The position numbers and the translations under genes are program-made. The notes under the pieces are model-generated. The model saw only the letters and a program-made list of their open reading frames with translations, ran no database searches and had not been told where the DNA came from. From Botryllus schlosseri (lineage: Eukaryota), in the NCBI GenBank assembly GCA_051294905.1, contig CM119371.1, forward strand, positions 17,362,001 through 17,426,000: a DNA stretch of 64,000 nucleotides. The letters are read 5' to 3'. Below are positions 1 to 64,000 of the stretch, piece after piece; position 1 is the first letter of the stretch; every line of letters starts with the position of its first letter.

Positions 1-100
1 TTCGCCCCTTATCGCTCCCTTCGTCCGTTTTCGCCCCCCTATCGCCCCTTCGTTATTTTCGCGCCCCAGACCGCCAAATCGCCCCCGCTGGGAACCACTG
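1..100. mobile_element. Right end of a hAT (Charlie-type) MITE, cut by the window edge
   Basis: Ends in GGGAACCACTG, the reverse complement of the CAGTGGTTCCC TIR seen at 56542; repeated TCGCCCC subterminal motifs. Confidence 0.6.
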
Positions 101-358
101 GGGTAGACTATACGATAAGTTCGTTTGCGATCGCAACTTCTGCTTTATCGAGGTTCGCATGCGAACTAGAACGTGAAGCGAACGTCCGTACCGTCGCTAA
201 TATGTTAATTTCCATTTTCTGCAATACGGGAAAAAATATTCCGTATCATTTTTGCGGAATATTACAAATGTTGCGTTGAAGCCACAAATATATAGAAATA
301 TTAAGCAATAAATTGTGCGTCCGGGAAAAAATGAACAAGTCGATCACTCTGTGTCCAG

Positions 359-1525
359 ATAAGTGTGCAGTTGAATGGAATGGTATCTGCTTCTTTGCCT
401 TATTCTATCATCCCGGCAAACTTACTCACGAGGCCGCAAGATTAGCCTGCAAAAAACGAGGGGCCGAGCTCGGCAACATTCATGCAGAGGATCAATTCTA
501 CGATATTATGGAATATCTGAGACCGTATATCGCATCCAGAGCTGATGGAGTAACCAGTTACGGTATCACAACTGGTATGAGATACGAGCCCAAGGTATGT
601 CAAATATTTTTTTAATCACATATACCTGTATATCCATGTTTTGCAATGGAATAGCAGAAAAGGCAGTGCAAGCATGGGCAAATATTCCAATTACGACAAA
701 TCGCGCGAAAATTGACCCACATATATAAAGTAATCTCGAATACTACCAGCGTATTGACACACCATATGGGCCATTGAAATAGTAGGTGGAAACACAAGAT
801 CATATTAGCATTGGAATTTAAACATCATCCGGCATGTTTGGAAAATAACATTACATCAGGCATATCACTTTCTCCCGTGTAACCGGATCCTGATCAGGAC
901 AGTATTCGAAACTTCCGATTCATTCCAGTAATGTGAATTTACAAATTAACCGTTACCCTATCGTTTTCTTCAGATTACCACTCTTTTACACCGTTTTTTC
1001 ATGGAGATGTCATAAAATGGCCACATAATATGGAATGCAATTGTTGATGAGGCAAACTCTCCCTCTCTTTCTGACTCTCTCTCTCCCTCTCTCTCCCTCT
1101 CTCTTAAAACAAACCAGTTTTCCTACATGCTGATATCTATTTATAAAAAATCTTCTGGAGGCACAGAACTTCAATATACAATTGAATGGTATATTCATAT
1201 TGAATATACTACTTTATAGAGTAGAAACAAATGGTATAGCGAATCAAACGATCGTGGGGAAGTTTGTTTCGCAAAATGTATTTACGACGACTTGCCATAC
1301 AAATCATAACGCACCTTCATTTTTAATTTCCAGTCCCAGATCCTTTATTTGTCCGATGGCACCAAGGCGCCATACGTACATTGGATGTCGGGGCATCCTC
1401 CGACAGGATCGGACTATACTATCGTAGCACTCTCCGTGAAACCCGAAAGATCGCAGAATTATGGGATGTTTACCGCGAAAGCTTCGAACGCAAGATACGC
1501 GGCTCTGTGCGAAATAAATATTTAG
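359..1525 (+). CDS. C-type lectin-like gene 1, 5'-partial (exon 2 359-594, exon 3 1334-1525; exon 1 lies before the window)
   Basis: AG/GT splice sites; exon lengths (236 and 192 bp) identical to the three paralogs; KCAVEWNGICFF..ACKKRGAELGNI..TGMRYEPK / SQILYLSDGTKAPYVHW..ALCEINI*; AATAAA at 1567-1572. Confidence 0.88.
1057..1104. repeat. Imperfect (CT)n microsatellite in an intron
   Basis: Direct reading. Confidence 0.8.
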
Positions 1526-2340
1526 AATGCAAGCAATCTTACAAATGAACGGAAATACATATACGGAATAAATCGACCGTTATATTACTCAGACTGAAAC
1601 GATGCATATACAATGCTATATGCAGGCGTCACTCACGGACGCGGATCAGGATGCAGGTTAGGGTTATGACTTGACAAAAAATTCAAAATTTTGTATGTTC
1701 TGTAGTCGGAAATGATGAACTTTTTTTCCTGATTTAAAAACTCTCAAAAGGTAAAACTGTCCTGCAGCGATAAGTGTCTTAAATCTAATCGGAATTATAA
1801 TAAGTCCATTCTAGCTGTCCCTCGCACTAACATAATTGCAGGAAGGTAAGTGAAATTGTTGAAAAAACTTTAATAGAAATAGAAAAGCACAAATATTATA
1901 ATAATATAATATAAATTTGTTACAAAGAATGACTTTTGATTTGTTAATTGTTTTACATTTGGACCAATGTCGAAAATTGAATTTAGTTGGTGTGGGACAT
2001 TCTTTTTCGATTTGAACAAAATAATAATAATTTTCATAAATTATACAAAAATCTTCATTGATTCCTGCTGCAGGCGAAATTTATATTCAAGTCATAACCC
2101 TAATGTAGGTACTGTGGCGTTGCCAAGGTTCAAAAAGTTCTTATTCAAATTTAATTAAGTATAAACAACCCATCTGTGATACCAGAATATTCATCCGCGC
2201 AAAACGCAAAATGTAGGGTCCTATAGAAAAGACGCAATATAATCGACGTCATACAGGAGAACGTAGGAAAGTCAACGTGCGACTAACTAATCGCCCATTC
2301 TAATTAATTTACTGGTATTTTTCAATTTAATTTCTGTGAC

Positions 2341-3118
2341 ATTATTATTATTATTTATTCTTTATTCACAGTAAAACTGGTAGATACACACATAATCCGG
2401 GGAGCAACCTGCCCCCAAAGGAAAATGGCGAGATTGGAGTAAATTTTTAAAATTTCAGTAATACATTCAAATTGTTATTCCTATGCAATACACGGAGAAG
2501 TCAGATTACAGAATTGCAGCAGATGAAGAATTGGCAAGGGTTACAGAGCAGAGGTAGAGATGATTGAAGATGAAGAATCGAAATTACAGAAATTATGCTG
2601 TGATTCACAAGCGTAATTTTAGTCCAGTGGTGCATTCAAGGCCTTCTGAAGAATGTGCACAGTGCCCAATAATGTGATCTTTTGGATCATGTCGAATCGA
2701 ACGTTACCCGGAATTTGTTGGATATGTCTCATGAGTTTTTTGCTCACGACCCCCGTAGCACCAATGACTATCGGTACAATGTTTATTTTGCATCGCCACA
2801 TTTTCTCACATTCCATTTTGAGGTCTGCGTATTTGGAGTATTTTTCTGATTCTTTTTGCAGTAGGTTGTGATCAGCTGGGACAGCCAGTTCAATGAATAA
2901 GCATTCTCTTTTCTTTTTTAGTTTGACGATTATATCCGGGCGGTTGCTCCTGATTTCGCGGTCAGTTATAACTGGTACATCCCACAGAATTTTTACTTGT
3001 TCGTTTTCTGTCACTGGTGCTGGGCTGTAATCGTACCAATTTTTTGTCGAAGTGGTGATGTTAAAATGTTTGCATAATTCAAGATGAATGTAGTGACCAA
3101 TCCTATTGTGTCTCCATG
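2341..3118 (-). mobile_element. 5'-truncated non-LTR retrotransposon with a restriction-like endonuclease (R4/Dong- or NeSL-like)
   Basis: ORF 2619-3146 has RHN..IH..LC, ILWD..TD...NRPDII, IELAVP and KESEK.SKY.DL motifs of the RLE domain; (TAA)n on both sides. Confidence 0.8.
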
Positions 3119-6100
3119 TTATTATTATTATTATGTATAAAAACATTTAGTGGTGCTTTTCGCATCGAAGGCTTTTTGCACCACGGCGATTTAGACATTT
3201 TGATCAAAATGATAGCATGAAATGTCATGAAAATACAAGATGAGTTCGTAGCTAAATGCGACGCTTTGACTCTCGTATGAAGTCCAGTAGATCGGCAATA
3301 ATGTTGCTGTCCGTTAAAAGGTTATATAGCTGGAAAGGTACGTTCTTGGTCTGCGCGATACGTTGTAGCTTTCTTCTTATCTCAGTCAGATGTGAGCAGG
3401 TCATAATATAATGTTCGACTGTTTCCAATTCGCCGCAATGCTCGCACAATGGTGATTCCGAGCAGCCAATGTGGTGGAGATGTGCATTGAGTCCACAATG
3501 ACCGGTGCGTAGTCGAAACAACGTAGCTTCGCTGCGTCTTGGTGGGACTGATGGTAATTTCACCTCCAGATTTGGTCGGAAGATTTTGTAATGGCTTCCT
3601 GTTTCTGAATCGAGATATTCCCGGTTCCAAATAGCTTTGCATTTATGTAAAGCGATTTTCTTTGTATCGTCTATAGGGGTGTCATGAATTGTGATGGCAC
3701 GGTGTGACGATGTCGCCTCCTTGGCCAGACGATCGGCTACTTCATTGCCGGGAATTCCAGCGTGGCCCGGAATCCATATGAGCGTGATTGATTTTCCTTC
3801 ACTCGTCAGCCTGTTGAGAACATTAACGATAAAAGGCCCATCTGTTCGATAATTGGCTATACAGTCCAGCGCACTGAGGCAATCGTTGAGAACAACAGCT
3901 CGGCTAACGTTATTCGTTTCGATCCAATGAAGAGCGGATAATATGGCATATGATTCTACTGAGAATGACGACAGAGCTCCTTGGCATTTGTGGGATATTG
4001 TTATATTCCGATCCTTTACGAATATCGCATAACCAGTGGCATCTGTGGTCTTCGATCCATCTGTGAAAACATGTAAATGGTTTGGGTATGAGCCCATTAG
4101 TTCAGTATAGGCTACGTCCACAATGTATCGGAATGAGTGTCGATTGATAATTCGTGATAATGACAAATCAACCTGTAAATCACCGATTGTCCAAGGCGCT
4201 GCTCGAACGAGTTCCTAGCCGTGAATACACTGGTCGTCGAGTGGGTTCGATCTTGTTAAGAAGTTGAACGTACAATATCTGTTTCTCAATAGGCAGTATG
4301 TGTCTTCCCACGATGTCTGGAGTAACTCAGAGTTTGGGTGATTCGACTTAGTTAAAGTTTCATATCGGTATTTCAAACAAAGAAACATGTGTCTTATGTG
4401 TATTGGCATCTCGTTGCACGACGCTTCTATCGAACATATCGGAGTGCTTTTCATCGCACCACAGCACACCCGTAATGCCTTATTAGTGATTACCGTGATT
4501 TTCTTCAGGTACGTCACAGGCGCGAAGAAATACGCCTACATTCCATAATCAATCACGGATTTTACTAGAGTTCTGTATAAAGTTAGAACTACATGTTTCG
4601 AAGCCCCCCATTTCGCTCCAGACATCAGTTTCAGGAAATTTATCCGTTTTTCGCACTTTTGAGCTATGTAATCAATATGATACTTACAGTTTAGTCTTTT
4701 GTCAAATATTATTCCAAGGTATTTGTAAGTATCCGCAAAAGTTATCACGTGATCTCCCATACGTAGATTGGGGAGAATTACTTCCCGTTTCCGGGTGAAA
4801 AGCATTGCCACAGTTTTTTGACTTGCGATTTCAAATCCCCAATTCCTACACCATTGGTGTACTGATTCTAGAGCAGGGGTTCTCAAAGGGTGGGCCATGG
4901 CCCACTGGTGGGCCACAGAGCATTTTGAGGGGGGCCACAGAGCTATTTAGAAAATTTCTGAATTAATGTAAGTTTAGTTATATTTTATATGTTATTCGCT
5001 AAAAATATATTCGTATTATCTAATTATACGTTGGCTACATAGCTACAAAGATTTCATCCGACTCTGATTATATGTAGTGGCACGTATGAAGTCAGCATGT
5101 ACAAATCGAAAACGTTAGGGAGAAACGGTGGCTTTTTCTACTGGCTATGACAACCTGCGGTTAACAGCAACTAAAATAATTTCAAGCGTATAATAACTGG
5201 AAGATAATGCTGAAGTAACCAAGTATTACGGCAGCGTCATATGCCGTATGCTGTTGAAAGGGGTATGCAATGAACTCGCAATGAAGTAAAATTGATGTAC
5301 AGATTTACTGTACTTCGGCAGGCCGTATTATTGTAAGCTAAATTAGCCATAATTGCAAACTATTAGCAACTTCTGGCGAAGGTATACCGCACCACCTCGA
5401 CAAATCTTAATGGATCGAGGATTTATCGGAGCGTATTAATCGTTGAAGTCGGTTTAAAATGTCCGGCCTGGAAATCATTGTACATAATGAAAGAGTCACA
5501 GGAATTGATTGTATCATTGGCTTGAATATTCTGACATCGCAACTTCAGTTGTTTTGGTACAAGGCATACAAAGTACATAATGCATATTGAAAAATCTTTC
5601 TTCACTTCTCTGTAGTACCCCATCCACCAATGAATTGTTCGATGCTGTCCCAGAACGATTATAATATTCCCCACAATAGTATTACTAAAGTCCCAATCAC
5701 AAAGTGCGGGATGGGACGTTGATGGGACGCGGATGGGACGCGAATCGCGAGCAGCGGACGAAAATAATCTACTGAGGAGCTATAGCTTATAATCTACCAG
5801 GGCCGTAACTACCGCACCCACACCCCCAATTGCGGAACTCGAAGGGGCGCAAGATTATGTCGTTGGTCGTTTGTTGGAGGATATTTATTCAACTTGGATT
5901 TTTTTTTCGCGCTTCTCGCGATGTCATATCCTGGGAAATCGAGATTTAAATATCATCAGTTAGAGAATAATGCGCATATTTGAGAGAAATAGGCATATCG
6001 GCGCTGTCCATGACCACGCATTAAACAGGATTATGACTTTAAGATATCAGGTGGGCCACAGCACATTTTTAAACCGGGAAATGGGCCACGGCCAAGAAAG

Positions 6101-7432
6101 GGCTGAGAACCCCTGTTCTAGAGATACCTGTATCTCAGAAGCGATAGCTTCAATGTTCAGGTCACTTTGCCATAATGCAATGTCGTCGGCGTATAATCGG
6201 CAGTGTGAAGTCAGTGGCGGGGAGGTCGTTAATCATTACCGCGAAGAGTAAAGTACTGAGGACGCTTCCCTGGGCGATTCCGTTTTCCGTAATAAACGAT
6301 TCTGATAGTGTAGTACCGAGCCTTACGTGAAACGACCTGTCAGTGAGAAACTGGTTCAACCAATTCAAGATCTTACCTCGGACTCCTAATAGAAAAAGTT
6401 TGTGAATAACTGCTTGTCGCCAAACCGTGTCGTAGGCTTTCTTAATGTCGATGAACACTGCGATTGTGGAACGTCCGTTGTGAATTGCTTTGTAGACTTC
6501 ATCATGCAGAGCGAGTACATGATCGAGACACCTCCGACCACGTCGAAATCCACATTGAGAGGTATGAAGTAAATCGTTGGTTTCCAAAAACCAAGATAGA
6601 CGATGAGCGATCATAGATTCCATGACTTTACTGAAATGACTCGTTAGGGCGATTGGGCGGTATGAATTTGTAAGGGATGGGTCTTTATTTCCCTTCAATA
6701 TAGGAACAACTGTGGATTGTTTCAAGTCCGAGGGACTTGTCCAGAGTTCCAAGACTGGTTTATAATGTCTAACATGCCTGTCAAGCCAGATGTCGGCAAG
6801 TGCTTAAACATAGTATAGTTGATCATATCATTGCCAGGAGAATAGCTTTTTTTGGATTTGATGGCTTTAGTTAACTCATTTATCGTGAAAGGACAGTCTA
6901 ATTGGTGGTTGCTATTGTCGTTGATTAAATGTCCAATGGTTAGCTGTTGTCTCCTAAGTCTGAGTTCCTCTGAAAGTTGAGAGTTACTACTAACGCTTTC
7001 GAAAGCTTGGGCTATTGCATCTACTTTTTCCTTCTCTGACTTTACAGTACTTGTACCCACCTGTAGATCAGGGATTGCACCAGTTGTTCGTTTTCCGGAT
7101 ATGGATCGTGCAATATTCCAGACCTGCCGGAGGTTCGCCTTATTGCCGAGTGATTCACAGAACGCTTTCCATGATGACTTTTTTGCTTTCAATATTGTTC
7201 TCCGACAGAGTGAGCGAAGACGTTTGAACTCAATAATATGTTTGACGCCGAAAGTACGTTTCATCTTGAGGAAAGCAGCTTTCTTCCATCTGACGGCCCG
7301 ATCGCATTCTTCATTCCACCAGGGAACTGGGTTCTTTTTATGATTACGTTTCATTGGTATAGATATACTAGCCGCCTGGAATATTTTCTGTGTTAAGTTA
7401 TCACAAGCCTCATTAATGTTCGCCGACTTATA
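3119..7432 (-). mobile_element. 5'-truncated, frameshifted LINE with RT, RNase H and C-terminal zinc knuckle (I-group-like)
   Basis: PWWNEEC, YRPIALTS, QCGFR, DIKKAYD, QGSVLS, LYADD (about 6182-6196), KYLG; RNase H FTDGSK..WIPGH.GI.GNE.AD; CEHC..ETVEH..C; (TAA)n tail at 3119-3134; host paralogous sequence resumes near 7433. Confidence 0.92.
4874..6115. mobile_element. Non-autonomous hAT element inserted in the LINE RT
   Basis: TIR CAGGGGTTCTCA / TGAGAACCCCTG; perfect 8-bp TSD TTCTAGAG (4866-4873, 6116-6123). Confidence 0.92.
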
Positions 7433-9555
7433 TGCAGTGTGAAGTTGAGCCGAGCCAAAAATCGGCAGCACACTACAAGATGATACAGACGAACTAAAAA
7501 CGAGCTTGAACGATGATGGGAGAGCGCTAGCGTGGTAGTCGTCCGTAATATGACAAAAAGACCGCAAAAGACTCTGATCTTGCTGAAATGACCATGCTTG
7601 CGCCAATGTTTTGGATATAACAAGAACAAGCATACGTCTAACTTGATAAATAAAGTCGTTGTAGGAAATATTGGCTGCGTGTTATAAGTATGAAAACCAA
7701 ACAATGTCATAATCTAAATTTACTTTTCTTTCATCCTTACCAACTGAAAGTAGCTTGTAAAAGTTTGTCGAATGTTCCCTACTACTAGACATAGTGGGGT
7801 AGAATTCGGCGATAGCCATTGGGGGTGGTATCTGCAAGCGTGGAACGATCTGGCAGTCACTAATCTTGGTATTGGAGATGAGATGCAGTGGAATGAGGCG
7901 GTGGGCATGGTAGTTACTATGATGATTGAAATCATAGCAGTATAAGACTCTCAACGCCGCATTTCCTTTCCGCATATAAAGTCAAGAGTTTTATATCGTA
8001 ATCGGACTACAGTCGTGATCATATATATTGCACTTGATCATCTCCATTTCAGACGCGTCCCTCAAAACTATATCTAGTGCATTTCCATTTATTGATTCCG
8101 CAACAAATTATAACTCCCATCAACTTCCGTCGATGACCATCCATTTTTTAATCGTGGCATATCGTATTCTCAAAATCCAAAGTGTCAAAGCGCGCAACGC
8201 TACTAGTTAAAGAAAGAAGCTTTTGCAGGTAAAAATTTTGGATTCGCCAAAATAGCCTTGTCGATGGGTAAACGGAGATGTAGTGATGACTAAATCTAAT
8301 AATTTTTCTTCTACAGATAGGAATTGCGTAAAATTTGTTTTTTATCAGTTTTTAGACAACTCCACAATTTTATGGGGTTAACAGTAAAGTCTAACAAATT
8401 ATTTTATAGTAAATTGAAAGTTTCAAACTCTTGTGCGTCCACATCTACCTTGAAATTGAGCCAAATTTGTTGTGCAGCATTTTTAGGTAACCTAACAATC
8501 CATACAGTGAGTTCCCGGAATCCGGAGAAACGTTATTTTTGAACAATCCTACTGTGGGGGCATTGTCCGCAATCATTTGCAGCATGTGAAGAGACAGGCA
8601 TGTGACATGGTGTAATCGTGCTTTAACATAATTATTAGCTACCCGCTTGTACATGCAGTCGCATTGATGAAGAGCTACGGGTACGGATTCAAAAACCTAT
8701 AGTACAGTTCGGATATTATCAATTTAGGATGCTCTTGAATTATAGCATCAACCATCTAATATTTCTTGATCGATGGTGGGATATAGGCGATTCCATTGAC
8801 AAAATTCGTTTGTTCTTCGAAAGTATAGATAAATTGGATTAGCATAGAGCCATATACAAACATTACTCAATTGCGGTCCACTTATGATGAAATAAAACTG
8901 GTATCGCAATAGGGGGCAACATTGGGCGTGCATCGATCTCAAACATTCTCTTGAACCATCCAATTCACTATACTTCGGTCTATTATGATTCGTGTGATAG
9001 GTAGAAACGATGCCTGCACCACACATTGTTGCGTGAACGAATACCAGACAACATTACACTCTCAATTTACTTAATCGTCATCATTCCAAACTGAAAGTAG
9101 CCTGTAAATATTTGTCAAATGTTTGCTACCGTGGGATAGAGTCCGATTATTGCTATAACCATAGCATAGATAGACAGTAGTAGCTTGAAGTCTGAAAATA
9201 ATCTAACGCTCCATTATTTCAGTATTGAAGACAAGGTAGGACACATGTAAGCGAGTCAAGTGTCTGTTGATTTACTAAACGATTGCGAACGCCACGCGAG
9301 CTATAATCGGGATATCCTTTTATTCAGGGTTTACGAAGCCTAGAAAGCGTGAACTCGCAATGACGTTCCGGTAAAATATCATTGCTGAATAATTGCACTG
9401 AAGCAATGTGACCCGTCGTCTAATATATTGATTTCAAACAAGAACAGATATATACATCTGCTGGGGCATTCTTATCATTGCATATAGCACAGGCTACATC
9501 ATCATCTGAAATAAAACATGTTGAATTCAGAAAAACGTAGCAAGTACCAGTTACT
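7433..9555. repeat. Duplicated upstream block of the lectin repeat unit
   Basis: Colinear with about 40480-42336 and 62650-64000; partial diverged matches near 30480-30570 and 31880-32030. Confidence 0.85.
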
Positions 9556-12500
9556 ATGAATACGTTCTTGTGGTTTATTACTGGAGTTATATTATTCGCG
9601 AATTCAATTACCGCGTTGCCCCACGATGGTAATCAATTTCCCACCACCGAAGAGGTCATAGAGAGACTTTCTGAGTTGGAGCAGAGACTCTCCGATTTGG
9701 AATACCGCCTGAATTTGAAGATACTACAACACACAGGTAATCGTTTTAAGTCTTCACAACTTTAATAATTGTGTGTTTTCTTTCTTTCATCCATGAAATT
9801 CCATGTTTTCGAGATTATAATAATATTCATAGTCAACAGCTCTAATATTCGATCTATGCACGATACGATGCAGACGACACAATGCGATGTAACGACCAGA
9901 TAGGGGGATATCGAAACTACCAAGTACAGTCTCGCAATCTTACAACCACCTCGGTCTAATTCCCGATCTTTCATACCTTCTCTTTTTTGTATTAATAATA
10001 TTACTATTAATACGGTAAAAGTAGTAGTGGCGCTTATCTCTCATAAGGGCCTGGTGAGCCTCGATCCGTAATCATCTTCTGGTATAAGTTACTTCGAAAT
10101 ATAAGTCATCTTCGGCTATATACGGATCAAAAATTAAAGGAGTCTGTGAGATGATATCACGAATTCGTCCACAGGGTCTTCTTCATATGTAAGATTGCTG
10201 TATTTACTGATTCCTTTCATTTACTTTCCCTAGTCATTTTTCACCGGGTACTACTGTGACGTAAGAGGAGTAGGTAGGGCTGTGTTTAAAACAAAAATCA
10301 ATTTAAAATTGACTTGTTTGAGTCATGTGCTTTGATGTTTTTTCTTTTTTTTCCTATGCAATAACGACGCGCATATTCAATTGCGACGTCATAATGGATT
10401 GATATCCACAATTTAAAATATAGGGTAAATATAGGCCCGTTGACGAAATAGGCTTTCAATCTCTGTCACGATCATAAAATAGCTTTAACCAGGCTTGGGC
10501 TTCATCGTCTTGCAGCATTTTTACGGTCAGTGGTCATCATTATCAGAACATTTACTTCGTACCAATGATCTCTATTTACGAAAAGTAGTGAGGAGAAGCA
10601 ATTTTGTTGCACCCGGTCATATTGCAAAACGCCATCCCAGTTACTAAGCACATTTCACACCCGAAGGGTAAATTGTCCAAAAGTGATATCTGCTGGATAT
10701 GAACTAAGTTTGGTTGAGTATAATTTCACGGCGATCACCACTAGACTATCGCAAAGATTTGACGCTGCAAGCTGTTTTGAGAATATCAGTGCCGACCGAT
10801 TCACACATTCATATTTCGCGAATGCGACATGACAATAATAATTCATACGCTTTGGAGTAATAACTGAGTAATAAGGTCTTTCAAATTCTGCGTGAATCTC
10901 GCACGATCAAGTATTTAGTATGTTCGCTTTTTGTTTATGTATGTATATGTATATTGGCGATTGTGGTGCTTATAACTAGAGCCCGATCGATTATCGGTTC
11001 GCCGATAATATCGAGTCGATATCACACTGAGAAATAATTATTGGTATCGGTCATTGATGGTGAAAAAGTATCGGCAATATTTGTGACGTCACAACATGGT
11101 GGTAGTAAGTCAGAAACCTACAATCCTTGACCTCTAGACTGGTAAGATTGCTGTATTTCATATAGCTTCCACTTTCAAGGTGTCCAGATGCAGCCTTCCT
11201 AGTTTATTTCATGTTCGAATATGACAATGGCTGTAAAGCTGTTGATATGAATGCTCTGCAGTTTTGAAAATGCGCTTTTGAGGTAGATTCTACCTTATTT
11301 GATTATCGGCTGAATATATCGGTGTTATCGGTGAAGGTGTTAGATATTGGTTTTATCGGTATCGGCCCAAAAATCCGATATCGCTCGGGCTCCACTTATA
11401 ACAGCTACGGCTTTGTGCACCAGACCAAGGTGTTATAGGAATGTACACATAGGAATGCATTATAGTTGCCTCTTGGTTAGGAAATCAATCACTGGTAAAG
11501 TGGTGTAGTCGTAAGTAGTAGTATAGATCGCTCTGGGGGTGGCAGGGGTTCTTATGGGCGGGGTGGCATGCTAACGAGAAACCGGGGGTGGCATGCTAAC
11601 GTTTTCGTCTTATGGCGGGGGTGGCATGCTAACGTTTTCGTCTTATGGTGGGGGTGGCATGCTAACGTTTTCGTCTTATGGCGGGGGTGTCATGCTAACG
11701 TTTTCGTCTTATGGGTGCGGTCGCATGATAACGCGAAACTCGTGGTGACATGCTAACGTTTTCGTCTTATGGGTGCAGTCGCATGATAACGCGAAACTCG
11801 TGGTGACATGCTAATGTTTTTGGTATACGTGCGGCGACATGCTAACGACGATAAATGTGTCTGTCGTGTATTCTTACGGTATCTGTGGTGATTCACCATG
11901 TGTTCTTATGGGTGCGGTCGTGATTCGCACTTTCAGACATCTCTCGCGTGGTGTTGAATATGTACGAGTCACCAACAATAACCGCGCGGACGGAAACGTG
12001 GCTTGTTGCGAGGATTAAGCAGTGCGACCTATATTTCGAATGACCTGTGCGCTGAATTGTTGTCCGTACAGTTTTGTGCTACTATCGTATCGATTATTAC
12101 ACTAATCCAGTCGGTGCTATTACATTCAGCAGTATTCAGTATTCAGCAGCGACACGAAAAGCGAGCAACAAATAACCGCGCTCGTAAATTAACACTTCAA
12201 AAAGTGTAAAATAGATTGCAAATCCCGCGATCGCTAACAAGATAATGTCTCGAACATAACCATTTTTTAGTGACTTGGTGTTAAAGACATACCGATCGCT
12301 CACAAGGTAATATTGTCACAATAAGTTTGTCACAGAACCGGCGCAGACGGTGAGTCGTAAACCAACAATTTGACACTTTCTGGTGGTCGCTATATGTTTT
12401 GACACTTCGAACAGCGGCTGACTTTAGTTGCGCGATAAGAATTATGAGAATATTCAATCAATGTATCAATTTGCCAACTCGAAATGAAACTTACTACACA

Positions 12501-15500
12501 GCTCAAGTTGATTCGTATCTGAATGTGTTAATTCGGTACAATTCTAATTATTTCGAGAAATCTTTTCGTGATCTTTTGATTCGACCATAACCCGAATATT
12601 ACTGACACCGACTTTCAGCCACATTGAATTATTCGCACACCCGCGCCGCTGTTTTCACAACTATAACTCTACAAGAATCAAGAATCACAAGTATGTGCAT
12701 TATACAGTTATTGTCTTTATCAACATGAAATCAAACTCTTAACAAAAACACGCATCTTATCACTCGTCAACTCTATCATGAAAACCCTCGAGTCCTTATC
12801 ATCAAAACTGTTATAGCGCGGCGTCGGAATCCATTCGTGGGATGTACTAAAGGTAAATCCAAATAATCCAGAATGAAATATTTGGACTTTGACATTGTGT
12901 GAATTGGAATATGTTTAACAAACATGACTACCAACTTTCAACCAGTCACATTTCGAGATTATACGCATATTGATTTGAAACAAGTAATGAAACATTACAA
13001 CTCTATTCGCGACCTGTCTTTACGTTTGTCAAAGAGAGTTTCAGAAATATTATCACCATGACATCTCAACATTTTAACATCTTGCCACCAACAAAAGAGT
13101 AAAATACAAAAAACCTTGTCAAGTCAATCCGCTTGTAACTCACCGAACCAAAGCAAAAAGTGTCCATACGAAAAGTAGACAAGACTACGCAAGTAATCAC
13201 TAACCCACAAACATCAAGTTCGGTTTTAGGCATATACCACCAACTCGTCTTTTTTGTTCAACTGTAAAAGTCGTTACTAGGCCGCAAGACCAAGAAATTA
13301 CTATGCGGTATATTTTGTAAGACAAAAGTAATTACTTCTCGGTGTCGGCGACTTGAGATTAACATAATATATTTGAGTATACGACATTTGAAAGTATGAC
13401 CATCGTAGTTTCTTACAATCGACCGCAGGTGTTATATCGAAAATTATCGTGATGTAAACATAAGGATTGTCACATCGATTTAACATATGAGATTTTGTAA
13501 TGTTCTATCATGACTTGATTATTAAATTATGACATTATTAGACCAGAGTTGTGTTGAAGGTTATTTTGACATCAACAAACTTTTCAGTGCCATTGTTATT
13601 AACACATCGAGTTGTAAAACTATGCGTGTCTGAAATGTTCTTGAATGGAAAATTATTCCACCTTGGTACATATCACCCTGCGTATCGCGGATATCAGAAA
13701 ATATTTTACAAATGTAATTGTCTCCACTAACCAAGACTAAAGATGAAACAACAATTTCCTTTGTTAAACAATAACCGGTACAATACTTTATCATCGTAAT
13801 CGGCAGTGAGAATTGAAACACTTTCGCACATTATCCAGCGTCAAGATATCACACTAGGTGAATTGACATACCGCCGCTTGATTAATACCTAATCCATTCG
13901 CACCATTTCACATACTTTGATCATTACAAAAGTAAACTGGAATATGTTTGCTAGATGCATTCAATTCAGTTACAAATGTCTGTTACACAACAATCGTAAT
14001 ATCGAGGAAGTACTTGCTACACTGTAATTCACTTAACGTGTTTTGTATTGTTGTTCATTTGTAGTATTGATTGTTTTTGAACCCCCAAATAATAATTCCC
14101 GACATGAGACCAAACCACCGAAAGTCGTTATACCACCACAACGAAACAATTTGTACGATGTTTGCCAAATGTATCCTCTAGTTAGGTGTACTAGAATTAT
14201 TTGTCTAACACATACACCGACAATGCAACCGAAAATTTTTCCGTTATCATTCGCTAAAGTAAATGTCATCACAATACTCATCAAGCTGTCATCTGTAAAT
14301 CAAGATTACATCCAACTTGTAACTGTATCGTTTAACTACCGGGCTGCATCAGTTTGCTATTTTTGTCATTTAGTGACTGCTGAACATACCGAACGATACA
14401 CAGTCACTTCGAAATACTCCGTTGATCGTAATTTCCATCATCATAATAATCGAAGTACAATTGTTTCGAATCGCTGGAGTGGTTGAGCTTTACATCATCA
14501 GACTGCCATCTGTACATCAAGAATACATCCGAGTTGTAACTGTGTCGTTTACCTAACCGAGTTGTATGCACCGTTTGATATTTAGCGATTGCTGAACATA
14601 CCACCTCGAAATACTGCGTTGATCTCAATTCCTTTGTCGTGACAATCGAAGTACATTTGTTTCGATTTCATAAAAACCAACTTTTCTATGACATGATAAA
14701 TTTTTGAAAAGTTATGCTTAGAAGATTGGTGCATCTCGCGAAAAACTAATATACCACTCATATTGATACTGTTACTCCATTGACCGGTATTTTCAAACGA
14801 GTCGATTTTCAACTGAGCAAAATTTATTACTTGAGTTGTCCCGCTTACTATATTTAAATGTAAACTCACCCGTCTTTCAACAACAAAGACATGGATAAAA
14901 AGTACACAAGCAAACACAACAAGTTTTACTTTTGTTGGACACCAATTATTATTCCACGCATCTCATTTCATACTAAGTGTATATGAAAGATATTCATGGC
15001 ACACGAAAATATTCGATATTCCATGCTACGAACATACACAATGATTGGTGACGCTTTCACACTATTTCGATTTAGTGTAACAAAAACAACAACAACAATT
15101 TTCGCTGTCTTGACTTATGAAAACAACAGACGAACCTTCATTCAATATTTTGTTTTTGTCAACTAGTTACTTTTTCATGAGACCCCCACAACTCTTACAG
15201 ACGTACGAAAGATATTTACATCACACAAAGTAATCAACTTTACTCGATGTTCTCACATTACGAAACTAAAGAATGGTTGGTTTGACTCTACAAACTGTTT
15301 CGTCACCTCAAGAACTTTATTGTCTGAATGGTTGTTCATGTGTCTTAAGAACCAAATAGTTCAACACAGCACTAGTACCAACAGAAACATCAGAGTTGTT
15401 TACACAAAAGTTTGTATGTGTACAGTATGTGAATACCATGTGTAAGTCCAGCACAATTGTGGTATCCATCCGGGTTTAGTTAACACAATTTACGACACCG

Positions 15501-18500
15501 AGGTCGCCTCATCTTTCGTAAGACAACAAACCAACCAAGGCTTCAGGATATGTCCATGTCATAGCAATACATCAGCTACTCCAACAACAGAGTACATACG
15601 TTTTCTAGTTACGGTGCTTACATCTTACACACAAATCAATCTACTTTGCTAACAAAAAGTGCTGAGTCATCAAGTGATTGTCCTCACAACAATACAACTA
15701 AAACATACTAACATACAAAATGATCGTTATAGTTTGCACCCCAACGATACATCGTAAAAGTATCAAGTTTCAAGAATCGAGTTATTGAAAAACGTGAAAG
15801 TGTTTCTCCTGCGTCAAGTCGTTATGTTGATGAAAGTGTATATTGTAATATCATGATCAATTTGCATTCGTTGGTCACAAACTGTCACTACTCTAAATAA
15901 TTATTTTTCACTCAAACACAACAGCATACTTGTCGCCATTCGTTTTCATCAAGCACGAGTTCAAGAAACTTACTTACTACGACATGAATTGATATTTTTA
16001 TGATGTGTAAATACGTAATAATTAATTTTAGTAACACTATATCAACATCATCGAGTTGTGCGAATAGATTTTCATGTGGTCTTGCGGTTTTAATCGAAGC
16101 ACACATCATGGTCTAATGTAGAGTCGTCTCTATTGTACAACAACTCGGTAATCGAAATGCATGCATTAACATTTGAACAACGATCTTGTTTCGTCGCACC
16201 AAAAACATGTTCACTGTCACAATACTCTGCACAAGACGTGGAAATCCTTTTCACCCTCATAATAGTATACCAACGACCACCGACGACAACGTTTAACAAT
16301 ACCAACGACACTGGAAACACTGAACCCACGACACTTACCCGAGTAAAAACACATTTTCCTTTGGCTACATGGCGCTTACCAGAGTAAAAAATATCATTAT
16401 CACCTGGAGATCCACCGTTACCCGAGCAACAAAACCATTTTCCTTTGGAGATCTATCGTTTACCCAGTGTAACAATACATTTTCACATGGCGATCCATCG
16501 TTTACCCAAAGTAACAAAACCATTTTCACTTGCAAATATATTTTTCCCTGGGTTACAAACCATTTTCACTTGCAAATATATTTTTTCCCTGGGTAACAAA
16601 CCATTTTCACTTGCAAATATATTTTTTCCCTGGGTAACAAACCTTTTTCTCTTGGTAACAAACCTTTTTCACTTGGAAATATATTTTTTCTCTTGGTAAC
16701 AAACCTTTTTCACTTGGAAATCTATTTTTCCCAGGGTAACAAACCTTTTTCACTTGCAAATATATTTTTCCCCCTGGGTAACAAACCTTTTTCGCTTGGA
16801 AATATATTTTTTCCTTGAGCAACAGACCATTTTTACTTGGAAATATATTTTTTCCTTGAGCAACAGACCATTTTTACTTGGAAATATATTTTTTCCCTGA
16901 GCAACAAACCATTTTTACTTGGAAATATATTTTTTCCCTGAGCAACAAACCATTTCACTCGGCGGGTCGTCGTTTACCTGAGTAAAAATATCATTTTCCT
17001 TTGGAGATCTGGCGTTTACCCATTGTAACAATACATTTTCACTTGGAAATCTATCTTTTCCCTGGGTAACAATACCATTTTCGTTTTGAAAACTGACAAC
17101 CACACCGGTCAATTTGATATTTTTTGTATATTGTTACAACAGACAGCGACAAAATATACACCAACAACGACTCCGATACATTTGTCTAATCAAATATTCA
17201 CTTGCTCTGATGCATCCCATCAAAATCATTGGTTACTCACATACAATAACAATGTGCTGTTGTACATCGACATGTATGTTTTCGGAATTGGTGAATAAAG
17301 GGGTTTCCGATATGTCAGTGATGTCCGGGTTCGTGCTTTGGATTTTCCAGAGTCAAAATGTCTGAATAAAACACCTCCTCGACTTTGGTAACTGGTTGAT
17401 ACACGGATAATGGTGTTCGGAAAACGGATGAATTTATGTTCCCCATCGCGCTGACAACATCGGGTTACTTGTGAGTTTCCCCGGGTCTGTTTACTATATT
17501 GTGTCTTTACTGGTCAATACATGTCGCTCCAGTCAGCTGAAACCGGATCACCAATATGAGAAAGTGTGGGGGCCGGATCCGGATATTCACTCATGACCCA
17601 ACGACCGATATTCAAGTAAACATGTTACAGACCGTGTTTTGTCTCCATGAAAAATACCTATGCATACACCATCACATACAAGTAACGTCACGATTGTTCA
17701 CAAGTATTCGCGTGAACGACGTATACATACAATGTGTCGGTGTACAAACATCATGGAAAACAAATTCATGTTCTCAAGTCTCATCATGCGACGACTCTGT
17801 GGGTATAGATGACTTGGAGACAGGCAAGCAGCCATATTTGGACGTAACATGGTCTTAGTTTGAACCGACTTCCACCCAACTTGTGAAAAATCAATCTCAC
17901 ACGAGTACAGCCCTTTCACGGATTCACACCTTGATTTTGTAAGATTGTTCGGATTCTCAGGTAGACTTGTATCGTGATCCAGACTTCGACATAATCGGAT
18001 TGCGTAACTCGCTCAATCCCTCCGCGTATTGTTCGTCCTAACCTGCGAACTTTTTTGCTGAGGCCGCAGTGTTTCACATGGTATAATGTATTTGGCGATC
18101 ACCATCGTTATCAATCTTTCACGCGATGAATATGTCAGATGTCGCTACTCCCACATAACGACTACAGATAAACATCGTGAGCAGTGACTCCGGATTGGAA
18201 TCGTAAACAGAGACTCTCTGTGTGTGTGTGTGTGAATCTCGAGTTCGATTACGATTAGATAATGTAATCCAAGGTGTGTCTCTGTGAGTTGAAGGCTTAT
18301 TTCGTGTTAATCACACCGCAAGAGGGAGCTATCTCGTAATTCTATAGGTCGTTATAAAACGCGGTTGGAAACTTTCGGTCTAGTTGATCCAGCTACGTAT
18401 TGAAACGGTGCACCCACACAAACCATTGAGAAAACGTTGTCGTAACCTAACCATATCCACGAGTAAATATGGGACTACGCGTAACTGTCCATAGATTCCT

Positions 18501-21500
18501 TTGGCCCCACGCCGTGGTTTTACGACACAGACAAGATGCGGCAGTGGAAATATTAAAAATGAAAAACGATACCTTGGTGACATTTGATTTGGATTTTACA
18601 CCTGATGAACCATACACTCGATTGGTACATTGGGAGGACAACTCTATCGTCGAGGTCAAGGGAAAAGAAATGTACAGATTTGTTGGTGTTGTGGATATTC
18701 AGCGAAAATCAGGGTATATGGTTGTATATGGTTCGCATATTTGACTGAGAATATATCGGTATGCATAATGCACTATCCGTTGTATCATGTCGTGTGTCAT
18801 CTATACCCACAGAGTCGTCGCATGATGAGACTTGAGAACATGAATTTGTTTTCCATGATGTTTGTACACCGACACATTGTATGTATACGTCGTTCACGCG
18901 AATACTTGTGAACAATCGTGACGTTACTTGTATGTGATGGTGTATGCATAGGTATTTTTCATGGAGACAAAACACGGTCTGTAACATGTTTACTTGAATA
19001 TCGGTCGTTGGGTCATGAGTGAATATCCGGATCCGGCCCCCACACTTTCTCATATTGGTGATCCGGTTTCAGCTGACTGGAGCGACATGTATTGACCAGT
19101 AAAGACACAATATAGTAAACAGACCCGGGGAAACTCACAAGTAACCCGATGTTGTCAGCGCGATGGGGAACATAAATTCATCCGTTTTCCGAACACCATT
19201 ATCCGTGTATCAACCAGTTACCAAAGTCGAGGAGGTGTTTTATTCAGACATTTTGACTCTGGAAAATCCAAAGCACGAACCCGGACATCACTGACATATC
19301 GGAAACCCCTTTATTCACCAATTCCGAAAACATACATGTCGATGTACAACAGCACATTGTTATTGTATGTGAGTAACCAATGATTTTGATGGGATGCATC
19401 AGAGCAAGTGAATATTTGATTAGACAAATGTATCGGAGTCGTTGTTGGTGTATATTTTGTCGCTGTCTGTTGTAACAATATACAAAAAATATCAAATTGA
19501 CCGGTGTGGTTGTCAGTTTTCAAAACGAAAATGGTATTGTTACCCAGGGAAAAGATAGATTTCCAAGTGAAACGGTATTGGTACTCGGGTAAACGACAGA
19601 TTTCCAAGTGAAAATGTATTGTTACAATGGGTAAACGCCAGATCTCCAAAGGAAAATGATATTTTTACTCAGGTAAACGACGACCCGCCGAGTGAAATGG
19701 TTTGTTGCTCAGGGAAAAAATATATTTCCAAGTAAAAATGGTTTGTTGCTCAGGGAAAAAATATATTTCCAAGTAAAAATGGTCTGTTGCTCAAGGAAAA
19801 AATATATTTCCAAGTAAAAATGGTCTGTTGCTCAAGGAAAAAATATATTTCCAAGCGAAAAAGGTTTGTTACCCAGGGGGAAAAATATATTTGCAAGTGA
19901 AAAAGGTTTGTTACCCTGGGAAAAATAAATTTCCAAGTGAAAAAGGTTTGTTACCAAGAGAAAAAATATATTTCCAAGTGAAAAAGGTTTGTTACCAAGA
20001 GAAAAAGGTTTGTTACCCAGGGAAAAAATATATTTGCAAGTGAAAATGGTTTGTTACCCAGGGAAAAAATATATTTGCAAGTGAAAATGGTTTGTAACCC
20101 AGGGAAAAATATATTTGCAAGTGAAAATGGTTTTGTTACTTTGGGTAAACGATGGATCGCCATGTGAAAATGTATTGTTACACTGGGTAAACGATAGATC
20201 TCCAAAGGAAAATGGTTTTGTTGCTCGGGTAACGGTGGATCTCCAGGTGATAATGATATTTTTTACTCTGGTAAGCGCCATGTAGCCAAAGGAAAATGTG
20301 TTTTTACTCGGGTAAGTGTCGTGGGTTCAGTGTTTCCAGTGTCGTTGGTATTGTTAAACGTTGTCGTCGGTGGTCGTTGGTATACTATTATGAGGGTGAA
20401 AAGGATTTCCACGTCTTGTGCAGAGTATTGTGACAGTGAACATGTTTTTGGTGCGACGAAACAAGATCGTTGTTCAAATGTTAATGCATGCATTTCGATT
20501 ACCGAGTTGTTGTACAATAGAGACGACTCTACATTAGACCATGATGTGTGCTTCGATTAAAACCGCAAGACCACATGAAAATCTATTCGCACAACTCGAT
20601 GATGTTGATATAGTGTTACTAAAATTAATTATTACGTATTTACACATCATAAAAATATCAATTCATGTCGTAGTAAGTAAGTTTCTTGAACTCGTGCTTG
20701 ATGAAAACGAATGGCGACAAGTATGCTGTTGTGTTTGAGTGAAAAATAATTATTTAGAGTAGTGACAGTTTGTGACCAACGAATGCAAATTGATCATGAT
20801 ATTACAATATACACTTTCATCAACATAACGACTTGACGCAGGAGAAACACTTTCACGTTTTTCAATAACTCGATTCTTGAAACTTGATACTTTTACGATG
20901 TATCGTTGGGGTGCAAACTATAACGATCATTTTGTATGTTAGTATGTTTTAGTTGTATTGTTGTGAGGACAATCACTTGATGACTCAGCACTTTTTGTTA
21001 GCAAAGTAGATTGATTTGTGTGTAAGATGTAAGCACCGTAACTAGAAAACATATGTACTCTGTTGTTGGAGTAGCTGATGTATTGCTATGACATGGACAT
21101 ATCCTGAAGCCTTGGTTGGTTTGTTGTCTTACGAAAGATGAGGCGACCTCGGTGTCGTAAATTGTGTTAACTAAACCCGGATGGATACCACAATTGTGCT
21201 GGACTTACACATGGTATTCACATACTGTACACATACAAACTTTTGTGTAAACAACTCTGATGTTTCTGTTGGTACTAGTGCTGTGTTGAACTATTTGGTT
21301 CTTAAGACACATGAACAACCATTCAGACAATAAAGTTCTTGAGGTGACGAAACAGTTTGTAGAGTCAAACCAACCATTCTTTAGTTTCGTAATGTGAGAA
21401 CATCGAGTAAAGTTGATTACTTTGTGTGATGTAAATATCTTTCGTACGTCTGTAAGAGTTGTGGGGGTCTCATGAAAAAGTAACTAGTTGACAAAAACAA

Positions 21501-24500
21501 AATATTGAATGAAGGTTCGTCTGTTGTTTTCATAAGTCAAGACAGCGAAAATTGTTGTTGTTGTTTTTGTTACACTAAATCGAAATAGTGTGAAAGCGTC
21601 ACCAATCATTGTGTATGTTCGTAGCATGGAATATCGAATATTTTCGTGTGCCATGAATATCTTTCATATACACTTAGTATGAAATGAGATGCGTGGAATA
21701 ATAATTGGTGTCCAACAAAAGTAAAACTTGTTGTGTTTGCTTGTGTACTTTTTATCCATGTCTTTGTTGTTGAAAGACGGGTGAGTTTACATTTAAATAT
21801 AGTAAGCGGGACAACTCAAGTAATAAATTTTGCTCAGTTGAAAATCGACTCGTTTGAAAATACCGGTCAATGGAGTAACAGTATCAATATGAGTGGTATA
21901 TTAGTTTTTCGCGAGATGCACCAATCTTCTAAGCATAACTTTTCAAAAATTTATCATGTCATAGAAAAGTTGGTTTTTATGAAATCGAAACAAATGTACT
22001 TCGATTGTCACGACAAAGGAATTGAGATCAACGCAGTATTTCGAGGTGGTATGTTCAGCAATCGCTAAATATCAAACGGTGCATACAACTCGGTTAGGTA
22101 AACGACACAGTTACAACTCGGATGTATTCTTGATGTACAGATGGCAGTCTGATGATGTAAAGCTCAACCACTCCAGCGATTCGAAACAATTGTACTTCGA
22201 TTATTATGATGATGGAAATTACGATCAACGGAGTATTTCGAAGTGACTGTGTATCGTTCGGTATGTTCAGCAGTCACTAAATGACAAAAATAGCAAACTG
22301 ATGCAGCCCGGTAGTTAAACGATACAGTTACAAGTTGGATGTAATCTTGATTTACAGATGACAGCTTGATGAGTATTGTGATGACATTTACTTTAGCGAA
22401 TGATAACGGAAAAATTTTCGGTTGCATTGTCGGTGTATGTGTTAGACAAATAATTCTAGTACACCTAACTATAGGATACATTTGGCAAACATCGTACAAA
22501 TTGTTTCGTTGTGGTGGTATAACGACTTTCGGTGGTTTGGTCTCATGTCGGGAATTATTATTTGGGGGTTCAAAAACAATCAATACTACAAATGAACAAC
22601 AATACAAAACACGTTAAGTGAATTACAGTGTAGCAAGTACTTCCTCGATATTACGATTGTTGTGTAACAGACATTTGTAACTGAATTGAATGCATCTAGC
22701 AAACATATTCCAGTTTACTTTTGTAATGATCAAAGTATGTGAAATGGTGCGAATGGATTAGGTATTAATCAAGCGGCGGTATGTCAATTCACCTAGTGTG
22801 ATATCTTGACGCTGGATAATGTGCGAAAGTGTTTCAATTCTCACTGCCGATTACGATGATAAAGTATTGTACCGGTTATTGTTTAACAAAGGAAATTGTT
22901 GTTTCATCTTTAGTCTTGGTTAGTGGAGACAATTACATTTGTAAAATATTTTCTGATATCCGCGATACGCAGGGTGATATGTACCAAGGTGGAATAATTT
23001 TCCATTCAAGAACATTTCAGACACGCATAGTTTTACAACTCGATGTGTTAATAACAATGGCACTGAAAAGTTTGTTGATGTCAAAATAACCTTCAACACA
23101 ACTCTGGTCTAATAATGTCATAATTTAATAATCAAGTCATGATAGAACATTACAAAATCTCATATGTTAAATCGATGTGACAATCCTTATGTTTACATCA
23201 CGATAATTTTCGATATAACACCTGCGGTCGATTGTAAGAAACTACGATGGTCATACTTTCAAATGTCGTATACTCAAATATATTATGTTAATCTCAAGTC
23301 GCCGACACCGAGAAGTAATTACTTTTGTCTTACAAAATATACCGCATAGTAATTTCTTGGTCTTGCGGCCTAGTAACGACTTTTACAGTTGAACAAAAAA
23401 GACGAGTTGGTGGTATATGCCTAAAACCGAACTTGATGTTTGTGGGTTAGTGATTACTTGCGTAGTCTTGTCTACTTTTCGTATGGACACTTTTTGCTTT
23501 GGTTCGGTGAGTTACAAGCGGATTGACTTGACAAGGTTTTTTGTATTTTACTCTTTTGTTGGTGGCAAGATGTTAAAATGTTGAGATGTCATGGTGATAA
23601 TATTTCTGAAACTCTCTTTGACAAACGTAAAGACAGGTCGCGAATAGAGTTGTAATGTTTCATTACTTGTTTCAAATCAATATGCGTATAATCTCGAAAT
23701 GTGACTGGTTGAAAGTTGGTAGTCATGTTTGTTAAACATATTCCAATTCACACAATGTCAAAGTCCAAATATTTCATTCTGGATTATTTGGATTTACCTT
23801 TAGTACATCCCACGAATGGATTCCGACGCCGCGCTATAACAGTTTTGATGATAAGGACTCGAGGGTTTTCATGATAGAGTTGACGAGTGATAAGATGCGT
23901 GTTTTTGTTAAGAGTTTGATTTCATGTTGATAAAGACAATAACTGTATAATGCACATACTTGTGATTCTTGATTCTTGTAGAGTTATAGTTGTGAAAACA
24001 GCGGCGCGGGTGTGCGAATAATTCAATGTGGCTGAAAGTCGGTGTCAGTAATATTCGGGTTATGGTCGAATCAAAAGATCACGAAAAGATTTCTCGAAAT
24101 AATTAGAATTGTACCGAATTAACACATTCAGATACGAATCAACTTGAGCTGTGTAGTAAGTTTCATTTCGAGTTGGCAAATTGATACATTGATTGAATAT
24201 TCTCATAATTCTTATCGCGCAACTAAAGTCAGCCGCTGTTCGAAGTGTCAAAACATATAGCGACCACCAGAAAGTGTCAAATTGTTGGTTTACGACTCAC
24301 CGTCTGCGCCGGTTCTGTGACAAACTTATTGTGACAATATTACCTTGTGAGCGATCGGTATGTCTTTAACACCAAGTCACTAAAAAATGGTTATGTTCGA
24401 GACATTATCTTGTTAGCGATCGCGGGATTTGCAATCTATTTTACACTTTTTGAAGTGTTAATTTACGAGCGCGGTTATTTGTTGCTCGCTTTTCGTGTCG

Positions 24501-27500
24501 CTGCTGAATACTGAATACTGCTGAATGTAATAGCACCGACTGGATTAGTGTAATAATCGATACGATAGTAGCACAAAACTGTACGGACAACAATTCAGCG
24601 CACAGGTCATTCGAAATATAGGTCGCACTGCTTAATCCTCGCAACAAGCCACGTTTCCGTCCGCGCGGTTATTGTTGGTGACTCGTACATATTCAACACC
24701 ACGCGAGAGATGTCTGAAAGTGCGAATCACGACCGCACCCATAAGAACACATGGTGAATCACCACAGATACCGTAAGAATACACGACAGACACATTTATC
24801 GTCGTTAGCATGTCGCCGCACGTATACCAAAAACATTAGCATGTCACCACGAGTTTCGCGTTATCATGCGACTGCACCCATAAGACGAAAACGTTAGCAT
24901 GTCACCACGAGTTTCGCGTTATCATGCGACCGCACCCATAAGACGAAAACGTTAGCATGACACCCCCGCCATAAGACGAAAACGTTAGCATGCCACCCCC
25001 ACCATAAGACGAAAACGTTAGCATGCCACCCCCGCCATAAGACGAAAACGTTAGCATGCCACCCCCGGTTTCTCGTTAGCATGCCACCCCGCCCATAAGA
25101 ACCCCTGCCACCCCCAGAGCGATCTATACTACTGTCGTACAATGTTTATGGGCACATGGCTTCGTAGTGTTATGTCCTTGAAATAGTTACGCTGCGAGCT
25201 ATATCGAGAACATTGAAGCAAGAAATGCCCAACCGTCTTTATAAGCCACATGTTGCACAAAGGCCATCATCGGGACAGCCAATTTTATGTAAGTGTCCGT
25301 CCGGCTTGCAATGCCCAGTCTGCAGCCGCAAGAATATCGCTGTTTCCGTTCTCGATAGTCCAGTATCTGCGGGATATTGTTTGTTTTTTGGGGTATTCAT
25401 GGTATTTGTCGACTACTATGGTCATTTACACCAGGCCGATATTCTTCTTATTTTCCGTAACTGCCGACTTATAGCACGGCCCACCTCTAGGCTTTTGTAA
25501 GACACCGCTGACGCGGATGAGGTGGCGAGGAGGAGTCTGCGGGATATCATGTGCGGTGTAAATTCGCTTGTAGAGATTTTGGAATAATTTGTTTCCAATT
25601 TGTTTTTCCATCTTCTGTGAGTCGGTTCTTTGATAATTATTATAGATTATGGTAGGGAAATTGGGATGCCACTGGATAATCGTTGTGTTGGAAATGTAGT
25701 AGCATCCTTGGCGAGTTTATCGGCGATACCGCCGAATTTAGCCCCGCGGTGACCTGGAATCCAAATAAATGCAATATTTATCCTAGGACTGTCAAGATAT
25801 CTGCAGCAAATTAAAGTATCATCGACTATAGCGCATACATTACTGGTTTTACGAGCTTGGAGCATATAGTTAAGGCGCTCAAACTATCTGATAAAACAGC
25901 AACCCCGCAAGTATGTATGGGTCCTCGGCGCACGACAACAATTATCCAATTAGGAGTCACGTCTATACCTAGTGATTCTGCTGTCAGGATAGATATCCTG
26001 ACATTAAGGGAGGATCCGTGCGAAACCTCGAAAGATTTAATATAAAAACCGACGCCACGTACCTTCCGCATAAACGTGCAATCTATCCCTGTAGCTAGCG
26101 TATATATATTCTCCACTAGTTTGTTTGATGATTTCCGGGTGATATGAGTTCTTCCTATGTCTATAGTACATCCGTGCTTTTAGCAAGGCGCCACGGCGGA
26201 TGGTCCTATTTTCTTGATGTAGAGATCTACGAGCCCGTTTCTGGTAATTATATTAAACGTAATAACATTCGCAGAATCTGTCAAGATTTCTTGCCAGGCT
26301 TCTTCGACCAGGGCTGCACATTTTTTTTTTTTTTGCAAGAGGATTGATGCGTGGAAATTCATGCATGCATGGTAATGTTGTAAATGTATTGGAGCTTCGC
26401 AACACGTGCGGTGTCGTAGCCATAGCTTCCGTGCACATCCGAGAGCTGTATTTTGTATCTTCTGGATAGTCTGCGCCACGGACTTCGTGGACATGAATAT
26501 GCTTCGAAACCATACTCTATAATTGGACGTATTAGAGCTCTATACAGTGACAGTAGACATGCCGTTGAGGCCCCCACGTCGGTCCGCGTAGTACTCGCAG
26601 TGTTGGGATGACTCGAGTCATGACTTCACTCGAGTCAAACTCGAGTCACCTTTTTCTTATGACTTGACTCGACTCGAGTCACTTTGCTAAAATGACTTGA
26701 CTTGACTTGACTCGGCGTATCGAAAATGTGGATTGACTCGTGACTCGGAGCAAAATCCACGAGTCAATTTCGAGTCATCAAGCAATCGATGTCGATAAAA
26801 TTCATTGTATCTTGGATATGTTCGAATTGTACGCGAAACCCTGGTGTAACCCATGAGAGCCCATGATCGTGCGTTTTACTCAGCCTCCATTGTTCTCTCA
26901 CAAATAAATTGATCGCAAACGAAGTGATCGGAGCTCACAGCTTACGTTGTCGTAAAGTAGTACGGTAAAGGAATTTATTAGCAAAATGTCTATTTCTGTT
27001 CTCTGTTCCTAACTTAACCAAACCTCTTGTTTAATTGAAATTGAACGCATATATAGGTATATAGTCCTCAATCATCGGAGCAGGCTGGAATTGTATCATA
27101 TCAATTTGTAAATCGATAATATACTGCATCTTATCAATTCGTTGTATATTGAGTTGTATATTAATAATGAGATAATTGTGTACATACTTTCGAAAAGCAT
27201 GTGGTATAAGCCTATGAAAGATTTGTATATGATATATTCGTCGTACACGATATGGCATGGTTGAAACCCTCGAAATCGTGGTCGGTTCAACAATTACAGC
27301 ACGTATAGATCATTGGTATTGAATGGGTGTTCTGATGATGATTACCGCCGACCTTAATAATGTTGCATAACGACGTAGTCGTGGCTTCACGTAAATATAT
27401 TTTTTGTCCGTTTACTACAATGGTCGGAAACCTATTTCGTCAAAGAAGCCATACTTACGCCACAACTCCAAATGTCGATGTCGATCCAATGTGGCGTTAC

Positions 27501-28924
27501 AATAACATATTCGTGAAGGCGGGATAAAAACAAAACAAAAACAACAATAAATAACATGTTTTAAACAAGAATCATGCTTCAAACTTGCTTGTTTTAAATT
27601 CATTTTTGTTTTAAATGCAACCCTAGATAGTCGGATATCGAAACGACGAAGTACGGTCTAGGAATGTAACATCCGCCACGACTTAATTCACAATTTAGCA
27701 CTGCACGATTTTGAAATTTCGGCTGTCTTTTGTTTTATATATGATCTTACTGACTCCTTTTATTCGCTTCCCTCATTGTTGTCCTTCACGGGGTGTTTTT
27801 CTGTGCTGTTTCGTGAAGATGCCATATAATCGCAACGTACGATGAGTAGAAGTCTAGATTACCGCTGTAACTTCGAAACGTGCTACTGCCGAGACTCTAA
27901 ATGGGTTTCACGAACCGATGGCGATGGATGTACTAACAACGCCAACTTCTGAACTAATATCACAAATGCTGTGTTAACGTGATGTTTATAGATATAAACA
28001 CTGATCGTTATATTAGCCGTCTTGGATCAGGATCATTTGTATTCAGATAAGTGTGCAGTGGAATGGAATGGTATCTGCTTCTTCGCCATATTCTATCATC
28101 CCGGCAAAATCAATCAAGAGGCCGCAAGATTGGCGTGCGAAAAGAGAGGCGCTACACTTGGCAACATCTACGCAAAGGAGCAATACGACAGTATTATGGA
28201 TAATCTGAGACCGTATATCGCCACCAGAAATGATGGAGGAAATTCAATTGGAGTCAGGACCGGCATGAGATACGAGCCCAAGGTAAATATTATTATATTG
28301 GACTATATTAATAAATCGCTACTGAAACACAAACGCAGAAGCGTCACACCTACATATCGAATCGCCGGGCTGAACATTCGAACAATTCATAAGAGACACC
28401 GACAAAATATACCATCATTCTGAAATTGATATCACGTTAGTATTGGAAATTAGCGATTCATAAATGTCACCTTTTTAATTTGCCGGAGATTTGATGGTTT
28501 CCAATTTATCGTTACACGGTTCTCTTTTGTTCTTTGTTCCAAATGTTTTCCTGTAATCACGCATCGATGATAGAATTCATTGATGCTTGAAATCGAACAT
28601 TATTTCTTTGATCTGGCGCTTGAGTTTGGTGCCACAAGGAGTGAATGTAATAATTGTGACGAAGTTTGTTTCGCAGTTTATTTTGCGATCTGACATGAAA
28701 ATACATGACGCGCCTTCGATATCATTTTCTAGTCTCAAGTCGTTTACCTGCCCGATGACAGTGAGGCGCCATTCGTACATTGGAGATCGGGATATCCTAA
28801 GCCAGCATCTGACCAAACTACTGTACTACTCAACGTGTTTCCTGGAGGATCGAAATATAATGGGATGTACAACTTGAAGTCCTCGGCTGGAAGCTTTGCT
28901 ATTTTATGCCAAATAAATATATAG
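9556..28924 (+). CDS. Secreted C-type lectin-like gene 2 (exons 9556-9736, 28047-28282, 28733-28924)
   Basis: Exon 1 encodes signal peptide MNTFLWFITGVILFANSITA plus a heptad stretch; phase-1 join G|AT gives HT-D-KC, phase-0 join EPK|SQ; open frame to TAG; the 18.3-kb intron 1 contains the giant palindrome. Confidence 0.85.
10977..11394. mobile_element. hAT MITE with ATCGG subterminal repeats
   Basis: TAGAGCCCGA / TCGGGCTCCA ends; 8-bp TSD CTTATAAC; absent from the paralogous intron near 43715. Confidence 0.85.
11560..11815 (+). repeat. Subterminal tandem repeats: about 4 x 33 bp, then 2 x about 58 bp (mirror at about 24835-25090)
   Basis: Unit GGCGGGGGTGGCATGCTAACGTTTTCGTCTTAT. Confidence 0.9.
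16330..17085 (+). repeat. Minisatellite of about 41-bp units, roughly 18 copies
   Basis: Consensus near CCATTTTCACTTGGAAATATATTTTTTCCCTGGGTAACAAA; homogeneous core, diverged edges. Confidence 0.9.
17916..18098 (-). pseudogene. Possible degenerate histone H4-like coding relic
   Basis: Hand translation SPNTLYHVKHCGLSKKVRRLGRTIRGGIERVTQSDYVEVWITIQVYLRIRTILQNQGVNP*; resembles H4 [35 protein letters not shown]; no ATG in frame. Confidence 0.35.
18469..18744 (+). CDS. Hypothetical 91-aa protein in the unique spacer of the foldback element
   Basis: ATG-initiated, protein-like composition, TATAAAA at 18353-18359; family not recognised. Confidence 0.45.
   Translation: MGLRVTVHRFLWPHAVVLRHRQDAAVEILKMKNDTLVTFDLDFTPDEPYTRLVHWEDNSIVEVKGKEMYRFVGVVDIQRKSGYMVVYGSHI
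18796..25133 (-). repeat. Right arm of the giant inverted repeat (6338 bp)
   Basis: Reverse complement of the left arm, with one extra 41-bp unit and a few substitutions. Confidence 0.97.
19525..20320 (-). repeat. Mirror copy of the 41-bp minisatellite with one additional unit
   Basis: Extra unit near 19560-19600 explains the 41-bp shift of the symmetry axis. Confidence 0.9.
25134..26590 (-). mobile_element. Decayed RNase H LINE remnant in intron 1 of gene 2; its 3' end continues at about 10940-11513
   Basis: WIPGH, SDSLS and LYRALIRPIIEYG fragments; paralogous to 43690-44469 plus 52926-53520. Confidence 0.75.
26598..27150. mobile_element. Truncated hAT MITE of the GACTTGACTC-repeat family
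   Basis: Matches the left part of the complete copy at 57527-58443. Confidence 0.8.
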
Positions 28925-29634
28925 AGCACGTGAATGCATCTATTTTTTTGATACACAATGGTATGATCACTGTAAAATTTTGTTAGTGATAATTGCGATT
29001 AAGTGAATAAAGCGATTAATTTATTTACCATTGGTGTACCGATGGACGAATTTAAGTAGAGCTACACAATTTTTTCTAAATTAGATTATAATTAGAATTT
29101 GAGCTACCCAGCTTTTTCCAAACAAGATTAAAATTGTAATTTGAGCTACGCAGTTTTTATTCTCCAAATTAGAATACAGAATTAGAATTAAAATTACTGA
29201 GTTGGCAAAACTTGAATGATTGAGAAATACAGCAAAAATCAAGTTCGGTTCATATCCAATACCAGTATATTTCGATAGGGATAAGAATGGTTAACGTCTG
29301 TACACCAAGCTTGGCTCGTTTTGCACTATACCAGGGGTCATCAACACGCGGGTTTAAGATCATGTTATTTCTTGCTGTATTTGTACTTCAATAAAATATT
29401 ACTTCTTTTGTGGTAACCATGCACTTCGCCCCTGTTAATTACGGCTTTGTACCAACGGCAAGTTTTAATAACGTGGTTGCTCAACAGTGTTGCGTATGTT
29501 GTCTCGATATTGCATTCTCGTGGTCCGAGGTCTCTACGGAATTTAAAAACTGACCCGCGACGCGTTCTGATGTCGGAAAGCCTTGGGACGAGGAGAACGA
29601 TTCTCTCTTTTACTGTAACTTCTTTGTTTTGAGG

Positions 29635-29893
29635 TATATTCATGGTGTTTATCGACTACTATGGTCATTTACACCAGGTCAACTTTCTTCGTATAAATTC
29701 CGCAGCTGCCGACTTATAACAGAGCGCAGTTCTAGGCTTTTATAAGACACCGCTAACACGGTTAAGATGGCGAGGAGGAGCCTGGATGAACCTCCAACAC
29801 TCGGATAGGAATTCTGGAGTCGAACCCGGTCGGACTCGAACCCGTAACCCATTGGTGTTGCAACTGTGGATTATACCACTACTCTGTCTCGCC
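29635..29893 (-). mobile_element. tRNA-derived SINE
   Basis: Minus-strand head with B box GGTTCGAGTCC; further copies at about 60330-60583 and, truncated, about 25385-25545. Confidence 0.7.
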
Positions 29894-32800
29894 ACGCTTT
29901 TCCAGTAACTAAAAACATCTCAGTCCAGCATGCTCTCACGGTCGGCTGCGAAATATCTTTCCACTTCATCGTTTTCTTTGGTTAGATCTGAAGCAATCAT
30001 CCTCTTTTTTCTTGATGTAGTTAAGGACATGAAATGTACAAGTCTATGTTAACTATCTTTTTTCTTTGCTGCTGTTCTATTTATGAACGAAACTAGAAGG
30101 TTGCTCGCAGACTACAAGCTACTATATCATGGTTATCGTTCGTCACAATAATTACTATGACTGCACGGTGAAAGTAATGCGATGGAGGCTTGGCACTGGA
30201 TTATTTCTCTGTGCGAGAGGACTATTCTTGTTAATTCGCTCCAAAATGTCACGGAAAAAGAGGCATTTTCCGGAAATCAATAAATTAGATTGCAATTAAA
30301 ATTAGAGTAAAGAAACATTTAACAAATTAGATTAGATTAGAGGAAAATTTCACGAATGTGACTAGAATTAGAATTAGAGCATAGAAACATTACACAAACT
30401 AGATGAGGATTCAATTACTGGCATTTTGCTCTAATTTAGTAAAATTAGACAACTAGAATTATCTAGTTGTCCAAGTCTGCGTCAATGACAATGAAATATC
30501 TAATCATGGCATATCTTATTATCAAAATGCAAAGTGTCAAAGCACGCAAAGCTACTAGTGACAGAACGAAGCTACGTAACGATGGTTGCTATCAAAGCAC
30601 GAAATGGCATTCGAATTCCACACTGTCCTATCGTGGCTATGAATGACAGGTCTATCGCAATTGATTTCCGCCCCAGTTTATTGGCAATCTACTAAAGTCT
30701 ATTAGCTTGAACTATTAAGTGACATCCAGAAAGTTATCTCTATGTCTCAAACAGAATATCAACAGTTGGAACTCTGAATATTTACGAAACGGACAATGGC
30801 CTCTGACTAATAAAAGCTTAAAAATCAACTGCTGATACGGCAATCTCTTGCATGCGCTCCAGATGTGTCGGTCTATTACGTCGTTCAGCTTGGACATATG
30901 CAGTTCGATTTCTCTTCCGAAGCAGCGTCTCTAAACACTGCGTTGCACTGTAAGCAGTTACTCGTGAGTTTGATCCCACAGTCTAATGAATTCTTTGATC
31001 AAACACCGTTCGGCTTACCCTGATTTTAATAGAGAAATATAGTCTGACAATGAGATATCATATTGCGCTGTTCGTGATCTAATCCGCGGAAATGTGTGTA
31101 CATAGGAATTATTCATCGTAAGTATGGTTGCATCAGGTTACAGATGTCAATCGGCAATTATCTTCGCTTCTAAATGTGTAACGATTTGGAAAAAACGTAA
31201 ATTATAATGATTTATTATGACACTGTTGTTCAATTCCATTGTGTTTATCATATTTCTGCACCAGGCCCATCATTCGCTCTCCAGACTTGTATGCTACTAA
31301 GTGGTCTTCCTCTGGCAGATCACGCACTATTACATCTCTTTGATAGATGCTTGCGTCAGCAACAAGTACCGCATCATAATGCACGATATAACCCCGTTAG
31401 AATGCAATCGTTCTTTCCCGACGAATTTTCTACCCAAATCAAGGTAATGAAACGCTGTATAAATCAGCAATGTCACCAAATGAAACTCAATATCCGCGGG
31501 ATTAGTAGTTGTCTGCTGTTCGCTGAAATATGCCAGAATATGGTAGTTCAGTAACTGATAGCACGGTACCAATAACATAGTTGTTAGGCTTGATTTCAAC
31601 ATTACGAAATGTCACTTGCTACATGAGCATTTGGACTCCTGTGAAGATTTAAGGAGTGTCTGTTTGCTGTTCAAACATATAGATGGATCGAATATCACGG
31701 ATATTGTATGCTGATGAATGACTCTTATCTCAGTATGAGGTAGCATTTCACATGAAGAAATCATTTCAGGCCATCATATAATAAATAGAGGCTACTCTAT
31801 ACTCTACAACTTTTGTAACATATATTTATAAGTAGGCTAATTGAGCATTGAGGAATCCACGCACGTATCTGAGGCATTTTCTTCCAAACTAAAAGTAGCC
31901 TATGGGTCGCCCTACTTACTGAATATTTGCTACCATGGCAAACAATCATAATATAGTTACCTTTAATAGTAGCTTAAAATCTGTAAATGATCTAATAATC
32001 CATTATTGCGGTGCTTCGGGCGGGTAAAGAACACATATCAGCGAGTACGGTATTTGTTTCTGGTGATTTACAATGTCATCTCAGATATTATTCGCAGAGG
32101 ATGTCCGGTACAAATGTTTTCAACGGCTTGAACGCGTGGCCGCGCCATGACTCTTTGGGATATTATTATGGCTTCATTTTCGCATTTGAATTGACCATTT
32201 GTCCAATATATCCACCTCAACCCAGATTTTGAAGATGTTGATATATTGCGTTATATTAAATTCGAACTGAAGGTGCAGTTGAGATGAGCAAGTGCAGCAA
32301 CGGACAAAGGGGAGGCCAAAATTTAGCAACGGGTTATCAAGCTGTTATACGCGCAATAGCGAGTAATCCCAACAACACAGAGTCCACAGGAGCGGATAAT
32401 AACACTCCTAGAAATATTTAGCCGCAGCTAGAATATACGATGGCCTCTTGGGGAACATTGGCTTTCTGCCAGTAACATTTACACACCTGGAGCTTTAAGT
32501 TCAGAACAGATCCTATTTATAACGCAGTGAGCCCTTAACCCGCTGTTTACAATTAATTGAAACGCATTCGGTTGCGGCATAGCTATATCGCGTTACGGTA
32601 AATAACAATTTTAGTACCCTGACCTAAATTTTGAACTATTAACGGACCAATCACATCGTATATATTTGCTTTTCTTTTCAATCGCTACTCACCGTCATAG
32701 CATTATTCCGGTAGATCGTTGTAACAGGGTTGTGTTCCATAAAGTATGCTGCACTGCATATGATTTTTCAATAAATATTCAAGTTGAGTAGAACCCGTCT

Positions 32801-32973
32801 CAATCCTATATGCAATACTATAACACTATATATTCACAATTGTACCTATTCAAATTAAAACGATCAGATAGGAAGCACAAGTCTATCTATCAAATAGAAT
32901 GTTAATCAATGCAATCAATCCGACAACAATTTGTCCTTGTAGACCTCATACACAGGCTTGATAGACGATAAGG

Positions 32974-34086
32974 CAGGGGTGGGCAAACTTTTGAGCTCGC
33001 GGGCCGCATTCAACATCTGAATCCATTCGCGGGCCGCACTATATAAAATTGGGATTATAAACCAAAACGGAATATTGATATTTGATTATAGTGAGGACAG
33101 TGAGATAATATATGTGCTTATTTAAAACAAGCCAAACATTTCTTCAATGATGGTATCGTACACGCTTCAGAAACATATAGTGGCGGGATTTCATAGGCTG
33201 GTGGACCTCAATAACCAATTTGTCAAAGCTGTAGAGTTGAAAATCGGTTGGCCCGATTCTTAGAACAGGATTGAAATTTAAATCTGTTAGCATCGATCTG
33301 TTCATAGATTTACTAATTCCACTATTGGTTCAGTTCCAGGGCACACGATGCTGGCAGCATCATAACCAGATTAGCTTCAACCACGCTTCTATTATGTCTA
33401 AACAAAATATAAATACCCCAATTCTACGCATACAGACAACGAATCTACCTAAGACACGCCCCTATCGTTTTTTATAAGCACAAGGCTGAAATAATTCCAA
33501 ATAGAGTGGTCAATCTGAAATCCCACTCGTGATCCAATTACCGTATGTCAATCCCGTTGCAGCTATCCCGCTGTGATAGCAAGTATTTACCCTAGATCAG
33601 TGGTTCTCAAACTTTTTAGGACATGCCCCACCCCCCTTATGATGGTTAAAGATTTCGCCCCCCCCCCCCCCCCCTTATCTTCATATCACAAAACACAACC
33701 AGGATGCTAGCAAACCTAACAGGTATGTTGATGGCATTGAACGTACGACTATGGATGAGAAATATTTTTAATATCTAATTGAGACTAAATACAGAGCGCA
33801 AACTCTAATGAGTTTGTAAATCGCGCGGAGCGCGAAAAATATTTTCAGTTGAGCTCAGCTTCGCGCCCCCATCAGATGCTTTCACGGCCCCTAGGGAGCG
33901 CGCCCAGCAGTTTGAGAACCATCACTGTCTTAGAATTATCATGGTGAAATATACTAAGAAAAAGTTTATCAAGTCCCTGCATCAATTCGATTTTTAGTAC
34001 GTATTTTATCAATATTTCTAAAAAGTTTCTTTAGACTCTTGCGGCCGCACAGAACGGTGTTGCGGGCCGTAGTTTGCCCACCCCTG
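32974..34086. mobile_element. hAT MITE containing a nested hAT MITE at 33598-33927
   Basis: TIR CAGGGGTGGGCAAACT / AGTTTGCCCACCCCTG; TSD CGATAAGG; nested element starts CAGTGGTTCTCAAACT. Confidence 0.9.
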
Positions 34087-34223
34087 CGATAAGGTAAAAA
34101 AATCGACAACGTGACATTGTCATAATTATTCACCTTAATAATTCCTATCGTTATATCCTTGTTGCACGAAAAATTAATCGCACAAACTTTGAATTTAGAG
34201 AAAATAAATAACTTATGCTGACT

Positions 34224-37200
34224 ATGAATCCGCTGACATGGTTTGTTACTGGAGTTATAATACTCGCGAATCCGATTGACGCCTTACCGTACGGTGGTGA
34301 TCAATTTCCGACCGCCGAAGATATCATGCAGAGGCTTTCCTACTTGGAATATCGTCTCAGCAGGAAAATGCTACAAGACACTGGTAAGTGGTAAGTGCTT
34401 GTATGAGCATCAGCATGTAGTATCTATAATGCTATCACCAGATATAGTCGCTAACGAATTATTACTACTTTTAGGGTGGAGGCCAAATATATATAGATCA
34501 AATAAAAGATCGGGGGATTTTGCACGTTGCTGGATTTTCTGCGGACCAGAAAGGTAGATTAGTAAGATTCTGTCAGAACCGACTGACTATAGACTGCTGC
34601 TTCTTGATCCTGGTCGCCACCAGGATCAAAGTCTGGATTAAGGTACACAAGCACATAAATTTGGCGAGGTTCGTAATAGTTATGAAATTGTAGATTGAAT
34701 TTGCTTATCTGAGGTTCATTATAAAGATAGTGAATATTGCATGTTGGCGATACTTTGTTACCGGTACTGAATTGTGCTTCTCCTTATTGACTGATGATCA
34801 TGTTATTACAGAATGTTTAATGATAATTTCATACAAACTATGTAATAAACGAGTTCTGCCGTTCTCTTGCATTGGAAACAATCAACCAAGCCGTGAAATG
34901 CCACATCACCAAACATGGCAAAAAAACAGAGCAGCAATTGAAGGTTGCTTCAAAACAAGAGAAAGTGTCAAAACTTAAAATGACAGAAGGCCTTCAGAAC
35001 ATTCAATTGGAATAGTGACTGAAGATATGGTATCTGACCCGGTGACGGTGCTATTTATTTCAAGGTTAGTTTGCAGACATTAATTATATCCATAATATGG
35101 TGCATATAAGTAAATTAATGGTTATAGCTGTCATACCAGCACAGGTTCAGCCACTTGAACATCATTTTGAAAGTGATTCCACCATATTGTCTGTATAGTC
35201 ACTGCAGAAAATCAATCATGTAAGTTATTTTGCGACAGAGTTATGAGAACTTGTTCGATACATTGACCACATCGAGAAGTGTTCCCCATGATGAAGATCG
35301 GTTCTTGTCAGAGGCAACTCTTCTCGTTATTTTCATCACTACTTTTTGCTAACATATCAATTCAACAAGTGTAGATGTATATTATATCGATTTCTTACCC
35401 GGTGGTGTATTGAAGGAAACGCATTCACAATATCACTGTCGTGCTTCGCTTGGGTTGTTGAACTTCGAGCTTGTAAGCTAACTGTGGCATCATTGATAAC
35501 ATATACATGCAGCTAATCATATAGAGATGCTGGTTATCCATCACATAGCTATTTGTTATGTAAATCGAAGAGAATACAACCATACTAGAAATAGATTTGT
35601 TTTATAAATCACTCCTTCATATTTCACACAATAATTGATAAAAGAAGTTGAAATTAAATGAAAAGAAGTTGCAGGAAGTGTCCATATAGGATTCTTACAA
35701 GCAGCTTAAAACATCATGCTACATTAGGGTTACCATACGTCAGAGGATTTGTCCTCTGTTTTGACTTTTTATAAAAGTGTCCTCGGAGGACGCCCAAATG
35801 TCCTATTTTTAAGATTTTGTCCTCTTTTTTGAGGATTTCGGTTAAATGTAGGGCAAAATCCGACTGAGATACAGTACATCCGCACTGAGGTAACGCTCCG
35901 GCGGCTATTCCGGGAGCTGAGCCGAAAAGTTGACCATTTTTGTTAGTCAACCGACCACGAAGTGGGAATAATTTACCATTTTTTCAGGATTTTCCTCCGG
36001 TGACCCTATGCTACATAAATTCTAAATATTTAGGAAGTTGCCGGGAGCGGTATAAAAATTTGCAGAGGTTACAAAAACTTGCTCTATAGGAATAATGAAT
36101 TAATCGCGTATATTTCAATTTCCAAGGTAACCACCTTTAGCAGATATCTATACGGTGGTATTACTACTTTCTCTTGAGTACCAACGATGACTACTTTAAC
36201 GCTTTAACCCCACTACTAGTACGATCACAATATTCTGGTATCAAATCGAGCTAAACTCAGTAGTTTTAAAAATAGGTATTCTGCGTATCAAATAGAATAC
36301 TGGCTACTGCCGCGTTAAACTCACGCAACTACGAAAAAAATTAATCATATATTTGCCGTCCCGAAAAAGAAGTTGGACTAAATCCGTTCCATTAACCCGA
36401 ACATTTTGTGTCTAGATAAGTGCGCACTTGAATGGAATGGTATCTGCTTCTTTGCCCTATTCTATCATCCCGGCAAGGTAAATCAAGAAGCTGCAAGATT
36501 AGGCTGCAAAAAACGAGGCGCTGAGCTTGCCAACATTTATGCGAAGGATCAATACGATGATATCATGAATTATTTGAGACCATACATCGCTGCCAGAGGG
36601 GATGGAGGATCCGGTATTGGACTAAGGACTGGTATGACATTTGAGCCAAAGGTATAAATTAACGCCTGGGATCTGTATATAAGCAATTGATATTTGCCTA
36701 TGCCTGTATGCAAGCTTGTGTACTCTAAATTATGGGTACTGATAAGTGGTAAACAATGGTTACAAATCTGAATGAAACTTATAGCAGTTTAACATTTTGA
36801 CTTGGGTGTGCCTAAATCACCTAACAAAGATGTCGTTTGAAGCAAGTATCCATTCACCACATATCAGCGTTTAATGGAATATAAGCCATGACTAAAACCT
36901 AAACGACTGTTAGTTATCTCGCTTTTGTATTGTGCTATTAATAGCTCTTTTTCTAACCACGGTTGTAACAGCCGCAACCAAGTCCTCTCTATTGGGTAGG
37001 GCCAATCTAAAATGGAACAAAATTCATTACATAATATGAAATAGACTATAGGGTGTTTTGGAATATATTTATTCAATTTCAAATGTTTTCTTCGAGTAAA
37101 TATCTAGTGAAGTTATGTTTATCGCAATATTACCGAGCGAGCCCCCACTGATACCTACACTTTTTGTATTGTGGTATTAAAGTAGGCATTCTCAAGCGGT

Positions 37201-38918
37201 TAATAGCAATTGTGATGCTCTAGTGTAGGGTTTCCCATCGACATCGCGGAAAAACATAAGAAAATCCGAACAAACCGTGAAACTAGTGAACTCATTTCTA
37301 ATGGAAGTCGAGTATTCTGCCCAGCAGTACACATCACGGTCCTGTGGCCCGCGAAAATACGGACCAACATTGATCAAATGAGGACATGGGTCAAAATATT
37401 GGCATATATGGGAAATAATAAGTACGTAGCTTTCTCAGACATCGCCTAACAAAAATAAGGACACATCTGATAAATAATGACTGTATTGGAACCCATACGC
37501 CTATATACACCTTAGTAATAGAAAGAACAAAAAAACACTTCGTCCTGCCCATCCTTATATTGGCCCTTCAGAGGATGTTCGACATAATTCCTGGTGCGAT
37601 TCTCCCCCACACCCTCTATCAGACTATGGGTCATTTCATTACGGATCTTTATACCAACATTCAAAACACACGCGGACGCACACTAGCATTATAATATTGT
37701 GCGTTGTGCACATGATCGGAAACGGCGAAAGACGCCACTTAAAACTCAATATAAATATTACCAACAATAATGACGATAATAACAGGAGGTCAAAAAGTAA
37801 GGCATTACACGATCCACAAACGAATCGGAATGGACAGTAAATGCATAACCTAAATAAATACAAATTTATATGTATGTAGGCTGTATCGGCTTACACTGTT
37901 CAATTCTGTTCTAGTTACGTGCAAAATTATTTAAAAGGTAATAAATGAATTTTTTTCAATAAAACTGGTACTTGCTTTATCTGTGCGCATTCAACAATCT
38001 ATGTTAATAAATTCCCGGGTAGAGTTGCTGAACGTGATGACTTTATAAGCATTACACGCAAAAGCCAATACTACAAGCCAATCTAAAGGTGTCCAAACTT
38101 TGTGCCATTCATGACCGCATTCCGACTTACTTTCTAGCATAGGCCCCCTTGTAGCGTAAAGCGGAAATGAACATCCTCCATATTCATGCTAGTTTGGTTA
38201 CTGGGCGAATGCACATCGCCGACAGTCCATTTTTATCGGCTACTAAACTGGCAAATTTTTATAATTCGAATTGTTAGCGACATAACAGATAAATTGAACC
38301 AAATATTCAATATCTGATCGAAAATTATTAATGATGAAGCAGCAACGCGAATCTGTTCTCATTTGCGTGTATCATTCGTCTTTTTGTTATCATTTTACTG
38401 GAGTGGGCCTTTATGAAAACCACGAAATTTAGTGCCACTAAATCGCGCCAAGTCCGAATAGAAAATTCAAGTATATTTAATCGTCCCCAAAATAACTAAA
38501 CATGATATTGTTATGCGAATAATTTTGGGTACCCATCTATCTACCAACCTCTCAAAATGGTGCGGCATAGTCAGTCACTGTCCTGAGTAATAGTTAGTTG
38601 TTGACGTATGGATCATATATGGATATAAATTCTCAGATGTTATAGCTATAGCTCACGATTTTTATGTCGCATAGGTTCGTTCAACCTTGTTGTAAAGTTG
38701 TGATCAATCCGATTATTGTTTTCCAGTCTCAAATCGTGTACCTGGCTGATGGTACCAAGGCGCCATTCGTGCACTGGCACTCGTTATATCCTAAAGCAGA
38801 ATCTGACAGGAAAACTGTGTTGCTCGAAGTGCAGCCTACAGGATCCACGTATAATGGGATGTACAACATGAGATCTGAGAGTCTAGCTGCGGCGATTCTA
38901 TGTCAAATACATATTTGA
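34224..38918 (+). CDS. Secreted C-type lectin-like gene 3 (exons 34224-34383, 36416-36651, 38727-38918)
   Basis: Exon 1 (absent from the ORF track) MNPLTWFVTGVIILANPIDALPYGGDQFPTAEDIMQRLSYLEYRLSRKMLQDT; same splice phases as paralogs; alternative in-frame ATG at 34215. Confidence 0.88.
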
Positions 38919-38989
38919 ATACATGCTGCTGTGTTTCGTACTGGATTGATTGAAATACATTTTCGCGCATCGATTTCACATGCATTTTA

Positions 38990-39410
38990 AATTATTATTA
39001 TTATTGATGAAAAGTTGAGTGACGCTTTTCTCCTGTGAGGCCAGGTGCGTCACGGACTAGAATGAGCGATCAATATAGGATTTACAAGTAAGTACCACAA
39101 GATAGCACAAATTCTGCAACATGGGATAACATTTCGGGGATGATCAGTAGATTTTCGAGAGTTGTAGTGATTTTGAGCTCGCGCGTCCTGTCTAATAAAA
39201 AGTTCCGATGAAAATCATATCTATTGCAGTGCAGCAAAAATGCTCGACTGTTTCAGGTACTGTACAATGGTTGCATAGGTCGGTGTCGCTACATCCAATT
39301 TTATATAAATGCGCTTTCAGGCGGCAATGGCCTGAACGAAGCCGAAATATTAATCGTTCGTAAAGCCTATGTCGATGCATCGACGGAAAGTGGCCATCAG
39401 TCAATGATCT
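38990..39410 (-). mobile_element. 3' fragment of an I-group-like LINE
   Basis: FRLRSGHC.L.AHL.KIG...C.HC...ETVEH; (TAA)n tail near 38990-39005. Confidence 0.8.
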
Positions 39411-40354
39411 GTGGAAGTTTCGATAGTGACCTCCTCGATCATTTCGTTGATATTCGGCGTTCCAGGTCGCTCTACAGTATTTTAAATGAAACCGACGTTA
39501 ATATAACCTCGCTCTATTTACCGATGTACGGGGTTTAGGTATCGATGCTGCGTCACTCAGTTCGTGTTTTGAAGTAGCCTACAGGTTCATTCGGAACTCA
39601 CAGAAATCAGGGGTGCATTTGAACTTTCCGAACAAGGCCACTATTGAGGCTGTTGCGACATGTTGCCAGATTCTTCAAGCATTCGGGATTTTTTCAACCG
39701 TCTATTGATGTGCCGCAACATATTTGATGAGTACCACTGGAATCAGGCTTTATTTGGAAAATCAGGATCTTATCAACAGCTTAGAAATCCTCTCTTGTAT
39801 TTGTACCAATCGCCAAGACTGAATTCCGTAAAAGTAGCGGTATTCAAATAAAATGACGTTAGAATGATTGGCATGTATGAGTAGCATAGGTAGGGCTACT
39901 CAAATCGAACACGAGGTGATTATAATTATGGAAATTATCAGTCCTGCTGCACCAGTCAGCATTTTGAAGTATAGCGAAATCCTTTTCTCTAGTTATGTGT
40001 TCGGTACAGTTTTGTTTTGTCGCGGGAGCACTTGAACCCCAATTTGTCATTTGCCTAACATGGAATTTAAAATTTGGAACCGTACCCACAAGTCGCTGTG
40101 TCATTTCGTCAACTGAAAATATATATTGCGATTAAAATTCTTCTTCGACCGTCACTTTGATGAAACGCAAAAGACACGAATTTGAAAACCGATAGCACGA
40201 TTGCCATATCGCAAATTAAGGATTATTCACCCAATCAATATTGGTATGCTGGAACTCCCATGTAGATTTCATTAAAACAGTGTCGTGTCGGTATAAGCAT
40301 AGGCGAACATTACATAAAAGTATCATGCCTGTCACGCGGAAAGGAGCCGCAGCA

Positions 40355-40430
40355 GTGGCTAGTGGCGCAGTTAGTTAAGCGCCGGCGTCACGACCCGAAT
40401 GACAGTGGTTCGAACACCTGTACGGACCAA
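40355..40430 (+). mobile_element. tRNA-like SINE head or tRNA pseudogene
   Basis: A-box-like TGGCGCAGTTAG and B-box-like GGTTCGAAC at tRNA spacing; stems imperfect. Confidence 0.5.
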
Positions 40431-42336
40431 CTTCCCTGCGTGCTGTGTGGCATGTTTATCTGGGATCAGTGCTGCAGTGTGAAATTCAGCCGAGCCAAAA
40501 ATCGGCAGCAAACACCTAAGATACAGACGAACTGAAAACGAGATTGACCGATGGTGGGAGTGTGCGAGCGTGGTAGTCATCCGCAATATGACACGAAGAC
40601 CGCAAAAGACACGATGTTAATGAAATTGCCCTGTTTGCGCCAGTCTTGTGGATAAAACAAAAAACAAACATACTTCCACCTTCGTAAGTATAAACGATGT
40701 AGCAAATATTGGCTGCGTATTTGAAGTAGGAAAACCAAACAGTGTCATATACTCTCAATTATATTTACTGTCATCTTTTTCACCTGACAGTACCTTGTAA
40801 ATGTACCTCGAATGTTTGCTACCGTCAGACATAGTGGAATAGAATTGACGGTAGCTGCAAGCCTGGAAACGATCTAGCAATCCATCTTCTCGGTATTGGA
40901 GATGAGATGCTATGGGAATGAAACGGCAGACATGGCCGTTACTATATGTTGATTGAAACCATGGCAGTAGAACACTTTCAACGCCACATTTCCTTTCCGC
41001 AGATGAACTCGAGAGTTTTATATCGTAATTAGAGTACAGTCGAAATCGTACAGATAACACTTGACAATATCTGATTCAGACTCGATCGTCAAAACTATAT
41101 CTGTTGCATTTCCATTTGGTTCCATGTCCATTTGGCATTCCACCTCGCAATAAATTTTAATCGTGGCATATCTTATTCTCAAAATCTTAAGTGTCGAAGC
41201 ACGCAAAGCTTCTAGTTACAATGAGAAGTTCACAGTAAACTTGAAAAACTTTTTTATAGTAAATTAAAAGTTTCAAACTCCTGTGCGTTCACATCTACCT
41301 TGGAATTGAGCCAAATTTGCTGCGCAGCATTTTTTAGGTAGCCTAACAATTCTATCGGTGAATTCCCGGAATCCGTAAATTTTTTATTTTCAAACAATCC
41401 TGCTGTAGGGACATTGTCGGCAATCACTTGCATTATGTGAATGGAAAGACATGTAACACGGTGTAATGGTGCTTTAACATAATTGTTAGCGCCCCGCTTC
41501 GACATGCGGTCAAATTGATGAAGCGCAACAGGTACGGATTCTATGGCCGATAGCACGTTTCGGATATTGTAAATTTAGGATGCTCTTGATTTATAGCATC
41601 AACTATCTAACATTTCTTGATCGGTATTGGGATATAGGCTTTTCCATCGTTAGTTCCTAAAAAGTATAGACAAATGAAATAAGCATAGAGCCATATACAA
41701 AAATTACCAGATTGAGCTATACTTATAATGAAGAACTGGCATCGCAGTAGGAGGCAACATCGGGCGTGCTTCGATCTTCAATATACTCTTGAACCATTCA
41801 ATTCACTATACTTTGATCTCCTGTGATTCGTGTGGTAGGTAGAAACGATGCTTACTTCATCGTCATCATTCCCAGCCGAAAGTAGCCTGTAAATATTTGT
41901 CAAATGTTTGTTACCATGGGATACAGTCCGATTATTGCTATAACCATAGCATGGACAGTGGTAACTTGAAGTCTGAAAATTATCTCACGCTCCATTACTT
42001 CAGTATTGGAGACAAGATGGGACATGTGTCAGCGAGTCAAGTGTCCGGTGATTTACTAAACGATTGCAAATGCCGCCCGAGCTATAACGTGGATATCCTT
42101 TTATTCAGCGTCTTCAAAACCTAGAAAGCGTGAACTCCCAATGACGATTCGGCAAACTATCATTGCTGATTAATCGCACTGAAGCAACGTGTCCCGTCGT
42201 CTAATATATCGATTCCAAACAAGAAAAGATATATGCATCAGCTGAGGAATTCTTATCATTGCACGTGACACAGGCTACCTCATCATCTGAAATGAAACAT
42301 GTTGAATTCAGAAAATCGTAGCAAGTAGCAGTTACT

Positions 42337-45300
42337 ATGACTACCTTCATGTTGTTTATTACGGGGGTTATATTGTTCGCAAATTCAATTATCGCGTTAC
42401 CGTACGATGGCAATCAATTTCCCACCATCGAAGAAGTCATACAGAAACTTTCCGATTTGGAACAGAGACTCTCCGATTTGGAATATCGCCTCAATTTGAA
42501 GATACTACAACACACAGGTATTCGTTTGCTTGAGCATAAACGTTTCCAATTTTATTAATTGTGTGTTTTATTTATTTTATCCATGAAATTCCCTGTATTC
42601 GTAATTATAATATTCATCATAGTCAACAGCTCTAATATTCTATGTATGTACGATACGATGTGATGTAACGAACAGATAGTAGGATATCGAAACTACCAAG
42701 TACAGTCTTGCAATCTAACATCCACCTCGGTCTAATTCCCGATCTTCCGGTTATCTTTTCTTTTGGTTAATCTTTTTTATTATTATTAATATGGTAAAAG
42801 TAGTAGTGGCGCTCATCTCCCGTAAGGGCTTGGTGTGCCACGGTCTATAATTACTATAATAAGTTACTTCGAAATATAATTCATATTCGGCTCTATATAC
42901 CGATCAAAAATTAACGGAGTCTATGAATGATATCACGATTTCAGTGACATGGTTTTCTTTATATATATGATTACTGTTTTTACCGATTCCTTTCATTCGC
43001 TTTCCCTAGTCGTTATTAAACGAGTATTTTTCTGTGCTCACGTCATACAACAGCGACGTAGGAGAAGTAGGTAGGGTTGTGTTTAAAACAAAAATCAATT
43101 TAAAACAAACATATTCAAAACATACTTTTTTTTCTAAGCCGTGACGTCACGCATATTCAATTGCGGCGTCAAGGTGGATTGATATTCACAATTGAAAATA
43201 TAGGATAAATATAGCTCCTTTGACAAAATAGGCTTCCAACCCCTGTCATATGCGGACCTTAACCAGGCTAGGACGACATCGTCTTACAGCATTTTTACGG
43301 TCGGCGTCGTTATCATCAGAACATTCACTCCGTACCAATGATCTTTAAGCTCTATAAGTAGTGATGGGAAACAATTTTTGTGGCCCTCAATCGTATTGCG
43401 TCATGTCATCCGAATTACCTCGCCTATTTCACATTCTAAGAGTTATTTTTTCAAAAGTGACCTTCGCTGGATGTGAACTTTGGACTTTGAGTGGGTCTAG
43501 TTTCACGGCGATCACCGCTAGACTATCGCGAAGACTTGATGCAGCTAGATGTTTTGAGAATATTATTGCTGACCGATTGACACTTTCAAATTTCGCGAAT
43601 ACGACATGATAATATCAATGCCTACGCTTTTGGGAAATAATGACGTTCTGACTTTCAAATTCTGCATATGTATGTATATCGTATATGTATGTATGTATAT
43701 TGGGGGTTGTGGTGCTTAGCAGCTACGGCCTTGTGTATCAGACCAAATTGTTATTGGAATATGCACTCCATTTTCCCACCGCATTATAGTTGGCTCTTGG
43801 TTAGGAACACAAAATCAATCACTGGTAAAAGCTAGGGTGTAGGCCAGGGGTTGCCGAGATGTTATACAATGTCTATGAGCACATGGTTTCGTAGTGTTAT
43901 GTCCTTCAAATAGTTTCGCTGCGAGCTATATCGAGAATTTTGAAGTAAAAAATGCCCAACCGTCTCTATAACGCCGCATGTTGCACAAAGGCCATCGTCA
44001 TGACAGCCAATTCTATGTAAATGTCCGTTCAGCTTGCAATGCCCAGTCTGAAGCCGTAACAATATCACTGTTTCCCTTCTTGATAGTCCCAGTGGCTGCG
44101 ACATATCATGTGGGGCGTAAATTCGCTTGTAGAGATTTCGGAATCATTTGTTTCAAATTCGTTTTTCCATCTTATGTGAATCAGTTCTTTGATAATTTGA
44201 CTCCAACCCAACAGTGACCTGTAACCCAAATCCTAAGTCCAGGTCCCTGGATGCTAAAGATATCTGCAAGACATTAAAATATCATCGACTATAGCGCGTA
44301 CATTACTGGTTTTAGCCTACTAGTTTCGAGCATAGCTAAGGCGCTCAAACTATCTGATAAAACTGCAATCCCGCAGGTCTGTATGGATCCTCGGCGCACG
44401 ACATCAATTATCCAATTAGGACTCGCGTTTGTATCTATTAATTCTGCTGTCAGGATCGATATCCTGACACAGTGGTTCTCAACCTTTTCGACCTCGCGGC
44501 ACTCTTTTGTGGTATTATGATATGCTTGATTGATCATAGCGATGGGTTCGGTATTGTTTTGATGACAGACAAGCATGTGGTCTGCTGGTAATACACTTGG
44601 AGTTCGGCTTGTAAAGGTATCTGTCTGAGTAGTCAGTCTTACAGCTAGAAGCTCGGTGATAATACTACATGGTGGCAGCGGATAACTTCGAACTAGTCTA
44701 ATAACCAGATTATGGCGGCCATTGTATTAGGTCCGGGGGATCTCACAATAATAGGCGCCGTGAATGAGGCAGAAGCCTGGCTGGAATGGAAAAAGAAATT
44801 CCTGATCTTTATCGATGCGGCAGGTCATGCTGAATCATCTGGGCGCCAGAAAGTTGGATTACTGCTGATTCATATAGGCAAGGAAGGATCGGATGTATAC
44901 GAGGAATTCGTGTTTGCTGAAGGAGTCGCAGCATCAGACGGTGTGGAAGCAGTTGCAGCAGAAGACAAAACTGACCTTGATACCGTCTTGAAGAAGTTTG
45001 ATGAGCGTTTCAAGGTTCGGGATGGCAGGTTTGAAGCACACCTTCAATTCTTCCATTTCTTACAACGCAAGGAGGGTGAGTCATTTGCATCGTGGGTACA
45101 TACAGTCAAAAAGGCTGCACGTAAATGCCAATTCCCTCCAGCAGTATAATGACGCAACTCTTCGGGCTAAACTTATAGTCGGGTGCGTAGATGATACTGA
45201 GATGTTGGACAAGCTATCTGAAATCGAATTTGATAAGCTAACGCCTCAGAAAATTATCGACGTTGTGACTGCCCGAGAGGCGAGACGGAGCAATGCTGAT

Positions 45301-48300
45301 CGGAGGTCTGCACCTACAGCAATAGAAGCGGTGGCAAACAAATCAAGACATCAAACCTCTAAGAAGCCTGCAGTTGAAACCGTGCCATTTATAAACTGCA
45401 CATTTTGCGGTCGACGGCACAAACGAGGCTGTCCAGCATCGTCAGTAAAATGCTACAGATGTGGTAAAACTGGCCATTATATCGAAAGGTGCAGAAGTAG
45501 AAATGTACGCGTGCTGGATAGCGAAACGGTTGAGGAAGAACCAACCGCTGGGTGTCATGACGAGGAAGAACTTCCAGATGCAATGTGTGGAAGTGTGGGC
45601 GAAATCCAAGAAGCAGAAGCATCGGTAGGTTTAGCACAGGCTACTAAGACTATCCAGTGGACTATCATGTTGAGAGTCGTTATTAACACTCTAAAATGGA
45701 TTATTGACTCTGGAGCGGAAGTGTCCGTCATGCCGCGGCGATTGTACAAGAGACAATATGGGCCTATACAGAAATCTGATTGACGGCTCATTGGAGTTAA
45801 TCGACAACCTCTCAATACTGTTGGTTATGTACGGATGAAACTCCGCTCCGACTTCAAGACGTTAACAGAGAAAGTCTACATTGTGTCAGATGCAGATAAG
45901 CTACTCCTTGGCGCTGCTGCTATACTCGAACTTGGACTCCTTCAAGAGTGCCCGGACGTTCAAGTATCCATCAGGGCAGTCAAACTTACCCCTGAGAGTT
46001 GGTTGCGGAGCAAAGATGACGTCAAGAAAACATACCTAGAGCTATTCAAGGGCATTGGCAAACTGGGAGAACCGTTTACTATTCACATGAAAGACGGCGT
46101 TGAGCCCTTCTGTTTGAATTCGCGACGTCGTGTGCCAATCCCAATGCGCCAGAAACTCAAAGAGGAGATAGAAAAGCTTGAGGAACTCGATATCATAGAA
46201 AAAGTTACGGGACCTACAGATTGGTGTGCTCCAATCGTTGTCGTAGCAAAACCAGACGGAAAGGTACGACTGTGTGTGGACCTAACCAAGCTCAATAATG
46301 GGGTAAAAAGGGAGCTGTACCCTATGCCTACAGTCGAAAGTACATTGGGACAACTGTCAAAGGGGACGGTCTTCACTAAGCTAGACGCGAATTCTGGCTT
46401 TCATCAAATTGAGCTCGCCCCTGAAAGTCGGAAGTTGACAACGTTTATCACACCGTTTGGGAGATACCAATTTCGTCGCTTACCATTTGGCATCTCGAGT
46501 GCACCGGAAGCGTTTCAAAAACGTATCAGTGAAATCCTCCATGGAATTCCAAACGTGATTTGCCATATGGATGACATCCTAGTAGTTGGTACTCAAAGTA
46601 CGCACGATGAGACACTGAAGGCTGTATTGGACCGTCTTAAATGCTCTGGCATGACTCTAAATGAGAAGAAATGCATCTTTGCTGCAACTAAACTTGAATA
46701 TCTCGGTCAGGTCATTGGCCAAGATGGTATCAGCAAAGACCCCAAGAAGGTGCAGGCTATTGTGAATTATACTGCTCCTACTGATAAGACTGAACTTCGC
46801 AGGTTCCTGGGAATGACAAACCAGCTCATGAAGTTTAGCCCTAACCTAGCGGAACTGACTATGCCGTTAAGAGACTTGTTGGCAAAGAAGGTTGAGTGGT
46901 ACTGGGGCTCGTCACAAGAGGAATCGTTCGCAAGAGTGAAACGCGATCTGCCTACCGATGTTACGTTAGCCATGTATTGCCCAGACAGGGAAACTGTGCT
47001 CTCGGCTGACTCCAGCAGTTACGGCCTTGGTGCCGTTCTAATGCAAAGACAAGATGACAATAACCTTCGCCCAGTCGCATATGGCAGTGGATCAATGAGC
47101 GATACTGAACAACGGTATGCCCAGATAGAAAAGGAGGCTTTGGCAATCACTTGGGCAATGGAGCACTGAAGAGAACTGCTACTGGGTATTGCTGACCTGA
47201 AAGTTGAAACCGACCACAAACCACTAGTGCCTCTGCTGTCAACGAAATCGCTGGACGAACTACCTGTCTGATTTCAAAGATTCAAAATCAGGTTGATGTC
47301 CTATAGCTTTGACATTTTTCACACGCCTGGAAAGTCGATGTACACTAGGATTGTCCAAAATTTGGAAAATCTTACAAATCCGCCGTTGTAATGTCTTATT
47401 CTATAGATTATTGATAAAAAACGACACTGAGCCAGAAAGAAGCTCACAGGAAGGCCGTTAAGATTTCGTGCAAAGCGTTTGAAAGTAGCTGCCGTAGAAT
47501 GGGCGTGCCACCGACCACAGAACGGCGAGAAGACTAGCAATCACGAAACCACGGCTCTTGATTGGCTAATCGGCTATGCTTCAATGACCACGACAGTAGC
47601 AGCTTGCTGTGTAGGTGATCAAGGAGTCTGCTACCGGCGGCGATTCTGAAAGCCCATTGCATGTAGGTTGACAGATAACGATTTAGGATTGATTCAGGGT
47701 ATGTTGAGGTACGAAATACATGATGAACAAACAACAGCTGCTTCACAAAAACGTCTAAAGCATGACCGCTTTATTATGAAGGGAACCGCCGTAGCCTGCA
47801 TGCCTTGTTTTCAACGAGAGAAAGCATAGGCGCTTATGCAAGTAGCGACGGATTCCTAGTTTCAGAAAGATATCCTTATTGAATACAAAGATAAAGCTTA
47901 ACAATGACACTACAACTTGTGTGATCTTATTGGGCTCAGGTTGTAGTGCATAGTTGAAGTTTTGAAAGCTCTAAGGATCGGCTGAATCAGCGGGTTATGC
48001 TTGGCACTTGTCAGATGCTTGCATCAAAATGTATTCACTTGCAAGTGTTGTCAAAGTCCTTGATGATGACGCAGAAAAGAGGTGTAAAAGTAAGCACATA
48101 CTATGCTGGACATGATATGGCAAAGTTTTTAATGTCGCGCAGAAAAGGGGTGTAAAAGTAGGCACAGACAATGCTGCATAGTGCACTGCACCCAGCATAG
48201 TTTGTACATCATATCAAGCATAGTCTGTGCTTGCATTTAAACGTTGTTTCTGCGGCATCATTAGGGACTTTGAAAACACTTACAAGTGAATTCAATTTGC

Positions 48301-51300
48301 TGTAAACATCTGACAAGTGCCAAGCCTAAGCGACGTTTGATTCAGCCGATCTCTAGAGCATTGAAAACTTCAATTATGTACTGCAACCTGAGCCCAATAA
48401 GATCACACAAATTGTAGTGTCATTGTTAAGCTTTATCTTTGTATTCAATAATGATATAGCCTTTCTGAAACTAGGAATCCGTCGCTACTTGCATAAGCGC
48501 CTATGCGTTCCCTCGTTGAAAACGAGGCATATAGGCTACGGCGGTTTCCTTCACAATAAAGCGGTCACGCTTTAGACGTTTTTGTGAAGCAGCTGTTGTT
48601 GTTCATCATGTATTTCGTACCTCAACATACCCTGAATCAATCCTAAATCATTATCTGTCAACCTACATACGATGCGCTTTCAGAATCGCCGCCGGTAGCA
48701 GACTCCTTGATCACCTACACAGCAAGCTGCTGCTGTCGTGGTCATTGAAGCATAGCCGATTAGCCAACCAAGAGCCGTGGTTTCGTGATTGCTAGTCTTC
48801 TCGCCATTCTATGGTCGGTGGCACGCCCATTCTTCGGCAGCTACTTTCAAACGCTTTGCACGAAATCTAAACGGTCTTCCTGTGAGCTTCTTTCAGGCTC
48901 AGTGTCGTTTTTTATCAATAATCTATAGAATAAGACATTACAACGGAGGATTCGTAAGATTTTCCAAATTATGGACAACCCTAATGTACACAGCAGACGC
49001 GCTATCACGATGCCCTTTGCCGACAACAGATGGCATCGAAGACACTGATCTTCACAAGGAAGCGGAAGCATGTGTGCGTGCTCTAGTAAGCGGGCTGTCT
49101 GCTACTGACCGACGCCTGGAAGAAATAAAGAACGCTCTGAAAGAAGACAAGACACTTTCGACTGTTATGACATATGTTGTCGGAGGATGGCCAAAGAACA
49201 AAGAAACTTTAAATGGACCATTACGTATCTTCTGGAATCTCAGAGACGTGTTAACAGTACATGACAATCTCTTGCTAAAAAGCAACAGACTCGTCATACC
49301 ACCGTCGTTGCGCGAAGATGTTCTGAAGCACCTTCACCAATCACACCTTGGAATAACCAAGACCAGACAACTTGCAGCTCAAGCTTGCTGGTGGCCGGGT
49401 TATTCAAAAGACATTGAACATGCAGTACTCAACTGCAACCGCTGTGAAAAGCATCGACGAGATCGAACTGAACCAATGATGGGGACCGAATTTCCGAGAC
49501 GCCCATGGAGTAGAATTGCTGCAGATTTTTTTCAACTGGAGGACAAGTACTACCTTTTGATCATGGATTACTACTCCAGAGACATAGAACTGTTCTCAGT
49601 GAAGAAAACGATCTCGTCACGGGACACAATTTCGAACTTCAAGAATATGTTCTCTCATCATGGTATCTGTGATGTTTTGCTTACTGACAATGCTTCAGTC
49701 TTCGTTTCCTCTGAATTTTCTCAGTTCTCCAGAGCCTGGAAGTTTCAGCACCTCACCTCTTCTCCGAAATATAGCCAGGGCAATGGCTTCATCGAGAGAG
49801 GAGTGCAAACTATAAAGGCCCTGCTCAAGAAAACAGATGATGTCTATCTGACGCTACTGAACTATGGGAACACGCCCTTGCACACTGGGTTATCGCCCGC
49901 CCAATTGAGCATGGGGCGCAGATTGAAGACAAATGTGATTTGTCATCCTGACCAGCTACGACCACAGACTGTTGATGCCGAAGATCTTCGAAAAAGGGAG
50001 ACGGAGTATGGACAGAAAATGGCTGCGAGTTACAATAAAAGACATCGTGTGGTTGAGAATGATAGATTCGGAATTGGAGACCATGTATACATTCCTGATT
50101 GCGAAAGAATGGGTACCATCAAGTAGATGCATGAAAATCCTAGAGCGATCATCGTTGAAACGAACAATGGACTAATGAGGCGTAACCGAAAACACTTACG
50201 GAAGTACAACCCTCCGGAGGAACCAAAACCATCTGTTCCGCATCAGAATAAACCGGTTGAATATTGTCTTGTAGCGCCGAAGAAACCAGGACACCATCAA
50301 GAAGCCAACGGTTCAACTGAACTTGCCGGAGAGAATCCCGCGAGACGATCGTCGAGAATTAGAAATCCGCCTCAACGATTTATAGAGCAATATTAATCAT
50401 ACACAGGTTTCAAGATCAGGGGCAGAATAATCCCCTAACCTGTTGTACACCTCGGGAGTAGTCTACCTCCCTGGTGACTCTGTCTGTTAAGTTTAAATGC
50501 CCTGCTCTTGCTAACCTTGCAGGGGTAGTGTCACCTTGTATATATTGTTATCACTGCTGTATTGTCAATTGTATATAATGTAAGTAGTGTCGATGTCTCT
50601 TCCACTAAAAAAGGGAGATGTGGTATTATGATATGCTTGATTGATCATAGCGATGGGTTCGGTATTGTTTTGATGACAGAAAAGCATGTGGTCTGCTGGC
50701 AATACACTTGGAGTTCGGCTTGTAAAGGTATCTGTCTAAGTAGTCAGTCTTAGAGCTAGAAGCTCGGTGATAATACTACACCTTTGGAAACGAAAAATAG
50801 TTCGCGGCACACCAGCACAGTGATTGTGGATTTTTTCAGATTATGGCACCTGTAAACTACTATAGAATACTTAGCAGTACCCATTCCAGTAGTAAAGACG
50901 ACTAACGTGACAACCTCGGCAGTCAATCCGAAATGTATCTGTATTAAATCGAACAGTTTTACCGAAAACAAAACAATATGTTTAATTTCATCACAAACAA
51001 AGTCTGTGCGAAATTTGCGCTTGACTTCTAGCGAATATCCTTCCGATGTCTCGATGCGCATCTTCAATAGAAAGTAACCGCTCTAGTTTTGGGGTTTCAT
51101 GTTGACCAGAACGGAAATCCTGTTTCGCCCAGATACGACGTGGAAAATTTAAGTAAAATCACAATTGCCTTTTCTCCAATGCAATGATATACCTCCTGAT
51201 TTGTCATCCAAAATTCGTCGACAGCCACCTCATTGCACCATAATTTCAAGCTTCCGTCATTACGGATGTCAATAAGCTATATACCTCCTCTTTGAGATTT

Positions 51301-54300
51301 AAAATGAAATTGGTTTCCTGCGGCAAACATGGGTTTCTTACCCATGCATAGTTTTTGGTGTGTTGGAAATTAAGCGTTTATATTTGTATTCAAACATTTG
51401 AGATGCCGAACAACTAATGGCGCGAGTTCCTTGTTATTCGTTTTTGAGAAATGGGAGAACATGCTACAAATTCCTGCTTCTGCTCGTACTGACCACACTT
51501 TAAATTTCTCTTATAATCTCTATTTTGTCCGTTGAAGATAAAAGATTTCATTCTTGCTTGCATACTGGAGTTTGTCTTATAGGTGGTCAAAGATATCTAC
51601 CAAATATGCTAATATCTCTGTACAATTGTACATGTCCCAGATACGTCTACGAATGGTATCATTTGGCATGAAAATCGTTTTCAATTCATCTGAAGCTTTG
51701 GTCGCAAACAATTTTTTACAATTCCAGTGCAAGTCGGAAAAATAACTCTCTCCGCTTCCGTGCGTGGCTTTGGATTATCAGTTGGTAGCCTACCTTCACC
51801 ACCACAAAACTGGTCTGTTGCATTCAAGTTGAAACTTCAAACGTTTTGGTAAACAACTTAGATATTAACCGTCATTTCCAAGGGAAGTAGTTCTCAAACT
51901 GTTTCAGACACGCCCCCTTATCGTCATATGACAACATGCAACCAGAAAGCTGGTAATGCCAATGAATAGCTAGTTTGATGGCATTGAAGGTTATGACTGT
52001 TGATCAGAGAATTTACCAATATGAAATTCGGACTATACACAGAGCAAGAACGAGACACCGTAGGACAGTGGTCGGGAACCTATGGCTCGCGAGCCATATG
52101 TGATTCTTTTGGGTATAAGATATGGCTCTTTGACATATTTTTAATTTTGTTCATAATTCTATCGATATTGCAGCAACTTCTTAGTAAATTTTCTTAACGG
52201 CCAGAATAATTATTCTCGTGGCAGCATAAATATGTATTCGAGATGTCAAGACAGTGGCGTGTCCAGCGTTAAGGGCTCGGAGCCCTTTTCAGAATCCTCA
52301 AATTTAAGTTGCTGTAACGCCAGCGGCCAATATCCCTCGTGAATGCGATGTACCCGGCATCGCGCGCAGCGTGATCTTGGATTGCACCGTGCTTTGGTTG
52401 TTCAAAGTGTTTAGCAGACATGGGGACGCCAACACGGCAATCTAGTTTTCTGAAACACTTTGTCTTCCTGATCTGAGCCAAAAACTGCCTTGGAAGTGAC
52501 ATTCCAATTACAAATCCAAATTACAAACAACGTTAAAATGTAGGCGTGTATAGTGCAACGTTTTTGTGACCGCCGAATTGAGAAGTCGAATAATATATGG
52601 ATTTTCGGGATCAGCGCTACAGTCATATTAGATTAATTTCAATTATTATAAATTCTGAGCTATCTACGATGAATTGCGCTATCACAGAATGATTAGTAGC
52701 CTACCTGTTTCTACAGAGAAAATATGGCACTCATGACTATTCCTATTTTGTGACTTCAAATTTGTACTACCACGACGTCACGAATTTTCAATTGCGACGT
52801 GACACTTGATTGACATGTATTGCCCTTTGGGAGTTCAAGTCGAAAATACAGGGCTAACATGGCTCTTCAGACGAAAAAGGTTCCCGACCACTGCCGTAGG
52901 TGAATGGCGCGGAGTGCGAAATATTTTAACCGACGCCACAATCATTTAAAGTCTTTGAACCGTCCGTATAAACGTGCAATCTATTCCGGTAGTTAGCGTA
53001 TATATATTCTTCGTCAGTTTGTTTAATGATCTCCGGGTGATCTGATTTCTTGATCTCTCGTGAAAGGCCTATGTCTATTGTACATCCGTGATTTTCCCAA
53101 GGGGCGATGGCCAATAGCGCTATTTACTCAAAGTGGAGATCTACGACTCCGTTTCTGGTAAGTATATCAAGTGTAATAAAGTTCGTAGAATCTGGGAAGA
53201 TTTCTTGGCCGGCTTCTTCGACCAGGGCTGCCAAGGGTTTTCATTTTGCGACAGTATTGATGCGCGGAAATTCACGCATGCCTGGTAATGTCGTAACTGT
53301 ATTAGAGCTTCGCAGCACATGTGCTGAAGCGCGTATACGGGTGTCGTAGCCATAGCTCCCGCGCATATCCTGACGGGTTTATTTTGTATCTTCTGGATAG
53401 TCTGCGCCAGAGACTTCATGGACATAAAATATGTTTCGACACTATACTCGATAACAGGACGTATTTGAGCTCTGTACAGTGAAAGTAGACCTGTCGTTGA
53501 GGCACCCCACGTCGTTCTCGAGATACGTTTAGTCGTTTTGCGCGACGTGCTAATACCAAACGCGAATGCGTGTTGTAACTGAGTCGAGAGTCAAATGTAA
53601 TACCTAAATATTTATGTTTCTTTTGTACTGAGAGACACGCGTTATCGATTGTTAGACACACTTCCGGCACCTTACGCCGTCTGGTAAAGATGATAGCCGC
53701 CGATTTGTTAACATTCCCCCTCAGGCCCCATTTTCGGCACCATACAGATATTTCAGTTAACGAGGATTGTAGCGTGTTCAGAATATTAGGAATCTGTAGT
53801 CCAGACTCCCGTGGGCAAGACCCTGCAGAGCTATCAATTTTTTTACCTTCCCGTCTATTCACGGACGATATGGCGATACCACTTAAGCTAATATAGCTAT
53901 ACGATTCAACATACAACTTGCAGGGAAAATTACCAACGGGTGGCACAAAAATCTAAGGCGGTCGATAGGATAGACCTCTCTGCCTTAGACTGTCATATTA
54001 CATGATATCAAGGTTATCGCCTTTTACTTGAAAAATAACCATTGAACTTTTATAAACACACAGTTTGAATATCAATCAAAGCTTTCTCAGCAAAACTTGA
54101 CCTCGAGAGACTGTATACACAATATGTTTCAGTTTACGCGGGCTTTGCCCAAAGCCAAGTCATACTTTCACGTTGGGCTTAAATTGCTTAACGTCTAGCT
54201 TGCAAGCCAACTGTTGCATCATCGATAATACGTACACATGCATGTAATCACATTGAGATGCAGTGACCCATCATGTACCTCTTTATCACACAAATCAAAA

Positions 54301-57300
54301 AGAATAGAACCATACTAGGAATATGGATTACCATTGTGTTTTTGAATCGCTGCTTTCTGTATCTCGGAATAATTGATAAAAGTTGCAGTAAGAATAAGCA
54401 TGAAAAATTAAAAAAGCTGCAAAATGTTGCATTATAAAATTCGTACGAACAGCTTATAACATGATGTCATATAAATTCTGAATATTTAGGAAGCTGCCGC
54501 AAGCGGTGTAAAAAGTTGTAAAAGCTACAAAAACTTGCCCTAGTGATCAATGTACTAGTCGCGTATCTTTCAATTTTCAACTTCCACTTGAGTACCAACG
54601 AGGACTACTTTAACCCCTTCCACCCCAGTACTATCATAATATTTTGGTACTAACTCACGCCAAACTTTGTAGTTTTAAAATTCCAATTCCATGCAATAGG
54701 AAGTAAGTAATCTCTGTATTAAAAGGAATTATCGCTAATGCTGTCTTGAACTCCCGTAAATACGAAAAATATTAATCAGGTATCAGCAGTACTGAAAAAG
54801 AAGTTGAACCTAATACGTTCCATTACCTCGTACATTTTGTGTCTAGATAAGTGTGCACTTGAATGGAATGGTATCTGCTTCTTTGCCCTGTTCTATCATG
54901 CGGGCAAGGTAAATCAAGAAGCTGCAAGATTAGGCTGCAAAAAACGAGGTGCTGAGCTTGGCAACATTTATTCGGAGGATCAATACGATGATATCATGCG
55001 TTATTTGAGACCGTACATCGCTGCCAGAGGGGATGGAGCATCCAATTTCGGAATAAGAACTGGTATGACTTTTGAGCCAAAGGTATGAAATAACGCAATG
55101 TTTTAAACGGTGTTTTAAACTAAAACCTTTTAAAACAAAATTGTTTTTTTTCAGCTGTAAAATTATGCCATAATCGAGTAAATAGTTTCCAAAAAACATG
55201 TTTTATGAGCCTACGGAAAATTACTACCCGATATAGCCGACGTATGTCGATATGGGATGGTTGGAACCCTCATAATAGTCGGTTCAACACCCATAATAGC
55301 CTATACAGATATTTCGTCAAAAGAGCTATATTTACCCTATATTTTCAATTGTTAATGTCAATCCACTATGACGTCACAATTGAACATTCGTGACGTCCTG
55401 GCTTAAAAAAATGTTTTAAATTAGGACCTTGTTTTGAACATTTTTGTTTTAAATGCAACCCTAGATATATGCCTATGACTGTATGCAAGCATGTGCGCTG
55501 TGCATTTTGTATTGGAGTGCTCCAGTGTCCACCACAATGAAGCGTTAAATGGAATATAAGCCCCGACTAAGGCCTAAAACGACTGTTATGTTCTCTCGCT
55601 TTGTTCGAACATATGTTATATGAAATTAGTTGTATTGGGCTTTCGATATGTTTCTAACCAGGGTTGTAACAGCCGCAACCCATTGCTCTCCACTGGGAAG
55701 GACCAAGCCCAAAAGGGTCTCCCATCTAGTACGTAAATCAATATGACATCGAGTATTTCGGAATATACTTGTTAACTTTCTGATGTTTTCATCGAAGAAA
55801 TGTCAGGTGAAGTTATGTTTATCGCAAGATTACCGTACGACTCCCCACGGAGCCTTACACTTTTTTTGCTGTGGTATAAAATATGCACTCTCAAGCGGCA
55901 AGTAGCAATTGGGATGCTCCAGTGCAGGGTTCCCCATCGACATGGCGGAAAAAATAAGGTAATCCGAAGAAAACACGAAACTAGTAAACTGATTACTGAA
56001 CGGAGTCGACTATTTTGTCCAACAGTTCACATCACGGCCTCGTGGCCCACACAATTAAAGTCGAACATGCCGCAAATGAGGACATGGGTCAAATTAGGGA
56101 TTATATGAGAAATAGGAAATGTGCAGCTTTATCAGACATCGCCTAACAAAATATGGACAAATCTGAAAAATAATGACTGTGTATGTGAGCCCCGTCTATA
56201 TGCCCATATTATTATATGCCTATACAGATATTAGTAATAGAGAGAACGAGACAACACTTTGTCCTGCTCATCCTGATATAGGCCCACCATAAGGTGTTCG
56301 ACATAACTTTTGGCGGGATTTCACCCCACACCTCCATTCCGACTACGAATATTTCCGACTCCGACTATTTCATTACAGGTCTTTATACCACCATTCACAG
56401 CACACGCGGACAAATACTATGAAAATTATTTATTGACCGTCGCACATGACCGGAAACGGTGATAGAGCCCACTCAAAACTCACTATTAATAATAATAATG
56501 ATGATGATAATAACAGACGGTCAAAAAGTAAGGCACTACACCAGTGGTTCCCAACCTGTGGTACGCGAAGGTCTTCCAGGTGGTACGCGAGCAGATTCTG
56601 TTTTTTTTTCGATCAAAGGGAGTTATTAGCTCAGGTGAGGTTGATTTTGAGTTTTTTGAAGACGTCGTCTCTCACTATTCCCCATAGCTGCTAATTTTCC
56701 CTTATACGTGGGAATGCGAGCAAGGATTTTCATCCCTGTTGATTATCAAGTCGAAGAAACGAAACCGACTTGTTGCGCCCATACATGACTTTCGATGCAC
56801 TGTAAGCAAACGTATGCCACGCATTGACAAGCTAGTTGAAAATGAACAAATGCAGCCATCGCATTAAATAAATTGACTTTTGTTGTGCGTTGTTATTTCA
56901 TTACGCTGTTCTTCTTGTGACTGGTGGTGAAAAAAACAATTCCATACATCCCATCAACCCTGGCTGATAATGCATAGTTCAGGGGTGTCAAACTCAAATT
57001 GCATCGCGGGCCGGATCGAAGTCATGAAATCGCTCGCGGGCCGGACCAGTCAACGGAATCGTAAATGTTGCCTCGTGCCATTGCTTTTCGCTGGAATACT
57101 TTATTATCAAGCATATATAGATAATACACGGATCGTATAAGGGGTTTCATTTAGCGAGTCGCAACAACATTATTTGCGAGCAATGCGAAAATATGATGTT
57201 TGTCCGGTTGAATTCAGTTAAGAGCCGCTAAAACAATGGCATTGCCGGCGATACAAGTAGACATATTTTCGTGTTCCCTTTGCTTCAGTCCAGGGGTGGC

Positions 57301-60300
57301 CAACCTGCGGCCGTAAGAGGGAATTTTTGTGGGCGTAGGCACGCAATTCAATTAGTATGTGTTAGCGGCCGCCGACATGAAATTTGAATTTAGGAATTGA
57401 CTCCAAATTTCTTGTAAGATTTTCATTAATTTTGAAATTTTCTTCGCGTTGCGCGTGATTCAATGCGATGACATTTTTCAATTTTACTATAGTAGCACCC
57501 TTTGCAATCACAGCCCCACAATACAGCAGTGTTGGGATGACTCGAGTCATGACTTGACTCGAGTCAGACTCGAGTCGCTTTTCCGTATGACTTGACTTGA
57601 CTCGAGTCACTTTGCTAAATTGACTTGACTTGACTTGACTCGACGTATCAGAAATGTGGATTGACTCGTGACTCGGAGCAAAATTCACGAGTCAATTTCA
57701 AGTCATCAAGTAATCGGTGTCGATAAATATCACTGTATCTTCCATATGTTCGGATTGTTCGCGAAACGCCTCCATTGTTCTCTCACAAATAAATTGACCG
57801 CAAACAAAGTGATAAAAGCTTATAGCTTACGTTGTCGTAAACTAATAGTAAAGAAATTTAATAGCAAAATGTATCTTTCTGTTCTCTGTTCCTACATTAA
57901 CGAAACCTCTTATTTTATTTAAATAGAATCTGAATTTAGTTTATATAGTCCTCGACCATTGGCGTAGGCTCGAATTGTATCATATCAATTTGTAAAGGGG
58001 TATGTATTGCGTCTTATCCATTCGTTTCTGTATTCTCTATTTTGCCTGGTAACTATAAACTGAGGCTATGCAATTAATTACGTAGTTTAACAGTTCTACG
58101 AATATGTGAGCGATACAGCCCCTTTTTGCGTATATAGTCAAGTTTATATCCGTTCATCGGTTCAGAATCAATGACCACTCAATATGTATTTCAGTCATCT
58201 AGCAAAATTCAATGATGTAATCATGCCTCATACTCCGAAAAGGCAACTTGACTTGAATTGAGACTTGACTCGTGACTTGACTTGACTTGACTCGACTTGA
58301 CTCGAGTCACCTCCAAAAATCGAGTGACTTGACTTGACTCGAGTCACCTTCGAAAATCGATTGACTTGACTTGACTCGAGTCAAAATGTGCAATGACTCA
58401 AATTGATTCGTGACTCGAAGGTAGTTACTTGATCCCAACACTGCAATACAGATGCGAACATCAGTGGGAAATGATGCACCTCACATGGAGATATCAGCGC
58501 GAAATCGTGTGCTGCTCACTATGCTAACAATCCTGATTGGAGGTCAGGAAATAACAGCATGCTATAAAGTGACTAATACCAATTGGCCCACCCGAAGATG
58601 CATCATAATTTATGACTTGCAATAAATTTTCGAAAACACCCCTACATCAACTCTATACCAGTGAATCTGATCACTCGGGATGAGAAAGGATAAATGTTTG
58701 AGGTTAATATGTAAAACTACTAATATTAATAACGAAATTCATTGGTGAATCTGATTTTTTTTTCGCGACTCGCGCGACTATGATGACTTCCTTCCTTAAC
58801 ATTAGCAGTGACCACTCGCGATTCTGTGCGCATAGTAAGCCTATCATTAAATAGATTAGTCCGAATTTCACCGGAAATGGACATAGACACGTTAACCTGG
58901 GTATTTGGCGTCCACCAGCTCGTTTATTTCGACTATGCCCTGGAATGCGGCCGTAGGCTACACGAGTAGTCGAAATGCGGCCGTGAATGGCAAAAAGGTT
59001 GACCACCCTTGCTTTAGTCATAATCTGGCGTTAGCCCTGCATATGCGTTGTGATGAATACAAGATATTCAACTGTCAACGCGGACGTTGTAATTTGGTTT
59101 ATTACTGTGGATGTGATTGATGATATAATCTTTTTTCAATGTACTCAGAATTGCTATGCGGGCTGGATAAAATCGTCTGACGGGCCGGATCCGGCCCACG
59201 GGCCGTATATTTGACATCCCTTGCTTAGTTCATTAAAATTTGTTAATACACCTCGCATAAGTCAAATACGTGAGTATGACGTCATAAATTGTGGAAATGC
59301 GCGTAACTTATATAGGTGGTACGCGAGCACTGCATAAAACCTCAAAATGGTACGTGGGTGGAAAAAGGTTGGGAACCACTGCACTACACGATCCCAGAAC
59401 GAATCGGAATTGACGGTGGACGCAATTCTTACATAGATATATATTTACATTTTTTTTCATCGGCATACTGCGCAATATTGCTCTAGTTACGCGCGAAATT
59501 ATTTCAAAGTTAATAAATGAACTTCGTCAATAATACCGGTACTTGCATTATTTGTGCCATTCTCCTAGTTCATGTCATCATATTTGCGGGTAGATTTGTT
59601 GGACGTGGTGAATTTAAAATTTAGGACAAAGAATTGCACACCCCTACGTGCTAAGCCAGGGGTGTCCAACCTTTTGGCTATTCACGACCGCATTTCGATT
59701 ATTTTTATAGCAGAGGCCCCATTACAGCTTAAAGTGGTACTGAAAATTCTAGACGCCAATATCCATGTTAATTTGGCTGCTGGGGGACTGCGCATCGCCA
59801 ACAGCCCATATTCGTCGGGTAATAAAACTTACTAATTCAAATTGTTAACGGCATAACTGGTAAACTGAACTAAATTGTAAACATCTAATCGAAACACCAT
59901 AAAGAATGAAGCAACAACGTAAAGCCACTCTCTTGTTATTGCAAATATAATGAGACTCATTCCGTGCATTATGCTAATTTATTTCTGAGTGAACCATACG
60001 AAAACTAAGAAATTAAGTGCCACTGAATTCGCCAAGAATGAATAAAAAATTTAGGTTTAGTCAATCAGCCAAAAATTAAATATGCATTATGTATAATTTT
60101 GGGTCCACTTCGAGCTGCTAACCTCGCCAAACAACAAAGTGTAGATATATATATTGGGCTGATTTAATGCAGCTGGTAAGGAGAGCTGAGGTGTGGCAGT
60201 CACGGTCCGGACTAATAGTCAGTTGTTGACGTATTGTTTATGTGGATATATTATCAGACGCTATAACACATTCACGATTTTTCTGTCGCAGACATTTATA

Positions 60301-60804
60301 ATCCAACCTCCTACTTGTTGTTGTTGTTTGTGGCATTCATGGTGTTTGTCGACTACTATGCACCAGGCCAATATTCCTTATTTTTAATTCCGTATTTACC
60401 GACTTGTAGCACGGCCAACTTCTGTAGGCTTTTTGTAAGACATCGCTTACTCGGATGAGATGGCGAGAAGGAGCCTAGATTCTCCAACACTTAGGGTGGA
60501 ATTTTAGAGTCGACGTCGGTCGGACTCAAACCCACAACCCATTGATGTTTTAGCTGTGGATTATACCACTACGCTATCTCGCCAAAATATGGTCAATTCT
60601 ATTGTTTTACAGTCTCATATCGTGTACCTGTCAGATGGTACGGAGGCGCCATTCGTGCATTGGCGTTCGAGTGATCCTAAAGATAAATCCGCCTGGAAAA
60701 CTGTGGGCCTCGACGTGCGTCAGAAAGGATCCACCTATAATGGGATGTATAACCTTCCATCTGAGGGCGGAGCTGCAGCAATTCTATGCCAAATACAAAT
60801 TTGA
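42337..60804 (+). CDS. Secreted C-type lectin-like gene 4 (exons 42337-42517, 54847-55082, 60613-60804)
   Basis: Same exon sizes and phases as gene 2; canonical GT/AG; open frame to TGA. Confidence 0.85.
43690..44469 (-). mobile_element. Decayed RNase H LINE remnant in intron 1 of gene 4; continues at about 52926-53790
   Basis: LRLQTGHC.LN.HL.RIG...C..C...ETV.H; second part has YTDGSK and KYLG; shared with the gene 2 intron. Confidence 0.75.
44712..45783 (+). pseudogene. gag: Gypsy gag-protease, frameshifted near 45140
   Basis: Zinc knuckles CTFCGRRHKRGC and CYRCGKTGHYIERC; protease motif IIDSGAEVS. Confidence 0.85.
45835..50396 (+). pseudogene. pol: Gypsy pol (RT, RNase H, integrase) with premature stops and a 1.6-kb insertion
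   Basis: RLCVDL, LPFGI, HMDD, DSSSYGLG, YAQIEKE, ADALSR, H..H..C..C, TDN and E motifs; stops at 47167-47169 and 50124-50126. Confidence 0.92.
47346..48983. mobile_element. Fully palindromic (foldback) hAT-type element, 1638 bp
   Basis: TAGGATTGTCCA / TGGACAACCCTA ends; 8-bp TSD ATGTACAC; removal restores pol HTPGKSMYT-ADALSR. Confidence 0.92.
52066..52893. mobile_element. hAT MITE
   Basis: TIR CAGTGGTCGGGAACCT / AGGTTCCCGACCACTG; TSD CCGTAGGA/CCGTAGGT; sits in a remnant related to the 33598 element. Confidence 0.88.
57291..59011. mobile_element. hAT MITE, nesting level 3
   Basis: CAGGGGTGGCCAACCT / AGGTTGACCACCCTTG; TSD CTTCAGTC/CTTTAGTC. Confidence 0.82.
57527..58443. mobile_element. hAT MITE with GACTTGACTC subterminal repeats, nesting level 4
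   Basis: CAGTGTTGGGAT / ATCCCAACACTG; perfect TSD CAATACAG. Confidence 0.92.
60330..60583 (-). mobile_element. tRNA-derived SINE copy ending 30 bp before exon 3 of gene 4
   Basis: Homologous to 29635-29893; (AAC)n tail near 60315-60330. Confidence 0.7.
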
Positions 60805-62649
60805 AATACACGATGTTTTTCGTACTAAATTTATTGAAATCCATTTTTCGCATTTAATTTCACATGTATTTCAAATGAAACCGACGTTAATATAACTGCG
60901 CTCTGTTTACCGATGTACGGGGAAAAGATATCGAGGAGGTGCCTAACCATATCACTATTCATAGTTGCCCAGTTAGTGTTTTGAAGTACAGGAAGAATCG
61001 GGACCCACAGAAATCAGGCCTGCATTGGAATTTTTCGAGCAGGGACAATAATGGAGTTGTTGTGACGTTTTAAAAAAACATCCAAATTTTCAATTTTTTT
61101 TCTTGGCTGGAAATATCAACATAGTACCTATACTCTTACCTCATGGTCATATCTTACCCAAGACATAACTAAAAACTTCATAATTTCGATTTTACTCGGC
61201 TCCTATTTGGTATCTTTTATTACTGGTAATATGTTTATTAACGTTTTTCTCCATTGTAAAATTTTGTTGCACAGCTTGATGATAAATAAACAATTTGTAT
61301 GACATATTATGTCGTATAGTATTCACCCAAGGTTTTTTAAAAAGTTAACATCGAGACCTGTGCTATGCTAAGAGTCGATAGGCCTAGGTCTAGCCTGCTC
61401 TGAAATACTGAATTTCACAGCAAACTTAAAAAAAAATAACCTGGAATTTGAAATTTTAAAATTTAATGATGAAATTTCAACAAGATGGGTTGCACGTATT
61501 CCTTCAAATTTTAGCTCAGCACAGCACTGTCCTAGTAAAAAAAGGGCTTCATAATTTTAAGATTTTGTATTCCCCGTGTCGGTGCATTATTTCTCCTTCA
61601 AATCCACAATCATCAGAGTAGAACAAATTTTGTTGTTTTTTGTATATAGCATAGCGACATCTAGTGACTGTGAAAATTTCATGGTGAAGGAGGTATCCAT
61701 CCGCAAGTTAGGTTTTTGACTTGCTAGTCCCCTTCTAGCATTCGAGATTTTTTTAACGGTCTGTCCACGGCATGTTTGATAAGTACCACTGGAATCAGGC
61801 TTGATTTGGAAAATCAGGATCTGATCAACAGCTCGCTAATCCCCGCTTATATTTGTACTAATTACGGCGTAAGAAGTGACTGCATGAATTCCTCAAATAA
61901 TAGCGGTATTCAAATAAAATGGCCTCCGAATGATTGGCATGTATGAGTCAGATAGGCAGGCCTACTCTAATCGAACCCAAGATGGTGATAATCACGAAAA
62001 TTACCAGTCGCACTGTGCAAGTCAACATTTTAAAGTTTACCGAAATGTTTTTCGCTAGTTATGTTCTCGGTACAGTTTTGTTTTGTCGCGGGATCAGTTG
62101 AACCCCAATTTGACAATCGCCCAACACAGAATTTAAAATGTATAGCCATAACCACAAAGCAATGTGTCATCATTTTTGTCCACTGAAAATATATAATGCT
62201 GTTAAAATTCGCACATTGGGCGGTTGGCATTATTATTAGTTGTAAGATTGACGGCGTTCGGTATCTCTGTTATTTGTGATGAGATGAACATATGTCAACT
62301 CCATGCTGCACCACTCAAAAATGAACCGTTAAGTACATTACCAACGTTTAAATGATGTGAAGTATTTGCTTATGACACCACAAAAGGAATGCTACTTACA
62401 AGCTACGTACAGTAGGACTACAGCTGATATGAAGATTGTACGATATTGCACACCCGGTCAACATGTCCCGAAGCATAAACTCGCCTGTTTATTGTGATAG
62501 GTAGGCTATAGTCATTAGTATATTTTAATGCGGATCTGGTACACCCCAGAAGGCTTACACCCCATTGCAGTGGTACACTCTTTTAAAAATTTAAAAAATT
62601 TTGGTACACCCCAGGTTGAAGAGCCCTAGTATAGAACTATAGATTACAC

Positions 62650-64000
62650 TTGATAATCCTAAATTCAGACTCGACCGTCAAAACTATATCTGAAGCATTG
62701 CTATTTGTTGACCTCGCAACAAACTCCCGACAACTTGCGTCAATGACAATGTTATTGTTAATCATGGCATATCTTATTCTCGAAATGTAAAGTGTCAAAG
62801 CACGCAAAGCTACCAGTTACAAAGAGAAGCTTTCGCAGGTGAAACTTTCGGATTCGCAAAAATAGCCTGGTCGGTGGGTAATCGCAGAACTATTAATGAA
62901 AAACTCAAATAATTTCGCCTAAACGGATTGGAATTACATCAAATTTATTCAAATCGTTTTTATTGACAACTCCGCAATTTCATGGGGTTGACAGTAAAAT
63001 TTGAAGAATTATTTTTAAATATTTTTTATAGTAAATTCAAACTTTTCAAACTCCTGTGCGTTCACATCTACCTTGGAATCGAGCTAAATTTGTTGTGCAG
63101 CATTTTTCGGCAACCTATAAGTTTAATCAGTGAAACCCCGGGATCAGGAAAAATAGTTATTTCAGCACAATCCTACTGCAGGGGCATTGTCGGAAATCAC
63201 TTGCATTGTGTGAAGAGAACGACAAGTAACATGGTGTAATAGTACTTTAACATAATTGTAAACTGCCTGCTTTAACAGTCACATGGATGAAGGGCTACAG
63301 GTACTGATTCTATAACCGGTAGAACCTTTCGGATATTGTAAATTTAGGATGATCTTATAGCATCAACTATCTTATAATTCTTGATCTATATTGGGATATA
63401 GGCTAATCCATTAAAACAATTCGTTAGCTCTGCAAAAGAATAGATACATTAGATTTGCATGGATCAGGGGCGGGCGACATACGGCCCGCGAAGGGATTTT
63501 GTCCGACCCGCGGACAGTTTTCCGTCTTACATGATAATGTGGCCCACATTGTCATCGTCATTATTGGCGAGAAATGGCATTGAAGTTACATGGCTGTTGT
63601 TGAAATACATTCATTAAATACGATTTATTCCTTGTATATGAGGATAAATGGACGAATAATGTAACGATTCAGCGATCCGGCCCGCCAAGTACTTAATTTT
63701 CCTATATCCAGCCCGCCGACTGGAGAAGTTGCCTGGCCCTGGCATAGATCCATATAACAACATTACTCGATAAGTATGTCTCTATCAGTGAGGTCTACTT
63801 ATGATAAGAACTGGCATCGCAGCATAGGAGGTAACATTGGGTGTGCTTCGATCTTCAATATACTCTTACACCATTCATTATGCTATACTTCGGTCACCTG
63901 TGATTCGTGTGATAGGTAGCAACGATGCCTACACAGCTGCGTCTACGAAGAGCCAAACCACATCATACTCTCAATTTATTTCATCGTCACCATTTCCAAA
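62650..64000. repeat. Upstream block of a probable fifth lectin unit
   Basis: Colinear with about 8030-9090 and 41060-41880; exon 1 would fall a few hundred bp past the window end. Confidence 0.8.
63465..63741. mobile_element. Small hAT MITE
   Basis: CAGGGGCGGGCGAC / GTTGCCTGGCCCTG; TSD GCATGGAT/GCATAGAT; absent from the paralogous blocks. Confidence 0.85.

Follow-up and report, generated by a model that had tools for sequence, protein, structure and literature searches.

The window analyzed here is a stretch of 64,000 nucleotides from Botryllus schlosseri, and an element of 13.6 kb (the window copy), 93% of which is inverted repeat, is found at positions 11514–25133. The element is flanked by a perfect 6-bp target site duplication (TSD), GTCGTA, which was read from the sequence at 11508–11513 on the left and at 25134–25139 on the right. 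The left arm (11514–17813, plus strand, 6300 nt) starts with (AGT)3, and the right arm (18796–25133, minus strand, 6338 nt) ends with (ACT)2, one AGT unit below the left. The left end reads AGTAGTAGTATAG... and the right end reads ...CTATACTACT. A repeat search returned the segment pairs 11517–17080/19570–25133 (5564 nt) and 17025–17813/18796–19584 (789 nt), both at 100%, with 982 nt in between. The left arm was aligned using MAFFT with the reverse complement of 18796–25133, and the two arms were found to differ by three substitutions (14178/22472, 15599/21051, and 16722/19928; 3 of ~6297), by one terminal AGT, and by one 41-bp repeat unit that is present at 19573–19613 of the right arm only. 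The arms, the 982-bp spacer, and the arm differences listed in the preliminary description were exact to the base, and the AGT-repeat ends and the TSD were also as reported there.

The outermost segment of the left arm (11514–12116, plus strand) is homologous to the terminal inverted repeats (TIRs) of a resident autonomous Polinton, here called the helper, with 93% identity over ~600 bp and 97% over element positions 33–558. Within it are subterminal tandem repeats (11583–11820, plus strand) with a 33-bp unit repeated 4.6 times and a 58-bp unit repeated 2.3 times, which the helper TIR has too. The mirror of this segment lies at 24534–25133 (minus strand), with the 33- and 58-bp repeats at 24830–25067. 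Further inside the left arm, a 74-bp patch (12679–12752, plus strand) is 80% identical to helper sequence just inside the left TIR only, and its mirror copy lies at 23898–23971 (minus strand) of the right arm. Tandem arrays of 41/42 bp occur close to the inner end of the left arm (16379–17091, plus strand) and in the right arm (19527–20315, minus strand). The unique center (17814–18795, 982 bp) is 92–98% identical in 40 other scored copies and contains a gene that is conserved in the satellite, a 91-codon ORF followed by a TGA stop (18469–18744, plus strand).

An empty site in a putative paralogous intron had been proposed near 43860, and the flank alignments do meet there, at 43829–43865 of the paralogous segment 40473–44469. 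The alignment of the left flank ends at 11499, opposite 43829, and that of the right flank starts at 25138, opposite 43865, with 76–88% identity; the paralogue has 35 bp where the window copy has 13.6 kb. Judging from their high word depth and from nearby reverse-transcriptase ORFs, the flanks seem to be repetitive. Short Logan contigs from four public runs were also inspected, and none of these crosses the empty site or a junction of the element or spans its full length. A low-depth contig of run X5 matches the left flank as far as 11507, where it continues into 66 letters that were not placed adjacent to it.

Gene Content of the Window Copy

No pPolB, integrase, or capsid gene was found in the window copy with the ORF list or with tblastn, in keeping with the earlier remark that no core gene was evident. 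The arms contain no ORF of more than 149 aa. The 10 ORFs of the helper, used as tblastn queries against the window copy, gave only noise at E ≤ 1, and no remnants of helper genes were detected in the arms by tblastn and tblastx beyond the subterminal patch. The helper DNA that can be recognized in each arm amounts to ~0.6 kb plus the 74-bp patch, and ~5 kb per arm, the inner part, is without detectable homology to the helper. Searches of the element for RNA genes gave 0 matches to Rfam and 0 tRNAs.

The center gene, which had escaped the preliminary description, is predicted to encode a conserved 91-aa protein that is kept by purifying selection, as indicated by a dN/dS of 0.2–0.3. Across subfamilies with the palindromic architecture, the divergence of this gene corresponds to a dS of 0.7–1.0. 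A search of the whole library with the protein returned three matches at E ≤ 0.001, only one of them being genuinely related (91 aa, 73%). No match was found in Pfam and no usable match in the ESM atlas. The AlphaFold2 model, built from five sequences, has a pLDDT of 43.9, which is too poor for a structure search. A BLASTP match (27% over 70 aa, pairwise E 3e-5) had suggested that the center gene derives from part of the helper ATPase, and this origin was rejected by profile–profile comparison (probability 0.35%, E 0.17).

The Resident Autonomous Polinton

Three autonomous copies (B, D, and G) of 16.3–17.3 kb, with TIRs of 688–763 bp, were characterized. One helper ORF matches DNA_pol_B_2 with 34.9 bits (cut-off 25.8), and another, of 359 aa, contains rve (2e-16) and Chromo (2e-9) domains. 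The helper capsid protein is predicted to have a double jelly-roll fold (model pLDDT 87.6), and Foldseek aligned it to the major capsid proteins of iridovirus, PBCV-1, Sputnik, and mavirus with E values of 1e-16 to 1e-12. The candidate for a packaging-type Walker-A ATPase is weak, with matches below the Pfam cut-offs only. For helper protein p218, atlas features (0.93–0.95) offer a lead, and only a lead, to an OB-fold single-strand-binding protein; Pfam (E ≤ 10) and PDB sequences gave no support for this fold, and the homologue search yielded one close match.

Of the pPolB matches scored in the genome, 31/36 contain no stop codon; these numbers, like all counts of scored matches given here, are minimum values. 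A scan of the genome with PF03175 returned 0 matches, a false negative of an insensitive scan, since the helper ORF matches PF03175 directly. The preliminary description had considered a giant non-autonomous Polinton as one possibility and had called for a search for an autonomous Polinton with the same terminus. Such an element does reside in the genome. Over positions 33–558 the window copy matches each TIR of helper copy D at 97%, and over positions 1–603 its identity to the helper is 93%; the 6-bp TSD is common to both kinds of element, and the exact 30-mer terminus of the window copy bounds the element C13:14623778–14640427, which encloses an intact 1295-aa pPolB match and a left-end match.

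A Family of Palindromic Copies

The pattern of the terminal 20-mer was found 422 times in the forward and 412 times in the reverse orientation (0 and 1 for the control), and a 23-mer from the center was found 461 times (240 + 221; 0/0 for the control). By the 23-mer count alone, the satellites would constitute ~1.3% of the 495-Mb genome (461 × 13.6 kb, by arithmetic). The palindromic design recurs at many loci, every copy with its own 6-bp TSD. Other copies with different TSDs, which the preliminary description had proposed to look for, are thus numerous, and the TSD was perfect in 15 of the 15 family elements checked, helpers included.

Seven non-autonomous copies were compared in full, with copy C being only nearly full-length. 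Within a copy, the arms are 98.1–99.98% identical overall; the values for copies I, J, A, H, and C were determined to be 99.94, 99.95, 99.89–99.98, 99.88, and 98.1–99.1%, respectively. In copy H, one inner block of the arms is only 96.6% alike. The arms of different copies are 75–90% identical, so that copies differ by 10–25%; the nearest relative found for the window copy is 97–98% identical. The length of the non-autonomous copies is tight at ~13.6 kb, ~82% of the helper, even where the split between arm and spacer changes, a compensation seen in three copies only.

The autonomous copies have one left and one right end. Nine non-autonomous copies were informative about the type of end, and in all nine the helper sequence that extends past the TIR comes from one and the same end on both arms. 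Left/left ends were found in the window copy, in C, in H, and in four copies known by their ends only; in the window copy the end-specific sequence is just the 74-bp patch. Right/right ends were found in I (824 bp, 97.5%) and J (813 bp, 96%), and these two copies carry one helper gene twice. Nine further right/right pairs occur among the 40 best matches of the right-end probe. Homotypic ends are a signature of copy-back or panhandle symmetrization.

Origin and Propagation of the Satellite

Our best explanation, with a probability of roughly 75%, is that segment 11514–25133 is one copy of an abundant, non-autonomous, and nearly fully palindromic satellite family of the resident autonomous Polinton/Maverick. 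We consider it very probable that the satellite depends on the helper, because it shares the terminal ~600 bp, the AGT ends, and the 6-bp TSD of the helper and lacks the helper genes. The shared ends and the copy number suggest that the helper moves the satellite in trans. For the mobility, replication, and packaging of the satellite, the following mechanism is drawn from structure alone. The rve–chromo integrase of the helper would insert the satellite and generate the 6-bp TSD. The protein-primed polymerase of the helper would copy it from the AGT-repeat ends, where slide-back in 3-nt steps could leave one end a unit shorter than the other. In strand-displacement replication, the strand set free would fold back on itself, and the 5′ arm would serve as the template on which its 3′ end is repaired or extended (panhandle or copy-back). 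The two arms, along with any newly acquired helper ends, would be made identical in every cycle and would diverge slowly once inserted. A 1–3-bp terminal repeat and a single-stranded, racket-like intermediate have been described for Polintons in the part of the source available (PMC4196379).

The preliminary description had envisaged template switching that copied one end of a Polinton back on itself. As a recurrent process at the level of the family, copy-back agrees with the homotypic ends of all nine informative copies. As a single accident of the helper, integrated at the window locus, it would account for the palindromic shape and for near-identical arms that end in helper sequence, and it is nevertheless refuted by the copy number, with the center found 461 times; in addition, diverged subfamilies (center gene dS 0.7–1.0) have inherited the same architecture. 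That the helper contributed the ends stands; for the arms as a whole, descent from a copied-back helper end is traceable only outside the ~5 kb per arm in which no helper homology was detected. Chimeric long reads can produce palindromes, and the chance that one arm was falsely duplicated in the assembly is negligible: three substitutions and a 41-bp unit distinguish the arms, the 982-bp center is conserved, and many other loci have the same design with a 6-bp TSD of their own, which excludes chance as well as an assembly artifact. A foldback transposon from an unrelated cut-and-paste superfamily, with a mere resemblance to Polinton ends, would account for the shape, the internal tandem arrays, and the missing Polinton genes. 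FB and Galileo elements have TSDs of 7–9 bp and are moved by cut-and-paste transposases. This origin is highly improbable given that ~600 bp are 93–97% identical to the TIRs of Polintons that carry genes, that the 30-mer terminus is identical, and that the 6-bp TSD is found in helpers and satellites alike.

We put the odds that replication-linked symmetrization, rather than chromosomal gene conversion between the arms, keeps the arms alike at about even. Long inverted repeats are generally homogenized by gene conversion, and if this is the case here the palindromy is uninformative on replication. All of the arm identities measured are compatible with gene conversion, which could also carry a new end to the opposite arm if it acted before the next jump. 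However, the arms of C are just 98.1–99.1% alike and the inner block of H 96.6%, so homogenization in place is not universal, and gene conversion gives no account of why a new left- or right-type helper end is always on both arms of transposed elements. We regard it as the weaker candidate. It is rather unlikely that the main effect of the palindrome is a hairpin RNA, formed by read-through, whose double-stranded product matches the helper ends and silences the helper. The perfect long arms with 0.6–1.6 kb of helper sequence, the helper gene included in right/right copies, and an apparent likeness to transposon-derived hairpin silencers would suit such a role, whereas hundreds of TSD-flanked copies and a selected gene point to a self-propagating element and not to a host locus. 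A hairpin-RNA effect could coexist with the satellite explanation.

For the satellite family, a limit set by packaging in the helper capsid may lie behind the length of ~13.6 kb (~82% of the helper). This packaging constraint is a tentative proposal, and the size peak could simply be the heritage of a 13.6-kb founder. A further, speculative reading takes the satellites for naturally occurring mini-genomes, recorded in the germ line, that depend on a polintovirus as their helper and are packaged in its capsids, with their symmetry remade in each round by panhandle or copy-back repair and with the 91-aa loop protein as a satellite-specific replication or packaging factor. If true, this would explain the constancy of the ~13.6-kb length despite a shifting arm/spacer split, and each copy would be a fossil record of a single protein-primed, strand-displacing replication round of the Polinton.

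To our knowledge, neither protein-primed replication nor virions of Polintons have been shown experimentally in animals. In the part of the source available, adenovirus/phi29-like protein-primed replication and virion formation of Polintons rest on bioinformatic inference (PMC4196379), and in the literature searched on palindromic or non-autonomous Polintons and on adenovirus parallels, no such element is described. The satellite family provides structural evidence on the replication mode and virion formation of Polintons, in that several hundred dependents keep their halves in lock-step, have ends that appear to be renewed from either helper end on both sides, and hold their length. Non-autonomous Polintons can outnumber their helpers and keep a selected gene of their own. 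The divergence of the arms could be used as an insertion clock for satellite copies, and snap-back DNA and nuclease-protected 13.6-kb palindromes offer objects for testing.

Comparison with Known Systems

The window copy resembles an autonomous Polinton/Maverick in its (AGT)n ends, with three units on the left and two on the right, its perfect 6-bp TSD, and its terminal inverted repeats, and differs in having no pPolB, rve integrase, or capsid gene and a 91-aa gene of its own instead. It has the ends and the TSD of a resident autonomous element and no transposition genes, as is characteristic of a non-autonomous derivative. For vertebrate Mavericks, the available part of the source gives an (AGT)2 end motif, a 6-bp TSD, and TIRs of 46–1447 bp with a mean of 402 (PMC8097293); the inverted repeat of the window copy is 6.3 kb, occupies 93% of the element, and belongs to a family of several hundred copies. 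Where the Polinton norm is TIRs of ~0.05–1.5 kb around a gene-bearing body of 15–20 kb (PMC4196379, PMC8097293, excerpts), the window copy has 6.3-kb arms around 982 bp in a total of 13.6 kb. The butterfly polintons, with gene-bearing TIRs of ~2 kb, also have long inverted repeats that duplicate genes, as in copies I and J; they stay gene-complete between the TIRs, whereas in the satellite the repeat takes up nearly all of the element and the core genes are lost (bioRxiv 10.1101/2025.02.07.637071, in part).

Foldback transposons such as Drosophila FB and Galileo consist mostly of inverted repeat, with tandem arrays, little coding sequence, and arms that are more alike within a copy than between copies (PMC3573991, in part). 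The window copy, with 93% inverted repeat and arrays of 33, 41, and 58 bp, is foldback-like in shape only; unlike elements with FB-, P-, or MULE-type partners, it has Polinton ends and a 6-bp TSD. In adenovirus replication, a hairpin end converts one-ended monomers to replicating and packaged tail-to-tail dimers (PMC2518115, in part). These hybrid-vector dimers would share with the satellite a protein-primed, strand-displacing replicon, an inverted two-origin structure, helper dependence, and a packageable size, and differ in that the satellite arm is mostly not helper-derived (PMC2518115). Adenovirus dimers and copy-back genomes are, in the parts of the sources available, laboratory or infection products, whereas the satellite is integrated in the germ line, ancient, and diversified, with a selected gene (PMC2518115, PMC13506859). 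De novo origin during helper replication, and interference with it, are traits of copy-back genomes; the satellite family is inherited and old. Yeast killer plasmids have palindromic deletion derivatives of a replicon with a terminal protein and terminal inverted repeats. Those derivatives are cytoplasmic, with neither integration nor a TSD, whereas the satellite is integrated and flanked by a TSD.

Structure and Insertion Site of the Element

The 13.6-kb element (11514-25133) was found by a repeat search of the window to contain two perfect inverted blocks, 11517-17080/19570-25133 and 17025-17813/18796-19584, with 982 nt between them, which confirms the inverted arms and the spacer of the preliminary description. 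Global alignment of the left arm (11514-17813) with the reverse-complemented right arm (18796-25133) gave 47 differing columns. These are accounted for by three substitutions (14178/22472, 15599/21051, and 16722/19928, left/right), a 41-nt unit confined to the right arm (19573-19613), and one additional AGT at the left terminus, and the differences listed earlier were thus complete. The left end reads (AGT)3TATAGATC... and the right end, reverse-complemented, (AGT)2TATAGATC...; the reported 6-bp TSD, GTCGTA, can be read at both ends. Segment 40473-44469, a duplicate of 7433-11499 plus 25138-26003 (76-89% identity), is colinear with both flanks and is the source of the empty site, which was verified as 35 bp (43830-43864) where the window copy holds the element.

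The flanks are repetitive in appearance, as judged by word depth in public contigs, with reverse-transcriptase ORFs nearby, and the host sequence at the insertion may be part of a repeat instead of an intron. A domain search located ORFs with RVT_1 and RNase H on the minus strand at 2619-7681, just upstream of the duplicated flank. Directly after the paralogous empty-site segment, LTR-retrotransposon-type ORFs on the plus strand (44697-50126) carry a zinc knuckle, RVT_1 with RNase H, and an integrase zinc-binding domain with rve. At 25102-25622 public contigs give a summed word depth far above that of the element itself, which suggests that another very abundant repeat directly adjoins the right end.

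Helper Polintons

Over positions 33-558 the element has 97% identity with each TIR of copy D of the helper, an autonomous Polinton/Maverick of the same genome, and over positions 1-603 it has 93% identity with helper D. The exact 30-mer terminus of the window copy, which occurs 14 + 13 times in the genome, also bounds C13:14623778-14640427 (16.65 kb), a locus where the polymerase match is intact (1295 aa) and where the unique sequence of the helper left end is matched as well. A translated search of the window arms recovered no remnants of the ten ORFs of D, the arms have no ORF of more than 149 aa, and neither Rfam families nor tRNAs were found in the element. Since helper-type ends are present without helper genes, the element is a non-autonomous derivative; the shared ends suggest that it depends on these helpers.

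Helper copies B, D, and G, which have the ends of the window copy and lengths of 16.3-17.3 kb, contain long ORFs, and their TIRs span only 688-763 bp. Pfam searches of D matched a 1297-aa ORF to DNA_pol_B_2 (34.9 bits vs a cutoff of 25.8) and a 359-aa ORF to rve (2e-16) and Chromo (2e-9), while a 217-aa ORF has a Walker A motif and is matched weakly by AAA and Pox_A32, in every case below the Pfam cutoff. Animal homologues of a 432-aa ORF carry the name "F54H12.2-like", and its predicted fold (pLDDT 87.6) resembles the double jelly-roll major capsid proteins of iridovirus, PBCV-1, Sputnik, and mavirus (Foldseek E values of 1e-16 to 1e-12). When the genome was searched with the helper polymerase, all 36 matches scored among 390 candidates were 92-100% identical, and 31 of these had no stop. 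The polymerase, integrase, and capsid ORFs and the mostly stop-free frames indicate that copies of the B, D, and G type are Polintons/Mavericks that bear genes and appear intact. In size, TIR length, end motif, and 6-bp TSD they fall within the norms given in the accessible portions of PMC8097293, PMC4196379, PMC3014272, and PMC4028283. The proposed Polinton attribution is therefore borne out by the common ends, the 6-bp TSD, and the gene-bearing helpers, and the autonomous partner with a common terminus that it called for was found in D and at C13:14623778-14640427.

Two polymerase forms were observed among the 36 scored loci. The matches at 26 loci are 1295-1300 aa long; those at the other 10 begin at query residue ~157, with open frames of 1212-1242 aa, and the first ~80 residues are matched separately just upstream. 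A 218-aa gene adjoins the right TIR of the helper (L028:6276-6929 in D) and recurs in sister copy I (L057:1021-1662 and its mirror); a resemblance of its product to OB-fold/RPA-type single-strand-binding proteins is seen in atlas features only.

Family Size and Arm Identity

In the 495.5-Mb assembly that contains the window, the terminal 387 bp of the element matched many loci, in +/- pairs with spacings of 12-16 kb. The terminal 20-mer pattern occurred 422 times forward and 412 times in reverse (reversed control, 0 and 1). From the first 100 termini listed, 42 adjacent +/- pairs could be formed, 23 of them 12,995-14,110 bp long. A perfect 6-bp TSD was found in all 15 elements with both ends readable (the window copy, 8 pairs, and 6 further elements), so the further copies with such TSDs anticipated earlier do exist. 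CG occupies the two central TSD positions in 10 of the 15, which suggests NNCGNN as a target preference. In X5, a public sequencing run labelled as another species, contigs match both flanks with ~99% identity and the arms and loop gene, which they cover in part, with ~96-99%; a very close relative thus also has the family.

Full or nearly full sequence was read for seven non-autonomous copies (the window copy and sister copies A, C, F, H, I, and J). The arms were compared directly in six, and all six are palindromic. Within-copy arm identity is 99.95% for the window copy, 99.94% for I, 99.95% for J, 99.89-99.98% for A, 99.88% for H, and 98.1-99.1% for C, whereas between-copy identity is 75-90%, for the alignable parts only; the nearest relatives found have 97% (arm) and 98% (centre) identity. 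Each arm is thus far more similar to its partner in the same copy than to the arms of other copies. Arms can drift apart, as copy C shows, and palindromy is both inherited and actively maintained in the family. The right arm of copy C is interrupted at L026 6302-7315 by a 338-aa ORF whose reverse-transcriptase motif is of the YVDD type; this is a nested retroelement, and it explains the 19-kb length of this copy.

At 17800 and 18809 of the window, loose contig ends were observed, where other members continue with different, mirrored sequence; the arm/centre boundary thus varies among copies, as the 332-bp centre of copy I also shows. The window copy measures 13,620 bp in total, I 13,703 bp, and J 13,583 bp, yet the length is divided differently between arms and centre (6.3-kb arms with a ~980-bp centre vs 6.7-kb arms with a 332-bp centre). 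These three copies and the size peak weakly suggest that element length is constrained, possibly by capsid packaging.

The centre contains a 91-codon ORF (18469-18741, stop 18742-18744) that is open in 19 of 21 aligned copies; pN/pS is 0.30 in its own frame, compared with 0.55 and 3.1 in the two alternative frames. In a genome search with the 91-aa sequence, 149 of the 150 matches scored, from 1200 candidates, lacked a stop. The gene is present in five of the seven copies, being missing from H and I, and is central in the diverged subfamilies F, A, and C (71, 62, and 59% amino-acid identity). The proteins align without indels, 49 of 91 positions are invariant, and dN/dS is 0.21-0.34 at a dS of 0.7-1.0. 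A library of 1.84 billion proteins contained one relative outside the family of this genome.

Helper Ends Carried on Both Arms

Beyond the TIR boundary the two ends of the helper are unique. The window copy has left-type sequence on both arms (12679-12752 and 23898-23971; 74 bp at 80%), as do C and H (about 170 bp, 72%) and four copies known only from their terminal ~1.9 kb: C2:17295730, C11:12635783, C4:20120004 (162 bp at 96%), and C1:38196562 (at least 500 bp at 96-97%). Right-type sequence is present on both arms of I (824 bp at 97.5%) and J (813 bp at 96%) and includes an intact helper 218-aa gene in each arm. Nine of the 11 non-autonomous copies examined were informative, and all nine are homotypic (seven left/left and two right/right), whereas autonomous copies are left/right; the other two are A, where the patch is just 66 bp long and lies close to an internal TIR-like repeat, and F, which lacks one. 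Among the best 40 of 681 candidate matches to a right-end probe, 18 make nine inverted pairs 11-15 kb apart, and many of the remaining 22 coincide with autonomous copies; the best 40 matches to a left-end probe are all single. Copy I has the outer 420 bp of the window copy at 99.5%, yet its subterminal segment is right-type, which indicates that ends were exchanged among lineages and then symmetrised.

Proposed Mechanism

In adenovirus, replication is initiated by protein priming with slide-back. The one-unit difference between the AGT-repeat ends of the element fits initiation of this kind, which would start at the trinucleotide repeats and has been proposed for Polintons in the accessible part of PMC4196379. 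The 6-bp TSD and the shared ends suggest that the helper integrase inserts the element. When a near-perfect palindrome is replicated by strand displacement, its displaced strand would form a 6.3-kb hairpin. Repair on this hairpin, or extension of the 3' end, would render the arms identical and reproduce a newly gained end on the opposite arm. Such a process could account for both the near-identical arms and the homotypic ends. Chromosomal gene conversion is a serious rival for the homogenisation of the arms.

The preliminary description had proposed a copy-back genome at this locus. As a one-off event this is wrong, since a 23-mer from the centre occurs 240 + 221 times in the genome (control 0/0) and sister copies are palindromic. 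As a recurrent process of the family, copy-back or end symmetrisation is supported by the nine homotypic copies.

Comparison with Known Systems

An experimental counterpart to the proposed mechanism comes from adenovirus replication, which, according to the accessible part of PMC2518115, turns one-ended adenovirus-based vector monomers with a hairpin-forming end into tail-to-tail dimers, and such dimers replicate and are packaged. Our full-text search of article main texts brought up no account of non-autonomous Polintons that are palindromic or high in copy number, and non-autonomous copies were apparently absent from a lizard survey (PMC3014272, accessible part). The family is a natural record of Polinton replication and has real value as such. 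The nearest published case, from the accessible part of bioRxiv 10.1101/2025.02.07.637071, is that of butterfly polintons with gene-bearing TIRs of ~2 kb.
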